Below are positions 1-64,000 of a DNA stretch of 64,000 nt, piece by piece. The stretch is from Plasmodiophora brassicae (lineage: Eukaryota). The stretch's first letter is position 1. The number at the start of each line of letters is the position of its first letter. The notes beneath the pieces were generated by a model. That model ran no database searches. It was not told the origin of the DNA and saw nothing but the letters and a program-made list of their open reading frames with translations. The translations under genes were made by a program, and so were the position numbers. The DNA lies in contig CP145423.1 in the NCBI GenBank assembly GCA_036867785.1, positions 434,001 through 498,000 on the forward strand, written 5' to 3'.

Positions 1-19
1 GGTCGCCGTTGTGTGGGTT

Positions 20-985
20 TTAGGTCACCCGTTTCTTCATTTTGTATTGGGGATGTGATTGCGAACGTTCGCGCCCGTGCTGGAGGACCGCGTCGACGAC
101 GAGGTCGGCGCCCTCGACCCAATATAATAGTTTGGCGTACCACGGGACATCGTGCAGGCCTCTGGAGATCGGGTACTCGTTCTGGATGATGACCCAGGTG
201 AGGCCGTAGATGGCGGCCGTCATCAGCGACAGCATGAAGGCGAGTACGACGTCGACCGTGTAGTGCAGACGGGTGGCGACGAAGAAGACGACGCAGACGA
301 GCAGGACGACGGTGCCGGTGACCTTGATGGACCAGTGGACGCGGTCGTGCGTGATCCACACGGCCCAGAGCGAGACGACGGTGGCGGTGTGCCCCGAGAA
401 GATCATATCGGTGCAGGCGCCGTCCATCGACGCCACCATCCGCATCGCCGCGATAATCATCGACCCCCTCTGGATGTACCGCAGGTCGCATTTCGGGTCG
501 GACGGCGGCAAACGGGTGCCCAACAGCGTCAACGTCCTCATGACGTACAGCGCGATCTGGAGAACCGAGAACCGTCTCACCAATCGCAAGCGGTCGGCCG
601 GGTCAACCATGGCGGAGATCGCCGTCGTCATGGCCAGCAGCAGCCAGAGCGGGGCATCCGCGAAACTGACCGGCAGCTCGGTCGGCAGCGACGCGTGGCC
701 CAGGTCGTGCAGCGGACGTCGATACGGCGTCTGCGTGTCCCGCGACTGTACATACGCGAGGAAGTCGGCGTCGGAATCGACCTGGACCAAGGCCATGACA
801 AAGACGACAACGACGGTGACGGCGAACAGCGCCAGGGTGCGCAGGCTCCGCGATCTGATCGGGAGCGACGCCGTCGCGCGCAACGATTCGCGCGTCGTAC
901 CGGGCGCCATGATCGCGCCTGCGAGCCCTGTGACGGCGGACGGCAGCGCCGCCTGAAACAATCGACGTCGTTTCAAAAACGACAT
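20..985 (-). CDS. Sphingomyelin/IPC synthase-family membrane protein (PAP2_C)
   Basis: Multiple TM segments; motifs TRLP, CTDMIFSGHT and HYTVDV match the SMS/IPCS catalytic motifs; first ATG at 985. Confidence 0.85.
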   Translation of the reverse strand: MSFLKRRRLFQAALPSAVTGLAGAIMAPGTTRESLRATASLPIRSRSLRTLALFAVTVVVVFVMALVQVDSDADFLAYVQSRDTQTPYRRPLHDLGHASLPTELPVSFADAPLWLLLAMTTAISAMVDPADRLRLVRRFSVLQIALYVMRTLTLLGTRLPPSDPKCDLRYIQRGSMIIAAMRMVASMDGACTDMIFSGHTATVVSLWAVWITHDRVHWSIKVTGTVVLLVCVVFFVATRLHYTVDVVLAFMLSLMTAAIYGLTWVIIQNEYPISRGLHDVPWYAKLLYWVEGADLVVDAVLQHGRERSQSHPQYKMKKRVT

Positions 986-1138
986 CAATTTTCGGGGGCG
1001 CGCTACGATGGGATTGGACACGGTCACCACGCGCGCGCTGCGCAGTCGCCAGATCGGGACCCCGCGCAAGACTGATACAGCTCACAAGGTCGCGCGCACG
1101 TATGATCGTCATCGTCCCCCGTGACATTATTACGAACC

Positions 1139-3865
1139 TCATTCATGATGTACAATGCGTTCAACGCAGGCAGGGTGGGTGGAGTGGCAGACGAAGCCGA
1201 TGACGCAGAGGTCCTCGATGGCCTGGACGAATCGCGCCTTGACCTCGTCCGGGCTGCCGTGCTGCATGACCTTGAACTTGGAGAAGAGCTGGCCCATGTG
1301 GACGGTGATGGCGTGCGCCTCGCGGATGAACCCCCAGACGACGGCGATGTCGCTGTCGGGACATGCTCTGAACTTGGCGAGCGCGTTCCGCTCCAGGCTA
1401 CCTGGGAACAGCTACAGATAGCAACAGATCAGACGCCAATCGCGAGGGCAGCGTCACCCTGCCGGACCTGCTGAAATGCGGAGACGTCGTCGAAGAAGAA
1501 CCGGTTATGGAACTGCTTGCAGGCCTCAGGTATCGGTCGCAGTCGCTCAGCGATCATGTTCTTCAGCAGGCCGACGACGCGAACGGCCTCGCGTTTCACC
1601 GACTCCTGTTTCAGCAAGCTGCTGCCCAGCGACGACTGCGTCGTGAACAACCTCCTAATACAGAACGCACGTGTTAGAGGGTAGTGCCATTGAGAGGCAG
1701 ATGAGCACGCGCAACGCTGACTTTGACTGTCGCCCGAACTTCTGGGACATCCGGCCAACTAGATCGGCATCGGCTTGCCCGTCCGTGCCCGGGTTCTCCA
1801 CCCGGAACAGGACTTGCTGAAGTTGATCGGCCAGGTCGACTGTCTCCGGAGCGATCGCCAACAGCTCCGTCCAGGGCCTCACAATGGTCGTCAACCGCAG
1901 GGCCTTGTCGACCGATTCCACAGACTTGAAGAACGAGTCCAGAATAGGAGTGCTTGCCGACCCATTGGCAAGCTCGCCGTACAGGTCCAGGAGCAATGAC
2001 GGCGACGGCTGCGCGCTTCCCGTTCCGCTGACAATAGCCGCAACCAGGCGAATCGTCCTCCAGTACGCCGAGCGATACAGTCTTGCCTGTCTGGCACTGC
2101 CTTGGTTCCTGGGCGACACGCCTTCCAGCTCACTATCAGCATCACCGGCGACATATTCTGCCCATTCGCAGGCCTTATCCGGGCGGGCTCGTATATGCAG
2201 CAGGATTGCCAGTCGGAAATCGGCAGCCAGGCCACGAATCGACGTGTTCGACGACCGGAACCGGTACCGGATCTGCTCCACGATTCGCGGGCCAAGTTGC
2301 ACAGGAAACGCGTCGGCGCAGACGAAGTGGTCCAGGAACGGCGCCTCGAACGACAGCGCCGGGGCAACAGGGAACACCTGCATGCTGAGCGCCTGCGTCG
2401 TTCGCGCCCACAACAGCTCTTCAAGAACGTGCACGGACGACGAAACGCCGACAATCAGTGCAAGGCCGATCGTGGACGCCATCGTCGACAGCGTCGTCAG
2501 CCGCTGGATGAACGCGTTCAGGACGCCCTGCGGGACGCTTTCGACACTGTCCACGATGATCGCCAGTAACGACGACGACGCGGCTTTGGCAAGTTGCTCA
2601 TCGGGACGTTTGTTCTTCGGCCGGGCAGCGATGATGGGTGTCTTGGGAGCATCCACCGGGCCGGATTCCGCCCTTGGACGAAGAGAGGGACGGGCGGCGG
2701 AGGAGGACGACGACGACGACCTCGACAGGGAGGGCACCCGCAGGGATTCGTAGACCGTCCACATGAGGTCGACGACGTTCGAGCAGGAGTCGGTGGGTGC
2801 GACGCGGCACACTTGAATTCCAGCACGAAGCAGGTGCGACGCGAGCTCGTGGAACAGCAACGCGTTGTCGGCGCGATTGACCCCCGCCTGAATCACGGCG
2901 GTCTGGAGCTCGGCCGGGTGCCTCATCAGGCGGCTGTTGGTGACGAACGTCGTCACGGCTGCGAACAGCGCCGCATTGGCACTGGCGATCGCGCTGGACA
3001 CGTACCGGTCCACTCCCGTCGCCAGCGACCGGTAAAGCTTCATCGCGGGCGGCGCTCCTGCTCGCGCTCCGGACGCCTTTCCCGGGCGAAACTGTATGGA
3101 CGAGCTGATCGTCATGGCACTGATGTCGCCGGTGATGCCAAGCGTGTCGGTGTCGTCCTCATCGCTGTCCTCAGTCGTGGCCTCGCCTGACTCGGACGAC
3201 GTGTCGTCCTCACCGCTGTCATCATCAGTCTCTGCGTAGTCGTCCGAGGATCCCCCGGTTCCCACATCGTCGTCGTCGGATTCGTCGCCCGTCGGTTCGC
3301 TGCATACGTCCTGGCGTTCGTCGGCGTGCTCGTTGCAGTAGAACATCGGGCCATCAGCGTCGGTGAGTCGCAGGCGCCCGGCCTGGAGAGCGCAGGACGC
3401 ATGGCCGACACGACAGCACTGTGCACACTCGCAGTGAACCATCTGCCCGCTTTGCCGATTGCAGAACGAGCACCGGGGCGCCGATCGGCTCGGTCTGGAA
3501 TCGAAGTCGGGCTCCAGCTCGCGAAGGTTGACACAATTCCGCCCGTCCAGGGCGGCCATGTCGTTCGCGCGTACGCAGACGGCGTGCGCCCATGGTGACT
3601 TGCCGTCGTCCGCGCCGGTAGACACCATGGCCGGCGATGTCGGCGCTTTCCGCCACAGCACCCGACAGAGAACGCACTCCTTGTCGGTGAACCCCTGCCG
3701 GCAGGCGTCGCAGAACCACGCCTTCTCACGCGGCAGCCGCCGCATCCCGTAGCACGCCAGATGCAGGCAGACGTTGCACCCATCACAGTACAGCATCTGG
3801 TAGACGCCGGCGCCCGCGTCCACATCGCCGCAGACACCGCACGGGGCATCCGCGTCCGTGTCCAT
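1139..3865 (-). CDS. ORC3: Origin recognition complex subunit 3 with N-terminal PHD + extended PHD (PZP-like) module; multi-exon
   Basis: N-terminal CGVC..CDGC..HLAC..WFCDAC and CVLC..HAVC..CSFC..C..HASC..CNEH; ORC3-like TAVIQAGVNRADNALLF, IIVDSVES and LIVGVSSS; C-terminal winged-helix-like ARFVQAIEDLCVIGF in the last exon. Confidence 0.75.
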
Positions 3866-4121
3866 TTGTTGCTGCGACCGCTCGCACCAGGCGGACCGGG
3901 GGCACTTCGTCGGATTTCGCGTTCCCCAAACGAACATTTCTGACGTTTTTTTTGGACCGATTGTTGAAGTCGCCGCCCCCATCATCGACCTCCACGTTGC
4001 CAGTCAAGGACGCAAGGCGCACGCTTATTCCGAGAGCAGCGCGGTCTGGGTAAAGCCAGTGCGCGTCGATGGCGATCGGGTCGTAGATCGTTACCAGTCA
4101 CAGGACAATTGTGGTGTCATC

Positions 4122-5548
4122 ATGGAGCCCCGTCGTCTCCGGGATAACCTGGCGGACGTTCGCGCGGTCCGATGTGTGCCATGGGAGGGTGCCCCTCCGC
4201 GCAGGGCTAACGCGTTTGTTCAGGCCGGCGTGCACTTCCCGAAGCCGCCTGACGACACGGTCCTGTTGAAGTTCGGCGGGGAGGACGACGAACCGGAACA
4301 GGGGGTGGTGCGTGACACGAGGACGTATGGCTCGATACCGCTCAAAGACGAAAGGGAACCGGTAAGGCGTTCGGTAACGCGCGCGACCCAGGCAGCTGAC
4401 GTCCGACCCCAGGGCGAGAACATCATCGCGCGCGCACCGCTGTCGGAGCTGTCCGAATGGTTCGAGACGAAGAAGGAGTCGATCTACAGGCGCAGCAAGC
4501 GGGAACCGTTGGGCAGACCGTACATACGCGGGACCGCCTTCCCGCCCAGCATCACGGACAACAAAGACTTCCGGTTCGGCAAGGTGTCTGTACGCGGAAC
4601 GGCGACCGCTGGGGAGGCCCTGTTCCCGCCCCCCTCCGAAGGCGCCAAGTGGATGCGCAAGACCGACAAGGAGGCACTCGCAGACGACAGGCGCGTCACC
4701 GGCAAACGTACACGTTGGCCTGCGAGTCGGCATCCGGCTGCACTGATCGTGTATGCAGTGCAATTCAGGTACGACTGGGCGCGCGCGGGCATTGCTGACC
4801 CCGAACAGCACCGGTTCGGGTCGCCGCCGCTCGGCGCCGTCCAGGAATCCGCCGCCCAAAGCCTGCACGACGACGACGCGCTTCGTATCACAACACGTCG
4901 CCTGCTCGATAACCTCCAGCAGCGGAAGATGGAGGTCGGCAAGCCGCACAACCCACCGTATGCGCGTTGCCGTCCATTGCTGTCACCCTGCTCGACCGGG
5001 GGATGAACGCCTCGCCTCTAGGAGCTTTGTCAAGCGGCTTCCCGCGGATCATCGGTTCGGGATGAGCGCGCAGAGCACCCAGTCCTGGGGCGCTCGCGAG
5101 TGCATCAGCGACCTGGACTCGATCGTCACCAGCGTGCACGACGCTGAGATTGGGCGGCCGAGCCTGGCGGACCAGGAACGCGCGGCCGAAATCCCAGACA
5201 TCATGCACGGCGTCGCCTCGGTTCGGGGCGAAGCGCGTGCAACGGCCCGCAACGCCATCTGCCCGCCCAAACTCGGCGACGAGTTCACCGTCAGACGGAC
5301 GGCCATCGAGATTCGCGACATCTGGCAGTCCAGCGGTCTGGACACCACAGGCCCTGTGTTCGACGAGGCCATCGCGCAGGCCAAGGCGTAAGACGATTGG
5401 CGCGCGGTGATCCCGACCTGCGCTTGTTGAGGCATGTCTGCCCGCTAGGGACTTCCACGATGCGATCCCGCTCGACGAGTTCACGGCGTTGTACAACGAG
5501 GTTCGCAAGAGACACGACGACGGGTCGTGGGCGGTCGCCGGCCAATAA
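4122..5548 (+). CDS. EFHB/CFAP21-like flagellar microtubule protein; multi-exon
   Basis: KKESIYRRSKREPLGRPY..FRFG and HRFG motifs typical of EFHB; C-terminal EF-hand-like segment. Confidence 0.65.
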
Positions 5549-5668
5549 AGAACGTGCGCCAGGCGCCCCTGTTGAGCAGCAAGTCGCGCAGGCCAACTTG
5601 TTCCAGGCGCGGCGACGAGCCAGGGGACATTGTATAAGACGGTCGTCGGAAGCGCGGCCCGCTGCCGT

Positions 5669-6891
5669 ATGACGAGGTCGGCTGTCGAGACGGCCGTGCC
5701 GGTGCTGGTAGCCGTCGCGGTTGGCCTCGGGTATGCGACCGCGTCGACGGCCCTGGTTGGGAACGCGACGACGGTGTGCCTTGGGACGGACCCCGTCACG
5801 GGAGCGACGTACACGCCCTGCCAGCAGAGGACGCGCTTGACGGGGGCGTTCGCCAGCAGCTGTGGCGCGGTCTGGTCCCAGCAACCGGTGCGGGTCGACC
5901 TCGGGTTCCAGGCGACGTTCTCGTTCCAGGTGTCGAATGCGACCGGATGGTGCCCTCATAACATGGTTTCTGGCCGGGCGAATTGTGCTACCTCGTCATA
6001 TTGCTGAACGACCTGGGCCCCCTCCCAGAACGCATACAAACGGTGCCGGGCCAGGGGCGGCCATGGTTTGGCGCTCGTCCTGCACAACGACCCCACAATG
6101 GCTTCGTTAGGTTCACTGCTTGGTAGGACGAGCCAGAAGTTCCAGTCCCGCTCTGAGACGTTCTCCAGGGTCCTGCCTGGAAGGCCTGGGCTACACGGGT
6201 ATCAACAACAGGTGGGTTGGGCTCCTCAAGCACTATATCGGCGATTCACCCTCGGCATAGTCTGGCGGTTGAGCTTGACATGGTGGGGAACGTGTGCCCA
6301 TACGAGCCGCGAATGTGGACCATCGCTGACGCGGCTGTCGGGTAGTGGCACGACGACCAGCTGTACGACATGTACGACAACCACATGGCGATCCAGACAA
6401 TGTCGACGTCGGCGAACACGAACGACCACCGGCACACGTACGGCGGGTCGCCCGACATACCCGACCTGGCCAGCGGGCAGAACCACACGGTGCGGCTGGT
6501 CTACGAGCCCACCGTCGACATCACGATCCTGCAGTCGGAGACCTGCGCCCAGCGGTACGCTTGCGACCGGTTTCAGTCCACCGCCCAGGTCCGCCCCACC
6601 TGGTCGTGAACGTTCATTGCAATGACGACCGGTTGGCCCCAGTTCGCGTCCATGCTGCCGACGGTGTACGCGTCCGCGCCCGGGATGGGCACGGCCTGGG
6701 CGTACCTGGACGACATGGTGGAGCCGCGGTTCATCGTCCCGATCTACTTCCCGGCGCTGCTGAACCTAACCGCGGGCACCAGCCTCTACGTCGGGCTGAC
6801 CGCCGCCACTGGCGCCGTCCAGTTCCAGGTGCACGACGTGTTCGGGTTCACGTTCTGCTCCGGTGGCACCTGCTCGCAAATCCTCCCATAA
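5669..6891 (+). CDS. Secreted legume (L-type) lectin-domain protein; multi-exon
   Basis: Hydrophobic N-terminus; GAVWSQQPVRVDLGFQATFSF, GLALVLHND and YVGLTAATG motifs of L-lectins. Confidence 0.7.
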
Positions 6892-6966
6892 ACGCGTCCA
6901 GCGCGCGTAGAAACAATCGAATTCGTGCCACGTATGAATTGACGTTGCGTATCAGGGGGGCGCCGG

Positions 6967-8020
6967 CTACGACGCCTTCGTCTCGAGACCGAGCGCGCCG
7001 AGAGCAGCACGAAACGCGACCTCCGCGATGGGCAGGTGCTCCTTCGTTGCTGTGTGACGCAGCGATGTCAGCCGGCGGGCGCGTTCGCAGGCCCGGAAGG
7101 CACGACGATTCTACCTACCTTGCCGGAAACCGTCCAGCGTCAGCGTGTCGGCCGGGCTGACCCCGTTCGCGTAATTGTCGACCGAGCAGATCAAGGCGTA
7201 CGGTCTGCGATGGGGCACGTCAGCGCGTGCCGCTCAGGGCATCCAGGAGCATCAGCCTACATCCCAAGCTCGTTGGCCAGCGTCGCCTCATTCGCGCACG
7301 TCATGCCGACCACGTCGCCGTCTCGTGCCATGGCGCGAATTTCGGCTGACCGCATCAGAATCGTCAGCGATGGGGACGCGCGCGCGCCACGATAGATGCG
7401 TTCGACCTTTGGTCTCGAACCGGGGCCCTCGGCTCTGGTAGTAGACACCTTCGTCAACGACGCGGATGGCGTTGGCCGCCGCCAATCGCGTCGTCCAGGA
7501 CAGCAGCCGTTGCCGAAGCGCGGTGTGGAACCCGGGGACGGCGTGCGACGATTCGTCCTCGCTCATCGAGACGATGTGGAAGGGCGAGAAGTAGTCGTCG
7601 GGGACGACGAGCGACCCGACGGGAATGTCGCGTCGCAGGCTGCCCGCCGACCCGATCCCGACGACGGCCGCGACGTTCTACAGACACAGCATTATGCTCC
7701 GGACGGGACGTCATGGCGATCCCCCCGCGTACGAAATGGTGCTTCAGCGCCCACCAGATCGCCTGGAAGTTGATCCGGGTCGGGATCCGGTACGCGCGGT
7801 CGGCCGTGCACCGGTGGCGCTGCACGAACACGACGCCGACGGCCGCGATCGTCGCACAGGTGACGGCGACGTCGCCGAACGGCGTCGTCACGTCGCGCGA
7901 CAGACACGCCCCGTCGCCCAGCCAGTGATGGGCGCTCTGCAGGAACGACGACCCGGCGATGACGGCGACGGGCCCGCCGTCCAGCGTCGTCGTCGTGGGG
8001 TGCGACGCAGACGGCGCCAT
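6967..8020 (-). CDS. MTAP: S-methyl-5'-thioadenosine phosphorylase / purine nucleoside phosphorylase; multi-exon
   Basis: VAVIAGSS, TPFGD, FVQRH, RINFQA, GPRFET, DVVGMT..EATLANELG and SVDNYANG motifs. Confidence 0.85.
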
Positions 8021-8118
8021 GCCGAAACAGGTGCACCACCCGACGCCACCCCCGAACGTTTCACTCCGGCACGGTTGGTGTGAGGTCTGAAACGGGTGAC
8101 GCTAAGCTCGCCAGCGCG

Positions 8119-9744
8119 CTATGCCATGGTATGTCTGCATGAATATATTACAGGAGCCCTGTGCCCGCCATGCCCTGTGGTTGGGATGCCCATGAGCAGA
8201 GCGCTGGCGACGTCGGTCGCGCGTGATTGGGGTACCTTTCTTAGGACAATGTCCCTGACGGCGCTAAACACGTGGATGACGTTGGCCTCGTCGGTGGCGT
8301 TCGTCATGTGGCAGTAGATGCCCCTGGACGGGGTGCGGTTCCTGGCTATGACGAGCTCCATGAAGAACTGGGACGCTGCGGCGACGTTGGCCCCTATGCC
8401 GGCAACGTTCGGGGCGACCATTCCGACAGGCGTTTGACGTGTTTACCTCCAGTGTACTGCGGGAAGTAATCGGAGATGGGGACTTTGGTGACCTTCTTGG
8501 CCAGAAGGTCCATCTTGTTCAGGAACACGATGATGTCGACTTTGGTGAACCACTTCGAGTTGACGGTCTCCTCGAACAGCTCGAGCGCCTCCGTCATCCG
8601 GTTCACGTTCTCGTCTTCGAACAGCACCTGGTCGTATTCCGACAGCGCAATGACGAAGATGACGGCCGTGACGTTCTCGAAGCAGTGGACTACAGAAGCG
8701 ACGTTCAGCGACGGTCAGGGAACGTCCGGATCGGCCAGCCTGCTGACTCCATTTCTTCCTCTCGTTCCTCTGCCCGCCGACATCGAAGATGTCGAACACG
8801 GTGCCGCTGATCTTGAACCGCGTCTCCAGTATGCCCGTTGTTCTGATACGTGACATAAGAATGTCCTGCATGCAGATACCATGAGTTGTTAAGGACCACA
8901 TTGTTCCCCCCAAACCCTACCGTATCGGTTGGCGTGTAGGTCGGCTCGGCAAGAGCCGCTGCTCTCTCAAAGAAGTATTGGGCGCAGTCAGGCACCTGTT
9001 GGCGGCGCGTTGTTAGCCCCGTCACCAGTCCCAGATAGAACAGTACCTGTCAACAGACCTGGTAATGAGATCGCAGCTCGAACGCCGCCTTCAGAGCGGG
9101 GTCGTTCCACAGCTCAGCGATAAGCTCAGCGGTCTGCCGAATCCTTCACAATCTAGATAGATCGTCCGGCACACGACGTTACCCGTGCGGTGTAATCGGC
9201 TTCGTTGGCCGCGTGCAGGGCTAGTTCATCGCGGAGCGGCAGACGAGCCGGCTGCAGAACGTTCAGTGGGTGTCTAGCAGTTGCCGTCGACGACCTACCG
9301 ATAGCGTCATCCCGATTTCCGGCTCGAGGCGGACAGCGGCCCTGATCACGGTCAGCAGGAACTCGGCAACGTTCATCATGATCGTGCGCTTGTAGTCCTC
9401 CATCTCCTGTTTGGAGAACCCGACGCCATAGATCCGCTTCATCTGCCGGTACAATGTCGACTTGCCGGATTCACCTGTCGGTTCGAATGTGAACCCGGGA
9501 GGAGGGAAGCAAAGGGCGAGGCGCGCGCGTTCTGAAACGGACCTGCCCCCAGGAGCAGTAACTTTTTCACGCGGGACGCCTGCTGCTGCGTCCTTTCGAC
9601 ATCCACATCGATCTCCCGCGATATGACGACCTCCTCCCGCAGCGTCCGCGGCAGCGGCGAATCAAAGTTCGGCCGGACCTGCACCTCGGCGTTAGGGCCC
9701 GCGCGGGCCCCAGGCGCCGACCGCTTCGCGCAGCAGGCGCCCAT
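8119..9744 (-). CDS. Heterotrimeric G protein alpha subunit; multi-exon (3' end approximate)
   Basis: MGACC lipidation start; LLLLGAG/ESGKST split by an intron; [29 protein letters not shown]. Confidence 0.93.
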
Positions 9745-9987
9745 CGGAGCTGCCTGGAACGGCTCTGTGTGTGACGTCGACCAGGGGAACGAACAGGCGT
9801 GTGGTCTGTGACGAACGTCGCCTGCACGGGCAAGGTCAACGTGGCACGAATGCACAGCTCCTACAGCGGCGTCGCTCGCGGTGCACGAGCGCTCTAACCA
9901 CACAACCTGTTGTGTTTATACTATTCCATTCTAGGACGTTATGCAAATAGTCTACCTTTGGTTACGCGACGGTCACAGGATGCTGTG

Positions 9988-10760
9988 CTACGAGGAACGG
10001 CGTTGTCGACGCGCCCGGCCATGTGCCGTCGTGGTGGTCGCCTCCGACGTCGTTGACCAGGTTGCCATCACGGACGACAGGCCGTCGTCGCGGCCTCGCT
10101 TGCAGCCGGGCGACCCGAACGCCGACCAGTTCGACGCCAGGACCGGGTGCGTCACCTTCTGCACATCGGCCGACGCTCCAGGCGCGAGAACGGGCGGCGT
10201 GCTGAGCGACGACGGCTCCGGAAGTGCCGAACAGAAGATCGGGTTTCGGATCGTGAGCTCCTCGCCGGTTGCGTGGCGGCCGTGACCGTTGATTGGGCTT
10301 GAGAGATCGACTTGGCGGCTTGCTGCGCTGGTTGGCGACGAGTTCGGGACGCGCATGGGGATAACACGAGGGGCGATCGGCGTCTTCATGGACGGGAGCG
10401 ACGTGACAAAGTACGGGCGCGGCTCGACCGGCACACTGACCGGATGAGACTGCGGCGATATCGCAGCCAGAACCGTGTTCGTGTACGGGTACCTGAATCG
10501 CGCATCAGTACCATATATTTCTACGGGGGAACTCGGAATCGGATCGCCCACCAGTGCGGGTCTGGGACGACGACCGTGGACGGCGTCGACGCCAGCCCGC
10601 CGGTGCCGGCCGGGAAGATCGACATGTGCAGCGTGTCGGCGTTCGGGTCAAACACCCAGCCCAGCATGCGGGCCAGTCCACCAGCACCTACAGGTATGGA
10701 CGCGACGATGATGCCGTTCGACGCAGGCAACTGCGCCGTCGACTGAGACGCGACGCGCAC
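9988..10760 (-). CDS. Hypothetical Pro/Ser-rich protein (structure uncertain)
   Basis: Open frames filling the gap between G-alpha and the next gene; no recognisable motif. Confidence 0.3.
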
Positions 10761-11066
10761 GCCGCCCCGTGCTACGTAGCCGCCCGACTGAGGGCCCGTC
10801 CCCCCAGGTACCTATTTCTGGAGGCGCACGTCGCCGCGCCTCAGTGGCCAGTGGGAAACTGCAGTTGCGCAGTGCGTGAAGGGCGGCGTCCACAATCCAC
10901 ACCACACAGATTGGCCTTGGCCCTCGGATCGGTACCGCAGTCGTTTCTGAAGCGGGCGGCCGCGGTTGCAGATCTTGACGCGGTTCGATTGCGTTGATAC
11001 AGATGCCTCCGCGATCGATTTCGGGGTACCCCGGGTGGGTGACGGCGCGCTTAATCCGCACCAGCG

Positions 11067-12954
11067 ATGGTGGCCGAGGAGATCGTTCCACAGCAGCCGC
11101 CGCGATTCAGAGCACTAGTCCTCAATGCAATGTCGATGCCGATCCCGAAACAAATACGAACAGGAGCGACGAGAAAGAAGGGGGCGACCCCGCCGGCGAC
11201 GTCGGTGAAGACGAGATCGGCGCCGTCGCCGGCTCCCGCCGGGCCAGCCCTCGACAGCGCTGTCGATGCGGACATCGATCCCGGTGAAGACGACACAATG
11301 GCCGTCGAGTCACGGCTGATGGGTCGAAACCCGACCTCGCTGGGGTTGCGACAAACCCGGACCCATCTTCGGCAGCACCCGCGAGTCGTCAGTGCTCTGC
11401 AGATGCACTGGTGGGTTGCGTGTGGCGGTCGCAGGCTGGCGCGCTGCACGCGATCGGAATTCACAGCCGCGTATGCACGATGGCTCCTTGCATCGGTTCC
11501 CGGGATCGATCCTGCTCACGCCGACAAGGTCGCCGTCATCGAATGGAACCAATCCAAGAAGCGTCTGACATCGTACTGTTTCGCCGACAAGCTGTTTGCA
11601 TTAGCACATCACTGGTAACTCGTTCTGCATCGGTCGTCTTGCGCTCTCAATTCAGACGAGTTTCATCAGGTGTCATACGCTGAGTCCCGATGAGTACGAT
11701 CGTTTCCTCTCGGCACTGTTCCATCGAACAGTGGTCGCCGACTGGAACGCGCTGCGGTTCAGCTGGCGACCTGTGGATCGGATCGTAGCCATGCAGGAGA
11801 AAGAGCACCTAGATGCCGCAATGCAATCTCTGCCATTCCCCAATCCGGTATCGGCGTTCCAGGAGCCTGCTTCGGATAGCGACGCAGAGTCATGGACGCT
11901 TGCGAAGAGCGTCGATCCACCTGACCATGTCGTCGAACAGCAACAACAACCGACTCCACGTACTGGCCAGCAATTACGACAACAACAAGAGCAGCGGGAC
12001 CAGCCCCCACAAAAAGCACAAGAGCAAGAGCAACGGCAGCAACAAGAGCGTCAGCAGCCGGAACCACCGCCGGGGACGCTGCCTTCGGCGGACGTGGCTC
12101 GCGCCGAACCATCATTGCCTGCAAAGAAGACCAATGGGTCCTTCATATCCCCAGCAAAGCTACCAGTCACCGGCAAGAGGTCTCGACTGACGAACTTCGC
12201 CAAGCTAAGACTACTGAGAGGAATTCGGCCCACGCGACCCGGCGCTCCCAATCCGATGCTCAGGAACGCTGCCCCGAAGCCGATTCCGCCGCCGATTCGG
12301 CTGCGTCTCATCGTGGGACGTAACGATGATTCCGCTCAAAGCGCGGACAGCGCCAGCTCGTCGAGCGAGAGCATGGATACAAGGCCGGCGAGGAATGGGA
12401 CCCGATCTTCGCTCGCAGCGCCGCTAGCCGGAAGCGCCAGCTGCACAAATGTCATCATGGACAAGGGATCCGAAATTGACTTCAGCAAGCCAATTGCCAA
12501 GGTTGGGGTTGCTGAGCGACGAAAAGACGACGGGCATGTGCGCGTGGCGAAGACAATGTCGAAAGCACGACCGCACGTCAAGACCAAACGCGTGACAAGG
12601 GCGAAGGTCAGTGTCAGGAAATCGGAACCCAAGATGAGGACGATCGAGGACATCGTGTCGATGACGGTCGAGAGCGTTGACTGGAGCCGGATAAGATGTG
12701 ACTTTAAGACACAGGAGCTGGGCATCATCGACGTCCCCGATAAAATGGCGCCGACTGAACCGTGCCCCGATCCTGCATCGCAGACGCGCCGGACGACCGG
12801 CAAGAAGGCCAAGGCAAGATCGAAAGCCAAAACGAAACGAGGGCGTCGGAAACCGTCCTCAGCGAAGCGGCCGGCCACTATCCACCTGCGGACCGAGGTG
12901 CCGGAAGGCGGTGACGACGAACCTGGGGAGACCCGGCCTCTACCCGGTTCGTAA
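11067..12954 (+). CDS. Hypothetical protein with a helical N-terminal domain and Q/P/K-rich disordered tail; one likely intron ~11615-11670
   Basis: Two long ORFs joined by a GT..AG intron (LFALAHHW/CHTLSPDEYDRFLSALF). Confidence 0.55.
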
Positions 12955-13354
12955 CATTCGTCGCGTAGGCTGGGACAGCAATAATACATTCATTAATCGG
13001 TATAGAGCACATCGAATGGATTCTGCGCCTGTGTGCTGCATCGTGGAGATTTCCTGCCCAGGATATTGTACATTCGGCAGGCGCATGCACGCGTGCAGTT
13101 GCGCGCGCAACTCCGTGGGGGCGTCCAGTCGCGTGTAGCCTATTTGTGGAACGCCGAGTCGCCGACGCTTACGTAGCTCATCACCCGAACCCAAAAGCAG
13201 CTCGCGTTAGTCCGTGGGGTCGGCAGAACCAGGCGACGATCGGTCCAGGGTCCTCGGATTGCAGGAGCAGCCTGACGTCGACGCGTATAGCAGTCACAGG
13301 TAGAGCAGCGCGAACTAGTATTCAACGGGCTGTTTCAGATCGTCCCGCAGAGTG

Positions 13355-13552
13355 ATGCCGAACTCGGGGAAGCATGGCGGCCTGGACCGGCACTCGGGAT
13401 CCGGCGTTCGCGGCGAGCCGAAGAAGGGCGGCGCGGGCGGCAAAGGCACCTGGGGCTCCGTGACCGACCACACCGTCGCGCCGGCCGCGCTTGACAAGAA
13501 CGACCCGAACTACGACCCGCACGACTCGCCGAAGTCCAAGCCCAAGCACTGA
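13355..13552 (+). CDS. 65-aa microprotein consisting of a PDCD4/SERBP1-like ribosome-binding motif
   Basis: DRHSGSGVRGEPKKGGAGGKGTWG..DKNDPNYD closely matches the PDCD4 N-terminal motif; strong C/G third-position codon bias. Confidence 0.75.
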   Translation: MPNSGKHGGLDRHSGSGVRGEPKKGGAGGKGTWGSVTDHTVAPAALDKNDPNYDPHDSPKSKPKH

Positions 13553-13598
13553 TCCACGCGTCCAAGGCTGTCTCCGAAATACAACGGTCCCACATTGG

Positions 13599-15387
13599 CT
13601 ATGTTATTGGATGATTATGCTGCTGTTCGTCGTCGTCGTCGCTGCGCGCGCTAGTTATCTCGGGCAGCGACCCGATCGTGATCATCAACGCATCCGCGTT
13701 GTCGTCCGTGTGCTCATCGTCCGGTGGACGATACCCTCGCACCTCCCGAATAATCTCGTTCGTCCACGTCTCCAGTCGTGCCAGCATCTCCAGCACCGTC
13801 TCCTGGTCCGGCACGACCTGCCCGAACACGCGCCGCAAGACGCCATCCAGCTCGAGCTTCAGCGTCTCCCACATCGTCGTCCCATCCCACCATTGCTGCT
13901 CCCTGAACATGCAATCAGCGGCCGTCCAGGAATATTAGGGCGCGCGCAATATGTACAGCTCGCGAATGCAGCTCTCGCTGGAAGCGATCTCTCCCTGCAG
14001 CTCGGACACGACAGCGCGCTTGCTGGGTTTACCGGCGCCGTGGCCACCCCGGCAGTCGGCATTCGCGTCATCGTCGGCGGTGGCCTGCTTGATAAATGCC
14101 GTCAGCGCGTAGATCTCGTCGAACTGGACGATGTTGGCGCGCTCCCGGTCCTGGAACCACTGGCACAGCTGGTCGCCGGCGCTGTTGATGCCCGTCTCGG
14201 CGCAGATGCGCTGCCAGTCCGCCTGACGTTTGGCCAGCCATCGTCCCCCTTCCTCCACCTTGACCTGGTCGATCGCGTTGCTCCACGTGGCCTGCGCCCA
14301 GATGCTGCAGACGCGCTCCAGCTCGTCGACGCTGGTGGCCGCGTTCGGATCAATGAGTGCCAGCGACGGCGCGTCCTTCTCGCCACGTCGATACCGTCGT
14401 AGGGTCTCCTCAATGCTTTCCTTCTCACGGACGACTGTTAGCAGGTGTCGCCATTCCGCATCGCAGACCTGCTCCAGCTTGTCGCTCGTGGCCATCAGCG
14501 CGGCCACCATCTGTCGGGCGCCGTTCTCCGCCGACACCGTCTCATCGATCGCCTTGAACACGTTCACGATGTCGTCCCGCCGCGCCTCCCTCTGCTGACC
14601 CTAATATGCGACGCGTTAACGCGTTGCATCACAGTCGAGCTCTCCGGTCGTACGAGTTTGACTAAAGTGCTCGTCAGGATCTGGTTCGAATGCGTCAGGT
14701 CCTCGAGCGACGTCTTCAGGGTGCGCATCTCCATGCGCAGCGTGGACAATTTAACATTCGACGCCGACATTTGCGTTTCCAGGGCGACGACCCGGTGCTC
14801 CTGTTTCGTCTGGCGCCTGGCGAACTTGACGTACCCGTCGTCGCTGGCGACCTTGTCGGCAATGGCACGGTCCAGGGCGGCGAGTCGGCGATGCAACGAG
14901 CCCAGCGTCCTCTTCGTGCCGATGGTGCCCCGTTTGACCTGGTCCTCGATCTGGAGCAGGCGTGTGGCGCTGGCGCCCAGGGCGGACTTCGACGAGCGCC
15001 TGGCGACCTGGACGTCGCAGATGATGTCCTTTTCGATGTCGTCCTGCTCGAGCTCCTGTACGGTCGCCCGAGCGAGCTGGAGTTGCCGCTTGGCATCGCG
15101 ACGAGGGTGCGTTCGGTCGTAGTCGTTCTGCTTGCTGTGCAGCGCCTTCGACAGGCGCGCCAGGTCGATCTGCGCATCCTGGACGATGTCGTTCGTGGAG
15201 AACAACGATGATGAACGATACAGGGCGCCGGGCACAGCGCCCAACATCGTACGACGTCCTCGACGACCGTTCAGATTCCACACGCGACTGGGTACGCTCG
15301 CTGATGATGGCAGACTCACATCGGTTCCAAATCCGTCCCCTCTTTCGGCAATGATGAACGACATCTTGTGTTTGGCGTCCTGCATTG
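13599..15387 (-). CDS. Coiled-coil hypothetical protein; multi-exon
   Basis: Three consecutive minus-strand ORFs with coding bias and heptad-rich composition, separated by short introns. Confidence 0.55.
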
Positions 15388-15542
15388 GCAAATCCTCAAT
15401 TTCTTGCCCAATGAAAGCGGCTGGTACGCTACTGCTGGACGAATCGGTGAGCGACGATGCGATTAGGGCAACCGCCGCGGCTGATCAGGACCGTACCTAA
15501 TGGTAGGCGGCGCTGAGGGCGCTGTCAGCGGGCGTGGGTGGG

Positions 15543-17242
15543 ATGGCAGCGGACAGGGTGACATTGACGCCGCTCGACGCATTGCCTGGAGTATCAAGTG
15601 CCAAGAGAACCCGTCGAGGTTGGCCACGTTCGCACAGGGCCTGAACTGGGCGCGCTGATGATGATTTCGTGGTCGCAGATTGGACCTATCCAATCGTCGC
15701 GTCGCCTGCTTGGACGACCTGTCGCAATTGTGCCAGACGTTGGCGCTGCCGGCGTCTCTGACCCAGCACGTCGATCTCCGGCACAACGGCCTTGGGCCGG
15801 AGGCAGCCGACCCGATCGCGCGCATGCTCGTCGTCAACAGGTCTCTGCTATCGTTAGGTAGTCGAATGCATCGTTTGTGACGTTGTAATGAATTTCCTAA
15901 CATTGCCTGAGGGTTCAGATCTGCGATGGAACCGCATCGGCACGGCTGGGGCCACCACGCTTCTGTCGTCGCTGACTGAAAACCGGATCCTGCAGGATTG
16001 TCGACTGGCAGGAAACGACGTGGACTCTGTCATCCTGTCGCGAATCGACGATTGCTGCCGGCGGAATCGTTTGCATCGCCCTGGGCCGTACTTGTCGCTT
16101 GCCGACCGCAGCAAACCGTGCCGACCGGTCGTTCCTGTTGCGTTCGGGGACGACCAGCTCAATTCGCTACGCGCCCTGATGTCGTTCGATCGAAAGGTGA
16201 CCCGACGGCACGGCTTCCTGCTCGAACCTGACATGTAGTATCTGGTGGTAGGAGAAGGAGCGCGCGGAGCTCGAGGCGACCAGAGCCCAGAACCGTCTCA
16301 GTGTCGCCCTGAACGATATCCGGCAGCAAGCCTGTCGTGAACGCGATCTGGCAAACGCGTGGGATCGCGAACGGCAACGCCTGGAACACGTCCTGGCCGA
16401 CGCCAGGCGCTCCATTGACAACGAACGAGTCGAGCACGACCGAAAGATCCGTCACCTGGAAGGTCTGAATTACGATATTGTCGCATTCGCCAGTGCCGGC
16501 GCCCGTCCTGAACACACTGCTTTAGAGCGGTGCCTCGTCACCCAGATTAGCAGCGAGGAGATGCAGAAGCACCTGCAGGAGAAGCTGGAGGTGCGCATGC
16601 AGTCCAGTTGCCACTGTATGAGCGGCGCCCTAATATGCCGCGTGGCAGCACTGGCAACGATGCTATGCGGAGATGGAAGGAGAGCATGTCGCTGCTGTCG
16701 AAAGCCAGGAACGCATGGCATCGACGCGCATCCAGGCGGTGTGCAGGCAGAGGGACGCCGCCCAGCATGAGGTGCTGTCGCTGAAGGCGGAGCTGGACGT
16801 CAGCCGGCACGAGATTGCTGAGTTGAGGCGGGCGGCGCAGCAGATGCAGGCGGAAATCGTGTCGCTGAGCAGACAACTCGCCGACAGTTCCACTCAGGTG
16901 TCGCAAGCCAAGGCGGGGGAGGCGGACGCCAAATCGGCACTTGCTATTGTACAGAACCGCCTGGCCATTGCCGAGAAACAAGCGCTGGACAGTGCCGCCC
17001 GCGAACGCGACAACGCGTTATCGATGGCGCATGACTGCATCCATCGGCTGGAGATGGCGCTCGACGCCATGTCGAGCGATGAACGACGCGCGCAGGCTCG
17101 CGAGCAACGTCAGCTCCAGCAACTTCAGCACAAGGAGAAAGCTTCAATGCGGCGCGCCCTCAGCCGCGCTGTCGTCACCGTCGAAAAAGCATTTGCCGAT
17201 GACCAATGCGACCCAGGATACGTCGCAGCCGACTATCTCTAA
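15543..17242 (+). CDS. RNI-like leucine-rich-repeat + coiled-coil protein (LRRC45-like); multi-exon, start approximate
   Basis: LDLSNR, VDLRHNGLGPEAA, DLRWNRIGTAGA and LAGNDV LRRs followed by a long coiled coil. Confidence 0.65.
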
Positions 17243-17779
17243 CTGTGTCGAAGTACACTTGTCATGCGCGTTCGTCCATCATTTATTCATGTCGTATCGG
17301 TCCGGCCAGTGCACCGGGTAGCTTGCCTTTGCCGACGGTTTACCCTTCGATTCCCCGATGGCGTTGTCGGCGTCGTTACCTCGGGTAGCAATGCTGCTGC
17401 GGCGCTTGAATTCACACATTGCCAGGCACCTGTCACTGGTTAGGGCTTCGAGACCGAGGCGCCTGAGTGAAAAGCGCGAAGAACAGAATAAACTAAAACT
17501 AACGACTTCAGTAAACCCGGGCCGCCAAGATGCCCAACACCTGACTGATGCCGCACGGGACAAGAAAACGGTTTGGCGACGTGTTCCGCTTCTGCACGGC
17601 ATCGACCGAAAGCCCAGCTCCCACGCCTTCACGTTTCACTTTCTGGATATACCGAATCCCCAGCCAGCGCGGGTACGCGTTGCTCGCTGCGTAGATGGCG
17701 CTTGGAACCAGCAGGAGCAGGTGCGCTGCGGGATAATGCTCATTGGTATTGTACAATACTAGATGCGTCTCCGTCGCGA

Positions 17780-18330
17780 TGCCCAGATCGGCACACATTG
17801 CGATCGCCGCTACGCTCTGTGGACCTATTGTATGGAGCGTTGGATCAAGTTTATGAAAGGCTAGCTCCTGACCTCAGCAGTATCGGAAGCGTTGCAAGAA
17901 GCTGCAACTTGCGATGGCCGCGACTCTCGTCAGGGCGGATATGAATGGACACCTGATGGCATGACCCTTGCAGAGAAATTGACGGCAATAATATGCCACC
18001 ATTATCGGAACCATTCATGGAAGAAACGTTGCCAAACAGCAGCCGAACGTCAGAACGGCACGTCAGGTGTCCATGCATATCCGCTCTGACGAGAGTCGTG
18101 GCCATAGCAAGTTGCAGCTTCTTGCCGATACTGAACGCTTCCGATACTGCTGAGATCAGAACGCTTCCGATACTGTTGAGGTCAGGAGCCCTTTCATAGA
18201 CTTGATCCAACGCTCCATACAATAGGTCCACAGAAAGACGTAAACGGGGCCCCAATATCGTATTATGTCACAGAGATGCGCGAGCATTGTGGCAACGTCG
18301 GATCCATTGACACAGGAAATACTCATTTGC
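17780..18330. pseudogene. CACTA/EnSpm-type transposase (DUF4218-like) fragments, two copies in inverted orientation
   Basis: MLAHLCDIIRYWGPVYVF.WTYCMERWIKSMK on the minus strand and LWTYCMERWIKFMK on the plus strand; frameshifted. Confidence 0.55.
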
Positions 18331-19196
18331 GTCACCCTCGTCCGGCAGTTTCGCTTCCCCGTCATCGCTGGACTCCAACCATTCCCGAAGAAAGAAGTTG
18401 CCATCGACGTCATCGGGCGACTTTGCCAGAAGTAGTCTCCCACTGCGTCATCATCGGCTGACGACTTCTCCTCCAGTGCGGCGTTCACATCACGACTCAT
18501 CGGCGCGAATCTCACGCTGGACCAACTGATACCTACCCGCGTTCGTTGCGAAGTGCGTGGTATGTACCACTTTCAACTTCCATGACGATCCGGCCGCGCA
18601 GAGAATTGGATCCTGTAACCGGTTGCTGTGACTGCAAGCTGTCCCGAATTGACCGAAATTGACATTCTTGACCTGAATTTGACGCGGAATTTTTCCCAGT
18701 GTTATGCCTCCCTTCGAGAGCACGACCTGCAGTGTCAAAACGTCTTCGATGGCCAGTGCAGCACCCTGAGCGTGGCTGTCGCCATCACGATCCCTAGAGC
18801 AGCATTCTCTGCAGCAGTCGACTGCCGTTCACATGTGGCCCAACATCAGTCGGCCTTGCACTGCAGTCTCCAGCACTGTACTTGTCGTTGGTAGTTGATA
18901 CTCGCAACGTATCGAAGAGGCTACTTAGCATACAAGAAACAGACAACCTGTTTGCTGTAGCCAAGCACACGACCAGCAGCATTTACGCATACATCCGGCG
19001 TGCGCGTCCTGCTAGCGAGATGCTCAGATGAATGATGATGTCGTTTGGCACAGCCCGGCTTCCAGAAAGTGCTTTTCGAGTCGGCCTCCGTCCGAAGGCT
19101 ATTCCCCATCGTCGGCCTTCGGATGGGTGCCAGCCGGTCCATCGGAATAGGGTATAACTATATACAATATTACCTCAAAATACGCCGTGTATCGTC

Positions 19197-21670
19197 CCTA
19201 CCAACGGTCCTACCAGGATCCTACCACGGATCCTACCGCACCCACGGATCCTACCAGACGCCGCCGCCCCCTCCCGGTACAACCAAGCGCACCGCCGCAC
19301 GCATCCCCACGCAGGTTTCCACACCGCATTGTCGACGTCATGGGTCGATCACGATCGTCTGGAGGGCAACGAACGCGCACAGCGGCCCAGTTCCGTGTCA
19401 GCAACCGGGCCAAGTACCATGTCCCCGCCGAGTTATGGGCGGACGCCGTTGTCGGTTTGGGCCTGGTTCGTCGCCGCCTGCGCGTCTCGGAAGGAACGAG
19501 CCGCCCTGTCACCGGGAGCAAGCCCCTGGCCAAGAACTCGGTGCATGCCTACGGCAAGCACATTCGTGGACTCAGGTACTACTGTTGCCTGGTGGGTGAC
19601 TACGACAGCCTTCTTGTCCTGCAGGACGATGCGCCATCTGATCACTGCCCGTCCATGAGTGCGAAGACGTTATCGAACTTTGTTCGGTTCAAGAGGGGCG
19701 TCAATGGGACGCCGCTTGTCGATGCCTCGGGCGTGCCCGTCCTGGATCGGCGTGGGCAGCCTGTCGTCTGCCAAGGCGGGTGGAATGGCCCTGGCAACGT
19801 GGAGCAGTTCGAGTCGGCTGTTACGGCGGTGCATGCGGCGCGCGATCAACGTGGCAACTTTGAAGACGTGTGCAACGCCTGCTGGGACGCGTTCCAGGCG
19901 GCGCGTCAAGCGAGTGCCTGCGGCCGGCATGTTGGACAGCATGACGAATCTTGCGACACGTGCTGGGCGACGTTCTCGAGATCGAGTCAGTCTTTCGGCT
20001 GCTTTCATCACGTCGGACAGCCACGCCTGTGGCGGCGCGGGAATCCTGTGCTGAGTCAAGTTGCGGTCGACACCAAGCAATGGATGAAACGCGAGACGCA
20101 AGGGTACAAGGCAGAGGGTAACTTCGCTCTGCTGCCTGACCAGCTACTCGAGATCAGGCGGCAGCTCGTTGCGACTGGCTCCCTCCGAGACTATTCCACC
20201 TGGGTGTCGATCCTGATCGGCGTCCACCTGTTCCTTCGGGCCGACGAGATCGTCGACATCGCGCTTGAAGATTTCTTGCTCGAGATGACGGCCAAGGACG
20301 ACCTGGACCGCGTCGATCAGCTCGTCATGCAGGTCTGCGGCAAGTCGGAGAGGGCCAAGGCCGAGGGTTCCGTCAATCTGGTCTTGTACCGGCTTGATTC
20401 GCACCCGAAGCTATGCCCCATCCGGGCGTTGTTCACGTTGGTGTCTCGGACACGCATCAAGTCCGGGTTGGTCTTCGGCACGAAGCAACACCTTGACGCG
20501 ATCGACCGAGGCGCCGCTTCGTTCGAATCGTTCCCGGATGGATTGTCCTACGACGAGTTCAACGCCGAGTTCGTTCGTGTTTGCAGGCCTGTCGTCGGCG
20601 ACGACACGATGCACCGGTACGGCCCGCACTCGATCCGCAAGACGGCGTACCTGTTCGCCATCTGGGGTGGTGGCGACCTCGATCACATCAGGCAAGCGGC
20701 GCGCCACAAGACGCTCAAGAACGCGGAATTGTATTATCGCGATTCGAAAGCTCTGCTGGCCCGGGCGCGCAGGACGAACAGCCACGTACTGGCGTTGACG
20801 CCCAAGTGGGAGCCGATCTTCCTGGAGAACCTGCGCAACGCTCGGCGGATCGCTCTCGATAGCAGGTGCCCGCCGCAGTCGAGCTCGATACCCGGGTTGG
20901 CATCGACGTACGTCGCGACACAGCTCCGGGTCGATCCGGCGTCCGTGTCCCTGATGCAGCTCATCTCTCTGGCAGAGCGCGATATCCCTGAGACGCCGGC
21001 GTTTCAACAATTGGAACAACTGCTTCAAACGCATGTGCCCCAGCTGGCACAGACGATGATGTCGCTGGTTAACCAGGTCGTTCTCCAACGACTCAACAAT
21101 TCGGAATCTCAGCCAGCCATCCAGCAGCCACCGGCCCCGCCCCCAGTCCAACCGCCGATGGCGTCGTCATTGTCACCTCCGCCGCCGCTGCCGCAACCTG
21201 ATCCGAACGATGACAACCGGGGGTGCGCGAGGCGAGGCGGTAATGTCGATCTTCCTGGGCGTTCACAGCTGGCCAAGCTTTCGACTTCGTCGGAGAAGAT
21301 TGTGCTGCTTCTATCCATCGAGGCGTCGCTGCCGGCCAGCAAGAAAGACCTGACCGAGCGTGCACGCACGTTCGTCAATCAGGTCGTGACGCCAGTACTG
21401 CGGTGCTACCGCGAACACTGCGCCTCGTCGTTGCCCGAATTCGTCGACAAGTGGGGGGCCAACTTCTCACACTCCCGGTTTTCGAAGGGGTGCGGTTGTG
21501 TGGAGCCCCAATAAATTGGATGATTCGTTCCGGGCCTACCTGCGTTCCCAGCTGGCAATGCGTTCCTGGCGGTTTGCTTGCACCGCCCGGCTATGTACAT
21601 AGGTAGGCCTGGCGGTCACAAAAGTGCGCAGTGCGCGCATTTTTTGTGACCCTCCTACCATCCTACCACG
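19197..21670 (+). mobile_element. Putative Crypton-like YR element delimited by TCCTACC direct-repeat clusters
   Basis: CCTACC repeats at 19197-19256 and 21653-21670; ATCCTACCACG at 19218-19228 and 21660-21670. Confidence 0.5.
19340..21514 (+). CDS. Tyrosine recombinase, intronless, Crypton-like DNA transposon protein
   Basis: Complete catalytic set: R (LFLRADE), K (GKSE), HxxR (HSIRKT), H (ARHK), Y (AELYYRD); LCPIRAL motif; no RT or RNase H nearby. Confidence 0.85.
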   Translation: MGRSRSSGGQRTRTAAQFRVSNRAKYHVPAELWADAVVGLGLVRRRLRVSEGTSRPVTGSKPLAKNSVHAYGKHIRGLRYYCCLVGDYDSLLVLQDDAPSDHCPSMSAKTLSNFVRFKRGVNGTPLVDASGVPVLDRRGQPVVCQGGWNGPGNVEQFESAVTAVHAARDQRGNFEDVCNACWDAFQAARQASACGRHVGQHDESCDTCWATFSRSSQSFGCFHHVGQPRLWRRGNPVLSQVAVDTKQWMKRETQGYKAEGNFALLPDQLLEIRRQLVATGSLRDYSTWVSILIGVHLFLRADEIVDIALEDFLLEMTAKDDLDRVDQLVMQVCGKSERAKAEGSVNLVLYRLDSHPKLCPIRALFTLVSRTRIKSGLVFGTKQHLDAIDRGAASFESFPDGLSYDEFNAEFVRVCRPVVGDDTMHRYGPHSIRKTAYLFAIWGGGDLDHIRQAARHKTLKNAELYYRDSKALLARARRTNSHVLALTPKWEPIFLENLRNARRIALDSRCPPQSSSIPGLASTYVATQLRVDPASVSLMQLISLAERDIPETPAFQQLEQLLQTHVPQLAQTMMSLVNQVVLQRLNNSESQPAIQQPPAPPPVQPPMASSLSPPPPLPQPDPNDDNRGCARRGGNVDLPGRSQLAKLSTSSEKIVLLLSIEASLPASKKDLTERARTFVNQVVTPVLRCYREHCASSLPEFVDKWGANFSHSRFSKGCGCVEPQ

Positions 21671-22087
21671 ACACTAACTTATCGCAGTCCGTGGCCATGT
21701 CGGGATATGTAGCTATCGATACCGACGCTAGCCTGATTTCCATCTCTCGCTCATGCTCTGTTCATCTTCGTACGCTCCGGTATGCCCAATTCTTGCGTCA
21801 AGGGACATTTCTTCTCCAGGCCTTCCTTCGGAATCAGCCGGGCCTTCGGACGGCGACCTGGGTCGCCGAAAACGGCATTTTCTGGAACCCGGGGCACAGC
21901 AAGTGACGGAGTCGTAAGGTATGGTACCCTTTGGTGGTGGAGAAGGAGGAGCGGCGCTCGAAATGTCCTCAAGGCGTTCGCCGAGCCGTCCTCGATAATA
22001 TGTCAGTTGACCTCGATCATTGCGGGCCGTGTGTGGGTTCGTATTCTTATCGGGAAGAACAGTACTGTGCCGATGCTTTTCGGTCAA

Positions 22088-23113
22088 TTACGATTGTACT
22101 GAACGAAAGGAGATACCAACAGTAGCGTTTCCAGCGGGTAGGTATCGAAACGTGGCACGAGCTGCTGATAGGAACGGGACGCCTAGCGTCCACATGTGGC
22201 TGTCGTGGGCTCGAAATTTGACAACGCAACCCTGCTGGTTGTCCTCAATCATGGTCCAGTGACGCCAGCCGATCGCCACAATCTTGCCTTGAACAACGAC
22301 GCTCAGGACAGGCCAGGAATCCCGACTCTGGCAATTCGATATGAACCCGTTGTCGTCGGCGTTCAGCAGGCGGAAGATTGGGCGCGCCTGCCGGGAAGGG
22401 ATTCTGATCCAGGTGCAACCTGTATCTGTTTGGCAATGCAAGTAAGATCATGTGCGTAAATACAGATTGTGGCATCACCGACCAATTAGGGCATGCGCAG
22501 CTCTATGGACAGTGCCCCCGAACTGAATCGAATCCGTGAGGATCTCCCACGACGGCGTCGGCGACGGTATCGTGGTCACCCACACCATGTCACGGTCGGT
22601 CGCATCGCCGGTGATCATGACGACGCCCTTCGAGACATCAAAGGTGATCATTGTCCCGTTAGTAGCGGCGAGAAACGTCATTGCAGCGGGGCTCGCTGGT
22701 GATAACCCCATCACGCCATACATTCGTCCATCAGCGTCTGACGCTTTAACGCTCGTTCTGTCAACTATCCCTAGCCGCAACCTGGCTGATGTCGCGTTAG
22801 CCATGCCACCCAGAGTTGCGACATCGTCGCCCGTGACGCCGAACGACCCGGTGCCGTCCGCGTAATGCACGTCGAACGGAACGCCCGTCGCGGCATACGA
22901 TGATGACAGGGTCGGATTAAAGGACGGCGCGCCGACCGCTGGCACCCAGGAATGGGTCGACCCGGTGTCCAGTTCGACCAGCACTGATTGCGCTGGGGTC
23001 CCAATCGACATTCCCGCCAGGAACATGTCGTTCACGGCCACGAGCGGGACGACCTGCTGGTCGGCGACCGCGTTGCCAATCGCGAGTAGGGCGACGATAG
23101 CTCGCCACCACAT
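22088..23113 (-). CDS. Secreted pepsin-like (A1) aspartic protease; one likely intron
   Basis: Signal peptide MWWRAIVALLAIG; IGTPAQ..LDTGS, flap Y (HYADG), GVMGL; second DTG after a short intron; WTLGVPFL. Confidence 0.85.
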
Positions 23114-23806
23114 CTCGAGGCGTTTCAGTGAATGGGGCGGAACCAGCGTTCCGCCATGAGTCATGCGTGCTGAGAAGTGAACCAACAATGGGCCACGACG
23201 TCACGGAGACTGTATTGAAAACGGAGGCTGTCAAAAGGAACAGCTCCATGAATCAGACTGTGCGCACGGTGGCGCCGGGTTCGGCGCGCAGGGCTGGCTC
23301 CTTGACGATTGCGAGCGGCCGCCACGTGCAGCTACCTATGTAGGTAAGGCACCCAGAACTGGCCAAAGCCCGAGCGGGCTCGCGGATTAAGAATCCGCAG
23401 AGTTTGCGACCGACGCAGACGCTGCAGCTGTCGTCCGTTGCACGAGAAAAAATCGGCAATCCGAGCGGGCCCCGTCTCTCATGGTGATTGAGGTCCGCTG
23501 TAAAAACGTCCTGCACAAAGAGTCCCCCCCCCCCCCCCACTGATCGCATCACGACCAACATCACGATTTCCGTCACAATACAAAATTACGATCACCCATT
23601 CGATGCCACTCGCAGTCTCCACCAGAGGTCCGAGACGAAAAACCTCCCACAGAGACGCGGCACCTTCCTGGAACACGGAGACACCCCGCGGCGCAATGAA
23701 TCGGCGCCGTCGCCACTGGTGTCGGCAGTCGCGCACAACCCATCTGGGAACCTGACTGGACTCTGAGTCTTACTGGCGCCCGCACCTGGCCTGCCGCCGG
23801 GGCACA

Positions 23807-24550
23807 ATGAATCCGGCGCCGATTGTTGCGGACGTCGGCGTCAACGCCATCTTGCCAGCGATCCCGGCGGCACCGCCGCTTCAGCGGGTGGGCGCCGCCC
23901 ATTTACGTCTCAGGGTCGCCGAGGTCCACAATGCGTCGTCCTGCGGGCTCGCCGTGACGACGTCAGATCTGGGCGACCACGTCACGTTCGTTGTCGCCTG
24001 CGACAACGCCAACGTCCCGGGCGCCGTCGTGGGACCGCCCGCCTGGGCCGCGCCGCTGCTCGAGCTTCCGGCACAAGTTGCCGCTTTACAAGGTCAAGTT
24101 GCCGCTTTACAAGGTCAAGTTGCCGCTTTACAAGGTCAAGTTGCCGCTTTACAAGGTCAAGTTGCCGCTTTACAAGGTCAAGTTGCCGCTTTACAAGGTC
24201 AAGTTGCCGCTTTACAAGGTCAAGTTGCCGCAGTACGAGAGCAACTCGTCGCGCAAGACGCCGCGATGCAAGCGCTAGACGCGCGGATCCTCAACGGGAC
24301 GGTTGAGGCGCCTGACGACATGATCGTGGCCGTTGTCAACGCGGCCGGCGATGCCGTGCCGGCGGCGTTCCCGGCGACGCGTCGGCAACTAACGGCGCTG
24401 ACCGGCGCTCACGCGAACGGTCTGCTGGCCTATTACGGAATGCCGGCGGGCGGCACCGTCGCGCAGCCGTCGGCGTCTGGCGCGCCGTCTCGGCGTGCGC
24501 AATGTAGGCGTTATCCAGTAGTCCTGATCCGAGCCCTCGAGCGGACATAA
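23807..24550 (+). pseudogene. Mug135-like (DUF1773 C-terminal) heptad-repeat gene, copy 1; 2-bp deletion frameshifts the last helix
   Basis: FPATRRQLTALTG..LLAYYGM motif; 7x 21-bp QVAALQG units at 24074-24220; CAGCCGTCGG versus CAGCGCCGTCGG in copy 2. Confidence 0.7.
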
Positions 24551-24666
24551 CCCCCCCGTTTCTTGAACACGGTCCTTGATGAGGTGTGGGTTTCAAAAGA
24601 CGAGCAATTATCTCCTATGTAAAAGACGCTCGACTTGAAGAACTGACCAAATTCGGGCAGTTTCCT

Positions 24667-24699
<33 letters not shown>

Positions 24700-25002
24700 C
24701 TGTTATTGTCTATCAGACCGAGACGGGTCCCGGCTTCCCACGGAGACGCGGCACCGATAAATCCCTGTCGCCGACGACCTTCCTGGAAAACGGAGACACC
24801 TCGAAGTCGTCGTGTAGCTGGACCGGTGGCGGGCGGCCAGCAAGGTCCCGCGCGTCCCGTTCGAGTTCGATTCGGGCTACCGAAGCGCATCACAGTGCGA
24901 GTAGTCGAACCATCGATGCCGTTGCGCCCAGTCAGACCCAGCGTCCAGTCATGCTCCCCGATGGGTTGTGGTGCGCGACTGCCGACACGACGCCGCGGCC
25001 CA

Positions 25003-25209
25003 ATGAATCCGGCGCCGTCGCCAGTCGCCACTGGTGTCGGCAGTCGCGCACAACCCATCGGGGGGCCTGACTGGACTCTGAGTCTGACTGGGCGCACGCA
25101 TCTGGCCTGCCGCCGCGGCACAATGAATCCGGGGCCGTCGCCACTGGTGTCGGCAGTCGCGCACAACCCATCTGGGAAGTGGGAGCCTGACTGGACTCTG
25201 AGTCCTGAC
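25003..25209 (+). repeat. ~110-120-bp unit repeat preceding the Mug135-like genes (also at ~23696-23806 and ~40471-40695; inverted copy ~24915-24995)
   Basis: Repeated GGCGCCGTCGCCACTGGTGTCGGCAGTCGCGCACAACCCATC..CTGACTGGACTCTGAG..CTGGCCTGCCGCCG. Confidence 0.85.
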
Positions 25210-25931
25210 TAGTGTTGTATTTTAAAATATTTTGGGAATTTCGAATATTTTAAATATTTTAAAATGCATTTTAAAATATACTCGAATATTTTTTATTCAG
25301 AAATACCATTACCACAGCACAGCGGCACATAGCGACGCCGATAGCAGTACGTATACTCCAGTCACGTTCGTTGCGGCCGGTTATAACCATTCCCTCTAAT
25401 TCGACAACTTCCTCGAAGTCGAAGTTGCCCAGGTACTGTACTGACCAAGAATGCTCGATGGGTAAGTTGCGCTCGTCAGTCCGGCCTGTACTCGCATGAC
25501 GATCCAAAGTTTGCTTGGAGTATGGAACACGGTCGGAGCACTGATTGCACTCTGCTTGATCCAAAGCGCAACCGGCAGGTTTCGGAATCCGTTTGAACTG
25601 CTCATGGATGCTATCTCGGGGGCACTCACGCTTACATACGACCCATCGGCGTCGGGACTACGTCGTCTCCGGGCTCCGGCGTCGGTCGACACTCGGGACT
25701 GACAAGCGTAAGCACGCAAACTGCATGCCTCGCGAACTTGAAACGGACTATGGACCCACGTACCACGAGTCTACGACCCCGTGATGCCCTGTGATGGTCG
25801 CCTGGCACCTAGGGCCTGCTCTGCATGCTGGGCAATTTAAAATATAAAAAATGGCCCAAAATTCAGGAGGTATTTTAAAATGTATTTTAAATACCTATTT
25901 AAAATACGTATTTCAAATACCCGCATCACTA
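25210..25931. mobile_element. Non-autonomous hAT-type element (722 bp)
   Basis: Ends TAGTGTTG..CATCACTA; 8-bp TSD GTCCTGAC at 25202-25209 and 25932-25939; AT-rich TATTTTAAA subterminal repeats; BED-finger-like remnant CNQC..LDRH; the empty site is seen at the paralogous loci. Confidence 0.85.
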
Positions 25932-25973
25932 GTCCTGACTGGGCGCCCGCATCTGGCCTGCCGCCGCGGCACA

Positions 25974-26573
25974 ATGAATCCGGCGCCGATTGTTGCGGAC
26001 GCCGGCGTCAACGCCATCTTGCCAGCGATCCCGGCGGCACCGCCGCTTCAGCGGGTGCGCGCCGCCCATTTACGTCTCAGGGTCGCCGAGGCCCGCAATG
26101 CGTCGTCCGGCGGTCTCGCCGTGACGACGTCAGAACTGGGCGACCACGTCACGTTCGTTGTCGCCTGCGCCAACGCCAACATCCCGGGCGCCGTCGCCGC
26201 CGGCGCGGGACCGCCCGCCTGGGCCGCGCCGCTGCTCGAGCTTCCGGCACAAGTTGCCGCTTTACAAGGTCAAGTTGCCGCAGTACGAGAGCAACTCGTC
26301 GCGCAAAACGCCGCGATGCAAGCGCTAGACGCGCGGATCCTCAACGGGACGGTTGAGGCGCCTGACGACATGATCGTGGCCGTTCTCAACGCGGCCGGCG
26401 ATGCCGTGCCGGCGGCGTTCCCGGCGACGCGTCGGCAACTAACGGCGCTGACCGGCGCTCACGCGAACGGTCTGCTGGCCTATTACGGAATGCCGGCGGG
26501 CGGCACCGTCGCGCAGCGCCGTCGGCGTCTGGCGCGCCGTCTCGGCGTGCGGAATGTAGGCATTATCCAGTAG
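25974..26573 (+). CDS. Mug135-like heptad-repeat protein, copy 2 (1 repeat unit), intact
   Basis: Near-identical to copies 1 and 3; ends RRRRLARRLGVRNVGIIQ. Confidence 0.75.
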   Translation: MNPAPIVADAGVNAILPAIPAAPPLQRVRAAHLRLRVAEARNASSGGLAVTTSELGDHVTFVVACANANIPGAVAAGAGPPAWAAPLLELPAQVAALQGQVAAVREQLVAQNAAMQALDARILNGTVEAPDDMIVAVLNAAGDAVPAAFPATRRQLTALTGAHANGLLAYYGMPAGGTVAQRRRRLARRLGVRNVGIIQ

Positions 26574-26820
26574 TCCTGATCCGATCCCTCGAGCGGACAT
26601 AACCCGCCGTTTCTTGAACACGGTCCTTGACGAAGTGTGGGTTTCAGAGCGTGTTTCAAGTAAAAATAGAGCAAAATCTGTCAGACTTTCGCCCAGTAGC
26701 TTCAGCCTCGATCGGGATGCCCTCGGAACATTCCGAGAGGCCACTGACCAGCTGACTGCGCAATCTATAAAAATCATTCTGTTGCTGTATCACGTCGGGG
26801 CGGACCGTCAACTTCTGACA

Positions 26821-26840
26821 GATTAACAGTCGTACGCGCT
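26821..26840 (+). promoter_or_regulatory. Primer-binding site complementary to the D-arm/anticodon arm of tRNA-Asn(GUU)
   Basis: Reverse complement AGCGC-G-TACGA-CTGTTAA-TC gives a D-stem 3' strand, anticodon stem and a loop with GTT; it directly abuts the 5' LTR. Confidence 0.7.
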
Positions 26841-26843
26841 GTG

Positions 26844-29800
26844 ATGTCGAACGAGGCGGCCGAGCAAGTGGGCAAGAAGAGCATGGGGTCGCTTGCCCGG
26901 ATCAGGGACGCGGCCGAAGACTTCAAGGAAGCATTCGTCACCGACACACTGGCGACAGAATCACTGAGGCCTGAGCACGAGCTCGCGAGAGAGGTGGTTG
27001 TCGATAGCATCAATTGCATGGCTGTCTGCAAGTAAAATTGGACGAGAGCGATGAAGGCGCTGAAGCTGGAGGACGATGACGACGTTGACGTCGTCGCTGC
27101 CATGATGCTGACCATGCGAGTGACGGAGGACTGGTTGGAACTTCTAGAGGACATGTACTGCGATCGCCTAGGGGTCAGGAGGAAGCGAACGCAAGCATCG
27201 GAGCGGGCGCAGGCATTGCGATCGAACCCTGAATCAGTTACGCGATCGGCCACGCCAAAGGAACTTGGGATCTCGACCAGAGTGGCGAAGTACTCAGGGA
27301 CAGACGGTATCTGTGCGACGTGGTTCGTTGACTTTGAGGGCATCATGAACCTGCTCCAAGTTGACCAGGCGATGTGGCGCGTATATCTGAACGGATGTTT
27401 CGTGGGCAAGGCAGGGAAGGCGTACACGACGTTCAAGCAGAGCCGGCCCGATGGATGGAGCTATGATGAGCTGAAGGAATACATGGTCGGCATGTTTGAC
27501 ACCAAGGAGATGAAGGACTTATCGAGGGACTTAGACTGGATTCGTCAACAACCGAAGGAGATGGCGAGTGACTTCAGACTACGCTGGGAGTAACTGATGT
27601 CCAAGATTACCCAGAAGGGGACGGTGATGACGGAGGAGTTTCAGATTTCGATTTTGAGGAACCGAATGTTGAGACGTTACGACTTGGATGTCAAGGACTT
27701 CAAGACTAAGGGTGAGCTGTTCAAGCACTGCATCGCCAAAGACCCTAAAGGCATGCGATCGAGCAAGAGGGACGGCAAGAAAGAGGATGGCGAAGATACA
27801 GTGATGTTCACTTTGAAGAACGGGAAGAAGGTCAACCTGGCCACCGTTAAGTGTCACCGATGCAACCAGATGGGACACTTCCAGTGGATGAAAGACAAGT
27901 GTGAAAAGGCCGGCAGTGACGACGGCAAAGATGAGGACGGAGAGATGTTCATGACGGTCAAGGACAAGGGCAAGTTCGACGAGGACATCTGGGTGAATGA
28001 CGATGCAGCCCCGTGGCACGTTTGCAATTCGCGGGAGGCATTTGTGGACATGGACGAATGCCAGGGCAAGGTATTGGGAGGCGGCAAAGAGTATGAGGGC
28101 GCCGACATCGTGGGGATCGGGACCGTGCGGATCACGACAGGGAATGGCAATCAGATCACGCTCAAGGAGACGCGATACGTGCCGAGCTTCAAGACCAATC
28201 TCATATCCGGTCAAAGAGTGATTGACACGGGATGTACGGTGAGCGGAGACAAGACGAAACTGGAGTACATGCGCAAGGGCAAAGTGGTGCTGAGCATGGC
28301 TCGGTACAAAGGGTATTGGGCGCTGAGGGCAACTCCGGAGCCTCAGTCGGTTCTATTCGGACAACCTGGACCGGCGGTGCCGCTGAGCACGTGGCACGAA
28401 CGCCTTGGACATGCATCGTATGACAAGCTGATGAAGTTGATCAAAGAAGAATCGTGCGAGGGCCTAAACGCGTCGGACGTCAAGGCACCTGAGGGGAAGT
28501 GTGTCGATTGCTTTATCGGGAAAAGCAAACGGCAGGCATTCGTGAAAGAAGGCGACGAGGCGAGGGAAATCGGAGAAGTGATACACGCGGACATCAGTGG
28601 CAAGCTCTCTGTCAGGGGACGGAGTGGGAACTGGTACTTCTCCGTACTTCGAGACAAGAAGAGCCGACATGGATGGGTGAAGCTGATCAAGCGGAAAAGC
28701 GAGGCAGGCCAGCACTTCATGGAGTTCAAGCCCTGGTTCGAGCGCCAGACAGGGAGGAAGATCAGAAGATATGCCAACGACAAGGGAGGCGAATACGTGT
28801 CGAAAGAGCTGCGGGAGTATCTGAACGCTGAGGGCATTGAGATTTGGGAGACCAACACTGCCACACCGAATGAGAACGGACTTGCCGAACGATACGTGGG
28901 AATGATCAAGGACATGGCGACTACGAACCACGAACGATCAGGCCTACCGAGAATGTTCTGGGATGATGCCGTGGAACACGCTGGAGTCATCACACCACTT
29001 CTACCAACGAACAAAGTGGAAGACGGGAAGACACCATTCGAGATCATCCACGGGCGGAAGCCACGAGTTTCCCAACTAAGACCATTCGGATGCCAGGCCA
29101 TCGTGTACCAGTCGAAAGACACGCGAAGGAGCTCGAGATCCAAAGCCAAGGGCATCGAAGGAGTGATGATCGGGTATGCGCCCAGCCGCCCAGGGTACAA
29201 GATCTACATCACAACGTCCAAGAAGGTGATCGTTTCAAGAGATGTCGTGTTTAACGAGCATGTGTTCCCCTACAAAATCGTACAGGAGGAGGCGAAGGCG
29301 AAGATGATTATGAACGAGATGGCAATGTTCACTGACGACGAGCCCGACGTGAGAATGCAAGACGTAATGAACGAAGTCATGTTCCAGCAGACCAAGGCGA
29401 GTGAGGTACCACTACCGACATCGTACGAGGAGGCGATCGCGGATGAGAACTGGAAAAGAGCAATTGAGGACGAGCAAGAGGCCATGAGAAATCGCGACGT
29501 GTTCCGACTGATGCCATTGCCGACGGGTCGAAAGGCACTGAAGTGTGACTACGTGTACAAGGCGAAGGCAAATCCTGATGGGTCCGTGAGCAAGTATAAG
29601 GCGCGACTTGTTGCGAAGGGGTACGAACAGGTGAAGGGGATTGACTACGTCGATACCTTTGCACCGGTGGCGAAGCTAGCAACTCTGAGGCTGCTGATTG
29701 GGCTGAAAGTGGTACGACGATACACCGCCTGGCAGAGGGATGTCAAAACGGCATTCCTGTATGCTGACCTGAAGGAGGACGTGTACATCCAACAGCCAAA

Positions 29801-30989
29801 AGGGATGGAAGATGATGACCACCCGGACTGGGTGTGGAAGCTGAATAAGTCGATCTACGGGCTGAAACAAGCATCGATCGAGTTTTACAAGCATCTAGTG
29901 AGCGCATTCCTGAAGGGCGGATTCGAACAATGCAAGAGTGATCCCTGTCTACTGAGGAAGGTCGATGGTGCCGATGTCGTGTTCGTGGCATTTCATGTCG
30001 ACGACATTCCGATTGTGGGGAGCTCGACCCGAATTATGCTCGAGGCTGACCAAGTGCTGAAAGATAATTTCACCGTCGAGGAGAGCGAGTTCGAATGGAT
30101 ACTGGGGATCAACATGAAGTGGTCGCCAGACGGAGGCGTACACCTTAGTCAAGAATCGTTCGTTGAGATGCTCCTGACCAAGTTCCACCTGACGAGCGCC
30201 AAGGGTGCGACCACACCGATTCAAAAGGGGGAGACTATATCAGCACGGGGGAGCCCAAGGACTGATGAAGAGCGGATGGAGTGCAAGCGGCTACCATACC
30301 GGGAGCTAGTCGGATCTCTACTGTACCTCACCGGAACGAGACCTGATATTGCGTTTGTGGTGGGACGACTGTGCCGTTTCATGAGCTGCTACGGCGTGGA
30401 TCATTACGAGGCAGCCAAGCGAGTACTAAGGTATTTGAAGACGACGAAGCACATGGCGTTGAAGTACTCTGGCTGCGAACAGAGCGAACAACTGAAGCTC
30501 ATCGTCGACTCTGATCACGCAGGGTGCCCTGACACTGGAAGGTCCACGACCGGGTACATGATCAAGTTCGGCGAGTGTATGATTACGTGGAAATCGGTGC
30601 TGCAGAAGACTGTGGCGCTGTCAACCACCGAGGCCGAGTACATGGCCTTATGTAGCGGCGTACGCGAGCTACTGTGGGTGAAGCAGGTGTGTGAGTTTCT
30701 TCAGGTCAAATTTGAAGGACCAATCGCGGTATTCACGGACAACACTGGAGCGATGGCCATTTCGAACCACCAAGGGGACGACCTGCGTGGGAGGACCAAG
30801 CATATGAACGTGCGCTACCACTTCACGAAAGAACAAGTACATGCAGGAACCATTAAGCTGCACCATGTACCGAGCACGAAGAACATTGCAGACATTCTCA
30901 CAAAGCCACTAACGAGGGATGCGTTTGAGGGGCATCGGGCGAGGATCCCGATCGATTCTGCGGGGGAGTGTCAGACTTTCGCCCAGTAG
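26844..30989 (+). pseudogene. Copia gag-pol in one frame, interrupted by TAA at 27033 and 27591
   Basis: CHRCNQMGH knuckle; WHERLGH..CVDC; HADISG/DKGGEY/NGLAER integrase; KARLVAKG, FHVDD RT; DSDHAG, TEAEY, ADILTK RNase H. Confidence 0.9.
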
Positions 30990-31261
30990 CTTCAGCCTCG
31001 ATCGGGATGCCCTCGGAACATTCCGAGAGGCCACTGACCAGCTGACTGCGCAATCTATAAAAATCATTCTGTTGCTGTATCACGTCGGGGCGGACCGTCA
31101 ACTTCTGACAAAATCAATAGAGGTCCTGACCAACAGGTTCGAAGTTACACGTTACGTGTACCTCTTTTTTCTAAAAAACAATAGAGGTGACGGCGTCCGC
31201 AACGGTACGGCATCGTTGTCGACCAGAAATGTGCTGTGTAGCGACTGAATGTGCTTCAGAG

Positions 31262-31852
31262 ATGACTGGGCGCATCGTGGCAACCATTGCTGCCGCTCAG
31301 GGTGCTGCGGTGACCATCTGTGCGGCCGCTCGTGCTGTGATTGCCTCGCGTAACCTACTCGATGGTCGAAAATTTCGACAGCCTGCATCGAAACGCATCT
31401 CCATGCGCGCCGGCCAGTTTCGCGACGCGTGCAATGACAGCGCGTTTAATGAAGGATGGTTCAAAGAGCACTTGCGCTGCACGAAAGCGTCGTTTGACCA
31501 GATAGCCAAGATGGTGTCAGAGTACTGGCATCTTGAGAACGATCCGATCAAGGAGACCGCCGCATTCTTCCTGCCAGAACGTGTTGGCCCCTCTCGCGAT
31601 CAGCAGCCTTCAACTTGCGATACTGGGCGAGCACCTGCTGGTACTTGCTATTGATCTTCTCAAGCGGCACATCCAAGCTGATTGTTGAACATGACAGCCA
31701 GTCGCTGCCAACCCTTGCTGACTGCGAAGTTGCTCCTTGGACGCCAGAAGCACTTCCACCATATCTGCCCGCCACGATGAGGTTTCGCTGGTCTCCTCTC
31801 CTTTCGCGAGCCGACCACGTTTCCTCTTCGGTGTCTCGTCCGACTTCTCCAT
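31262..31852. pseudogene. Internally deleted PIF/Harbinger element: transposase N-terminus (+) fused to Myb/SANT-like gene N-terminus (-)
   Basis: WFKEHLRCTKASFDQI (Harbinger F..FRM....F motif) on plus; PKRKRGR..WRADMVEVLL and KINSKYQQVLAQYRKLK on minus; both break at ~31586. Confidence 0.6.
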
Positions 31853-32011
31853 GGCGTCTACCGGTCTACTTGCAGTGAGCTGCAGACTCCATGGACTCCG
31901 TGAGCCTACTTCGGAAAATAGAGGTGCAATTGAGGTTGCCCTCTATCAGACTATCACCACCAAAAGCTGCGATACTCCTGAGGAGGTTTTTTCTGGGAAA
32001 TATCCGTGACA

Positions 32012-32926
32012 TCATCCCTGCGGAGACTCCGTAGGAGGTTCCTCATGCCAGACCTGTGGTGGAGACTGTGGCTGGAGTCTCCGTGGGAGTGTCTGTAAAA
32101 AGCTCCATGGGAGGTCGACGTCGAGGGTGCACAGGATGTTTTCACGGCGGAGCTCCTGAGGAGGCTTTCCAGACATACTCCGCACGAGGTCCTCCGTCAG
32201 GAATCCGTGGTCACTGACCACGGCGATCGGTTCGCACTTCGCAGCACGCATGCACCGAAGCGTGGTTGCAATTTGTATTGTAAGCTGGTGCAGAAGATTA
32301 GTGTGAGACTCGTGAGTCTTTAGACTGGGCGTCTCCATCAGGGACATGAGGTAATACGTCGTCGCCTCCAACAGGGACAGGTGCATCGTTGCCTTCCTCA
32401 CAGCCGTTGTCGTGACCGTCAGTGACACTAGGCATGTTCTCGTCTCCGAACTCGCCGAACATTCGTTGTCCTTGGTTATGTAAGCGATCATACTGCGGCG
32501 AGCCTCGTCTCCACGGCCGCCGCTCCTCAGCTTGTCTAATCGTTCGAGCTCTTTGTCGATTGCCTGCCAGTAACCTGACCGCTTGTTACGATGCGCACGC
32601 AACAGGACGGCGCGTTCGATCTTGGCGTCGACAGCTTGAACCGATTCTGATACGCCCAAAGGTGGAGGAAACACGAATAGCGCGAATTCTTTAGGCGGGA
32701 GGTTGTGGGCATCGCCGTGACTCTTCTTCGTTGATCCCAGAACCTTTTGCTTTAGTTCGTGCCGCGTGTGACTTATGCGATCGGCGATCACTTTCGCTAC
32801 CTTATCGAGCATATGTTTTGTCGCTGCTATCAGCTCCTTGTTCAGCTGGCACTGCCCAGTATTTGCCAACGACACGGCCAGCTGTGTCGGATTGAGCATG
32901 TACTTCGGAAGTGTCGGGTCCATCAT
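32012..32926 (-). CDS. Hypothetical, probably transposon-associated protein (degenerate)
   Basis: Helical ORF (ISHTRHELKQKV..RAVLLR..YWQAIDKELERL) next to short CTCC/GGAG repeats within the TE island. Confidence 0.3.
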   Translation of the reverse strand: MMDPTLPKYMLNPTQLAVSLANTGQCQLNKELIAATKHMLDKVAKVIADRISHTRHELKQKVLGSTKKSHGDAHNLPPKEFALFVFPPPLGVSESVQAVDAKIERAVLLRAHRNKRSGYWQAIDKELERLDKLRSGGRGDEARRSMIAYITKDNECSASSETRTCLVSLTVTTTAVRKATMHLSLLEATTYYLMSLMETPSLKTHESHTNLLHQLTIQIATTLRCMRAAKCEPIAVVSDHGFLTEDLVRSMSGKPPQELRRENILCTLDVDLPWSFLQTLPRRLQPQSPPQVWHEEPPTESPQG

Positions 32927-34229
32927 TTTCGCATCGATAACCTGATGGAGAGACGCGACAACATCTTTCGGTACGGTACGGTCCAGTTAACAATATACGT
33001 CATATGCATATCGTATCAAATCACAATCGGAATGTTGATCAGAGTTAAACAGGTCGCACCTGCACGTTGCGCATCTGAATATTGGTTATGAGACGCGTCT
33101 TCCAAGTATTGTATTAGTCCGATTGGCAACCTCGACGTTTACGTTGCCTGGCAGCCTCGGCCACTGTCACTCTGTTGAGATGAACTTGCCAGATGCGAGC
33201 TGATTCAGAATCGATATCAACGTCAGGCAACTTGACCGGAAACATGCATCGTGCAAGTGGAGTATCAATACAGTGCACATTTACCAGGAACGTTTTTTGT
33301 TCCAGGCAGCCTGGAGTGCTGTTGTTTCCTTGCTGCCGAGAGGCGTACCAGTCGCAGCCAGCCAACGCGCACGCATGCTGGACGTTCAGGACACCGGATA
33401 TGCTCAAGGCAGCGTTGCGTTGTGAGCGCCACCAGAACGGGGCAAAGATTGTAACTCTCTTCGGTAACACGACAATCCTGAACGACAACTGACATTGTCA
33501 CGCCCAAGCTCCCTGCAGATCCACGGCTTGCTGTGAAGTGTGCCAGGCGGACGACCCGACCAACGGTTCGGTCCTCGAATGCGACGAAAATTGCCGACTT
33601 TGACCTTGCCGATCGACGGATCTGGACTGTCGGCAACCACCCACGAAGCTTAAAAAAAAACGTTGCGCGCGCAAGGTACGGCACGTTGCGCGCGCAACGT
33701 TGCGCAAGTTTGCGCAAGTTCGCGCAAGTTTGCGCATGGTTTGCGCATGGTTGTCGGCCCACCGTTGTGGCCTATGGGTGCTCGATGCCGTGGCGGACCG
33801 CAGCCTGCGCGGCCATTGTGGTTTGTTGGTGAGCAATGAACAGTATTCGCATCGAGGAGGTGGATATAAGGGTCGCATCTAGGAAATTCCTTTGGTATGC
33901 GTTGTTGCCGTTGATCTACCACAGACAACCTCTTCTGACGGATTTCTAACCGAAGCCGGAGGCCTGGATCTGGTGCCTTGTGCTGTGGGCGGAGCGGCGT
34001 AAAGGGGCATATTATCGTCGTTGTGCAAGGGATCTTGGAGGCCCACCATACGATGAGGTCGACTTACGTGTCACATCTTCACTGCGTCGACCAAACCACA
34101 GCCTGGGGACACCAGATCTGGGGTACACCCTTGTTTGCTAACATGTGCTGGTCGCGCCTCAAATGATGTACACACATAGGTATCGCAAAGCAGCTGGGGT
34201 GGGATAGGTATCCTCCGTACAAGGAAATC

Positions 34230-34860
34230 GTGTCACCCCCAGAAATGGACGACAATGGCAGGAGTCGGCAGCCGTTTAAACTGCCCAGCGGTCAGTTAGA
34301 CTCAACGGTATATCTCGTACACGTACCGGGGGACGGTCATTGCGCTGCGCATGCGCTGGCTAAAGCCGGCGTACATGGTGCGGATAGTGCACAGGCGATT
34401 CTTAGGAAGACTGCCGCGTACTATGAGGTTCGAACAATCTTGAACGTAGTGCAGTTCTGCAATGTGCACTGGTGCGGTATAGTTGCCTCAGCGCGAAGAA
34501 GAGTGGTGTTTCTTTACGATCCGTTGATGCGCAAGTCGTTTCAGGACCGATTGCGTTCGATCTGGCACATGTATCTGGCCGAACGTTTGCCAGGTGGGGA
34601 GCAATATAAAGTGGTCCACGTTCGCCCGTTTGTCAAGAGCTGTGACGACCTGTTGTGGTGGGCCAACCACCCAGACCTATACAAATACGCCAACAAGCAA
34701 GTAGACTCGTGGAACTGCGGCGTGTACGTGCTGCAGTGGTTCGAGAGCGTTCTGTGGGAGATGAGCGGCGGCCCCCAACGTCTGGAACCCCGTCACCTGC
34801 CAATGATGCGGCTGTACTACATGGCAATGATTTGTGGTTACGTACGATCACCGATGTATG
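34230..34860 (+). pseudogene. OTU-like N-terminal fragment joined to a Ulp1/C48 protease catalytic core
   Basis: VPGDGHC (OTU Cys loop); HWCGIV, LYDPL and QVDSWNCGVYV (Ulp1 His/Asp/Gln/Cys). Confidence 0.7.
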
Positions 34861-35816
34861 TAAATCATCCGAATGAATATACAGTTTCCGCTCGCTGTGA
34901 ACGTCTAATAATGACAATACTCCCATCGTCCAATCGCTGTTCGACTCAACGCAGCACGGCACCTACCGCATCACGCAATGACCAGCGCTGCAGTACGTGC
35001 TTACGTACCGCGTACAATGCGAACCGAGCACCGCACCGCCGCTGCTGGTCGTTATCGGCTGAGCGGCACTGTGCGTACTGTCACCGTGCTCGCGCGATCG
35101 GTCATCACATCGCCTGCCGACCTGCGCCACAGCTCCTTAACCGTATTTGCCCAGCTCCTAAATGTCGTCTTTGACATCGTCGTCGCCGCCCGACTCTCGG
35201 CGGTCGTCGTTGCGTTTATCCGGGTTGACGTACTCGTGGAGATCGCCGTCGAAGTCGTTGTCTATCGCCATGCCCGATCCCAATCATTCTACGGACGCGG
35301 TTAAGTGCACGATCGCGACGACGGGGACAACGAATACCACAGCGCGTACCTGAAGGCCGTCCTCATTGTGACCGTTGTCGAACTTATCTTGCTGGAGGCC
35401 CAAGAGTTGCTCTTCGTTCTCGATCTGGTCACTGACGTCGGCGCGGCGCACGCTGTAAACGTGGGTCCAACGCTCGCGCCTGGCCGCTGACGAACGCAGA
35501 CACGGATAGAAAAGAGGCTGACAGAGAGTCACAGCCCACACATGCCAGGTTGTAATGGCGCAGGTGGTTGCGGACGGCACAGGCGGCATGCCCTTCCGCA
35601 GATGACCACACCGACAACAACGATTGTTGGTCCCGTGGTAGTCACGAGGCCGGGCGTCCGACGAATGCGATTCGAAACACGGCCCGGCAGCCGAAACCGC
35701 CAGGGCGGGTACGACGCGCACGCATCGTCAATATGCTTTTGTTCTTTATGAGGTCTAATAGCGTTTGCAGCTTTCCCGAACACGACCGCCCGCCCGAACA
35801 TTCGCCCACGGAGGAG

Positions 35817-36322
35817 CCAGTTGCTACCAGTCGTACCAGTTTTGCTACCAGTTGTACCAGTTTTGCTACCAGTTGTACCAGTTTTGCTACCAGTTGTACC
35901 AGTTTTGCTACCAGTTGTACCAGTTTTGCTACCAGTTGTACCAGTTTTGCTACCAGTTGTACCAGTTTTGCTACCAGTTGTACCAGTTTTGCTACCAGTT
36001 GTACCAGTTTTGCTACCAGTTGTACCAGTTTTGCTACCAGTTGTACCAGTTTTGCTACCAGTTGTACCAGTTTTGCTACCAGTTGTACCAGTTTTGCTAC
36101 CAGTTGTACCAGTTTTGCTACCAGTTGTACCAGTTTTGCTACCAGTTGTACCAGTTTTGCTACCAGTTGTACCAGTTTTGCTACCAGTTGTACCAGTTTT
36201 GCTACCAGTTGTACCAGTTTTGCTACCAGTTGTACCAGTTTTGCTACCAGTCGTACCAGGTTTGCTACCAGTTGTACCAGTTTTGCTACCAGTTGTACCA
36301 GTTTTGCTACCAGTTGTACCAG
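35817..36322. repeat. 21-bp minisatellite (TACCAGTTTTGCTACCAGTTG), ~24 copies
   Basis: Near-perfect tandem array seen directly. Confidence 0.97.
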
Positions 36323-36462
36323 TAGTGAGGCAACGTTGCGCAAGTTTGCGCTTGTTTGCGCGCGCAACGTCCGTTTTTTGCCGGGGCCCGCAAAAAGTTT
36401 CTATTTATGGCTTCACGGGTGGTAGGGGGACTGTCAAAGCAGCACGTTGATTGCGAGGAAGG

Positions 36463-36770
36463 CTGCGCATGATAGAATTGCGAGACTGCGCATGACAAAA
36501 TGAGCGAGACTGCGCATGAAAGAATGAGCGAGACTGCGCATGAAAGAATGAGCGAGACTGCGCATGAAACAATGAGCGAGACTGCGCATGAAAGAATGAG
36601 CGAGACTGCGCATGAAAGAATGAGCGAGACTGCGCATGAAAGAATGAGCGAGACTGCGCATGAAAGAATGAGCGAGACTGCGCATAAAAGAATGAGCGAG
36701 ACTGCGCATGAAAGAATGAGCGAGACTGCGCATGAAAGAATGAGCGAGACTGCGCATGACAGAATGTGCG
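36463..36770. repeat. 24-bp minisatellite (GCGAGACTGCGCATGAAAGAATGA), ~12 copies
   Basis: Tandem array seen directly. Confidence 0.95.
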
Positions 36771-37526
36771 ACACTGTGCAGGGAGTGTGGCCGAGGGGCC
36801 ATAATTTGTGCACGGCACTGTGCACAGTGCCCGCGCCGCGGTCATTTTGAACAGAAGCTGTCGCGAGCGTGATATCAAGGCTCGAGCCGCGGCCGGGCGG
36901 TCTCTGAGGCGGAGCTACACCGGCGACTGTCGACCAAGTGTACTGTGCCTGCATCAAGTCAATAGAACTGCAGCCGGTACTTTCTGTCCGCGCCACTAAA
37001 GTAAACAACCACGCGCGGATGGTCCACGTTCCGCCGCCCTCATCGCGACCCGTGGAAACAGTTGCTAACTAACCTTGAACCACGTGCGAACGTCACGGGA
37101 GCTTTGCTCCCCTGACATTTCCGGTGGGAGAACCACCGCTGCAGTTCGTTCTCGAAGAACTCGCTGGAAGATTCACTTCTCTAGGTGGTCTGGGTGCTTT
37201 TCGTTCGACTTTAGCAAAGTTCGCAGGCTGTTTATCGCTGTCGTCGCATCCAACGAAGAAGATTCGGGATTTGCAGTGGCGCCGTCTGCAACTGAGTGAC
37301 TTGCAATCTTGGCATTCTTGCGAGCACTCTAGTGCCAAGTAAACTCGACGACGAGTGTACGTTGACACAACATGAAGGTGCTCGATCCAGGGGATCGCCT
37401 TGACTCCGGAGCCCAATCTGCGGCCAGGGGCGGCGGGCCGGCCGTCAGCAAGTCCCGGCACCCGAGGGCCGAGAATCGAGATCAGTGTCCGCCACCCCCA
37501 AGTCCGCTATACCATCTGCAGGTCCA

Positions 37527-37645
37527 GGACCCGGGTCGACCCGGGTCGACCCGGGTCATGGGCGGGCGCGGCGGGTCTGACCCGGGTCGACTGGGAACCC
37601 CCACGGGTGAGTCGGGTCGGGTCGGGTCGACCCGCTGCCATCTCA
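37527..37645. mobile_element. Orphan hAT-like terminus with GACCCGGGTC/GGGTC subterminal repeats
   Basis: Clustered GACCCG/CGGGTC motifs ending ACCCGCTGCCATCTC, resembling hAT ends; no partner end found. Confidence 0.4.
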
Positions 37646-37659
37646 TTTGTCGTCCCGCG

Positions 37660-40400
37660 CAATTAATCCTACTTTACTATTAATCCACCGAGCAATCCAC
37701 CGAGCGCGGCTTGGTATATTTTCCAGCAGATTAGCCACAACCCTGATCGTGCCTCGAAGTCGAGATGACGTCAGCTCACGTTGCTTCGCCATACCACAAG
37801 GTGACGAGAGCCAGGACAACACTATTGTATTATATCTCCGTAACATTCCTGAGAGGAAATACAGGCGATGCCCGAGTAGCTTGTGAATATACCACAACCG
37901 GAGGAGAGGCATGTGTTGGGTATCGACTCGATGAACATGCTCGTGGAGGATAGAGTGGAAATAGTGCAACACGTACATGCCGCAGTTGTGACCATCACGT
38001 TGCTTCTCGGCGAAATCCCCCAGGCTCGTGCATGTCTTCGTGAACGGTTTCACTGCAACGATCTTAAACTCGCTTCCCCCAGGAAATCGCGGAACGATGA
38101 ATCGGGTCCATAACTGGAGAAGCTTTGAACGATACGAGTCCCGCATCAGGGGATCGTATAAATACACCGTCCGTTTCCACCTGTCAGCAACAATGCCACA
38201 CCAGTGAACATTGGCAATCTGCCGCAGGCAAAACTTCAGTGTCGAGTATTAGCATGTGCAAGATTGACTACCGACATTAACGGGAAACAGAATGTTGCCT
38301 TCGTACAGGCGGTTCTTCTCGAAGTGTTCGGAAATGCCACCGGAATTGACAGACAGGCAGAGCGAGCTGATGGGCTCGAACACTTGCTGAAAACTCGGGT
38401 CTCTGCATTCCAGCTCTTCTTCTAAGAACTGCTCGAGGGCACTGTTCATAACCTCGTCCGATATCCATTCGTCACAAGCCAGATGCGAGAACAGGTGTCT
38501 CGTCTTCAGATGACGGCGGATATCTTCGTTCATCGGGTTCCTGAACAAATCCATCATTACGGCCTCCCGTATCTCAGCGACCTGGTTGGGGGTGAACATA
38601 TGATCCGCAATGACGAACCGTCTGTCCTCACCCAACCAACGGCGCACCTGGCCAATGAGGTCCACAACATCTTCCTTATAGCCCAAGACGTTCTGCATGG
38701 TGTGTACAAGTTTTCTAGGAGCATAAACGTCAGACACATGCACCTAATGGATGAATACATGTGCCAGTTACCATGTGACAACGCCAATGCCAGTGATTTT
38801 CACACATTGAAACGTGTAGTCGGTGGAGCGACACTTTTCAACAATCACGCGTGGCATCAAGAATGGAGCATCATCTTGCGCGTTCGCGATCGCCGTCACC
38901 CCTTTCGGTTGCAGACGGTTGCTCAGGTCGATGTACGACAACGAAAGGATAGCGTCCACGCTGTTGTCAAACGATGATTGCGGATCCTGAATCGTCGCCC
39001 ACACTCGATTCACAGATGAAGACGGGAGCGTAGTGGTTCCGCCACCTATACGAGCAGCACAAATTCAGTTGCATTATTATTCAGGAATTGGGAAGATGTT
39101 GAGCACCACTAGGTATTTCATCTCGGTCGGTGAGAGAACAATCTATATTTTCCGTGTTGGCTTGCTTTTGATTGACATGCGGAAGCTCCGATGGCCGATC
39201 ATCTTCCGAGATTCGCCTCTCAGAGAGTTCCATGTTTACAGGAGGACCTGATTGACATTGCAAGGTAAGTTTCGAATCAAAGATCCCGATATACGGTTGG
39301 ATGTCATAGCACCTGCCAGAGACTGCTTGATGGAAGTCGGAGGTACTGGCTCTGGAGCATTCGAACAGCCTGGCAACTAAATCATTCGCAAGCCTTCGAG
39401 AAGACTAACTTCGGCAATACCGTCATGTGGTGACTGCGCCAAGGCCTCGACGACGACATCACCGTTGTCCAACGACACCTCAGCAAGGAAACCATGTTCG
39501 AAGCATTCCGCGTTTGATTCGCAGTCGTCAGACACTAGGTCGTCGCCAGACGGTATGCGGTCGGGATATTCAGCTGCAGCGTACTCGACTTCTGTAGAAA
39601 AAACAATCTCAATAAGGACAACAACACGGTGCATAGGTCCCGAAGTACCTCGATGACAATCTCGAGAACCGCCGGGTTGATTGCTCGAGCAATAGAACGG
39701 ACACCGTTGGCCACTGCGCGGTGATCCGTTGAGGTGACGCCGTGTTGCATACACAAACGGCACCTGGCTGGTAGTCTTGCATTCGCAGGTTGTTGTTGAT
39801 CAAGTCGCGAAAGTCGAGCAACACGATCGGGGCGCCTACCGCGACTCGCTGTGCGTCGTAGAGGAGGTAAGACAACAGAACGCTTAATCTCAGATTCTGC
39901 AACACGGGCACCGGAAAGGTACATTCGGAATTCCGTTGCCAGCGACGTGAACGTGGACATAGCACGCCGGTACAAATGCTCGTTGACCTTAGCGTCAACA
40001 GCCAGACGAGCAAATGCTTCCGACAGGACCCGATACCGGATGTTCGGCTTAGAAGGGTAGACCACTTTGTGATAGACATCGTCATCGTGGTCTGAAACGA
40101 ATGGCTCGTCTGACTTGACGTCTGAGAAGATGCTGGTATGGCTACCAGTGCAAAGTGGTTGAGTTGCACCTGGAGCGATTGGATGTGCCTCCGGGATCCG
40201 CAGGTTTCGCCTGACGCCGTCGTACAAAGGGTGCTGCCGCAGCCACCACCGACGATGGATGTTACATAAACTGAATATGTCATCCTCGCGGCGGCTGAAC
40301 ACGGCACAGATACCGCAACACGGCATAAGTGTTGCAAGGATCCATCGCCGGAACATCATCGTCCGAGCCTCTAACGCTCAGGCAGCTCGCAAGCTCCATT
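37660..40400 (-). pseudogene. Degenerate MULE-type transposase 3' region: SWIM-adjacent segment, Zn knuckle and Ulp1 protease
   Basis: MPCCGICAV..IHRRWWL, CRLC..H, WISDEVMN, ILFPVN, HWCGIV, LYDPL, QRDGHNCGMYV; interrupted by stops. Confidence 0.6.
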
Positions 40401-40695
40401 GCTCTCACCCGGACACCCGCTCGTTTGACGTATGCGGTACCGCGGTATACTCAGTAGTATCCTGCCAACTCGGCGCCGTCGCCACTGGTGTCGGCAGTCG
40501 CGCACAACCCATCTGGGAGCCTGACTGGACTCTGAGTCTTGACTGGGCGCCCGCATCTGGCCTGCCGCCGCGGCACACTGAATCCGGCGCCGTCGCCACT
40601 GGTGTCGGCAGTCGCGCACAACCCATCTGGGAGTCTGACTGGACTCTGAGGCTAGCTTGACTGGGCGCACGCATCTGGCCTGCCGCCGCGGCACA

Positions 40696-41337
40696 ATGAA
40701 TCCGGCGCCGATTGTTGCGGACGCCGGCGTCAACGCCATCTTGCCAGCGATCCCGGCGGCACCGCCGCTTCAGCGCGTGGGCGCCGCCCAGTTACGTCTC
40801 CGGGTCGCCGAGGCCCACAACGCGTCGTCCGGCGGGCTCGCCGTGACGACGTCAGAACTGGGCGACCACGTCACGTTCGTTGTCGCCTGCGCCAACGCCA
40901 ACATCCCGGGCGCCGTCGCCGCCGGCGCGGGACCGCCCGCCTGGGCCGCGCCGCTGCTCGAGCTTCCGGCACAAGTTGCCGCTTTACATGGTCAAGTTGC
41001 CGCTTTACAAGGTCAAGTTGTCGCAGTACAAGGTCAAGTTGCCGCAGTACGAGAGCAACTCGTCGCGCAAGTCGCTGCGATGGAAGCGCTAGACGCCAGG
41101 ATCCTCAACGGGACGGTTGAGGCACCTGATGACTTGATCGCGGCCGTTGCCAACGCGGCCGGCGATGCCGTGCCGGCGGCGTTCCCAGCGACGCGTCGGC
41201 ACCTAACGGTACTGACCGGCGCTCAGGCGAACCGTCTGCTGGCATATTACGGGATGCCGGCGGGCGGCACCGTCGCCCAGCGCCGGCGGCGTCTGGCGCG
41301 CCGTCTCGGCGTACGCAACGTTGGGATCATTCAGTGA
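40696..41337 (+). CDS. Mug135-like heptad-repeat protein, copy 3 (3 diverged repeat units), intact
   Basis: Paralog of 23807 and 25974 with shared 5' and 3' flanks. Confidence 0.75.
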   Translation: MNPAPIVADAGVNAILPAIPAAPPLQRVGAAQLRLRVAEAHNASSGGLAVTTSELGDHVTFVVACANANIPGAVAAGAGPPAWAAPLLELPAQVAALHGQVAALQGQVVAVQGQVAAVREQLVAQVAAMEALDARILNGTVEAPDDLIAAVANAAGDAVPAAFPATRRHLTVLTGAQANRLLAYYGMPAGGTVAQRRRRLARRLGVRNVGIIQ

Positions 41338-41590
41338 CAGTAGCCCCCTGATTGGAGCCCGCGAGCGGACACGACCCGCCGCTTCTTCGTCTGAAACAAG
41401 GTCCTTCCAGGGGTTTGGGTTTCCAAGGCCGAGCAACTATCTCCTGTGTAAAAGACGCTCGACTTGAAGAACTGACCAAATTCGGGCAGTTTCCGAATCC
41501 GTGGGGGGGCAGTTGTTGTCTAGCAGACCGAGACGGGGCCCGGCTGGGTCGGGTCGGGTAGTTCATTTTTCGTCGTCAGACGCGGCCCGC

Positions 41591-42285
41591 ATGTTGTTCG
41601 GCCATCCGTTGGGGCCGTCGATCGGGGCGCCGGCCAAGGCGCGCGTGCACATCACCGCCGCGCTGGACCTGACCTGCCCGTTCTCGAAGCGGGCGCTGCA
41701 GACGCTGAAGGCCCTGGCCGACAAGTACCCGACGTCGCAGGTCCAGATCAGCAAGCTCGACTGGGTCCAAGTCTGGTAAAATGGGCCATGTCGTGCACGG
41801 TGTATCCTGGGTTGCATTCACCGTTTGGCATATAGGCACCCGCAGGCCTATGTGATGGCGCTGGCCGCTGTGGCCGTTCTTCGCGCCAAAGACCTGAACG
41901 CCTGGTACAAGTACACGGATGCGCTGTTCGACCGTCAGGCGGAATTCTTCGACGACAAAGTGCACGACCTGTCGCGGTCAGCACTCGAGCAGCGGCTCGC
42001 TGAGCTCGCCCAGGACATTGCGGGCGTCGACAAGGCCACGTTTGCTGCCAACATGAAAGACGACCGCTCCGTCCGCATGATCAAGGACCACACTCGCTTT
42101 GGCCGTCAGAACGGTCGCTATTTGGGTTCCCATGGGCCGACGACATGGCACTCACCAACGTTGTCGTCACAGGCGTACACGAGTCCCCAACGTTCATGGT
42201 CAACGGCCTCATCAATCGCAACCTGAGCTCGTCGACGACCGTGGACCAGTGGGATGACGTTCTGAAGCCCCTGCTGGCGGACTGA
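41591..42285 (+). CDS. DsbA/thioredoxin-fold protein; two introns
   Basis: LDLTCPFS (CxxS-type) and GVHESPTFMVNG cis-Pro motif. Confidence 0.8.
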
Positions 42286-42351
42286 CCGCTGATCGGAATA
42301 CATCGTCGTGTGCGTTTGTTTATCGTCTTGTCGGGAGAACCGGTCGCTGGT

Positions 42352-45300
42352 TTACGTCTTGGCGTACTGCTTATTCGGCGCGGCAGGTTTACCAAGCTTA
42401 TTCGACTTTTGTGCAGGCTGTTTGCGTTTCTTCGCCGATGCCGCATTGCTTTCAGCAACGCCTTCCGCAGCAGCGGGTTCGTGCCGCCCGCCCTTGTCGC
42501 CCGTCCCCGCCGTTGCCGTCTCGGCTGCCGCGTCGTCGCCTCCCGTGTCCGCCGGGATGTATGGGATGCCTTTGAGGCCCTGCACGACGGTGATGTCGCC
42601 TTTGCCGCTCGCGTCCACCGACGACTTGAGCAACGTGACGGCCTCCTGGAACGCAGCCAGGACCTGGTCGAACTTCTCGGGCGACCACGTGCTCCCAGAC
42701 TCCAACCACGACTGGTCCATTTCGATCCCCTGGACCCTGATGACGATGTGCAGGAGGCCGGAGATGCCCTCCTGGAGCAACGCCAGACGCTGCATGGCTT
42801 TGTCGGCCTGCTCCCTGCTCTTGTCGGCACGCGCGCATGTCTCCCTGTACTTCTCCTGCAGCTGGTCGACGTCCCGCCAGCGGCTGTCCATGAAGTTGTT
42901 CCGCTCCTCCTCGAGCTTGGCCTGCAACCCAGCCTGGGCGGGCAAGCACCGTCAGTGTCATCGGTACGCGCCGGCCCTCGCTTAGGACCTTCTTCTGTTG
43001 CAGGGATTCCAGGTGCTTGGCCTTCTCCTGGATCTCCTTCTCCAGGTCGAGCTTGATCTCCTCCTTGAGGTAGAACTTGTTGACAATGTCGTCGGGGTTC
43101 TCCAGGCCGGTCGCCGACGTGATCCGCTGGAACCGCACGTTATGCGCCTGCATCTGCGCGTTCAACGCCTCGAGCGCTTTCTGCAACTCGTTCGCCTGTG
43201 CCTCCCTCTCGCGGATCTTCTCCAGCATGCGCTCGATACGCCCATTGAACTTATCGACCGTCTGGGGCCAACGCGAACGGTCAGCCGATGAACGCGTTGA
43301 AATCGCTCACATGCGGGGGACCTTGTGCTCTCGCTCCGACTTCTGCGACTGGCGCTTCTTGCGCTGCGCTTTCAGGACGTCGAACACGTTCTGGAAGCTC
43401 TGCAGCTGCTCGACGGCGAACTGGTGGAACGACAGGATCTCGTTCTGGAACTGGTCGAACTCCTGCCCCGCCTGCTCCTGCTCCATCTGCGCCTGATTCT
43501 TCAGCGTGTTCATCTTCCGATACAGCGCGTTGATCTCCGCCCTGGGACACGTCCCGTCAGCCACCGGGGATCAACCGGACGACAACGCCGAGCACAACGT
43601 TCCACCTTTGTTTCCGCAGCGCCTCCATCTGGAAGAACCGGTCGAGCTCCTCCTCCTTCAGGTGGGCAATGTTCAGCTCGTAGTTCTTGCGGTTCTCCTC
43701 GGTCTCGTTGATCTTGATGGTCACCGTGTCGAGTTGCATCTCCAGGCCCTTCAGCTTCTCCTCGTACTTGCTCTGGGCCGCCTCCATCGCCTTCGCCGTC
43801 GTCGTGATGTACTGCACCTCGCGTTGCAGGCGGTGCAGGACGGCCTGCCGCTCGACCGTTTTCGCGCGCAGCGTGTCGTACTCCTTCCTGAGCGAGCAGA
43901 CGATCGCGAACGTGCTGCGCATGTGGGCCTCCGGGTCGGCCTCGTGCCGCTCCGTCAGCGCCGACGTCATCCGGGTGACCATCTGCGCCGATTCGCGAAG
44001 GAACACGGTACGCGCCGGCGGCGGCGGCGGCAACTCGGCGACCTCCATGCCCGGCCCTGTCCAAACCGGGGGTCAGTTGGCCTTAGCGCGCGCTTGACCC
44101 AGGGAATCGCTCGTACGATCGGTGTGCGGGATCGCCGGGAGCACCACCGCGTTGGCCTCGGCGTTGGCCGCCTGCAATTTCGACTCGGTCCTGGCTGACA
44201 GCAACGCGTTCAGCTGCTTGCTGCAAGGGCACACGTTCAGCATCGCGTTCGCAGAGTCGGGGGTGGACGGCCACCAACCTGAGCTGCTTCATGCGTTTCT
44301 GCCTGGCGCGAACCTGGTCGGACACGCTGTGCTTGCCCGGGGGCGGGGCGGGCGTCTGTGGGGACACCTGCATGTCGGACGGGTCCAGCGACACGGTCCG
44401 CTCCTTGACGGGCAACGCAGCGACCGCCGCCGGTTTGGCGCTCTTCGACGCGCGCCGCTCCGATTCGATCTGTTCGTTGACCTCGTGCGACATGGCGTCC
44501 CGGGAGCGGATGCTCTCGAGCTGCGCCTTCGTGTCCTTGGCCTCGTCGTCCTTCGTCAGCTCGCGCGTCTTCTGCCTGGACTTCATCCAGGTCGACATCT
44601 CCTCGCGGATCTTGCCGAGCTCCTTCTTGCCCAGGCCGTAGTTCGACTTCTTCAGGTACCGCAGCTTGAGCAGGTGCTCCTGTTTCTGCCCCAGGAACCA
44701 CTCGTGCATGTCGTTGCCGAGCGCCGCCCACTTGATGCTGGTCAGCGCCACCGAGTGGTGCTCGCCGCACTCGATCTGCCCGACGACCGACCCGAGGATG
44801 TGGTCGATGACGCGCGGGAACAGCAGGTTGTCGTCCGTGTCCTGGCCCAGCTGCCCGTTGTCGTTGTTGCCCCAGGAGTAGATCGCGCCAAAGTTCGTCA
44901 GCGCCAGCGAGTGGTACCGGCCCGCGGCGACCTGGACGATGTCCTTCGACGCGATGATCAGCCGGGGGACGGACAGGTTCCCGCGGACGCCATGGCCCAG
45001 CTGGCCGTACTCGCCGGCGCCGACGCAGTAGACCTCGCCCTTGGCGCTCAGCGCGACGATGTGGCTCTGCCCGCACGACACGCTGCTGATGCGGGACGAG
45101 AAGGCGAACTTGCGCGGCAGGTACATGAAGTTGTGGTCGGTGTTCGGGTAGAAGTACTCGCCGAACCCGCAGATGTGCAACTCGCCGGCGTCGGCGATCA
45201 TGCAGGTGAAGATCGCGCCGCATCGCAGCGACGTGATGCGCGTCGCCGCCAGCGACTGGATCACCGTCGGGCGCAGCTGGTCGGCCTGGTCGCCGTGGCC

Positions 45301-46203
45301 CAGCTGGCCGTGCTCGCCGCACCCGAACGAGAACACGCGCCCGGTCCCTGCCGACGGGGATCAGGTCATGATGGGCGCCCCAAGGCGACACGGTCGCCAT
45401 ACGTGACAACGCGACGGAATGCTTGTCGCCGCAGGCGATGTGTGTGAACTCGACGTTCTTCTCCGTGTCGACCAGCTTGGGGATCTTGACCATCTGCCGG
45501 TCGCCGTGGCCCGTCTGCCCGTACCGGGAGAAGCCCCAGGAGTACAGGCGCCCCTTGTCGGTCAGGACGACCGTGTGCGATTGCCCGCACGCGACGGCCA
45601 CCACGAACGCCGACAGCGTCTTGACGGCGCGCGGGGTCGGCTGGTTCACGAACCCTTCGTGGACCTGGCCGAGCTGCCCCATGCGACCGTCGCCCCACGT
45701 GTACACCTTGCCGTCGTCTGAGCACCCGGGCCAGCGTTAGCGTGCGATGGGGTGGAGCGCGCGCGCGCGGGGAGCGGCACCTGAGACGGCGGCGGTGTGC
45801 AGGCCGCCGCACGCCACCTGGCGAATGGCGACGGGCTCGGGGAACGCGACGTACTGGGGCACCGACGCGTACTTCTTCTGCCCTCGGGTGAACTTGCGCC
45901 CCAGCTGCCCATGGTAGCCGGCGCCCCAGGTGTACACGTACGTCCCGCCGGACGAGTCTGCACGGCTCGCTCAGATCGCACGTTGGCGCAGGGGCCCGCC
46001 CGCCCCTGCCACGTACCGATCGAACGTCGTGAGGCGGGGTCGGCGCTGTCGGTGATCTTGCGCAGGCTGTCGAAGATGAGCTGGCGCCGTTTAATGCCGG
46101 GCGCCGGGCCGAAGTCGACGGCCTCGTTCGGCGCCCCGTCGTCTTTGCCGCGGTCGCCGAACGGGACCAGGGCGCCCTCGCTGTCGTCATGCTCGATAGA
46201 CAT
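42352..46203 (-). CDS. RCC1-repeat beta-propeller + long coiled-coil (dynein-docking-complex-like) protein; multi-exon, possibly two genes
   Basis: About 7 RCC1 repeats (YTWG.G..GQLG, VACG..HT); C-terminal coiled coil with ITSATGLENPDDIVNKF. Confidence 0.7.
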
Positions 46204-46422
46204 GACGGCGCCGGTGGCGAATATCAAGGCCGGGATCGATTCCCGTACTACGTATTGTATGGGTCGACACATGGGTACCAGTCGCCACCACCACCACCCC
46301 CCGTTCAGATCTCGCCCGGCCAAACGTTGCGACGGTCCTGTGGAGGGAACGACTGTATATAGACTTGGGTTGAACCATTACGTCGATGCCCGGCAGCAGC
46401 ATCAGGCGGCATGGGGGTCGCC

Positions 46423-47887
46423 CTACACGGCAAACACGTTCGTTGCCGGTTTTCTTCGGTTGATAGGCGGCTCGACCTTTGTTTTCTTCGCCCAGGCCGG
46501 GACGGGTGCCGCTGACTTCGCCGCCGACAGGATGCTGAGGTTGTACAGGAGGATGCCGAACATGGCGATGCAGACGCCGACGATGTTCAGCGGTTGGATC
46601 GTGTTCCCAAACAGTAGGACGGCCGACACGATCACGATCAGGCGTCGGAACACGTCCGCCACCGAGTATCCTGATCGGCCGAGCCGCATGCATGAGGAAA
46701 GGCAGCAGCAGCAAACGGACGCACCGGGCAGATACCAAGGGAACCGAGCATGTTGATAGCGACGTAGCTGAGGCGCAGCTCGCCGAAATAGTTCAGGCCG
46801 ACGATGAGCATCAGGAAGAACGGCGTGCTTCGAAGTTCGGAGCCGGGCTCCATGGCGTCGCCGCCTGTCGAGGACGTCGTGTAGCTGACGCCAAGGGCGA
46901 TGGCCAGGAATCCAGTCGACAGGATCGCAGTGTAGACTTGTAACTGCATCGACGTCATCAGGCGTCGTATCAGAATGCGCTTGGCGCGAATGTTGAAGAA
47001 GGTCTGGTTGAAGGCCGATACGACGCCCAGGCCAAACCCGACCGGATGAAACCCGACTTCTACGACAAAACGATGAGTCAGAGATCCACAACTCGGTTAT
47101 GCGACTGCTCGATAGCGTAGTACATACCGTTGGCGGACGCCAACGCAACGCCACCGACGATCGGCAGCAGCGACAGGCGGGTCGTCAGTGCATATTGCTG
47201 CCCTTGGATCAACCAGCAGACGATGCACGTCCAGAACGGGATCGTCGCCTTGATCGTGTTCAGGAACGACACGGGTATGTACTCCATTGCCGCGTTGTAC
47301 GCGATGCTCATCACCGTCATCGTGACGCTGAGCGGGACCACCGCATCGAGCTGGTGCCGCCGTGTCACGTTCGCCGGCCGATCCGTCGTCTCGTCGTACA
47401 CCGCCAGCACAATCATCTGCACCCAGTTCATTAGGGTTCCGACAACGCCAGGCGTGGGTGAACCAGTACGGACGCCTGCCACGCTGACGAACGTTTGCTG
47501 GAACAGCGACAGCCGGACAGGCCCGCCAAGCTCATGCATCAGCACCTGCGAACACGACACGCTCAGAACGGGGGAGGCGCGAGCACAATTCGCTCGATTC
47601 CCGCACGTAATTCAGCTTCGCCGCGACAATACTGGAGGTGTACCAGCAGATAATCAGGCCGAATAACGAGGAGAACTGGGCGCGCGAACGAATTCAGCGG
47701 TACGCGGGACGAGCGACCCCCGCGGCAGACATACAGACGCATTCGCGGCGGGTTCGCCAGCAGGCGCGCTGGCACCAGCGGCGGCGGCATCCGGCTGCTG
47801 TTGCTGCTGCTGTTGCTGGGCCTTCACGGGCGCCTGCCGGGCGGACGCCGGCGCCGGCGACGCCACCCTGGCCGTCAGATCCGCCAT
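46423..47887 (-). CDS. Triose-phosphate/sugar-phosphate transporter family (SLC35E/TPT); multi-exon
   Basis: WYTSSI, VSFLNTIKATIPF, LLPIVGGVALAS, YSVADVFRRLIVIVSAVLLFGN. Confidence 0.85.
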
Positions 47888-48208
47888 GGCGACGCCCGCC
47901 GTCGTCGACGCGTCATGGGACCCCGCGACGCGACGGTACTCGGCGTGCCCTTCAATGGCAACGACGGCGCTGCCGGCAGCGGCGGCGTAGGTCACACTCG
48001 GGGGGTGGGTGGGGCGGCCAGCGAATTCCCACGTCTGTGCCCAGCCAGTGGCCGCGCGGCGCACGAATTCCGCCTACAACTATTTCTATTCTAATCGCGA
48101 CGTGGGGCGCTGCTCCTTTTGCAGTCGGCCGTCGGCGTGCACGGGGCACCGCCAGTCGGGGAGCTGCTTGCTCATTCCGGGATTGCAGTTCGTGCGGCCT
48201 GCGCGGCG

Positions 48209-50858
48209 ATGGCCGATGGCGGGCGGGAGCCGGCGCGCATCCAGCGCCTGGCGCCGACCGTCGTCAATCGGATCGCGGCCGGCGAGGTCATACAGCGGCC
48301 GTCGGCGGCGATCAAGGAGCTGCTGGAGAACAGCATCGATGCGGGCGCGACCCGGATCACGATCACGGTCGCGCAAGCCGGTCCGGTCGACCCAGCGTGG
48401 CTGATTGGGCGCCGGGTCCTGACCGATCCTGTGCAGGTCTGAAGTATTTATCGATCACGGATAACGGGTCGGGCATCAGCGCCGTACGTCGTGCAGGCGG
48501 TGCTGCTGCTGCATAGTCGCTGACAGCCAGGATATATACCAGGACGATTTCCCGATTGTGTGCGAGCGGTTCACGACGAGCAAGATGAGGGAGTACAAGG
48601 ATCTGGAATCGATTGCGACGTTTGGATTCAGGGGCGAGGCGCTGGCGTCAATATCGCACGTGGCCCATTTGTCCATAACGTCTATGACGGCGTCGTCGAC
48701 CTGCGCCTACAAGGCATCGTTTCTCGATGGGCGACTCGTCGACGCGCCTCAGCCCTGCGCAGGTGTCCGCGGGACGCAGATCGTCGTCGAGGACCTGTTT
48801 TACAACATCGTCCGTTCCGTCGTTATCATTCTTCGTTCCGGAAATTTGACATGCGTCATCGTAGCCTATGCGCCTGAAATCCCTGAAGAACGTTGCCGAC
48901 GAATATAATCGATGCGTTACCGTCGTATCGCACTACGCCACTCACTACTGCGACGTCAGCTTTACGCTCAAGAAACAGGGCAAGGCCAAAGCCGACGTGC
49001 ACACGTCCGGAAGAGGCTCGCGTACGGACGTCATCCGTCTGCTGCATGGGCAGGTGCGCTTGGTGCCCTCTGGTTAAGAATGCTGCTGATTAATGTCGAT
49101 CTGCCACGTAGTCTATCGCCCGTGAGTTGCTGGCTGTGGACGCGTCCGATACGAACGCGACGTTTTCCGTTTCGATGAATGCGCTCATCTCTAATGCCAA
49201 CTTCAGCATGAAGTCGCTCACCGTGATCCTCTTCATCAACCGGCGTCTAGTGGAGTGCTCATCCATTCGCAAGGTCCTGGAGAGCGTGTACAGCGCAATC
49301 CTTCCAAAGGGTGCCCATCCCTTCGCCTACATGGATATTCGGCTGCCGGTTGGTGTGTCGATTATGACAACCTGGCACGTTTATCGATTGTCCTGCAGTC
49401 GGACACGGTTGACGTCAATGTCCACCCAACGAAACGTGAAGTGGGGTTCTTGCACGAAGCAGAAATATGCGAGCAACTCGAGCGCTGGCTTCAGGAGCGC
49501 CTTGGCCAGGCAAACTCGAGCCGGACGTACGCCGTCCAGGTGATCGACTCCTCGAATCTACAGACCTGCGTAGCACAACAGATTGTCAGGAAAGGTAACG
49601 ACACTTATGACGCCTGCAACCGTTAGTCGCACTGACGGTACGCGTCTAGCTGGCGAGGCGCCCAGTAAGTCCATTCGCACAGATTACCTGAATCCTGCAG
49701 GCAGGTTGTCGGCGTATATGTCCCAACCCGCGATGCAGACGCTGTCGAACTCCCAAACAGCAAGTAGTCAGTCTTCGCAGGAGCTGAACCTGACAAGCAT
49801 TGCAAACCTGATCGCTGAGGTACGTTTCCTGCTTGTGATAATTGCCATCGAGTTTGACGTCTAGCAGGTCGAAGGCGAGAAGAGCGAGCAATTAGCGCCC
49901 ATCTTTAGCCAGCACGTATTCGTTGGCTGTGTTGATGACGAGTTTGCCCTCATACAGCACGGCACTAAGCTGTTTCTGGTGAATGTCCCAACACTAACGT
50001 TCGTCTGTCTAGTCTGGTTGCTGTCGGCAGTCTGATGATCGTTTGTGCCCAGCAATTCTCTCGTTTACGAGCGCTGTTTGCGATGCTTTGGCCAGCACAA
50101 GCAGTTCAGGTTGCAGTCGAGGGAGCCGGTCTCAATCTACTCGCTCTGTCGGATTGCGTTGGACGACCCCAGTTCAGGGTGGACTCCGGAGGACGGTGAC
50201 AAGAACGACATCGCCATCCAAATCACCGAACTTCTAGTCAGCAAGGTCCGCAGGCGTGCTGCTCAACCGGTATACCGACTTGTTAACCGGTTCTCCAGCG
50301 TGCAATGCTCAAAGAATACTTCTCGATCGTGATCTCCAAATCAGGGGACATTGTAGCGCTACCGCAGGTATTTATGTCGCTGCCAAATGTTCATCACGAT
50401 TCAGACGTCTGCACAGATCATTCCGCGCTACGTCCCACCGCTTGCAATGCTCCCGATGTTTCTCCTTCGATGCGGTTCTGAGGTACGTTGTCGTCCGGCA
50501 GTAGCACGTGCGCATCTGATTCGTGGTACAGGTCGACTGGGCTTCAGAACAGCGATGTTTCATGACCCTGTCGCAAGAGCTGGCATTTTTCTACCAAGTT
50601 CACCCCGGCATGTACACGACGACGGCAGCGCAATCGTCAGGTTGTTGTTGTTGTTCCATGTGGCCGTACGGTTCATTCAGCCGGCTGATGCATGGTTTAG
50701 AATCAGGGGATGCGCCGACGTTACAGTGGACTATCGAACACATTCTGTTTCCCGCCATGCGCCAGGCGTTCTCCCCACCGGAAAGGCATATGTCCAATGG
50801 CGCCGTCGTGCAAATCGCATCCTGTGAAAACCTCTACAGAATATTCGAACGTTGCTGA
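48209..50858 (+). CDS. MLH1: DNA mismatch repair protein MLH1; multi-exon
   Basis: [52 protein letters not shown]-terminal FERC. Confidence 0.97.
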
Positions 50859-51519
50859 CTAGTCAAACGCTACGTCTGGCGGGCCATCCCCGGCCATAGT
50901 CCACGAGGGCCACTCCCTCGCATCGTCACGTCTTCGCTAGCGAAGTACCCAACCATGGGAGAAGGAGCATATTGTGCAGCACGCATCGCTGCAGAGCAAT
51001 TTGCCCAAGCGTCACAACCTGTCGATCGCCTGCAGCGCTTGCAAGGTCGTTTGTGACAATAACGGCCCAGAGCGTCTGTCGACGTTCCAGGACGCCCGTG
51101 TCGCGGAAGCAGGACTTCCTGCACATCACGTTCCAGCGTCTGTGCAATCTCTCATCTGAGCCGTGTCAGGAAACGCAATGACGGTAAGGCACGTCGCATC
51201 CCGACCCGGCGCTACTTTAGCATGGCGTAAGGCCTGCGGGTTGCCTGCGGGTTGCCTGCGGGATGAGGTGCGCTCAGAGGCCGCTGGCAAGTGCGCAGGG
51301 CCGGCGCGAGGGACGTGCAGCGCCGTTGGCAAGTGCGCAGTGCGGCGCGGGGGGTTCAAATTTGGCGCCCCGCAGTCAGGCGTGCGGCGTGGCAATGGAC
51401 AAGGCGTGCCCCGCCACGGTGCCTCCCCTCCACGGTGGTTCTGTAACGCCTCGACCCGCCTGTCTGCACTTTGCCGCGCGCCCGGCTGTCCATTCCGCTA
51501 TTGGATTGACTTCGACAGC

Positions 51520-52645
51520 ATGTCCAGTGTTGCCAGTCTCCTCGCCGTTCTGCTCGGCCTGCTCGGGTGCGTCGTCGCGTTCCGGCCCACGGTCGTCACC
51601 GATGACCCGCACCAGAGCCTGTTCGAGGAATGGCGCAACACGTTCAAGAAGGAGTACCACACGTTTGAGGAGTACGCTCATCGCATGAAGGTGTTCCTGC
51701 AGAACCACAGGCACATCGAATCGCACAACGCGGCGGGACATTCGTACACGCTCCGCGCCAACCACTTCGCCGACCTGACACACGATGAGTTCAAGGCTCG
51801 CTACAACCTCGGCAAGCCGATTCCGAAGAAGCAATCCGCCAAGACGGTATGCGATCAAGCGCATCACCTTCACGTCCCGAGATTCTGACGACCATTGTCC
51901 GCTAGGTCGACCTGTCCGGTCAGATCAATGTTCCAGAGTCGCAGGACTGGACGGAGAAGGGCGCTGTCACGCCTGTCAAGGACCAGGGCCAGTGCGGATC
52001 CTGCTGGTCGTTCTCGACGACCGGTGCTACGGAAGGTGCCAACTACATCAAGCACAAGAAGCTGGTCTCGCTGTCGGAGCAGCAGCTGGTTGACTGCTCG
52101 GGGCCGGAAGGCGACCATGGCTGCGACGGCGGCTTGATGGACTTTGGATTCGAGTACATCATCAAGGAGGGCGGCATCTGCACGGAGGCCTCGTACCCGT
52201 ACGAGGCCCAGGACGACACGTGCCGTGCTGACAAGTGCACTGACGTCGTCAAAGTGTCCAGCTTCGTTGATGTCGGTTACGTCGTCACGAATGTGAAGCC
52301 ATTGATTTCTCATCGTCGTTCCCACAGGTCGACCAGTACAATGAGCGCGCGCTGAAGGCTGCTGTCGCCCAGCAGCCTGTCGCTGTTGCCATCGAAGCCG
52401 ACCAGCTGAGCTTCCAGTTCTACGACTCGGGTGTCATGACCGGCGAATGCGGTACGTCCCTCGACCACGGTGTCCTGGTCGTCGGATACGGCGAGGACAA
52501 CGGCGTCAAGTACTGGAAGATCAAGAACAGCTGGGGTGGCTCCTGGGGCGAGGACGGCTACATCCGCATCGAGCGTAGCGAGTCGAAGGGCTTGCCCGGC
52601 CAGTGCGGTATCGCCATGCAGCCCAGCTACCCGATCGCCGCATAG
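51520..52645 (+). CDS. Papain/cathepsin L-like cysteine protease precursor; two introns
   Basis: Signal peptide, I29 prodomain (NHFADLT), [21 protein letters not shown]. Confidence 0.95.
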
Positions 52646-52851
52646 ACGACAGCCAGTATTACATCACTTCAAGATTGTCAGACTTTCGCCATAGAATACT
52701 CATACAATACAACCTCGCTGCGTATCTCGTCGTACGCGTGTCCGCAGAGGAAGGCACCCTCGCACCTCGTATTGAGAGAGCGTGCGTCTCAGCCGTCGCG
52801 TGACGTAGTCCGATATAGGCAGCCGCAAGCGGTGGCAGTCCGGTGTAACGT

Positions 52852-53618
52852 TTATGTCTGGGCGAGTTGCTGCAGCAGGTGCGCCTTCCGGGACTGCAGC
52901 AGGAGCCGGTGGAGTTCCTCCTCGGAGGGCAGCGAGCTGGTCTGTTCGGTGTGCACGACGTTGGCGAGTGCTTCGTCGATCGTCGGGCAGTCCGCGGGCC
53001 ACGCTTCGCGTTCGGCCTGCGCTTCCAGGCGCGCTGTCAGGTCCTCGTACATGCCCAGGTATTCCGGCGTGCACTTCAGGTTCATCAGGTGGATATCGCG
53101 GCGCGTTTCCTGTTCGTGCAACGACGCCTGCTTTTCGAGGAGCTCCCGTACGCCGGGCAGGTTCCTCGCTGCCCCGAAATACATATACCCGCCGTGCCCA
53201 CGGACGACCTTGCCGTCCACATCGGTGACGGCAGGGCCCCTGGCGTAATCCGGCCCACCCAGCTGCTTACACCGGACCTCCCATTGCCGTTTCTCCTCAA
53301 GAAGCCGATTGATCTGGTCGTTCATGTCCCGAATGCGATGCTCCCCGATACTGCCGTTCTGGACCCGGGTAATCGCCTGGGATATCTCACGAAGCACCTA
53401 AAGCAAGAACAGGGCATCACGTCAGAACAGCAGCGGCAGAGCGCGTGCAACAGGCGGCGTACCTGTTTCCGCCATTTGTCGGCCGACGCCACATTGTCAC
53501 ACTGGCTAGCCAGGAACGGGCGTCGCGTCTCCCGGTCTTTGACCGGGCCGGTATCGCCGCGCTTGTACGCCAACCATCGGTTCAGCATGCTCTGCGCCTT
53601 CTCCTCATTGCGCGCCAT
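52852..53618 (-). CDS. ISY1: Pre-mRNA splicing factor ISY1; one intron
   Basis: MARNEEKAQSMLNRW; RIRDMNDQINRL..W..LGGPDY; YMYFGAARNLPGVREL. Confidence 0.95.
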
Positions 53619-53972
53619 CGTTCAGCCGCCCAGACGACCACCGGCCCGCGCCTTCGACACTTGCCACGGACCGCCAACGCAATAACCGACGGTCGCACAC
53701 ACTGCAAACCTGCATCATCAAAGTTGACATGCAGCTGACTGGCGAGTGCAGCTCGCAGTTCCGCCTACACTGTATGACTGCAGTTGCCGAGCCGCGACTG
53801 CGCAATTGCCAGCACACGCTGAATCGTCATGACAGCAAAGTTGTTTTACACAGCCAAACTTGTGGATACGTCTGTTTGGATTATATCCGATAACAATGGT
53901 ATAGGGTGAGGTTGTAGCCGGATAAATAGCCGAACGCGTTCGCACGTGGGTTGGCGGGCGTGGGGACACGGG

Positions 53973-54694
53973 TCAGAAGGCTTCCTCCTCGTAGAACTCG
54001 GCGCCGTCGACTTCGTCCTCGTTGAAGATGCCGCCTCCGCCAACGTTCAGCGACCTGCCCGCCTTCTTCGACTTCTTCTTCTTCGTCGCCGCCTGCTTCA
54101 CCTTGTTCTTCTGGTTGTAGACCACCGTCAGCGCCGACTTGAGCTCGTTGATCTCCTCGATCGACAGCGGGTCCGACGCCGCTTTCAGCAATTCCTTCAG
54201 GAAGGTCATCCGCTTCGTGTTGCCGCGGCGCTCCACCTCGATGCGCTTGGCGACGTTCGCCGCGAATTCCCTGTAATCGTCCTCGGACGCCAGCGCCAGC
54301 TCATCGAGCTTCTCGTCGAGGCGCTGCGTGGCCCTCGCTTCGTTCCTGTCGCTGGCACCGAACAGGTCCTCGGCGTCGGCGAGCCTGTTCGCACGGATCT
54401 GCTTGGCGACCTCCTCGGGACTCGGCTCGACGTACTTCGGCCTCGCCGGCGCCGGCTGCTTCACCGGCGCTGCCGCTGGCTTCTTCACGGGCGGCGGCCG
54501 TTGCACGGACGCCGACGCCGCCACCTCCTCCTCGTCGCTGGACGCGTCCCAGTCGTCCACAACAGCCCCCTGACAATCACCACCACGCTCAGACAACGCA
54601 GGCGCGGCGACGGGCGACGCGCGGCACTGACCCCATGCGGGTCGTCGTCATCCACAACGACCGGGCCGGTCGGCGTCGACCAATCATCCGCCAT
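53973..54694 (-). CDS. EIF3J: Translation initiation factor eIF3 subunit J; one intron
   Basis: Acidic N-terminus with DDW motifs, AEDLFG, helical core, basic KKKKSKK tail and acidic end. Confidence 0.75.
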
Positions 54695-54859
54695 GATGCG
54701 TTCGCGCACAATGGCCTGGGGCAACTCCGTGAGCAGCCGAGTCCGCACTGACAATAATAGGTAAAACGCGACAGCAGAAACGCCGGCACCCATCGTTCCG
54801 ACCATGGGCTAAGTTCAGGGATACATACATAATTACATATATATGTGGGAGCGGAGGCG

Positions 54860-56935
54860 TCACCAGTAGTCGCCGCAGGAGCAGCGCCCGGCGTGGAAGT
54901 GGTGGTGGCGGTTGCCGTCGCGCACGTGCACGTCGCGGTGGAACAGGGCGGAGACGCGCCGCGTGCTCTCGTGACAGTCCGTGCAGGCCCTCAGGGTCTT
55001 GGTCAGCCGGATCGGCTCGTCGGGCGGCAGGACGTGCAGGGCGTACGCGATGGCGATCTTCTCGCTGTGCGCGAACACGACCCGGCGCAAGTCGTCGTCG
55101 GACGCGCCGCGCCTGGTCGCCACGGAGACGTCGGGCGCGTACCCGTCCCGCTCGAGGTCCTCCATCAGCCGCGCGTGGCGCCGCCTCAATTCCGGGTCGG
55201 CGTGCACCTTGGCGTCGTTCGCGTAAAAGTGCACGACAGACCGATCGGGGAGCAGGAGCGACGTTCGGCCGGGCACCTTGGACAGGCCCTGCGCCCGCAT
55301 GCGGTCGCGTAGCCGGTCGACGTCGTCGAACCGCCCAGCCGCCGCGTACACGTTCGACATCAGCACGTAGGCGGCTGCCGCGTACGACGACGAGCCCGGC
55401 AGCGCCAGCACGTTCGCGAACGCGCGTTCAGCGCGCGGCAGATCGTTGTGCCTGCGGCACGCGCTGAGCACCGCCATCCAGGACACGACGTTCGCGCCCG
55501 GGGCCGCCGCCGCCATCCGCTCGGCCTCGTCCAGGTTCCCGACCCGCCCATGCAGGCCGATCATGCAGTTCAGGTGCTCGTCGGCGGCGGCGACGCTCCA
55601 GGTCGACGTGAACTCGGCGGCGATCGCGTTCGCGCGACGCAGGTCGCCGGCATGGCCGCAGGCCGACAGCAGGGAGGACAGCGTGTGCCCGGTCGGCCGC
55701 ACGCCGCACGCCTTCATGCACTCGAACGTCGTGGTCGCCTGCGGCAGCATGCCGTGATGGCTGTAGGCCGAGATCATCGAGTTGAACGCGAAGGCGTCCG
55801 GCGGGGGCGACCCGGCCAGACGGGCGGTGAACGCGTCCTCGGCCGCCGGCAGGCACCCGCAGTCGTTGTAGGCGGCCACCAACGCGCTGACGACAGCGTC
55901 GTCCAGCGCGAGCCCTTCGTCGATCGCGTATCGATGCAGCGTGTGCAACGCGGCGAGCTCGGTGCAGCGTCCGCACGCGCGAACGAACAACGTGAACACG
56001 GGCAGGTCGACGGGGATGCCCCGGTCGACCATGGCCCGGAACACGTCCAGGGCGTCGGCGATGCGGGACGCCCTGCAGAGGGCCGACAGGATATGGGTGC
56101 GGATCCGGTCGGACGGCGGCAGGCCAACGGCGTCCATGACGGGCAGCGCCTGCAGGGCGGCGTCGACCCGGTTCTGCGACAGCAGCGCCTTGAACAGGTT
56201 GCCGAAGATCGTCTGGTTGTGCGGGGCCGCGATCGACGCCGACCGGACGAGGGCGAGAATCCGCTCGGCAACGTCGGCCGCCAGCGGCGACCTCGCCTCG
56301 GCGCAGCACGCCGCGAACATGGACAGGAGCTTGTCCGACATCTCGACGCCGTTGTCGATCGCGTCCGACACGAGGAACAAGGCGGACGCCGGGTTCTTCG
56401 ACAGCCTGCAGATGTTGGCGACGCCGAAGATGACGTTATGCGAACGCGGGCCGCTCTTCGCGTAGTGCTCGACGGCTTCCCGGGCCAGCACCGGGCGGGC
56501 CGCCTGGCACGCGCCGAGGAACGTGCAGAACAGGACGTCGGTGATGCGGACCCGGCGATCCGCGGCGGCGGCCATGACGTCCGGCGCCTTCGCCGGTAGG
56601 CACCGTTTGCAGACCTGCATCATGCTCGTGAAGAAGCGCACGTCTACGGCGACGCCCGCGTGGAGCACGCACTGGAACATGATCCAGGCGCGGCGCGGCT
56701 CCCACTCGTGCTGCAGCGCGCGAACCGCCAGCGACGCCGACGGCCGCGACACGGTCGCGCGGAACAGGCCCGACCCGGGCGCCATCGGCACCGCGTTCGC
56801 CGAAGCTGCAGGCGCAACTCGCGACGTCCGCCCATCCCGCCTCAGGGGGCGCAGCACCGCCAGCGAACTGCACCGGGCCCGCTGACCCCGCCCTGTCACG
56901 CCGCAGCAGCGAACGATCGCCGGCAGTGGGACCAT
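54860..56935 (-). CDS. PPR protein with E domains and an intact DYW cytidine-deaminase domain, intronless
   Basis: PPR motifs (FNSMISAYSHHG..G.RP), E1/E2 (YVLMSNVYAAAGRF), PG box, HSEK..CTDCH, HHF..GRCSCGDYW. Confidence 0.93.
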   Translation of the reverse strand: MVPLPAIVRCCGVTGRGQRARCSSLAVLRPLRRDGRTSRVAPAASANAVPMAPGSGLFRATVSRPSASLAVRALQHEWEPRRAWIMFQCVLHAGVAVDVRFFTSMMQVCKRCLPAKAPDVMAAAADRRVRITDVLFCTFLGACQAARPVLAREAVEHYAKSGPRSHNVIFGVANICRLSKNPASALFLVSDAIDNGVEMSDKLLSMFAACCAEARSPLAADVAERILALVRSASIAAPHNQTIFGNLFKALLSQNRVDAALQALPVMDAVGLPPSDRIRTHILSALCRASRIADALDVFRAMVDRGIPVDLPVFTLFVRACGRCTELAALHTLHRYAIDEGLALDDAVVSALVAAYNDCGCLPAAEDAFTARLAGSPPPDAFAFNSMISAYSHHGMLPQATTTFECMKACGVRPTGHTLSSLLSACGHAGDLRRANAIAAEFTSTWSVAAADEHLNCMIGLHGRVGNLDEAERMAAAAPGANVVSWMAVLSACRRHNDLPRAERAFANVLALPGSSSYAAAAYVLMSNVYAAAGRFDDVDRLRDRMRAQGLSKVPGRTSLLLPDRSVVHFYANDAKVHADPELRRRHARLMEDLERDGYAPDVSVATRRGASDDDLRRVVFAHSEKIAIAYALHVLPPDEPIRLTKTLRACTDCHESTRRVSALFHRDVHVRDGNRHHHFHAGRCSCGDYW

Positions 56936-57057
56936 GACCTAATACCGCGCGCGTTCCAGGGGGGCCGCTGCCAGTGTTCGCGGACACCGCAGCTGCCGGG
57001 CTGATGAATATGCAACCGTCACATGTATGTATACAGGGTTGTCGGTGCCGCTAGGTA

Positions 57058-59463
57058 CTACCAGCGGTCGGCACACGAGCAGCGACCGCGATGGAAGTGA
57101 TGCTGGGAGTGCATGTCGCGAACGTACACGTCGCGGTTGTAGATGCGGGAGGCGAGCCTGGTGAACGCGTGGCAGTCCCGGCACATCCACATGGAGTTCG
57201 TCAGGCGGATGGGGTCGCCAGGTGGCAGGGCGGCCAGCGCGGCCGCCAGGGCGATCTTCGGGCCGTGCAGGAAGACGGACTGGCGCGCGTCGTCGTCCGT
57301 TGCAGTCTGCTTCGTGACGACGGATACGTCCGGCGAGTAACCGTTCGCGAGAAGACGCTGGATGAGGTCCCCGTGCCCTGCACCGCAATTCGGGTCATCC
57401 GCACAGACGTGGGCCGAGCGGTCGGGCAGCTGGATCCAGGTTCGAGGAGGCCGCCTCGACAGGCCTCGCTCTTTCATGGAGTTCGCCAGCCGTTCGGCTT
57501 CGGCGACGTTCCCGACGGCAGCGAACAGGGCCGACATGAACGTGAAGATGGACGCCAGTGCCCGCGGTTCGATGGTCGGATAGGTCCCCAGGATGTGGGA
57601 GAAGGCGCGCCTCGCACGCGAAACGTCTTCGTGCCAGCTGCAAACCCGCAGCATGGACACCCAGGACATGACGTTCGCGTTCGCGTTCGTGTTCGCGATC
57701 CGCTCGGCGTCATCGAGGTCGCCGAGTCGGCCGCGTATCTCGATCAGCGCGGCGACGTCCGCGTCCGACAAGGGGACGCGCCAGGTGTCGGCGAACTCGT
57801 CGACGAACGCCTGGGCTGTCGTCAGGTCGCCCGATCGGGCGCAGCAGGTCAGCAGCGCCGACAACGTGCCGGCCTTCGGTCGCAACCCGCTGGCTTTCAG
57901 CTCGTCGAACAGCTGGAACGCATCGGTAGACAGACCATGCTGGCTGCACGCCAGGATCATGGCGTTCCAGGTCAGGATGCGACCCGGACGCGGCAACGAG
58001 CGGAACAGCGTCTCGCAAGCATCCGGGCGGCTGCACCGGTCGTAGGCGGAAATCAGCGACGACGACACGTTGTCGTTCGACAGGAGGTCGTCGTCGCGTG
58101 CGAACCGATGCAACACCTCGACGGACGAAGCGTCACAGCAACGACCGGCCGCATGGGCGACCTGCGTTAGCGCAGGGGCAGCGTTCCCGAGGCCCGGCGC
58201 GGCTTGCTGAAACAGGGCCATGGCACGCGGCATGTCGTCATCGTCGGCCAGGGCCGACAGCACGAGCAGGTCGGTGGAGACGGACGGGCGCAGGCCGGCC
58301 GCGGTCATCTCGCCCAGCGTCGCGCACGCATCGTCCAGGCGCCCGTTGCGAACGTACGCCGAGATCATGGCCGTGAACGTCGACACGTCCGGGAGCGTCC
58401 GGGCGCGGCGCTGCAGGAAGATCTGCTCCGACTTGGCCAGGTGGTCACAGCGGTCGTACGCTGCGATCAGCGCGCTGACGAACAGATGGTTGTCGAGGAC
58501 CTTGGCGTGGTCCCGGGCGTACTGGTGCAGGATCCGGACGTTCGGCAGGCGTGCATGCGCGAGCAGGACGCACAGGATGGGCACCTCGATCGTGATGTTG
58601 CGATCCACCATTGTCCGGTAGATCTTCATCGCGTCTCCGAAGCGATCGCCCTTGACGAGCGCGCAGATCACGTTGTTGAGCAGGAACCTCGTCGTCGGCA
58701 CCGCCGCCTTGTCCATCCGTTTCAGGGCCTCGAGCGCGGCGCCCAGCTGCTGATGCGACAGCAGGGCGCCAATCAGCGTGTCGAACGTCGACCGCTTCTC
58801 GAACGTTTTGACCTGCTTCGACAGGACGAGATTGGCGAGTCGCGCGACGGTATCCGAGGCAGACGCCGACCTGGAGGCAGAGCAGCAGCTCGCGAACGAC
58901 GCGAACAGGCGCTCAGACATGTCCACCTGGTTGTCGACCGCATCCGCGAAGAGGCGGAGGGCAGCGTCCGGCCTCTTCCCGATCCTGCAGACGTTGACGA
59001 CGGCGAAGATGACGTCGTGCGTGCGCAGGCCGGAACGAGCGTATTGCTCCAGGGCCTCGTCGACCGGGGTAGGCTGCGCCGATTGACACGCGACGAGGAA
59101 CGAGCACAGGAGCGGTTCGGTGACGATGATGCGGCGCGAGATCGCGGCACGCAGCACGGCGGGCGCCTTGGACGGCATGCGCTTCCTGCAGAACGCCAGG
59201 GCGACCTTCGCGAACTGCGCGTCGAACCGCCCGACGCGAAGAACGTGCTCGTACGCGGCCCAGGTCTGGGCGGGGTCCCTGCCCCGCACCGCCGACGCGC
59301 CGATCGCCTCGAAGTGCTCGTACTGGCCAAAGCGCCTGACGTGCGCCGGTCGCATGACGCCGGGACCCTGTCGCCACGGCCGTTGACCTATCGGCGCGCA
59401 CACCATCGACGGTCGACGACCCTGCCGAAGGCAGCAGCAGCAACGCGACCCGACGGTTGCCAT
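57058..59463 (-). CDS. PPR-E-DYW-like paralog with degenerate active site (HGPK, ends DRW), intronless
   Basis: Homologous to its neighbour; longer PPR array; HGPK..CRDCH..HHF..CSCADRW. Confidence 0.9.
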   Translation of the reverse strand: MATVGSRCCCCLRQGRRPSMVCAPIGQRPWRQGPGVMRPAHVRRFGQYEHFEAIGASAVRGRDPAQTWAAYEHVLRVGRFDAQFAKVALAFCRKRMPSKAPAVLRAAISRRIIVTEPLLCSFLVACQSAQPTPVDEALEQYARSGLRTHDVIFAVVNVCRIGKRPDAALRLFADAVDNQVDMSERLFASFASCCSASRSASASDTVARLANLVLSKQVKTFEKRSTFDTLIGALLSHQQLGAALEALKRMDKAAVPTTRFLLNNVICALVKGDRFGDAMKIYRTMVDRNITIEVPILCVLLAHARLPNVRILHQYARDHAKVLDNHLFVSALIAAYDRCDHLAKSEQIFLQRRARTLPDVSTFTAMISAYVRNGRLDDACATLGEMTAAGLRPSVSTDLLVLSALADDDDMPRAMALFQQAAPGLGNAAPALTQVAHAAGRCCDASSVEVLHRFARDDDLLSNDNVSSSLISAYDRCSRPDACETLFRSLPRPGRILTWNAMILACSQHGLSTDAFQLFDELKASGLRPKAGTLSALLTCCARSGDLTTAQAFVDEFADTWRVPLSDADVAALIEIRGRLGDLDDAERIANTNANANVMSWVSMLRVCSWHEDVSRARRAFSHILGTYPTIEPRALASIFTFMSALFAAVGNVAEAERLANSMKERGLSRRPPRTWIQLPDRSAHVCADDPNCGAGHGDLIQRLLANGYSPDVSVVTKQTATDDDARQSVFLHGPKIALAAALAALPPGDPIRLTNSMWMCRDCHAFTRLASRIYNRDVYVRDMHSQHHFHRGRCSCADRW

Positions 59464-59648
59464 CCGGTTGGCATCAGTCGGCGGGACGCGCGCACGCACC
59501 GCCTTGCTCCTCTCGCCTACGAGCGTCCCGACGTCGCCCAACTGCGACGTCGGGGTCGGCGCCTCAATGGGGGCGCGGCACGACAACTGCGCGCCCGGGG
59601 GATCAGGACGACTTAATGCCGGGTGTGTGTTCGCCGTTTCATATCGTT

Positions 59649-61609
59649 TCACGTTAGGTTGGGGGTGTCGGGTTGCGCCAGCTGCTCCATCTGCCTGAGC
59701 AGGTCGCTGGGCGCCGCCATTTCCGTGCTGCCGTACACGATGGAGACGGGCGGCTGCGAGGGCGTGCTGGCGGAGACGTCGCGCGCCCACTCGACGAGGT
59801 TGTGCAGCTCGGCGTAGCACCCACCGCCGCACACGACCACGATGGCGTCCCGAGCTTTCGAAGCGACCTGCGGGATCGCCTTGCCCTGCGGTGCCCTGGG
59901 GTCCATCACCCGCCACGATGCGGTGACGGACGCGGCAGCGGGTTTCAACATGATCTCGCGAACGGCACGGGTCAGCGGCGTCTTGTGCTTCAAGGGGAGC
60001 AAGCTTTTCACGTTGCCTTTCAGCCAGCCCAGCCCGCTGGACAGCGCGGTGTGCTGGGAGACGAGATCCTTCAGCACGGCACCGGCACCTTTGACGTCGT
60101 CGTGCTGGCCCGTTGCCGCAATGCGACGCATCATGCGAACCTTCCTGACATAGTCGACGGCCAGCGTGGACACATCGTCGCCCATCGCGCGCGCCAGCCC
60201 TTCCACCTCTTTGTCCTTGTCGTCGCCCGCCAGGTAGTACTGCAGCAACAGGCGAAGCTTGTCGTCCGCCGTGCCTTTGCCGTCAGGGCCGATCCGCTCT
60301 TTCAGCGTGCGGACGTCTGGAAGCAGGCCACTGGCCGCCATGCGGTCCTCCATCTCGAACAGCGTGTCGAGGCCACGATCCTGAATATGGCGCATCAGTG
60401 CGGTTGCCACGTTCGTGTGGATGTCCACGAGGCGCTTCTTGCGTTGCAATTCGGGCATGCTGTTGACGATGGATTTCAGCCCTGCCGTGACGTCGCCGTC
60501 GTCCAGGGTGCTGAGATCTTCAGTGCCCGACTGCAGCGACTGGACGGTTGCCTGGTGCTCCTTGAGCAACGCCTCAACGCGTTGTGCAACTTCAGGGAAC
60601 GTCTCCGCCTTGTTCTCCGCCCAGAAGAAGTCGCTCCCATCCAGAGTGTACTCCGTTAGCTTTCCTGCACATGCAAACCGTTGAGCAACGCCATGCACAC
60701 GATGTCGAGTCAGTCACCTGCGGGGCCGGATGGCAGCCTGATACGATTCGAAGCCAGGCCCAGAAGGTCGTGCGTCATTGGTTGGTACGCCCACTGGTGC
60801 TGTAGCGGTGTCCCCAGGTCCAAGTTCCGGTCGACGAGGATCAGCACAGGTCTGCGAAACGATGCCGACGACGACTCCTGGAAGACGCGCGATCGCAGCG
60901 CTTCTCGCAAGCGCGAATCGAGCTTGGACGCGACGAGTTCAGCAGCCTCACCCGGTCGGGCATGAATGATCGGCACGGCGCCAACGGTACTGCAGACGGA
61001 ATACAGTGATTCCACGATCGCATCGACGCATGCCATGATTTCGGAATCGTCCCGAGAAGACAGTTTCGCGTACGACCTAAGAGCGGGATCAGAGCGGACG
61101 CCCGTCGTTGCGAGACTTGTACGGTACCTTGACATATTCATGGTGAACAATGAAGGTTCCAGAGTAATGAACGCTGCGTTGACGTCGGTGACGCGCGAGA
61201 TCCGAGATACCGACGCGGATTCGATCGTTCGTAGTGCCAAGTCCTCCAAGAGGACCCGAGGTAGCGTGTAGGAAAAGTTCAGGTAAAACGCGTCGTATAA
61301 CGACCGTTTCGTATCGCGATCAATCAGGTCGAGATTCGTCCGGGTCGGTGCTACAAAGTAGACGGCCGGAACACCAGGGACGCGCTCGCGATCCCCAGTA
61401 ATCAGAAGGTTCAGCGTAACGCCCAGGGCGCGCAGCTCCCCGACATTCAGCAGCGGCGATATGATATCGCGGCACGCTTCGTCATAGATCAGGACCTTCC
61501 AGGTCGCCGACGACGTTGACGACGCGCGCGGCGTCGCAGCAGACGGCGGGGGCGCATTGAGGTTCAGCATGGTCAGCAGCGCCGACTTCTGCATCGCCTG
61601 AATGTCCAT
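59649..61609 (-). CDS. SLY1: Sec1/Munc18-family protein Sly1; multi-exon
   Basis: MLNLN, WKVLIYD, LRALGVTL, PAVYFVAPT, RPVLILVDRNLDL.TPLQH.W.YQ, GGGCYAE, YGSTE. Confidence 0.93.
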
Positions 61610-62268
61610 CCCGATATACGACGCCGCCCCGACTATCGACCGTCAACCATCCAACGAGGACCGAACTGCAACTTCGCGACTCGACACTGATCCCCCTCTG
61701 AACTCCGCCCTCGACGCGTCCAGCCGACCGTGTTTTTGGAGGCCGGGGACCTGCGAATACGTTCTGGGTCCCGACACTGCCCCTGATCTACGATGCCCCT
61801 ATGGTGCCCATGCGCGGGTTTCGGGTCGATGCAGGCAGCGTTCGCGTTCCTCGGTCTGGGTGTTGCAAAGGTTCGTGAGCGCGGATTTCGCTACGTAACC
61901 CTGTACGCAGCCTGTTCGCCTTGCGTACAGCAATAATTGTATCATTGGAATCGCTGCAAAGCCTGTACCGGGCGTCGGGCTTGTTTGCTGCCAGGGGACA
62001 GCCTGAATGGCGCTCAGGAGCTCGTCCCGCAATCAGGATGAACCGGGATAAGCAGGTCTTCCCCATCCCCCGTCCTGTTGCACTTTCGGGTCTCGTTGTC
62101 ATCTTCCACTGCCCGCACATGATGCAACGTCGTAGACATGCCTCGTCGGTAATGATTGCAGCTGACCGTCCACGAGTTGCCTTGCTGACCGCGATAGCCC
62201 ATAAATAGCATCGCCGGAATTAGGACCCGGCGGCACACAGTGCCCACACAGCAGCTGCAACCGTAATC

Positions 62269-62679
62269 ATGATGCCATCCTGTTGGCACTGGTGTCTCCC
62301 ACTGCTGATTGCGGCGCGGTGTGAGACAATGGCATTCGGGCAGAGCACCACGACCTGGCTGGATGACAAGCCCACCGTGCTGTCCGTCATGTGCGTCGCC
62401 TTCGTCGTCGGCTGCGCTGCCCTGATCTTCATCGTCACCGCGGTCTACGTCGCGTTCTGTTCGAAACGCTCGACACGAATCCGGAACGCGTCCGGCATGT
62501 CCATCGTCGTCGAGCCGGAGTCGACATCATCGACGCCACTACCGACGTCGGCGTCTTTGGTGCGGTCGTCAACCACGAAGAAGAGCCAGGCGGCGCCGGT
62601 GGACCCGTCGAGACTGGGGATCACGAAGCAGCCATGCGTTACCGCCGCCGATTTCCCTCCGCTGCCCCCGATGCCGTGA
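62269..62679 (+). CDS. Small single-pass membrane protein with signal peptide
   Basis: Signal-like N-terminus, one TM helix followed by basic residues, Ser/Pro-rich tail. Confidence 0.55.
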   Translation: MMPSCWHWCLPLLIAARCETMAFGQSTTTWLDDKPTVLSVMCVAFVVGCAALIFIVTAVYVAFCSKRSTRIRNASGMSIVVEPESTSSTPLPTSASLVRSSTTKKSQAAPVDPSRLGITKQPCVTAADFPPLPPMP

Positions 62680-62703
62680 TGAATGGAACACTGAGAACAT
62701 TGT

Positions 62704-64000
62704 TTATCGCGCGTCGCTGGTGACTTCGTGGAAATCCGGATAGACAATGCGGCTGTTCTCGAAGCCCGCGACGGACGCCTTGTGCTGGTCGAATAGGTGG
62801 CGAAGCGCGTCAAAGTACACGCGATGGAGGCGGTCGATCTCGTCGGCCGGCGGGTCATCCATCTGTGTCACCGGAATCGGGTCGCCGACCACAACGGTGA
62901 CAGGCGCCGGATTCGGGATCGGCGAGTAGAACCGCCCGTAGGGCATGTGGGGTGCGCCGTACAGCGTCCGCTTCGCGAACCATTCCTGCGTGCTCTTCGC
63001 CCGGAAATTGTCCAGAAGGTGCGACTCGCCGAAACCGAACACGGGCACGAGCGACACTCCATGGATGATCGCTTGGCGAATGAACCCTTTGTGTCGGGTG
63101 ACAAGAACGACTTCATCGCTTTCCGGGCGGTTCTCCCTCATCTCGCGTTCGCCGCCGGGGACCAGCATGACGGATCGACGCTGTTTGAAGGCGCTCGACA
63201 TGGATTCGCGGCTGGCATCGCGGCACCCGCTCCACATGGCGATGTCGCGAATGACAGGGAGATAGAAGATCACGGTGGCCGCTAGGACATCGATCGTGAC
63301 CTTCGGGTAGTGCTGGGCCCAGGCTCGCCCTCGTGTCGCCCAGACGGTCGTGAACGGATAAATGCCCTAGTCCAAGCATAAGCGACGCCGCATACGGAAT
63401 GCAAACGATTCACACACGTGTGGGTGGTATCCGAACATGTAGACCTGGTCCGGGTCCAGTTTGCCCTGCGGGATCAGCCTGAGCGAGAAATAGTGTTCCA
63501 TCAGGCCCCACATCGACTGCTTCTCGCGAACGCGAGTCCAAGAGCGGGTCCCGGTCCGGTGTGGCGACTTGTGGTACGTGAACGAGTACAGGTACGCGAA
63601 CGGGATCATCATGGAGAAGTAGGTGATCCATGGGAGAACGATTGCGGGGACGACGATGGCGATAACGACGAGCAGCGGCATGGAATAGAACGTGGCCGTC
63701 AACATGAACGCGCTAGCATCGTGGTAGATTGCGCGTAAGAAGGGCTCTTTCGCATCACCGTCGTAGTACCTCAAGGAGAGCCATAGGAACAGCTGCGCGA
63801 GGACACCTCCGGTGACAGCGGACGTCACTGACCCAGTCGACAGGTGCATCTTGGATGCGATCGTCCAGAACAGGCTGACGAAGGCAGTGATTGCTAGCGC
63901 GTAGAACGTCCAGCCGATGATCTGGAGGACGATGAACCTGCTGCCGCCGACGAACGGCTGAAACGATCGGTAGCCCTTGGCATGGTGCCGACGATGCCCG
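62704..64000 (-). CDS. DGAT2/MGAT-family acyltransferase (5' part beyond the window)
   Basis: YMFGYHPH/G split by an intron, LVPGGERE, RHKGFI, LVPVFGFGE, VVGDPI. Confidence 0.9.

Follow-up and report, generated by a model that had tools for sequence, protein, structure and literature searches.

No class of eukaryotic DNA transposons is less well understood than the Cryptons, whose ends are hard to define; to our knowledge, the DNA site of the recombinase is unknown for nearly all of them. Tyrosine recombinases (YRs) are also the integrases of DIRS and Ngaro elements, of Starships and of many integrated viruses. The locus described here comes from Plasmodiophora brassicae, the uncultivable parasite responsible for clubroot of crops. 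Among described Cryptons, the CryptonS group consists of YR-only elements without GCR1_C, with a C-terminal region conserved within the group and terminal direct repeats of 5 or 6 nt, at least in the available excerpts (Kojima and Jurka 2011, Mob DNA 2:12; PMC3212892). According to the same excerpts, its hosts include oomycetes and a diatom, and the majority of its members have TATGG termini (PMC3212892). Cryptons are described without terminal inverted repeats (TIRs) in the portions of two papers available to us (PMC3212892, PMC13465315). For CryptonF-1_cRei of Chlamydomonas, insertion and excision have been seen; its ends carry CACCG, and its target is CAYCG (PMC9977147, in part). Finally, Starships and DIRS elements, eukaryotic elements mobilised by YRs, can have TIRs as well as short flanking direct repeats (PMC13465315, in part).

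Full-text search of the published literature for Crypton together with Plasmodiophora returned no description of an element such as the one considered here. It occupies positions 19054-21894 of the window, that is, of the whole 64,000-nt stretch of DNA that was analysed, and is likely a copy of an autonomous DNA transposon of the Crypton type from P. brassicae, with a 724-aa YR as its sole gene. Going by the published description of the group, not its sequences, it is probably to be placed near CryptonS.

Boundaries and ends of the repeated unit

The repeated unit measures ~2.84 kb, with boundaries read from the contigs of two DNA runs, X1 and X8. Its layout is as follows, the protein domains being given further below.

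19049..19053, no strand: left-flank 5-nt direct repeat CACAG, read from the sequence, the same pentamer lying beyond the right end
19054..19099, + strand: left TIR (local alignment, blastn, contig ends)
19091-19099 (- strand), 19115-19123 (+ strand) and 21842-21850 (+ strand): subterminal GCCTTCGGA motifs (motif search)
19208..19255, + strand: four direct TCCTACC repeats upstream of the ORF (motif search)
19340..21514, + strand: tyrosine-recombinase ORF, 724 aa, stop codon included in the coordinates (ORF call, homologues)
21653..21667, + strand: two direct TCCTACC repeats downstream of the ORF (motif search)
21842..21894, - strand: right TIR (local alignment, blastn, contig ends)
21895..21899, no strand: right-flank 5-nt direct repeat CACAG, read from the sequence

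On the left side, flank contigs of unique depth in X1 and X8 stop at 19082 and 19084, after 29-31 nt of element sequence; other copies contribute loose contig ends at 19051 and 19055. On the right, the unique-flank contigs start at 21866 in both runs, and a repeat contig ends at 21892. Boundaries drawn from k-mers, at about 19053-19055 and 21895, suggest that the CACAG on both sides is not common to other copies; the direct repeat was observed at this one copy. Given repeat boundaries at ~19054 and ~21894, the unit is therefore ~2.84 kb long with one ORF and no reverse transcriptase (RT). Its single long ORF is that of the YR, a Pfam scan of the unit gave no other match, and neither the ORF list nor Pfam revealed a gene for RT, RNase H or a capsid protein in these 2.84 kb. 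Further copies were absent from the 64-kb window.

The TIRs are imperfect, 46 and 52 nt long, and start exactly at the repeat boundaries, with their best-conserved arm formed by the outermost 19 nt (19054-19072). Local alignment of the left end with the reverse complement of 21842-21893 scored 41, as compared to a mean of 15.4 (sd 2.2) for shuffled sequences, of which 0/500 scored as high, and blastn aligned the two at 77% over 52 columns (E 0.001). The GCCTTCGGA motif has four matches in the window, three of them in the ends of the element, where 0.53 per window was expected and 0/100 shuffles reached four. TCCTACC matches eight times in the window (expectation 3.17), six of these inside the element and all on the + strand. 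As read from the sequence, ends with TIRs set the element apart from described Cryptons.

As cut-and-paste DDE elements have as their signature TIRs flanked by a short direct repeat, the unit might have been moved in trans by a DDE transposase, with the 5-nt repeat as a target-site duplication and the YR as cargo or resolvase, in parallel to MarCry-1_FO and the Tec elements. A Crypton-Mariner fusion moving by DDE transposase provides a precedent, and the same paper is among those reporting Cryptons without TIRs (PMC3212892, in part). We nevertheless consider this origin unlikely: the 2.84-kb unit holds no DDE ORF, and tblastn and Pfam found no transposase paired with it in the window. In addition, the YR catalytic residues are kept across a family of >1000 clusters, the differences between copies are mostly synonymous among those listed, the 2.3-3.9 kb contigs of relatives carry the YR ORF alone, and inverted arms with a 6-nt spacer, as predicted for the circular form, are a requirement of a YR. 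A Transib-like reading of the 5-nt repeat was rejected, the pentamer being direct rather than inverted and a DDE ORF lacking.

The unit could also be part of something larger, either a remnant or a module, for example of an RT-less DIRS-like retroelement, of a polinton-like virus or of a giant cargo element with this YR as its integrase. YRs do serve DIRS/Ngaro elements, Starships and integrated viruses as integrases, the surrounding 28-40 kb are TE-rich and of lower GC, and one contig has the right-terminal 214 nt amid other sequence. Yet unique-depth sequence starts directly outside 19054 and 21894 in two runs, the unit is without RT, RNase H and capsid gene, the Starship captain domain DUF3435 was matched by 0/119 relatives, and the patterns used found no relative in viral contigs, making a larger element very unlikely. 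A C48 peptidase ORF at 34245-35174 was rejected as a part of the element, as it lies 12.7 kb beyond the repeat boundaries. The nearest RT belongs to a separate Copia element at 27597-30989, whose pol ORF of 1130 aa is open, so that the statement in the first-pass annotation that neighbouring TEs are decayed was not fully right.

The recombinase and its protein family

The ORF at 19340-21514 is uninterrupted under the standard code, as the first-pass annotation had reported, and the following regions can be distinguished in its product.

19511..19864, + strand: conserved N-terminal domain, residues about 58-175 (conserved columns Y71, G86, D87, L126, W148, H165)
19871..20032, + strand: two tandem CxxC-x12-CxxH units, residues 178-204 and 205-231 (translation, alignment)
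20123..20839, + strand: catalytic domain, residues about 262-500 (family alignment, hhalign, PHROG)
21110..21205, + strand: Pro-rich linker, residues 591-622 (translation), variable among relatives
21227..21511, + strand: conserved C-terminal domain, residues about 630-724 (C689, F701, terminal Cys cluster)

All six YR catalytic residues are present (R300, K335, H430, R433, H456 and Y465), which bears out the full R-K-HxxR-H-Y set noted earlier. In an alignment of 42 family sequences, R300, K335, H456 and Y465 are invariant; for H430 and R433, conservation is 90% or higher. Using hhalign, the catalytic residues pair with R173, H289, R292, W315 and Y324 of P1 Cre, K335 not being paired with Cre K201, and the distances from R to H/W (23) and from H/W to Y (9) are the same as in Cre. 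The hhalign match to Cre as a whole is weak (E 6e-4, probability 28%), and lambda Int is matched with a probability of 0.8%. The integrase family phrog_1 matches residues 371-495 of the window protein (E 0.004) as well as 8/42 relatives (best E 1.1e-10), and phrog_216 matches 5/42. Judged by catalytic residues that stand in order and at typical spacing, the protein is a tyrosine recombinase. The N-terminal domain is probably the core-binding domain, residues 140-260 giving a weak hhalign match to the N-terminal domain of Cre.

Pfam scans of the window protein and its relatives yielded nothing reaching the gathering score, with Phage_integrase matched by 1/42 relatives (E 0.005), and the C-terminal domain had no Pfam match and is not GCR1_C. 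Sequence searches of the PDB with profiles of 4 and 42 sequences gave chance matches only, the best (E 0.0098) being the low-complexity sequence of an MBP-huntingtin fusion.

The Cys/His module had been described as internally duplicated, and indeed its two tandem 27-aa CxxC-x12-CxxH units share 10/27 aa and 45/81 nt; the Pro linker and terminal domain were recovered as well. The first-pass annotation had further regarded the Zn-rich insert and the C-terminal domain as unusual. This holds for the 27-aa duplication, which is lineage-specific and found only in the two P. brassicae proteins, three relatives carrying one Zn unit at the place of the tandem pair. By contrast, the CxxC...CxxH module and the C-terminal domain as such occur family-wide: C178, C181 and C221 are invariant in the family alignment, with H224 and C689 kept in at least 90% of the sequences.

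The family comprises 1178 representatives at E<=1e-3, falling into >1000 clusters at 50% identity, from phytomyxids, chytrids, an oomycete and a diatom, with members named Aphanomyces stellatus and Bacillariaceae sp. Among the relatives listed, 51/150 alignments extend at least to query residue 700. The contigs on which many relatives are found measure 2.3-3.9 kb and have only the YR ORF, a size that fits an element of ~2.84 kb. No Pfam model covers the family and, with >1000 clusters, it is thus a gap in the TE annotation of protist and chytrid genomes. NDC10_II is the sole eukaryotic YR-derived Pfam model matched by any relative (6/42 at E<=0.01 and 1/77 at E<=0.001, all below gathering score). 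GCR1_C was found in 0/119 relatives (0/42 at E<=0.01, 0/77 at E<=0.001) and not in the window protein at E<=1; DUF3504, the domain of CryptonA and DUF3504 genes, was likewise matched by 0/119.

An alignment-based search for related loci returned six metagenome loci (L001-L006) and, for the patterns used, none in viral contigs and none in prokaryote genomes, while word-indexed homologue searches gave three matches each. Conserved non-coding ends were not detected among the six loci, and L002, the one relative with both flanks on its contig, had no TIR (score 21 vs a shuffle mean of 21.2). Short palindromes in the relatives were limited to an anecdotal one at positions 56-105 of L001.

Copies, transcription and variation

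The contigs inside the element are short, variant-rich and deeper than their flanks. In X1, flank contigs have a depth of 35.7-43.8 and internal contigs one of 173-451, and in X8 the respective depths are 53.8-68.6 and 267-323, so that internal contigs exceed the unique flanks 5-12-fold in word depth, although summed contig depth does not equal copy number. Both DNA runs contain an internally deleted copy, recognised by its joint 19721>21292, and loose ends of repeat contigs run into other flanks. The element thus exists in several genomic copies, one of them internally deleted, and the copy-number check proposed in the first-pass annotation points to a multi-copy sequence, with internal depth above that of the flanks and variant contigs. 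The contig joints listed for the four runs included no circle junction and no empty-site joint, a weak test given that contigs drop rare forms. The joints 17480>23536, 18639>22547 and 19825>21311 were disregarded, each having 20 nt on one side and occurring in one run.

Two further runs, X10 and X18, are taken as RNA by guess; they alone show the neighbouring gene in spliced form (joint 22425>22483), and they contain ORF contigs of 2008 and 1551 nt. These ORF contigs in runs with splicing suggest that the element is transcribed, the two runs being presumed RNA. Both also have stretches without cover, e.g., 17000-17233 and 17702-18169, a hint of little genomic DNA.

Among the 24 listed ORF differences between the window copy and the majority variant, 15 are synonymous and nine non-synonymous, and the amino-acid changes among them reproduce the P. 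brassicae protein P0154. A P. brassicae "Tyr recombinase domain-containing protein" is 98% identical (710/723) to the window protein, and records of near-identical proteins and fragments from P. brassicae are spread over contigs of five different lengths. The window copy has private substitutions.

These observations bear on whether the gene is a domesticated recombinase, single-copy, syntenic, immobile and serving the host, as the first-pass annotation had considered. Such a role would agree with the intact ORF, the mostly synonymous listed differences and the contigs in runs with splicing, as well as with the insertion being carried at the window locus in both DNA runs. However, internal contigs at 5-12 times flank depth that split into variants, the deletion derivative, the loose ends entering other flanks, the TIRs and direct repeat at the boundaries, and the near-identical proteins on contigs of five sizes all speak against it, and we hold domestication to be extremely improbable. 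The other suggestion made there, a possibly active and poorly described Crypton-like lineage, gains support from the repeated, RT-less one-gene unit, the ORF contigs in splicing runs and the mostly synonymous differences.

Proposed mechanism and comparison with known systems

For a Crypton-type element, a mechanism can be proposed by analogy to Cre, Flp and Xer and to the Goodwin model for Cryptons. The recombinase would excise the element as a circle, bringing the right arm (21875-21893) and the left arm (19054-19072) face to face. The two arms of this predicted junction match at 17/19 positions, and the 6-nt spacer between them would consist of base 21894 and one CACAG; inverted arms around a short spacer are the layout of a YR core site. 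Strand exchange between the spacer and a matching CACAG-like target would then lead to insertion with the pentamer on both sides. As a speculation, accessory (arm-type) DNA binding might be provided by the Zn units together with the C-terminal domain, and by the subterminal repeats TCCTACC and GCCTTCGGA.

The inverted arms and short spacer give a concrete predicted site and would link Crypton integration to the mechanism of Cre, Flp and Xer. More tentatively, and with some doubt on our part, the family may form a separate, unnamed Crypton-like superfamily of Rhizaria, chytrids, oomycetes and diatoms, defined by the N-domain, the CxxC...CxxH finger, the YR and the conserved C-domain, in which the P. 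brassicae lineage is active today and carries a complete recombination site in its own ends, i.e., inverted 19-nt arms with a 6-nt spacer in the circular intermediate. If true, a lox-like site would have become predictable for a Crypton for the first time, and the element would offer a candidate for a site-specific recombinase system of eukaryotes that is self-contained. In one Chlamydomonas strain, active Cryptons were behind most inversions and translocations (PMC9977147, in part). As a multi-copy YR element with its ORF in splicing runs and with no description returned by the full-text search, the P. brassicae element could therefore be an unrecognised source of rearrangement among isolates.

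In comparison with other eukaryotic YR elements, the unit differs from Starships by having no DUF3435 captain domain, no cargo and a length of only 2.84 kb, and from DIRS, Ngaro and VIPER elements by having no RT, RNase H or methyltransferase. CryptonF is resembled in the form of the 5-nt motif, CACCG/CAYCG there and CACAG here, and in that some relatives touch, below gathering score, the Ndc10/Cbf2 domain (NDC10_II), which derives from CryptonF. However, the GCR1_C DNA-binding domain that defines CryptonF was not found here (0/119), the C-terminal domain is another one, and a Zn-finger module is present. The likeness to CryptonS, compared by description only, is partial and includes the YR-only content, the absence of GCR1_C, the family-conserved C-terminus, the 5-nt direct repeats and the oomycete and diatom members. 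Yet the element is flanked by CACAG instead of TATGG, of which the nearest lies 26 nt outside the right end and none at the left end; it carries imperfect TIRs of 46/52 nt; and its host is a phytomyxid (Rhizaria), with chytrid members in the family.

Unlike the sites of Cre/loxP, Flp/FRT and XerCD/dif, the predicted site, known here from sequence alone, would come into being only after circularisation, the chromosomal arms being 2.8 kb apart, and the protein is twice as long as these recombinases, with its Zn-finger and C-terminal domains. With these systems, the predicted junction of 19-nt arms and 6 nt would share the arrangement of two inverted arms around a 6-8-nt crossover spacer, and with Cre in particular the protein shares matching catalytic residues and spacings.

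Boundaries and copies of the element

The tyrosine recombinase (YR) gene belongs to a real, well-bounded and multi-copy element of Crypton type, laid out as follows:

19054-21894: the element, ~2.84 kb
19049-19053 and 21895-21899: the pentamer CACAG, abutting both element ends on the outside (one copy only)
19340-21514 (+): the recombinase ORF

Its limits emerged from mapping Logan contigs onto window 17000-24000; the contigs came from X1 and X8, which are DNA runs, and from X10 and X18, whose RNA label is a guess. In X1 and X8, left-flank contigs of unique depth reach 19082 and 19084, right-flank contigs of unique depth begin at 21866, and contigs of other copies depart at 19051 and 19055. 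Between the two boundaries, the contigs of both DNA runs are short and rich in variants. Summed contig depth does not equal copy number, and the repeat call uses per-contig depth, fragmentation, variants and loose ends jointly.

Per-contig depth in the DNA runs
Run Flank Internal
X1 35.7-43.8 173-451
X8 53.8-68.6 267-323

Both DNA runs also contain an internally deleted copy, joined from 19721 to 21292 with one inserted base. No second copy lies within the window, and neither a circle junction nor an empty site was seen in the contigs, the insertion being carried by both isolates.

A right-terminal stretch of 214 nt (21679-21892) also occurs inside a 2345-nt X10 contig of otherwise different sequence, and the DNA runs show loose ends at 21672 and 21679, pointing to solo ends or to another type of element with the same terminus.

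The recombinase and its protein family

The reading frame is open across 724 codons in a window of ~60% G+C. The YR motif string picked out by the first-pass annotation is real: across 42 aligned full-length relatives, R300, K335, H456 and Y465 are invariant, while H430 and R433 are kept in at least 90%. Judged from this conservation, the string is no chance pattern. The family profile matches P1 Cre weakly overall (E 6e-4, probability 28%, 273 columns); this same weak alignment pairs R300, H430, R433, H456 and Y465 with Cre R173, H289, R292, W315 and Y324, and the 23- and 9-residue catalytic spacings are equal in the two proteins. The same kind of comparison gave no match to lambda Int. One PHROG integrase family matches 8 of the 42 relatives (best E 1.1e-10) and another 5 of 42, with the window protein itself at E 0.004. 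In Pfam, the window protein has no match and no model covers its family; NDC10_II was touched by 6/42 relatives and Phage_integrase by 1/42, all sub-threshold, and NDC10_II by one of 77 further relatives (the longest among 111 previously unscanned, 34 short ones being left out). The likeness of the window protein to solved recombinases is weak.

The Zn-rich insert had been described as unusual, which holds for its duplication but not for the module itself. Two tandem CxxC-x12-CxxH units (residues 178-204 and 205-231; identity 10/27 aa, 45/81 nt) are present here and in a second P. brassicae protein, while three relatives, one named Spongospora subterranea, have a single unit at the corresponding place. 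The zinc module is a family trait, as C178, C181 and C221 never vary among the 42 sequences and H224 is kept in at least 90% of them. The C-terminal domain (~630-724) is likewise common to the family, with C689 and F701 kept in at least 90% of the same 42 sequences, and it is not GCR1_C, which Pfam matched neither in the window protein nor in the scanned relatives; among the matches listed, 51 of 150 relatives reach query residue 700 or beyond.

This family is large and has no Pfam model. An exhaustive search returned 1178 representatives at a cutoff of E<=1e-3; tightening it to E<=1e-10 leaves 668, and to E<=1e-30 leaves 174. Proteins named P. brassicae are near-identical to the window protein, including a 725-aa "Tyr recombinase domain-containing protein" (710/723 identical), which makes this species, or one very closely related, the most likely source of the window. 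The names among 30 clusters looked up comprise phytomyxids (P. brassicae, Spongospora), chytrids (Zopfochytrium, Blyttiomyces, Boothiomyces), the oomycete Aphanomyces stellatus and a Bacillariaceae MAG, and many of the remaining clusters sit on 2.3-3.9 kb contigs. In a FastTree phylogeny (unrooted, 57 rows without outgroup, several long-branch joins), the window protein, its 98% identical P. brassicae homolog P0154, Spongospora and the relative P0002 form one group with support 100. This group is nested in a support-99 group with chytrid and Aphanomyces rows, and the diatom row is placed elsewhere.

Transcription and neighbouring features

A contig in X10 and X18, with no counterpart in the DNA runs, skips 57 nt (22426-22482) whose CT..AC ends on the plus strand correspond to a GT..AG intron of a minus-strand aspartyl-protease gene; X10 and X18 therefore contain spliced RNA. 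Their contigs over the ORF measure 2008 nt (19673-21672; 35 other letters, 13 gap positions) and 1551 nt (19673-21223; 23 differences). As these represent the majority variant and not the window copy, transcription is shown for the element family only. Among the differences listed, 15 of 24 in the ORF are synonymous (86 more lie beyond the list), and the amino-acid changes at 7 of 8 affected codons give the P0154 residue; the exception is codon 122, a Q in P0154, which the listed base change turns into K. The window copy bears private amino-acid changes. Purifying selection acting on the protein would produce such a synonymous excess, and it is expected in a lineage where only working copies multiply.

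The window also holds:

17816-18234: long imperfect palindrome (collinear arm pairs of 45, 30 and 63 nt, 94-98% complementary; 106-nt centre)
18404-18637: adjoining stretch of very high depth in X10
22088-23164 (-): aspartyl-protease gene, 57-nt GT..AG intron, confirmed as spliced out in contigs of X10 and X18; spliced frame 339 aa, stop at ~22088, 194 nt from the element's right end (21894)
23700-24600 and 25940-26650: two copies of a ~0.9-kb segment, 96-99% identical, ~2.05 kb apart
23807-24550 and 25851-26573: their ORFs, coiled-coil-like with 21-nt tandem repeats
27597-30989 (+): Copia-type pol ORF, 1130 aa, with protease-barrel, integrase and RVT_2 domains
34245-35174 (+): weak Ulp1/C48 peptidase match (E 0.0015, sub-threshold)
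54860-56935 (-) and 57058-59463 (-): adjacent PPR genes with E motif and DYW deaminase domain (E 5.6e-28, 1.3e-22)

In X1 and X8, the stretch around the palindrome exceeds the unique flanks in depth, and the region could represent a further repeat family or an element that forms hairpins. Neighbouring TEs had been called decayed; the Copia-type ORF, open throughout and possibly another intact TE, speaks against this. A C48 peptidase gene is present in some oomycete Cryptons, as PMC3212892 describes them; the peptidase ORF was rejected as part of the element, lying 12.7 kb outside it. The PPR-E-DYW pair has the architecture of plant-type RNA-editing factors, here in an apparent phytomyxid genome.

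Inverted ends and comparison with known elements

The sole significant inverted repeat between the flanks pairs 19054-19099 with 21893-21842 (score 41 versus 15.4 +/- 2.2 in shuffles, reached by 0/500; blastn E 0.001). Though found independently of the reads, this terminal inverted repeat (TIR) starts exactly at the read-derived boundaries; it was not found in the one testable relative, on metagenome contig L002. Six of the eight window matches of TCCTACC lie within the element, all on the plus strand; of the four window matches of GCCTTCGGA, three lie in its ends. On metagenome contig L001, carrying a distant relative, a palindrome (56-105; 24+24 nt, 2-nt centre) made of a repeated 9-mer precedes the recombinase ORF by ~200 nt; this single case could represent either an end-to-end junction or a site of recombination.

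The element would be excised as a circle and then integrated by site-specific recombination, the route that Goodwin and co-workers reportedly proposed for Cryptons. Closure through one pentamer would make the right arm (21875-21893) face the left arm (19054-19072) across 6 nt, the arms matching at 17 of 19 positions. Typical YR sites are described by Kojima and Jurka as two inverted repeats of 11-13 bp, 6-8 bp apart (PMC3212892); because the inverted arms and their spacing fit that description, the element ends resemble two halves of a YR site. This route was later observed for CryptonF-1_cRei, for which PMC9977147 describes CACCG ends, CAYCG targets, and clean insertion and excision. It could be speculated that the Zn fingers, C-terminal domain and subterminal repeats serve as accessory binding modules.

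The first-pass proposal of a Crypton-like lineage is supported by the bounded multi-copy unit and by YR ORF contigs in runs showing splicing. A full-text literature search returned no paper that, by title or abstract, treats a Crypton element in Plasmodiophora. The defining GCR1_C of CryptonF, DUF3504 of CryptonA, DUF3435 of Starship and RT of DIRS are all absent here. Cryptons, as described in PMC3212892 and PMC13465315, have 4-6-nt direct repeats and no TIRs. CryptonS, from oomycete and diatom hosts, is described as lacking GCR1_C and having a conserved C-terminus, 5-6-nt direct repeats and mostly TATGG termini (PMC3212892). Going by that account, the element resembles CryptonS in its missing GCR1_C, a C-terminus conserved within its own family, a 5-nt direct repeat and relatives in one oomycete and one diatom, but differs in having TIRs and no TATGG termini. 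Compared here by description only, the element has an about even or slightly better chance of falling within or beside CryptonS in a tree. Its distinguishing feature is the inverted-end pair, which predicts a recombination site.

What the first reader, a model, noticed from the sequence alone, without database searches (positions are those of the whole stretch)
26821..26840. Copia element apparently primed by a half-molecule of tRNA-Asn
Seen: there is no TGG-type PBS. The 20 nt abutting the 5' LTR are the reverse complement of AGCGCGTACGACTGTTAATC, which reads as D-stem 3' strand, anticodon stem TACGA, loop CTGTTAA (GTT = Asn) and 2 nt of the 3' stem. Known: Drosophila copia and yeast Ty5 prime from a 5' fragment of initiator tRNA-Met cut in the anticodon stem. 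Inference: the same mechanism here uses a different tRNA, implying a tRNA-Asn 5' half ending near position 40.
Basis: partly seen in the sequence, partly recalled or inferred. Interest (0 to 1): 0.7.

Follow-up and report, generated by a model that had tools for sequence, protein, structure and literature searches.

The report
Copia element with tRNA-Asn half primer
A young copia-type jumping gene, probably in the clubroot pathogen's genome, has a primer site that matches the middle of asparagine tRNA instead of a tRNA's end, which is a rare but already described way to start reverse transcription.

Summary
Window 26679-31110 is a complete Ty1/copia element. It has identical 142-nt LTRs, a 5-bp target duplication (AAATC), a purine tract, and one gag-pol frame in copia domain order. 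The 20 nt at 26821-26840 directly abut the 5' LTR, and no TGG-type site follows.

Their reverse complement is an exact internal piece of real tRNA-Asn(GTT) genes. All 5 of 5 exact matches in a metagenome scan lie in such genes, at standard tRNA positions 21-40. Complementarity stops sharply at both ends.

Runs that hold the window also hold a multi-copy, 74-nt tRNA-Asn-like gene. It matches 51 of 57 letters of that reference, but the tool did not print where the 6 differences lie. The host match is therefore likely, not shown. No RNA evidence for the fragment exists here.

The mechanism is not new. Half-tRNA priming is published for iMet (copia, Ty5), tRNA-Arg (Candida) and tRNA-Ile (plant Bianca). 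For rust-fungus Helenus/Copia elements it includes tRNA-Asn-GTT, and those internal regions begin with nearly the same motif.

The closest Pol relatives (95% and 93%) are named Plasmodiophora brassicae, so this would be a rhizarian example. Verdict: a new member of a known kind, of modest interest. This copy also carries two in-frame stops.

The parts
26674..26678 (+). Target-site duplication AAATC, left copy
   Evidence: Read directly. It has the same 5 letters as 31111-31115.
26679..26820 (+). 5' LTR, 142 nt, TG...CA, with TATAAAAA at 26766-26773
   Evidence: the repeat finder family D5, 100% identical to 30969-31110. blastn confirms that only these two copies are in the window. The TATA-like word was read; its function is inferred only.
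26821..26840 (+). Primer binding site: a perfect complement of tRNA-Asn(GUU) standard positions 21-40. It directly abuts the LTR.
   Evidence: The predicted RNA duplex with the tRNA segment is 20 bp, -34.8 kcal/mol.
26844..30989 (+). Single gag-pol frame: CCHC zinc knuckle, protease-like beta-barrel, integrase parts, RVT_2 reverse transcriptase, RNase H. In this copy it is interrupted by two in-frame TAA codons at 27033-27035 and 27591-27593. It starts 3 nt after the PBS and ends 21 nt inside the 3' LTR.
   Evidence: Translation. Pfam on 27597-30989: RVT_2 at 2.6e-57, SH3_retrovirus, Pol_BBD, gag_pre-integrs. Two database relatives (95% and 93% identical) start at the same Met and are open through both stop sites.
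30962..30968 (+). Polypurine tract GGGGGAG, immediately before the 3' LTR
   Evidence: Read directly. Function is inferred from its position.
30969..31110 (+). 3' LTR
31111..31115 (+). Target-site duplication AAATC, right copy

Best explanation
The 20 nt after the 5' LTR are the minus-strand primer binding site of a recently inserted Ty1/copia retrotransposon. The primer is a 3'-truncated cytoplasmic tRNA-Asn(GUU). It runs from the tRNA's 5' end to C40, about 41 nt in a 74-nt tRNA of this type.

Proposed course of events:
- The fragment's last 20 nt (positions 21-40: D-stem 3' strand, G26, anticodon stem 5' strand, anticodon loop, first two bases of the 3' strand) pair with the element's RNA.
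- The 3'-OH of C40 lies opposite the first base after U5.
- Reverse transcriptase extends it into the LTR to make minus-strand strong-stop DNA.
- The rest follows the usual LTR-element cycle, with plus-strand priming from the GGGGGAG tract.

Shown: the anatomy, and the exact identity of the site with authentic tRNA-Asn genes.

Inferred:
- That the host tRNA-Asn has the same 20 letters.
- That a fragment ending at C40 exists.
- That it is made by an endonuclease that leaves a 3'-OH. An RNase P-type cut in the anticodon stem has been proposed for copia and Ty5. Whether the cut comes before or after annealing is open.
For: (1) The element is complete and young. It has identical LTRs, a 5-bp TSD and a purine tract, and copia domains in the order integrase before RT.

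(2) The site sits where a PBS must be, with no gap. No TGG-type site follows.

(3) The exact 20-mer is found in 5 of 5 metagenome matches inside tRNA-Asn(GTT) genes, at one and the same tRNA position. These are three different gene sequences with T-run terminators.

(4) Complementarity ends exactly at the LTR border on one side and at the D loop on the other.

(5) Self-priming is not supported. No stretch over 6 nt in the LTR is complementary to the PBS region.

(6) Runs that hold the window (X1, X6, X17) each hold a contig that lies on the reference tRNA-Asn at letters 7-63, with 6 other letters and no gaps.
- In X1 the contig is exactly 74 nt, at depth 198 against 11 for the other record laid.
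- The loose ends complete a proper acceptor stem and a T-run.
- The upstream flank is G+C-rich like the window.
- Two metagenome tRNA-Asn genes that both carry the 20-mer differ from each other at 7 places in the same span, none of them in the 20-mer. Six differences are therefore what an intact 20-mer would allow.

(7) The same kind of site is in print.
- Anticodon-region PBSs occur in Copia and Helenus elements of rust fungi, including tRNA-Asn-GTT (PMC10886601, passages).
- In the supplement, the internal regions of Helenus-3_PGr and Helenus-2B_PSt begin cgattaacagtcgaa, and that of LTR-2_PSt begins caattaacagtcgaa.
- Half-tRNA PBSs in plants are restricted to Ty1/copia lineages (PMC6317226, passages).
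Against: - The host tRNA-Asn was not read letter by letter. Read laying reported 6 differences in 57 letters but listed none of their places. From the loose end, 2-3 can be inferred to lie in the T stem. The other 3-4 could in principle be two compensatory pairs in the anticodon stem, which would put up to 3 mismatches in the PBS duplex.
- Run X12 (organism B) laid nothing on the tRNA.
- Only this one copy of the family could be read as DNA, so conservation of the PBS is untested.
- There are no RNA data on a fragment ending at C40.
- This copy has two in-frame TAA stops. It cannot make its own full polyprotein, so its identical LTRs do not prove that it is autonomous.
- From general knowledge of eukaryotic tRNAs (recalled, not tested): positions 26, 34 and 37 of tRNA-Asn are usually modified (m2,2G, queuosine, t6A). 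This could weaken pairing or copying of the primer.
Confidence: 0.75

Rival explanations
1. The site is a real tRNA-Asn-type PBS, but it does not fit the present host's tRNA-Asn. It would have been inherited from another host by horizontal transfer, or from an older tRNA variant. The element would now be dead or would prime poorly.
For: The places of the 6 differences between the host contig and the reference tRNA-Asn are unknown. This copy has two in-frame stops. The nearest relatives outside the two Plasmodiophora-named proteins are at most 39% identical, so the family's origin is obscure.
Against: The LTRs are identical. At least two further, diverged copies (93-95% protein identity) carry the same organism's name, which argues for activity within this host. 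From established retrovirus biology (recalled): the PBS is recopied from the primer at each cycle, so a fresh insertion reflects the primer actually used. Two tRNA-Asn genes that share the 20-mer differ at 7 places elsewhere in the same span, so 6 differences need not touch it.
Confidence: 0.1
2. Priming does not use tRNA-Asn at all. It would use self-priming of the Tf1 type or another small RNA, and the tRNA-like 20-mer would be a captured fragment without a priming role.
For: No direct evidence for the primer exists here. Self-priming is predicted for some plant copia lineages (PMC6317226, passages).
Against: No stretch over 6 nt in the LTR is complementary to the PBS region. The 20-mer begins at the very first base after the LTR and is perfect. 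The same motif heads the internal region of unrelated rust-fungus elements that are read in print as tRNA-Asn-primed.
Confidence: 0.04
3. Intact tRNA-Asn anneals through positions 21-40 and is cut between 40 and 41 only afterwards, on the element's RNA inside the particle. No free tRNA-Asn half would then exist in the cell. This is a variant of the best explanation that differs in when the cut is made.
For: A review states that Ty5 initiates from a 3' end made by RNase P-mediated internal cleavage (PMC5371799, passage). The cut site lies in a stem, not in the loop where stress-induced tRNA halves end (recalled).
Against: Nothing here tells the two apart.
Confidence: 0.35

Closest known systems
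Rust-fungus (Puccinia) Helenus TRIMs and their Copia partners (Kojima 2024, PMC10886601)
   Same: The PBS abuts the 5' LTR and is complementary to the anticodon region of a tRNA. One lineage is assigned to tRNA-Asn-GTT. Internal regions of Helenus-3_PGr and Helenus-2B_PSt begin cgattaacagtcgaa, which shares GATTAACAGTCG with this element. TSDs are 5 bp and the elements are tied to the Copia superfamily.
   Different: - The named tRNA-Asn examples seen are non-autonomous, with a tRNA-like pol III unit in the LTR. This element is a coding copia.
- Those sites start one base further 3' in the tRNA (position 41, not 40). Read against their own tRNA stem (TTCGA), they look shorter, about 15 nt against 20.
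- The host is a basidiomycete, not a rhizarian.
- I saw passages and the sequence supplement, not Figure 3 itself.
Drosophila copia and yeast Ty5 (half-molecule initiator tRNA-Met)
   Same: Same superfamily. [quoted passage not shown] The primer is a 5' fragment cut in the anticodon arm (PMC5371799 passages; preprint 10.1101/2025.04.25.647736 passages). From recall, not checked here: the copia and Ty5 sites also end at standard position 40.
   Different: The tRNA is Asn(GUU), not iMet. The complementarity is longer, 20 nt reaching through the D stem. The primer fragment has been shown biochemically for copia and genetically for Ty5 (recalled; the primary papers are not held). Nothing of that kind is shown here.
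[quoted passage not shown]
   Same: Copia-type elements whose PBS matches an internal region of a non-initiator tRNA (PMC4139406, passages).
   Different: A different tRNA, and a yeast host. The review gives no positions that I could compare.
[quoted passage not shown]
   Same: Half-molecule tRNA PBSs are confined to Ty1/copia, and the tRNA species is typical of a lineage (PMC6317226, passages).
   Different: No 1/2tRNA-Asn type is listed there; tRNA-Asn appears only as a 3'-end primer, in 2% of elements. This Pol is at most 39% identical to plant copia proteins. No tree was made to place it.

Membership tests
Ty1/copia LTR retrotransposons (Pseudoviridae) | Two direct LTRs ending TG...CA, flanked by a short target-site duplication | tested here: met
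   142-nt LTRs, 100% identical. TSD is AAATC.
Ty1/copia LTR retrotransposons (Pseudoviridae) | Pol with copia-type reverse transcriptase (RVT_2) and integrase placed before RT | tested here: met
   In the pol ORF, gag_pre-integrs lies at residues 263-310, SH3_retrovirus at 485-559 and RVT_2 at 634-876. The rve core domain itself did not reach E 0.001. It is also not listed for the two close relatives.
Ty1/copia LTR retrotransposons (Pseudoviridae) | PBS next to the 5' LTR and polypurine tract next to the 3' LTR | tested here: met
   PBS at 26821-26840. GGGGGAG at 30962-30968.
Half-tRNA (3'-truncated tRNA) primed copia elements | PBS complementary to an internal tRNA segment that ends in the 3' strand of the anticodon stem; no complement of the CCA end | tested here: met
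   A perfect 20-nt complement of tRNA-Asn(GTT) letters 22-41 of 74, which are standard positions 21-40, in 5 of 5 environmental tRNA-Asn genes. No TGG in the next 30 nt.
Half-tRNA (3'-truncated tRNA) primed copia elements | The matching tRNA is one of the host's own cytoplasmic tRNAs | tested here: inconclusive
   No genome is held, and there is no tRNA in the window. Runs holding the window contain a 74-nt, multi-copy tRNA-Asn-like contig that matches 51 of 57 letters of the reference over the span containing the 20-mer. The places of the 6 differences were not printed.
Half-tRNA (3'-truncated tRNA) primed copia elements | PBS type conserved among copies of the family | not testable with these tools
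   There is only one copy in the window.
Half-tRNA (3'-truncated tRNA) primed copia elements | The tRNA 5' fragment exists, is packaged, and is joined to minus-strand strong-stop DNA | not testable with these tools
   This needs small-RNA or particle data. All runs offered were contigs.

The most novel reading that the evidence does not exclude
Copia-type elements in three eukaryotic supergroups place the primer's 3' end at the same spot, position 40/41 in the 3' strand of the anticodon stem. The groups are opisthokonts (fly, yeasts, rusts), plants, and now a rhizarian. The tRNA varies: iMet, Arg, Ile, Tyr, Asp, Asn.

That pattern would mean the cut is made by a conserved, structure-specific activity that does not care about tRNA identity. 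It could be a host activity (RNase P-like) or an element-encoded one, acting on the tRNA or on the tRNA-PBS complex. Elements would then switch tRNA simply by mutating the PBS. This element, with its unusually long 20-nt site and very compact layout, would be a clean substrate for finding that activity.
Probability: 0.3. Interest if true: 0.5.

Novelty: new member of a known kind. Interest (0 to 1): 0.3.

Why it matters
How half-tRNA primers are made is still not settled, even for copia and Ty5. Each further tRNA species and host lineage that shows the same end point narrows the possible nucleases.

A tRNA-Asn example outside fungi would show that primer switching within this mode is widespread. 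If the window is from the clubroot pathogen, it would be an example from Rhizaria.

In practice, LTR annotation pipelines that look only for complements of tRNA 3' ends will report elements like this one as having no PBS.

None of this changes the basic picture of retrotransposition.

Tried and rejected
- Whole genome: none is held for this window, so the host tRNA set could not be scanned.
- tRNAs in the window: ARAGORN found 0. Rfam at gathering scores found 0 families.
- Exact 20-mer: 0 hits in viral contigs and 0 in genome contigs.
- Pol relatives in viral contigs: none.
- Other copies or solo LTRs in the window: none.
- Sequencing runs: 24 listed, and 20 hold half or more of the words. 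No RNA holder is listed, so nothing can be said on expression.
- Read laying on L003:1-820:
  - Tables 3 and 4 listed no differences although the pieces carry 6 and 8 other letters, so the decisive letters were not obtained.
  - X12 laid nothing.
  - A second, low-depth tRNA-like contig in X6 (8 other letters, different flanks) was not identified. It may come from other DNA in that sample.
  - A piece at 471-509 in X1 is an unrelated A+T-rich match.
- A second complementarity box between other parts of the tRNA and the leader 26841-27300, as in bipartite PBSs: no match of 8 nt or more.
- Tf1-type self-priming: rejected, as no complement over 6 nt lies in the LTR.
- An alternative genetic code as the reason for the two in-frame TAA codons: rejected. 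Both close relatives have ordinary sense codons there, and the frame ends in TAG.
- My passing guess that the host was Acanthamoeba was dropped.
- Literature:
  - The 20-mer, its complement and its RNA form occur in no held paper.
  - A search for Plasmodiophora with tRNA-fragment terms gave nothing relevant in the 15 papers listed, none of which holds the word Plasmodiophora.
  - A search for Plasmodiophora with copia, LTR and retrotransposon listed 15 papers. I opened only one, a 2026 pangenome preprint. The passages I saw give TE content only and say nothing on PBSs.
  - The primary Ty5 paper (PMC1369817) is not held.
- Supplements of the bioRxiv preprints were not seen. Supplements of PMC6317226 (PBS tables) were not opened and may list further half-tRNA types.

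Full report
**What is there.** Window 26679-31110 is a complete LTR retrotransposon of 4,432 bp.
- Two 142-nt direct repeats (26679-26820 and 30969-31110) are 100% identical and run from TG to CA.
- They are the only copies in the window.
- The bases just outside differ, so the borders are exact. The element is flanked by a 5-bp duplication, AAATC, at 26674-26678 and 31111-31115.
- A purine run, GGGGGAG, at 30962-30968 precedes the 3' LTR.
- One reading frame runs from the ATG at 26844, three bases after the site in question, to a TAG at 30987-30989 inside the 3' LTR.
- The part from 27597 on matches RVT_2 (2.6e-57), the retroviral integrase SH3-like domain, the Pol beta-barrel domain and the GAG-pre-integrase domain. 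Integrase parts lie before the reverse transcriptase, which is the Ty1/copia order.

**The observation.** Bases 26821-26840 read GATTAACAGTCGTACGCGCT and begin at the first base after the LTR.
- No TGG follows within 30 nt, so there is no conventional site for a tRNA 3' end.
- The 20-mer is unique in the window even with three mismatches allowed.
- I scanned three public collections for the exact reverse complement. There were no matches in viral contigs or prokaryote genomes, and five in metagenome contigs.
- All five lie in tRNA genes by the Rfam tRNA model. One is cut by the end of its contig. ARAGORN calls four of the five as tRNA-Asn with anticodon GTT.
- The five comprise three different gene sequences, in A+T-rich DNA, followed by T runs and with no encoded CCA. 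They are eukaryote-type nuclear genes and clearly not from the G+C-rich organism of the window.
- In every one the 20-mer is letters 22-41 of the 74-nt gene. That covers the last D-loop base, the 3' strand of the D stem, position 26, the 5' strand of the anticodon stem, the loop CTGTTAA, and the first two bases of the 3' strand. These are standard positions 21-40.
- The element's complementarity to the tRNA stops dead at both ends. This is not a leftover tRNA gene.
- The predicted duplex is 20 bp at -34.8 kcal/mol.

**The host's tRNA.**
- No genome is held, and the window has no tRNA gene.
- I therefore laid the contigs of four runs that hold the window on one of the metagenome loci (L003, tRNA at 380-453), at 80% likeness.
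- Runs X1 and X6 (organism A) and X17 (organism C) each gave a contig covering 386-442, which is letters 7-63 of the tRNA. Each has 6 other letters and no gaps.
- In X1 that contig is exactly 74 nt long, at depth 198 against 11 for the other record laid. This is what a multi-copy gene with divergent flanks gives in a de Bruijn assembly.
- The loose ends supply the missing acceptor-stem letters on both sides. They pair with each other, with one G-U pair, and are followed by a T run. The upstream flank in X17 is G+C-rich like the window.
- So the organism has a 74-nt tRNA-Asn-like gene of the same build.
- The tool did not list where the six differences are, although the pieces carry them.
  - From the loose end, the 3' strand of the T stem differs from the reference. 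Two or three of the six must then lie in its 5' strand; this is an inference.
  - The two metagenome genes L001 and L003 both carry the 20-mer, and they differ from each other at seven places in the same span. All seven lie in the D loop, T stem and T loop, and none in the 20-mer. Six differences are therefore fully compatible with an intact 20-mer.
  - They would also be compatible with two compensatory changes in the anticodon stem.
- Run X12 laid nothing.
- I put the chance that the host tRNA-Asn matches at least 19 of 20 letters at about 85%. The main reason is that a freshly inserted element with identical LTRs must have been primed in this host. It is not shown.

**Who the host is.** A protein search with the pol ORF gave two near relatives, 95% and 93% identical, that a public source names as Plasmodiophora brassicae proteins. 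Everything else is 39% identical or less.
- The window's G+C content, about 0.52-0.68 in 4-kb steps, fits my recollection of that genome. So do the 'plant metagenome' holders among the runs.
- The window is probably from the clubroot pathogen or a very near relative. I did not pursue this further.

**State of this copy.** Both relatives start at the same methionine as 26844 and are open throughout. This copy has two in-frame TAA codons, at 27033-27035 and at 27591-27593. The second lies between the capsid-like part and the CCHC zinc knuckle.
- This copy therefore cannot make its own full polyprotein.
- Either it was copied from a defective RNA with proteins supplied in trans, or the stops arose after insertion.
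- That does not touch the reading of the PBS, but 'young' should not be read as 'autonomous'.

**How it most likely works.** The site is the minus-strand primer binding site, and the primer is a 3'-truncated tRNA-Asn(GUU) ending at C40.
- Its last 20 nt pair with the element's RNA. Reverse transcriptase extends the 3'-OH of C40 into the LTR.
- The LTR carries TATAAAAA at 26766-26773. If transcription starts some 30 nt downstream, R plus U5 would be under 30 nt and the strong-stop DNA very short. This is inference only.
- The end point lies in a stem, two bases past the loop. It is not where stress-induced tRNA halves are cut, and priming needs a 3'-OH.
- A review states that Ty5 starts from an end made by RNase P-mediated internal cleavage (PMC5371799, passage). 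I take an RNase P-type cut as the most likely source.
- Whether the cut is made on free tRNA or after annealing is open.
- Tf1-type self-priming is not supported, as no complement over 6 nt lies in the LTR. Nor is a bipartite site, as no second box of 8 nt or more lies in the leader.

**Comparison with what is known.** The literature held here goes further.
- In a survey of 5,410 plant copia elements, half-molecule sites occur only in Ty1/copia. They are 1/2tRNA-Met in Osser, Bryco and part of Gymco-II, and 1/2tRNA-Ile in Bianca. tRNA-Asn is listed there only as a 3'-end primer (PMC6317226, passages).
- Most to the point is Kojima 2024 (PMC10886601, passages).
[quoted passage not shown] - In its sequence supplement the internal regions of Helenus-3_PGr and Helenus-2B_PSt begin cgattaacagtcgaa, and that of LTR-2_PSt begins caattaacagtcgaa. 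The two motifs I searched occur 7 and 8 times in the file.
  - That is the same loop and stem complement as here, shifted by one base at the priming end (position 41 instead of 40), and shorter.
- A search for tRNA-Asn, PBS, retrotransposon and anticodon together found 3 papers: Kojima 2024, the plant survey, and a human tRNA-fragment review.
- The 20-mer itself is in no held paper.
- I found nothing on primer sites of Plasmodiophora elements. Of the papers listed I opened only the 2026 pangenome preprint, whose passages give TE content only.

**Novelty and verdict.** The anatomy is real and clean, and the reading as a half-tRNA-Asn site is well supported by sequence. It is not a new mechanism, and not even a new tRNA for this mechanism.
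- What would be new is the host lineage (a rhizarian) and a coding copia with a full 20-nt tRNA-Asn site.
- I rate it a new member of a known kind, interest 0.3.
- The boldest reading still open concerns the recurring end point at position 40/41 across unrelated tRNAs and three supergroups. It may reflect one conserved, identity-blind cutting activity.
- For copia and Ty5 that end point rests on my recollection and was not checked here.

Noticed in passing
window 27033-27035 and 27591-27593: There are two in-frame TAA stops in the gag-pol frame of an element whose LTRs are identical. The two close database relatives are open at both places and start at the same Met. The second stop separates the capsid-like part from the zinc knuckle.
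   Followed up: partly
window 26841-26846 and 30962-30989: The layout is very compact. The gag-pol ATG lies 3 nt after the PBS. The polypurine tract is inside the coding frame, and the frame ends 21 nt inside the 3' LTR.
   Followed up: no
window about 27996-28010 (residues N385-A389 of the frame from 26844): Where copia proteases usually have D-S/T-G-A (recalled), this frame and both relatives read N-D-D-A-A. The columns are invariant in 3 of 3 sequences. The rve integrase core is also not detected by Pfam at E 0.001 in this Pol. It is not listed for the two relatives but is listed for nearly all distant hits.
   Followed up: no
window 54860-56935 (-) and 57058-59463 (-): Two neighbouring intron-free ORFs encode PPR proteins with E motif and DYW deaminase domains (DYW 5.6e-28 and 1.3e-22). 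This architecture is typical of the organelle RNA-editing factors of land plants and is rare elsewhere (recalled). It is notable if the window is from a rhizarian plant parasite.
   Followed up: no
window 23775-24556 and 25942-26608: A tandem duplication of about 0.8 kb sits just upstream of the element, with spacing of about 2,050-2,170 bp and 96-99% identity. It contains 21-nt tandem repeats at 24022-24231 and 26177-26302.
   Followed up: no
window 35779-35988: An array of a 21-nt unit (TTGCTACCAGTTGTACCAGTT) has near-perfect copies.
   Followed up: no
L001:186-820: An A+T-rich metagenome contig holds tRNA genes packed within 820 nt, separated by repeated spacers. Rfam finds four (264-334, 380-453, 537-608, 751-820). 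ARAGORN adds one at 186-260 with an odd anticodon call.
   Followed up: no
Read laying on L003:398-438, run X6: A second, low-depth (6 against 992) tRNA-like contig has 8 other letters and different flanks. It is presumably from other DNA in that sample and was not identified.
   Followed up: no

Follow-up and report, generated by a model that had tools for sequence, protein, structure and literature searches.

Do two plant-type PPR-DYW genes, lying side by side in a protist that is not a plant, encode working RNA editors, and on whose RNA would they act? The question is raised by a 64,000-nucleotide stretch of DNA from Plasmodiophora brassicae, a plasmodiophorid, clubroot-type parasite of plants (contig CP145423.1; referred to here as the window), in which gene 1 and gene 2 occupy the reverse strand (Table 1). 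Gene 1 probably encodes a mitochondrial C-to-U deaminase that is active, and gene 2 an inactive RNA-binding paralog; both would be nuclear members of a phytomyxean family, with import, RNA binding and editing as predicted steps.

Table 1. Features of the gene pair and its neighbours (positions of the window; anchors and motifs as located in the proteins)
Feature	Position	Strand	Basis
eIF3 subunit (eIF3j-like) gene downstream of gene 1, intron 54569-54630	53830..54631	-	Pfam eIF3_subunit 63.7 bits; RNA contigs and joint
Gene 1 transcript, union of unspliced colinear RNA contigs	54720..57016	-	0-1 other letters, no gaps; none reaches gene 2
Gene 1 CDS, PPR-E1-E2-DYW, all catalytic motifs present	54860..56935	-	691 aa + stop; ORF, Pfam, AlphaFold2
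Gene 1 residues 552-691, DYW deaminase domain	54863..55282	-	Pfam PF14432; PDB sequence and fold matches; motifs
Gene 1 DYW motifs	CSCGDYW 54863-54883; CTDCH 54971-54985; HSE 55061-55069; PG box 55259-55279	-	Alignment
Gene 1 residues 483-551, E1 and E2 motifs	55283..55489	-	Pfam E_motif 496-558, 47 bits; anchors 487, 524
Gene 1 residues 276-482, six PPR motifs, last three plant-like P2-L2-S2	55490..56110	-	Profile anchors, model helix pairs; approximate boundaries
Gene 1 residues 55-275, family-specific N-terminal module, ~six PPR-like helical hairpins	56111..56773	-	Sequence matches, model
Gene 1 residues 1-51, disordered Arg-rich N-terminus, presumed mitochondrial presequence	56783..56935	-	pLDDT <50; composition (putative targeting)
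122-nt spacer with gene 2 transcript 3' end and gene 1 transcript 5' end	56936..57057	-	Sequence, contig ends
Gene 2 CDS, PPR-E-DYW paralog, deaminase degenerate	57058..59463	-	801 aa + stop, counted from first ATG
Gene 2 residues 668-801, DYW-like domain	57061..57462	-	Pfam PF14432 79.8 bits; alignment
Gene 2 DYW-like motifs	CSCADRW 57061-57081; CRDCH (present) 57169-57183; HGP for HxE 57259-57267; PP instead of PG box 57436-57456	-	
Gene 2 residues 598-667, E1/E2-like motifs	57463..57672	-	Pfam E_motif 611-678, sub-cut-off 21.3 bits; colinear with gene 1 E1/E2
Gene 2 residues 259-597, PPR array, one unit of ~136 aa more than gene 1	57673..58689	-	Anchors, autocorrelation, BLAST
Gene 2 residues 49-258, family-specific N-terminal module as in gene 1	58690..59319	-	Matches gene 1 module, E 6e-42; colinear
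Gene 2 residues 1-48, Arg-rich N-terminus, first acidic residue not before 49	59320..59463	-	Composition (putative targeting)
Sly1/Sec1-family gene, introns 60664-60716 and 61075-61125	59649..61722	-	Pfam Sec1; joints in 3/3 RNA runs

Transcription and architecture of the gene pair

Both DYW genes are transcribed and unspliced in all three RNA runs, which derive from three studies, and no true joint occurs in their contigs. Gene 1 is represented by contigs spanning 54720-56974 (X15), 54816-57006 (X16) and 54851-57016 (X17), while 57016-60663 is covered around gene 2 with no other letters in any of the three. That the runs are genuine RNA is shown by the neighbouring genes, where each run skips six introns (51-65 nt, GT..AG type) and the contigs of the DNA run skip none. 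The earlier note's picture of an intronless pair amid intron-rich genes thus holds, since these same RNA contigs are unbroken over each of the two genes. In every RNA run the contigs of gene 1 and gene 2 break between 56974 and 57049, in the spacer, where the DNA contig is continuous, and these breaks give a weak hint that the two are transcribed separately. The RNA contig of the Sly1 gene is continuous with that of gene 2. The best named relative of this Sly1 protein is a Sec1-like protein of Spongospora subterranea (58% identity; next match 34%).

The protein encoded by gene 1 retains the complete set of domains, with Pfam scores of 97.1 bits for DYW_deaminase (PF14432), 47.0 for E_motif and 82.9 for PPR, all above their cut-offs (24 bits for DYW_deaminase and 27.3 for E_motif), and it terminates in CSCGDYW. 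Its PG box, HSE, CTDCH and CSCGDYW motifs align with all five rows compared from the plant-dominated group, four of which carry plant names. PPR profile anchors fall at residues 280, 315, 350, 385, 420 and 456, a spacing of 35/35/35/35/36/31. Pfam matches to the N-terminal module are partial (PPR_long at 174-312 and TPR_19 at 227-264), with helix pairs there in the AlphaFold2 model. The model as a whole (pLDDT 90.2, pTM 0.81) is disordered over residues 1-51 and then forms a single continuous solenoid. Its top structural match is 9kfx_A, a synthetic PPR-DYW protein with bound RNA (E 3e-26 over 639 columns), and against 7o4e_B the fold gives a target-normalised TM-score of 0.85 with an rmsd of 2.5. 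In sequence, the DYW part matches the PDB entries 9kfx (4e-29), 7o4e (7e-25) and 7w86 (4e-21). Together with the phytomyxean Sly1 neighbour, the Pfam and fold matches uphold the claim that plant-type PPR-E-DYW genes reside in a non-plant protist.

Gene 2 is an old paralog of gene 1 rather than its sister in the DYW tree; the two are colinear and share 40% identity (181/452). Its reading frame remains open further upstream, to 59916, and its DYW domain is identical to that of the database gene model P0047 (765 aa). The region of the N-terminal module is colinear with gene 1 residues 79-438 by BLAST, and the array shows an autocorrelation peak at 136 and two BLAST alignments with gene 1 that are offset by ~135 residues. 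The first reading of the locus credited both proteins with PPR arrays, E1/E2 motifs, a PG box and a DYW domain, and this stands for gene 1; in gene 2, the PG box has become PP, the protein ends in CSCADRW (DRW as opposed to DYW), and E_motif reaches only 21.3 bits against the 27.3 cut-off, alongside 79.8 bits for DYW_deaminase and 109.6 for PPR. Gene 2 also lacks the catalytic Glu, with HGP in the place of the HSE of gene 1. The codons, read directly, are CAC GGC CCG, and the RNA and DNA contigs agree with no other letters. This loss did not figure in the earlier note. The zinc ligands, an HHF motif and CSC are present, and from the conserved ligands and the Pfam score the DYW domain of gene 2 probably remains folded.

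A phytomyxean family with its own traits

The pair belongs to a phytomyxean-specific, expanded family that is labelled in databases and has never been studied. At least 23 protein clusters in public databases are named "DYW domain-containing protein [P. brassicae]", in agreement with the expansion originally suspected, and 19 of 20 family clusters bear the name of this species. A 2026 survey puts the number of DYW domains in Rhizaria at 31. The presence of DYW proteins in the lineage is therefore not new, given that databases name them and the survey counts them.

Three traits of the family do appear to be new. The first is a PPR-like N-terminal module common to all paralogs: residues 61-240 of gene 1 match 36 of the 168 proteins compared, each with an E of 8e-21 or lower, and in the plant-dominated group (126 rows) the module found no match beyond two marginal hits. 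The second is an array period of ~137 aa, as opposed to the 101-aa triplet of plants; by autocorrelation, this period is found upstream of P2 in 15 of 31 proteins, and one of 162-183 aa in another 10. The third is that 10 of 30 DYW domains from the family, that of gene 2 included, have no catalytic Glu. The full HxE and CxxCH signature is kept in the other 20, gene 1 among them, and the zinc ligands (CxxCH) in 29 of the 30, including nine of the ten Glu-less domains. The nearest neighbours of gene 2 in the DYW tree, P0046 (HSD) and P0055 (HSV), are Glu-less as well. This tree, which is weakly resolved, places the family outside the plant-dominated group, and the closest non-family sequences in it are unnamed metagenome proteins; the horizontal acquisition raised in the earlier note is a possible origin of the family.

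The N-termini are similarly uniform. In the first 40 residues, R+K outnumber D+E by 9 to 1 in gene 1, which has no hydrophobic core, and by 7 to 0 in gene 2, so the Arg-rich character noted at the outset is confirmed. Eleven of 12 family N-termini examined are Arg-rich and poor in acidic residues, like mitochondrial presequences, and a signal-peptide-like hydrophobic core occurs in none of the 12 (largest 12-residue Kyte-Doolittle mean 1.63, the threshold for such cores being a rule of thumb and not a predictor).

Relation to known DYW systems

Land-plant PLS-class DYW proteins, such as OTP86/At3g63370 (PDB 7o4e) and the synthetic 9kfx, have the same C-terminal order, P2-L2-S2-E1-E2-DYW, with spacings of 35/36/31, and share with gene 1 the PG box, HxE, CxxCH, CSC-DYW and fold. 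They differ in having a P-L-S triplet of 101 aa where the family has its longer array periods, and the conserved ~220-aa module of six hairpins with which every family paralog begins found, two marginal hits aside, no counterpart in the plant-dominated group. In addition, the organism carrying this family has no plastid, and a third of its members are without the catalytic Glu. Plants also possess split editing systems, in which a short DYW protein, namely DYW1 (PDB 7w86), acts in trans for an E or E+ PPR protein that has no working deaminase; DYW2 and MEF8 are further examples of such short proteins. Gene 2 and its nine Glu-less relatives look like such recognition proteins beside intact paralogs. 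However, the plant recognition partners are truncated, with DYW wholly or partly missing, whereas gene 2 retains a full-length DYW-like domain with zinc ligands.

Outside plants, the PPR-DYW families of the heteroloboseans Naegleria and Acrasis and of the paradinids are likewise lineage-expanded and presumed mitochondrial, and the conserved H, E and two C are kept in them, as here (PMC4202320, PMC11946409). Heterolobosean precedents for PPR-DYW proteins and editing are cited in PMC4202320, and the paradinids (Ascetosporea, Endomyxa, Rhizaria) combine such proteins with measured mitochondrial C-to-U editing (PMC11946409). In both of these groups editing has been measured, while in P. brassicae the DYW proteins are known from their genes and, for this pair, from transcripts. 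Paradinids and phytomyxeans both fall in the rhizarian subgroup Endomyxa. According to PMC11946409, paradinids have 1-3 DYW sequences per strain, compared with the 23 or more named clusters of P. brassicae, and their DYW domains share a two-residue deletion with those of fungi. Diplonema PPRD1 represents another arrangement, in which one PPR-DYW protein supports multisite C and A deamination (bioRxiv 10.64898/2026.09.04.749523); it is single-copy, serves >100 sites and has partner proteins, in contrast to the multigene family and plant-like C-terminal layout of P. brassicae.

Proposed function and alternatives

The mitochondrion is the sole genome-bearing organelle of these parasites. Both proteins would most likely enter it by means of their Arg-rich presequences, as suggested by N-terminal composition and by the absence of another such organelle. 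The PPR solenoid may then bind a specific single-stranded stretch of mitochondrial RNA, and the zinc site in the C-terminal DYW deaminase would thereby receive a cytidine that lies a few nucleotides downstream. For gene 1, in which every catalytic and zinc-binding motif is kept, the prediction is C-to-U conversion at a single mitochondrial site or a small number of them. For gene 2, in which Pro replaces the catalytic Glu while the zinc ligands remain, it is RNA binding with no deamination. Gene 2 might recognise sites in dependence on a paralog that is intact; alternatively, it might act elsewhere in RNA metabolism, for instance in the splicing or stabilisation of intron-rich mitochondrial transcripts. 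At the positions of the PPR code, which is that of plants, gene 1 has canonical residues only in part and gene 2 mostly non-canonical ones, and this weakens a simple plant-code reading. DYW proteins outnumber known editing sites in Naegleria, and given this surplus in other protists a DYW protein can be intact without having an editing site of its own.

A clearly less probable reading is that both proteins are mitochondrial splicing, cleavage or stabilisation factors, that phytomyxean mitochondria have no C-to-U editing, and that the DYW domain is kept for a non-editing role. Some plant DYW-type PPR proteins do function in splicing or RNA cleavage, the ten Glu-less family members are still open as reading frames, and gene 2 is expressed. 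A literature search turned up no report of RNA editing for the phytomyxean lineage. Moreover, PMC6823432 describes the mitochondrial genome of P. brassicae as intron rich, so that it would require many RNA-processing factors; the available text of that paper makes no mention of PPR proteins or transcript editing. Nevertheless, a full signature in 20 of 30 domains, with CxxCH in all but one, would be difficult to account for unless catalysis were under selection, and wherever the DYW families of paradinids and Acrasis were compared with transcripts, C-to-U editing was found (PMC11946409, PMC4202320).

For gene 2 alone, it is distinctly unlikely that the gene is a decaying, functionless copy and future pseudogene, transcribed because the genome is compact. 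The losses of PG box, catalytic Glu and DYW tripeptide, the sub-threshold E motif and the non-canonical code positions would fit such decay, and continuity of its RNA contig with that of Sly1 makes read-through transcription possible. Yet no stop or frameshift interrupts its 801-codon frame, and its sequence is identical across four runs from four studies; zinc ligands, HHF and CSC persist in a domain that Pfam still recognises. Recurrence of Glu-less members, the nearest tree neighbours of gene 2 included, points to a retained class rather than a single accident.

Very improbable is delivery of the proteins into the host plant cell, where they would act on mitochondrial or plastid RNA, an option that the earlier note had raised and that the N-termini, without signal-peptide-like cores and with 11 of 12 resembling mitochondrial presequences, do not support. 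P. brassicae is an intracellular plant parasite, the C-terminal layout is that of plants, and a 2026 proposal holds that the parasite manipulates host organellar RNA editing at night (PMC13247141). The proposal is based on host PPR genes, however, with parasite DYW proteins unmentioned in its available text, and paradinids parasitise copepods, not plants, their relatives of these proteins accompanying editing of the parasite's own mitochondrial RNA (PMC11946409).

Finally, the chance that contamination from the host plant, or a very recent transfer from it, accounts for the segment, already considered unlikely at first reading, is close to nil: despite the plant-type architecture and a GC content of 0.71 and 0.67 against a window mean of 0.60, RNA contigs cover each gene, a single DNA contig of 25,224 nt, which spans 51000-63000, runs through both genes and into phytomyxean neighbours, GC3 (0.93 and 0.86) resembles that of the neighbours (0.83 and 0.91), an N-terminal module and a repeat period are peculiar to the family, none of its members lies within the 126-row plant-dominated group, and identity to the nearest proteins with plant names is only 31-39%, compared with 38-53% for family members.

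Gene structure, transcription and phytomyxean setting

The 691-aa PPR-E-DYW gene (gene 1) and its 801-aa paralog (gene 2) share 40% identity (181/452) in a colinear alignment. A second alignment between the two is offset by ~135 residues, which implies that gene 2 has one additional repeat block. Upstream of its first ATG, the gene 2 reading frame remains open to 59916. Coordinates of these and other features are collected in the table below.

Features of the window and of the gene 1 protein (window positions, unless given as residues)
Feature	Position	Strand	Description
Gene 1	54860-56935	-	ORF, 691 aa, C-terminal CSCGDYW
Gene 2	57058-59463	-	ORF, 801 aa from first ATG, C-terminal CSCADRW
Neighbour intron joints	51845/51905, 52271/52328, 53395/53461, 54568/54631, 60663/60717, 61074/61126		RNA contigs, 3/3 RNA runs
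Gene 1 N-terminus	residues 1-51		Disordered (AlphaFold2 model)
Gene 1 solenoid	residues 55-548		Single unbroken solenoid of helix pairs (AlphaFold2 model)
Gene 1 DYW domain	residues 552-691		Alpha/beta domain (AlphaFold2 model)
N-terminal module	gene 1 residues 55-275		~Six PPR-like hairpins; Pfam recognition partial
ORC3_N + PHD finger protein	1658-4003	-	
Long ORF	11605-12951	+	449 aa, no Pfam at E <=1e-5
Long ORF	19151-21511	+	787 aa, no Pfam at E <=1e-5
Aspartyl protease fragment	22478-23200	-	
Ty1/copia-type LTR retrotransposon	26679-31110		
Retrotransposon direct repeats	26679-26820 / 30969-31110		>=142 nt, 100% identical
Retrotransposon ORF	27594-30986	+	Intact, 1131 aa: gag_pre-integrs, Pol_BBD, SH3_retrovirus, RVT_2
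Low-GC interval	28000-40000		~12 kb, GC 0.51-0.55 vs 0.58-0.68 elsewhere
Diacylglycerol acyltransferase gene	62707-63366	-	

The stretch is present in 20 sequencing runs from seven studies, and contigs were compared over 51000-63000 for three presumed RNA runs, each from a different study, and one DNA run. Six introns of neighbouring genes, 51-65 nt in length with GT..AG ends (CT..AC for minus-strand genes), are skipped in all three RNA runs, and none of the six is skipped in the contigs of the DNA run; the three runs are therefore transcript assemblies. In each of them gene 1 is covered by one colinear contig (54720-56974, 54816-57006 and 54851-57016), and gene 2 by one joint-free contig that runs from 57016-57049 upward and continues into the spliced Sly1 gene. 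The earlier note had described two intronless genes beside intron-bearing neighbours, and the transcripts bear this out. The flanks have ~1 intron per kb (six in ~5.8 kb of flanking transcribed sequence, 51845-61126). At this density, ~5.1 introns are expected in the 4.9-kb gene pair, and the Poisson probability of finding zero is 0.006. The pair is thus truly intron-poor, a trait that it has in common with plant PPR genes.

One further joint, 54937->55130, skips 192 nt in 3/3 RNA runs but was rejected as an intron, given 21 matching letters on each side and GT..AC ends. It is ascribed to the transcript of a paralog, since both 21-mers fall within conserved stretches of DYW codons and the contig otherwise mismatches the window. 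The gene pair holds a single variant among the four runs, 56645 T>G (plus strand), which occurs in one RNA run and the DNA run and is a synonymous change at the third position of gene 1 Val97.

The 122-nt spacer between gene 1 and gene 2 is crossed by a DNA contig and bridged by none of the contigs of the three RNA runs, which gives a weak hint that the genes are separate transcription units. On the far side of gene 2, 185 nt separate the Sly1 stop from the gene 2 ATG (59464-59648), and in 3/3 RNA runs a single contig covers this spacer together with Sly1 and gene 2. Sly1 and gene 2 transcripts may overlap or read through, and a two-gene contig is no proof of a single transcript.

Among named relatives, gene 1 comes closest to seven Plasmodiophora brassicae proteins, with 38-47% identity (among 14 matches from 7998 candidates), followed by a barley PPR protein at 31%. 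The Sly1/Sec1 neighbour shares 58% identity with a Spongospora subterranea Sec1-like protein, its next match being at 34%, and the further neighbours, ordinary housekeeping genes of a eukaryote, encode an eIF3 subunit, a cathepsin propeptide and a protein with RCC1 repeats. Among 20 family clusters looked up, 19 include proteins that bear the NCBI or UniProt name 'DYW domain-containing protein [Plasmodiophora brassicae]'. Values of GC3 are 0.93 for gene 1 and 0.86 for gene 2, compared with 0.83 for Sly1 and 0.91 for the eIF3j-like gene. From the P. brassicae relatives, the Spongospora-like Sly1, the cluster names and the matching GC3, the window DNA is phytomyxean (Rhizaria, Endomyxa), most likely from P. 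brassicae itself or a very close relative. Host-plant contamination, already considered unlikely in the earlier note, is excluded by the phytomyxean neighbours and relatives and by the GC3 match. The expansion of the family proposed there is likewise real, with at least 23 DYW-type proteins in P. brassicae.

Repeat arrays, DYW domains and catalytic motifs

Both proteins score 82.9-112.5 bits against Pfam PPR and PPR_2. Gene 1 lies above all of the Pfam cut-offs (PPR, E_motif and DYW_deaminase), with 47.0 bits for E_motif (cut-off 27.3) and 97.1 bits for DYW_deaminase (PF14432; cut-off 24). The E_motif score of gene 2, 21.3 bits, is under the cut-off, and the region aligns colinearly with gene 1. 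Its PF14432 score of 79.8 bits predicts a C-terminal DYW domain.

Modelled by AlphaFold2 on an alignment of 33 family sequences, gene 1 is predicted with confidence, at a mean pLDDT of 90.2 and a pTM of 0.81. The top Foldseek match of the model is 9kfx, an RNA-bound synthetic PPR-DYW protein (E 3e-26, 639 columns), and PPR10 and designer PPR proteins are matched at E ~1e-10. When compared with the OTP86 DYW domain (7o4e, 7o4e_B), the DYW part yields a target-normalised TM-score of 0.85 and an rmsd of 2.5. Sequence matches to the PDB entries 9kfx, 7o4e and 7w86 (DYW1) range from 4e-29 to 4e-21. The modelled gene 1 DYW domain is accordingly predicted to have a cytidine-deaminase-like fold.

A repeat profile derived from the family places gene 1 motif anchors at residues 245, 280, 315, 350, 385, 420, 456, 487 and 524. 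The final spacings of 35, 36 and 31 (P2-L2-S2), together with the sequence, identify the C-terminal layout as that of plants, P2-L2-S2-E1-E2-DYW. Upstream of this last triplet, most family arrays depart from the P-L-S triplet organisation (~101 aa period). The dominant array period, measured by BLOSUM62 autocorrelation, lies at 135-142 aa for 15 of the 31 family proteins and at 162-183 aa for another 10; others peak at 132-133 aa (2/31) or 149 aa (1/31), and a plant-type period of 101-110 aa occurs in three (101-105 aa in two, 110 aa in one). Gene 2 peaks at 136. As a control, 12 plant-dominated rows were entered, that is, rows from the DYW-tree group that holds all plant-named sequences. Two were too short, and the summed profile of the remaining ten, 2/10 of which are named as plant or JGI PPR proteins, peaks at 101. 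Plant PLS-class PPR proteins have a period of ~101 aa, whereas the family combines a plant-spaced last triplet with a mostly longer period upstream, a difference to be taken as qualitative in view of the low autocorrelation values.

At the fifth and last positions of its motifs, gene 1 has T/D, T/D, S/D, N/T, S/A and N/N, and gene 2 has mostly non-canonical pairs. By the PPR code, the gene 1 pairs are only partly canonical.

A second peculiarity of the family is its N-terminal module. Searched with gene 1 residues 61-240, 36 of 168 proteins match at E <=8e-21, including both window genes and five P. brassicae-type proteins whose C-termini lack DYW; plant-dominated rows in this search gave no match except two marginal ones. 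Five family members encoded outside the window (P0009, P0010, P0012, P0013 and P0014), three of them named P. brassicae, have the module and a PPR array with no E or DYW motifs at the end. They may form a class without DYW, or their gene models may be truncated.

For a census of catalytic motifs, 30 family DYW domains were aligned with five plant-dominated rows. Gene 1 has a PG box, HSE, CTDCH and HHHFH...CSCGDYW, and the same signatures are present in 5/5 plant-dominated rows. Gene 2 has PP instead of the PG box, HGP instead of HxE, CRDCH and QHHFH...CSCADRW, such that its C-terminus reads DRW rather than DYW. PG box and DYW motifs had been ascribed to both genes; the description holds in full for gene 1, while for gene 2 it is the DYW domain itself (79.8 bits) that stands. 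Both proteins have CxxC(H) for zinc binding as well as a C-terminal HxxxxxxCxC, and the catalytic HxE glutamate is present in gene 1 and absent from gene 2. The HGP codons of gene 2 are CAC GGC CCG, with no other letters in the contigs of 4/4 runs (RNA and DNA).

Loss of the glutamate is not rare in the family. It is kept in 20/30 DYW domains and lost in 10/30, CxxCH is kept in 29/30, and the two closest neighbours of gene 2 in the DYW tree are also Glu-less (P0046 with HSD and P0055 with HSV). On these grounds, loss of the glutamate with retention of the zinc ligands is a recurrent, kept state in the family and not private to gene 2. In DYW and cytidine deaminases, the proton-shuttling glutamate is essential for editing. 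Having neither this residue nor the PG box, gene 2 is considered a family member by descent and is not classed as an active deaminase.

Family origin and predicted function

The DYW part alone retrieved only 7 proteins in a word-indexed search, and an exhaustive HMMER search was used instead. With the 147-aa DYW part, it returned 1894 cluster representatives at E <=1e-3 and 15 at <=1e-30. A quick maximum-likelihood tree (159 rows, 147 columns, SH-aLRT support) placed 29/30 family rows plus a fragment, P0038, on one side with weak support (43). A 126-row group (SH-aLRT 89) has all of the plant-named rows and zero family rows. By module and DYW grouping, both window genes belong to the phytomyxean family. 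They are not sisters in the tree, which indicates that the tandem pair is old.

The few rows that separate the family from the plant-dominated group are metagenome proteins from JGI, ENA or Logan contigs. As nine of ten proteins looked up, all eight intermediates among them, are without an organism name, the origin of the family is unreadable from the DYW tree. From its placement, the family appears not to be nested within the sampled plant-like diversity, and its DYW domains share ~35-40% identity with those of angiosperms. This non-nesting and identity, along with native codon usage, argue against a recent transfer from the host. An ancient transfer would fit the DYW tree as well as vertical descent, and the two cannot be told apart. 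Of the horizontal origin raised in the earlier note, the recent form is thus disfavoured and the ancient form is inseparable from descent.

The N-termini of both proteins are Arg-rich, as first noted from the sequence, and their composition confirms this, with acidic residues almost absent. By composition heuristics and the model, they are also disordered and have no signal-peptide-like hydrophobic core. These properties fit predicted mitochondrial import. Phytomyxeans are not known to have a plastid, which leaves the mitochondrion as the only plausible destination of the two proteins. Once imported, the gene 1 protein would be a site-specific C-to-U editing deaminase, and the gene 2 protein would bind RNA and be unable to deaminate. 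The latter might recruit an intact paralog or act in another RNA-processing step. This joint reading, of gene 1 as a predicted imported C-to-U deaminase and gene 2 as an imported, non-deaminating RNA binder, is in our estimation fairly probable. It is rather doubtful that the Glu-less members, a third of the family with gene 2 among them, are recognition subunits that use the deaminase of intact paralogs. Such an arrangement would give protists their own, independent form of the split E+/DYW system of plants.

Alternatively, the parasite could export some PPR-DYW proteins into the host, where the editing of mitochondrial or plastid transcripts would be rewritten or blocked. Manipulation of host organellar editing by the parasite has been proposed in a 2026 paper on clubroot (PMC13247141), on the basis, in its available text, of host PPR genes only. 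Given N-termini of the kind described, we consider export highly improbable and keep to the mitochondrial reading.

A literature search, with most subscription journals outside its range, turned up neither an account of these proteins nor one of phytomyxean editing. Protist DYW families have been known since 2010. The genes already exist in public annotation, and the pair is a well-documented addition to those families. A 2026 survey (PMC13386178) reports 31 DYW domains in Rhizaria and, in the portion of its text available, names no species. According to the accessible part of PMC11946409, paradinids, likewise Rhizaria of the Endomyxa, possess PPR-DYW sequences, and C-to-U and A-to-I editing has been measured in their mitochondria. 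The P. brassicae mitogenome is 114.7 kb, intron-rich and 26% GC, and a term search of the available text of its description (PMC6823432) found PPR proteins or editing of mitochondrial transcripts nowhere mentioned. Two differentially expressed parasite PPR genes appear in a P. brassicae transcriptome, with no further analysis (PMC8298192), and a diplonemid preprint (bioRxiv 10.64898/2026.09.04.749523) is limited to Discoba and malawimonads. Three variant features of the family merit specialist attention.

Plasmodiophorids are the agents of clubroot and powdery scab; since they are unculturable, next to nothing is known of their organelle biology. A complement of at least 23 DYW-type proteins predicts C-to-U editing of their AT-rich, intron-rich mitochondrial transcripts. 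If these are edited, corrections would be due in the mitochondrial gene models now in print and in phylogenies based on them, and a second, well-sequenced rhizarian lineage would become available for the debate over whether DYW factors are plant-derived or ancestral. In addition, intact and Glu-less DYW domains form a natural series within one genome, combined with a constant N-terminal module and a non-triplet array. These features could help to dissect target recognition by PPR-DYW proteins and whether inactive members act through active ones.

Other features of the window

No further PPR or DYW ORF of >=220 aa was seen in two scans, of 34 and 8 ORFs; the listed ORFs outside these scans mostly overlap the scanned ones in other frames. 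Other genes of the window include those for an ORC3_N and PHD finger protein, an aspartyl protease fragment and a diacylglycerol acyltransferase. The Ty1/copia-type LTR retrotransposon is apparently young. The low-GC interval coincides with this element and with long ORFs without Pfam domains, and may be a repeat- or transposable-element-rich island. The 787-aa and 449-aa ORFs may be spurious in GC-rich DNA, or they may be lineage-specific genes.
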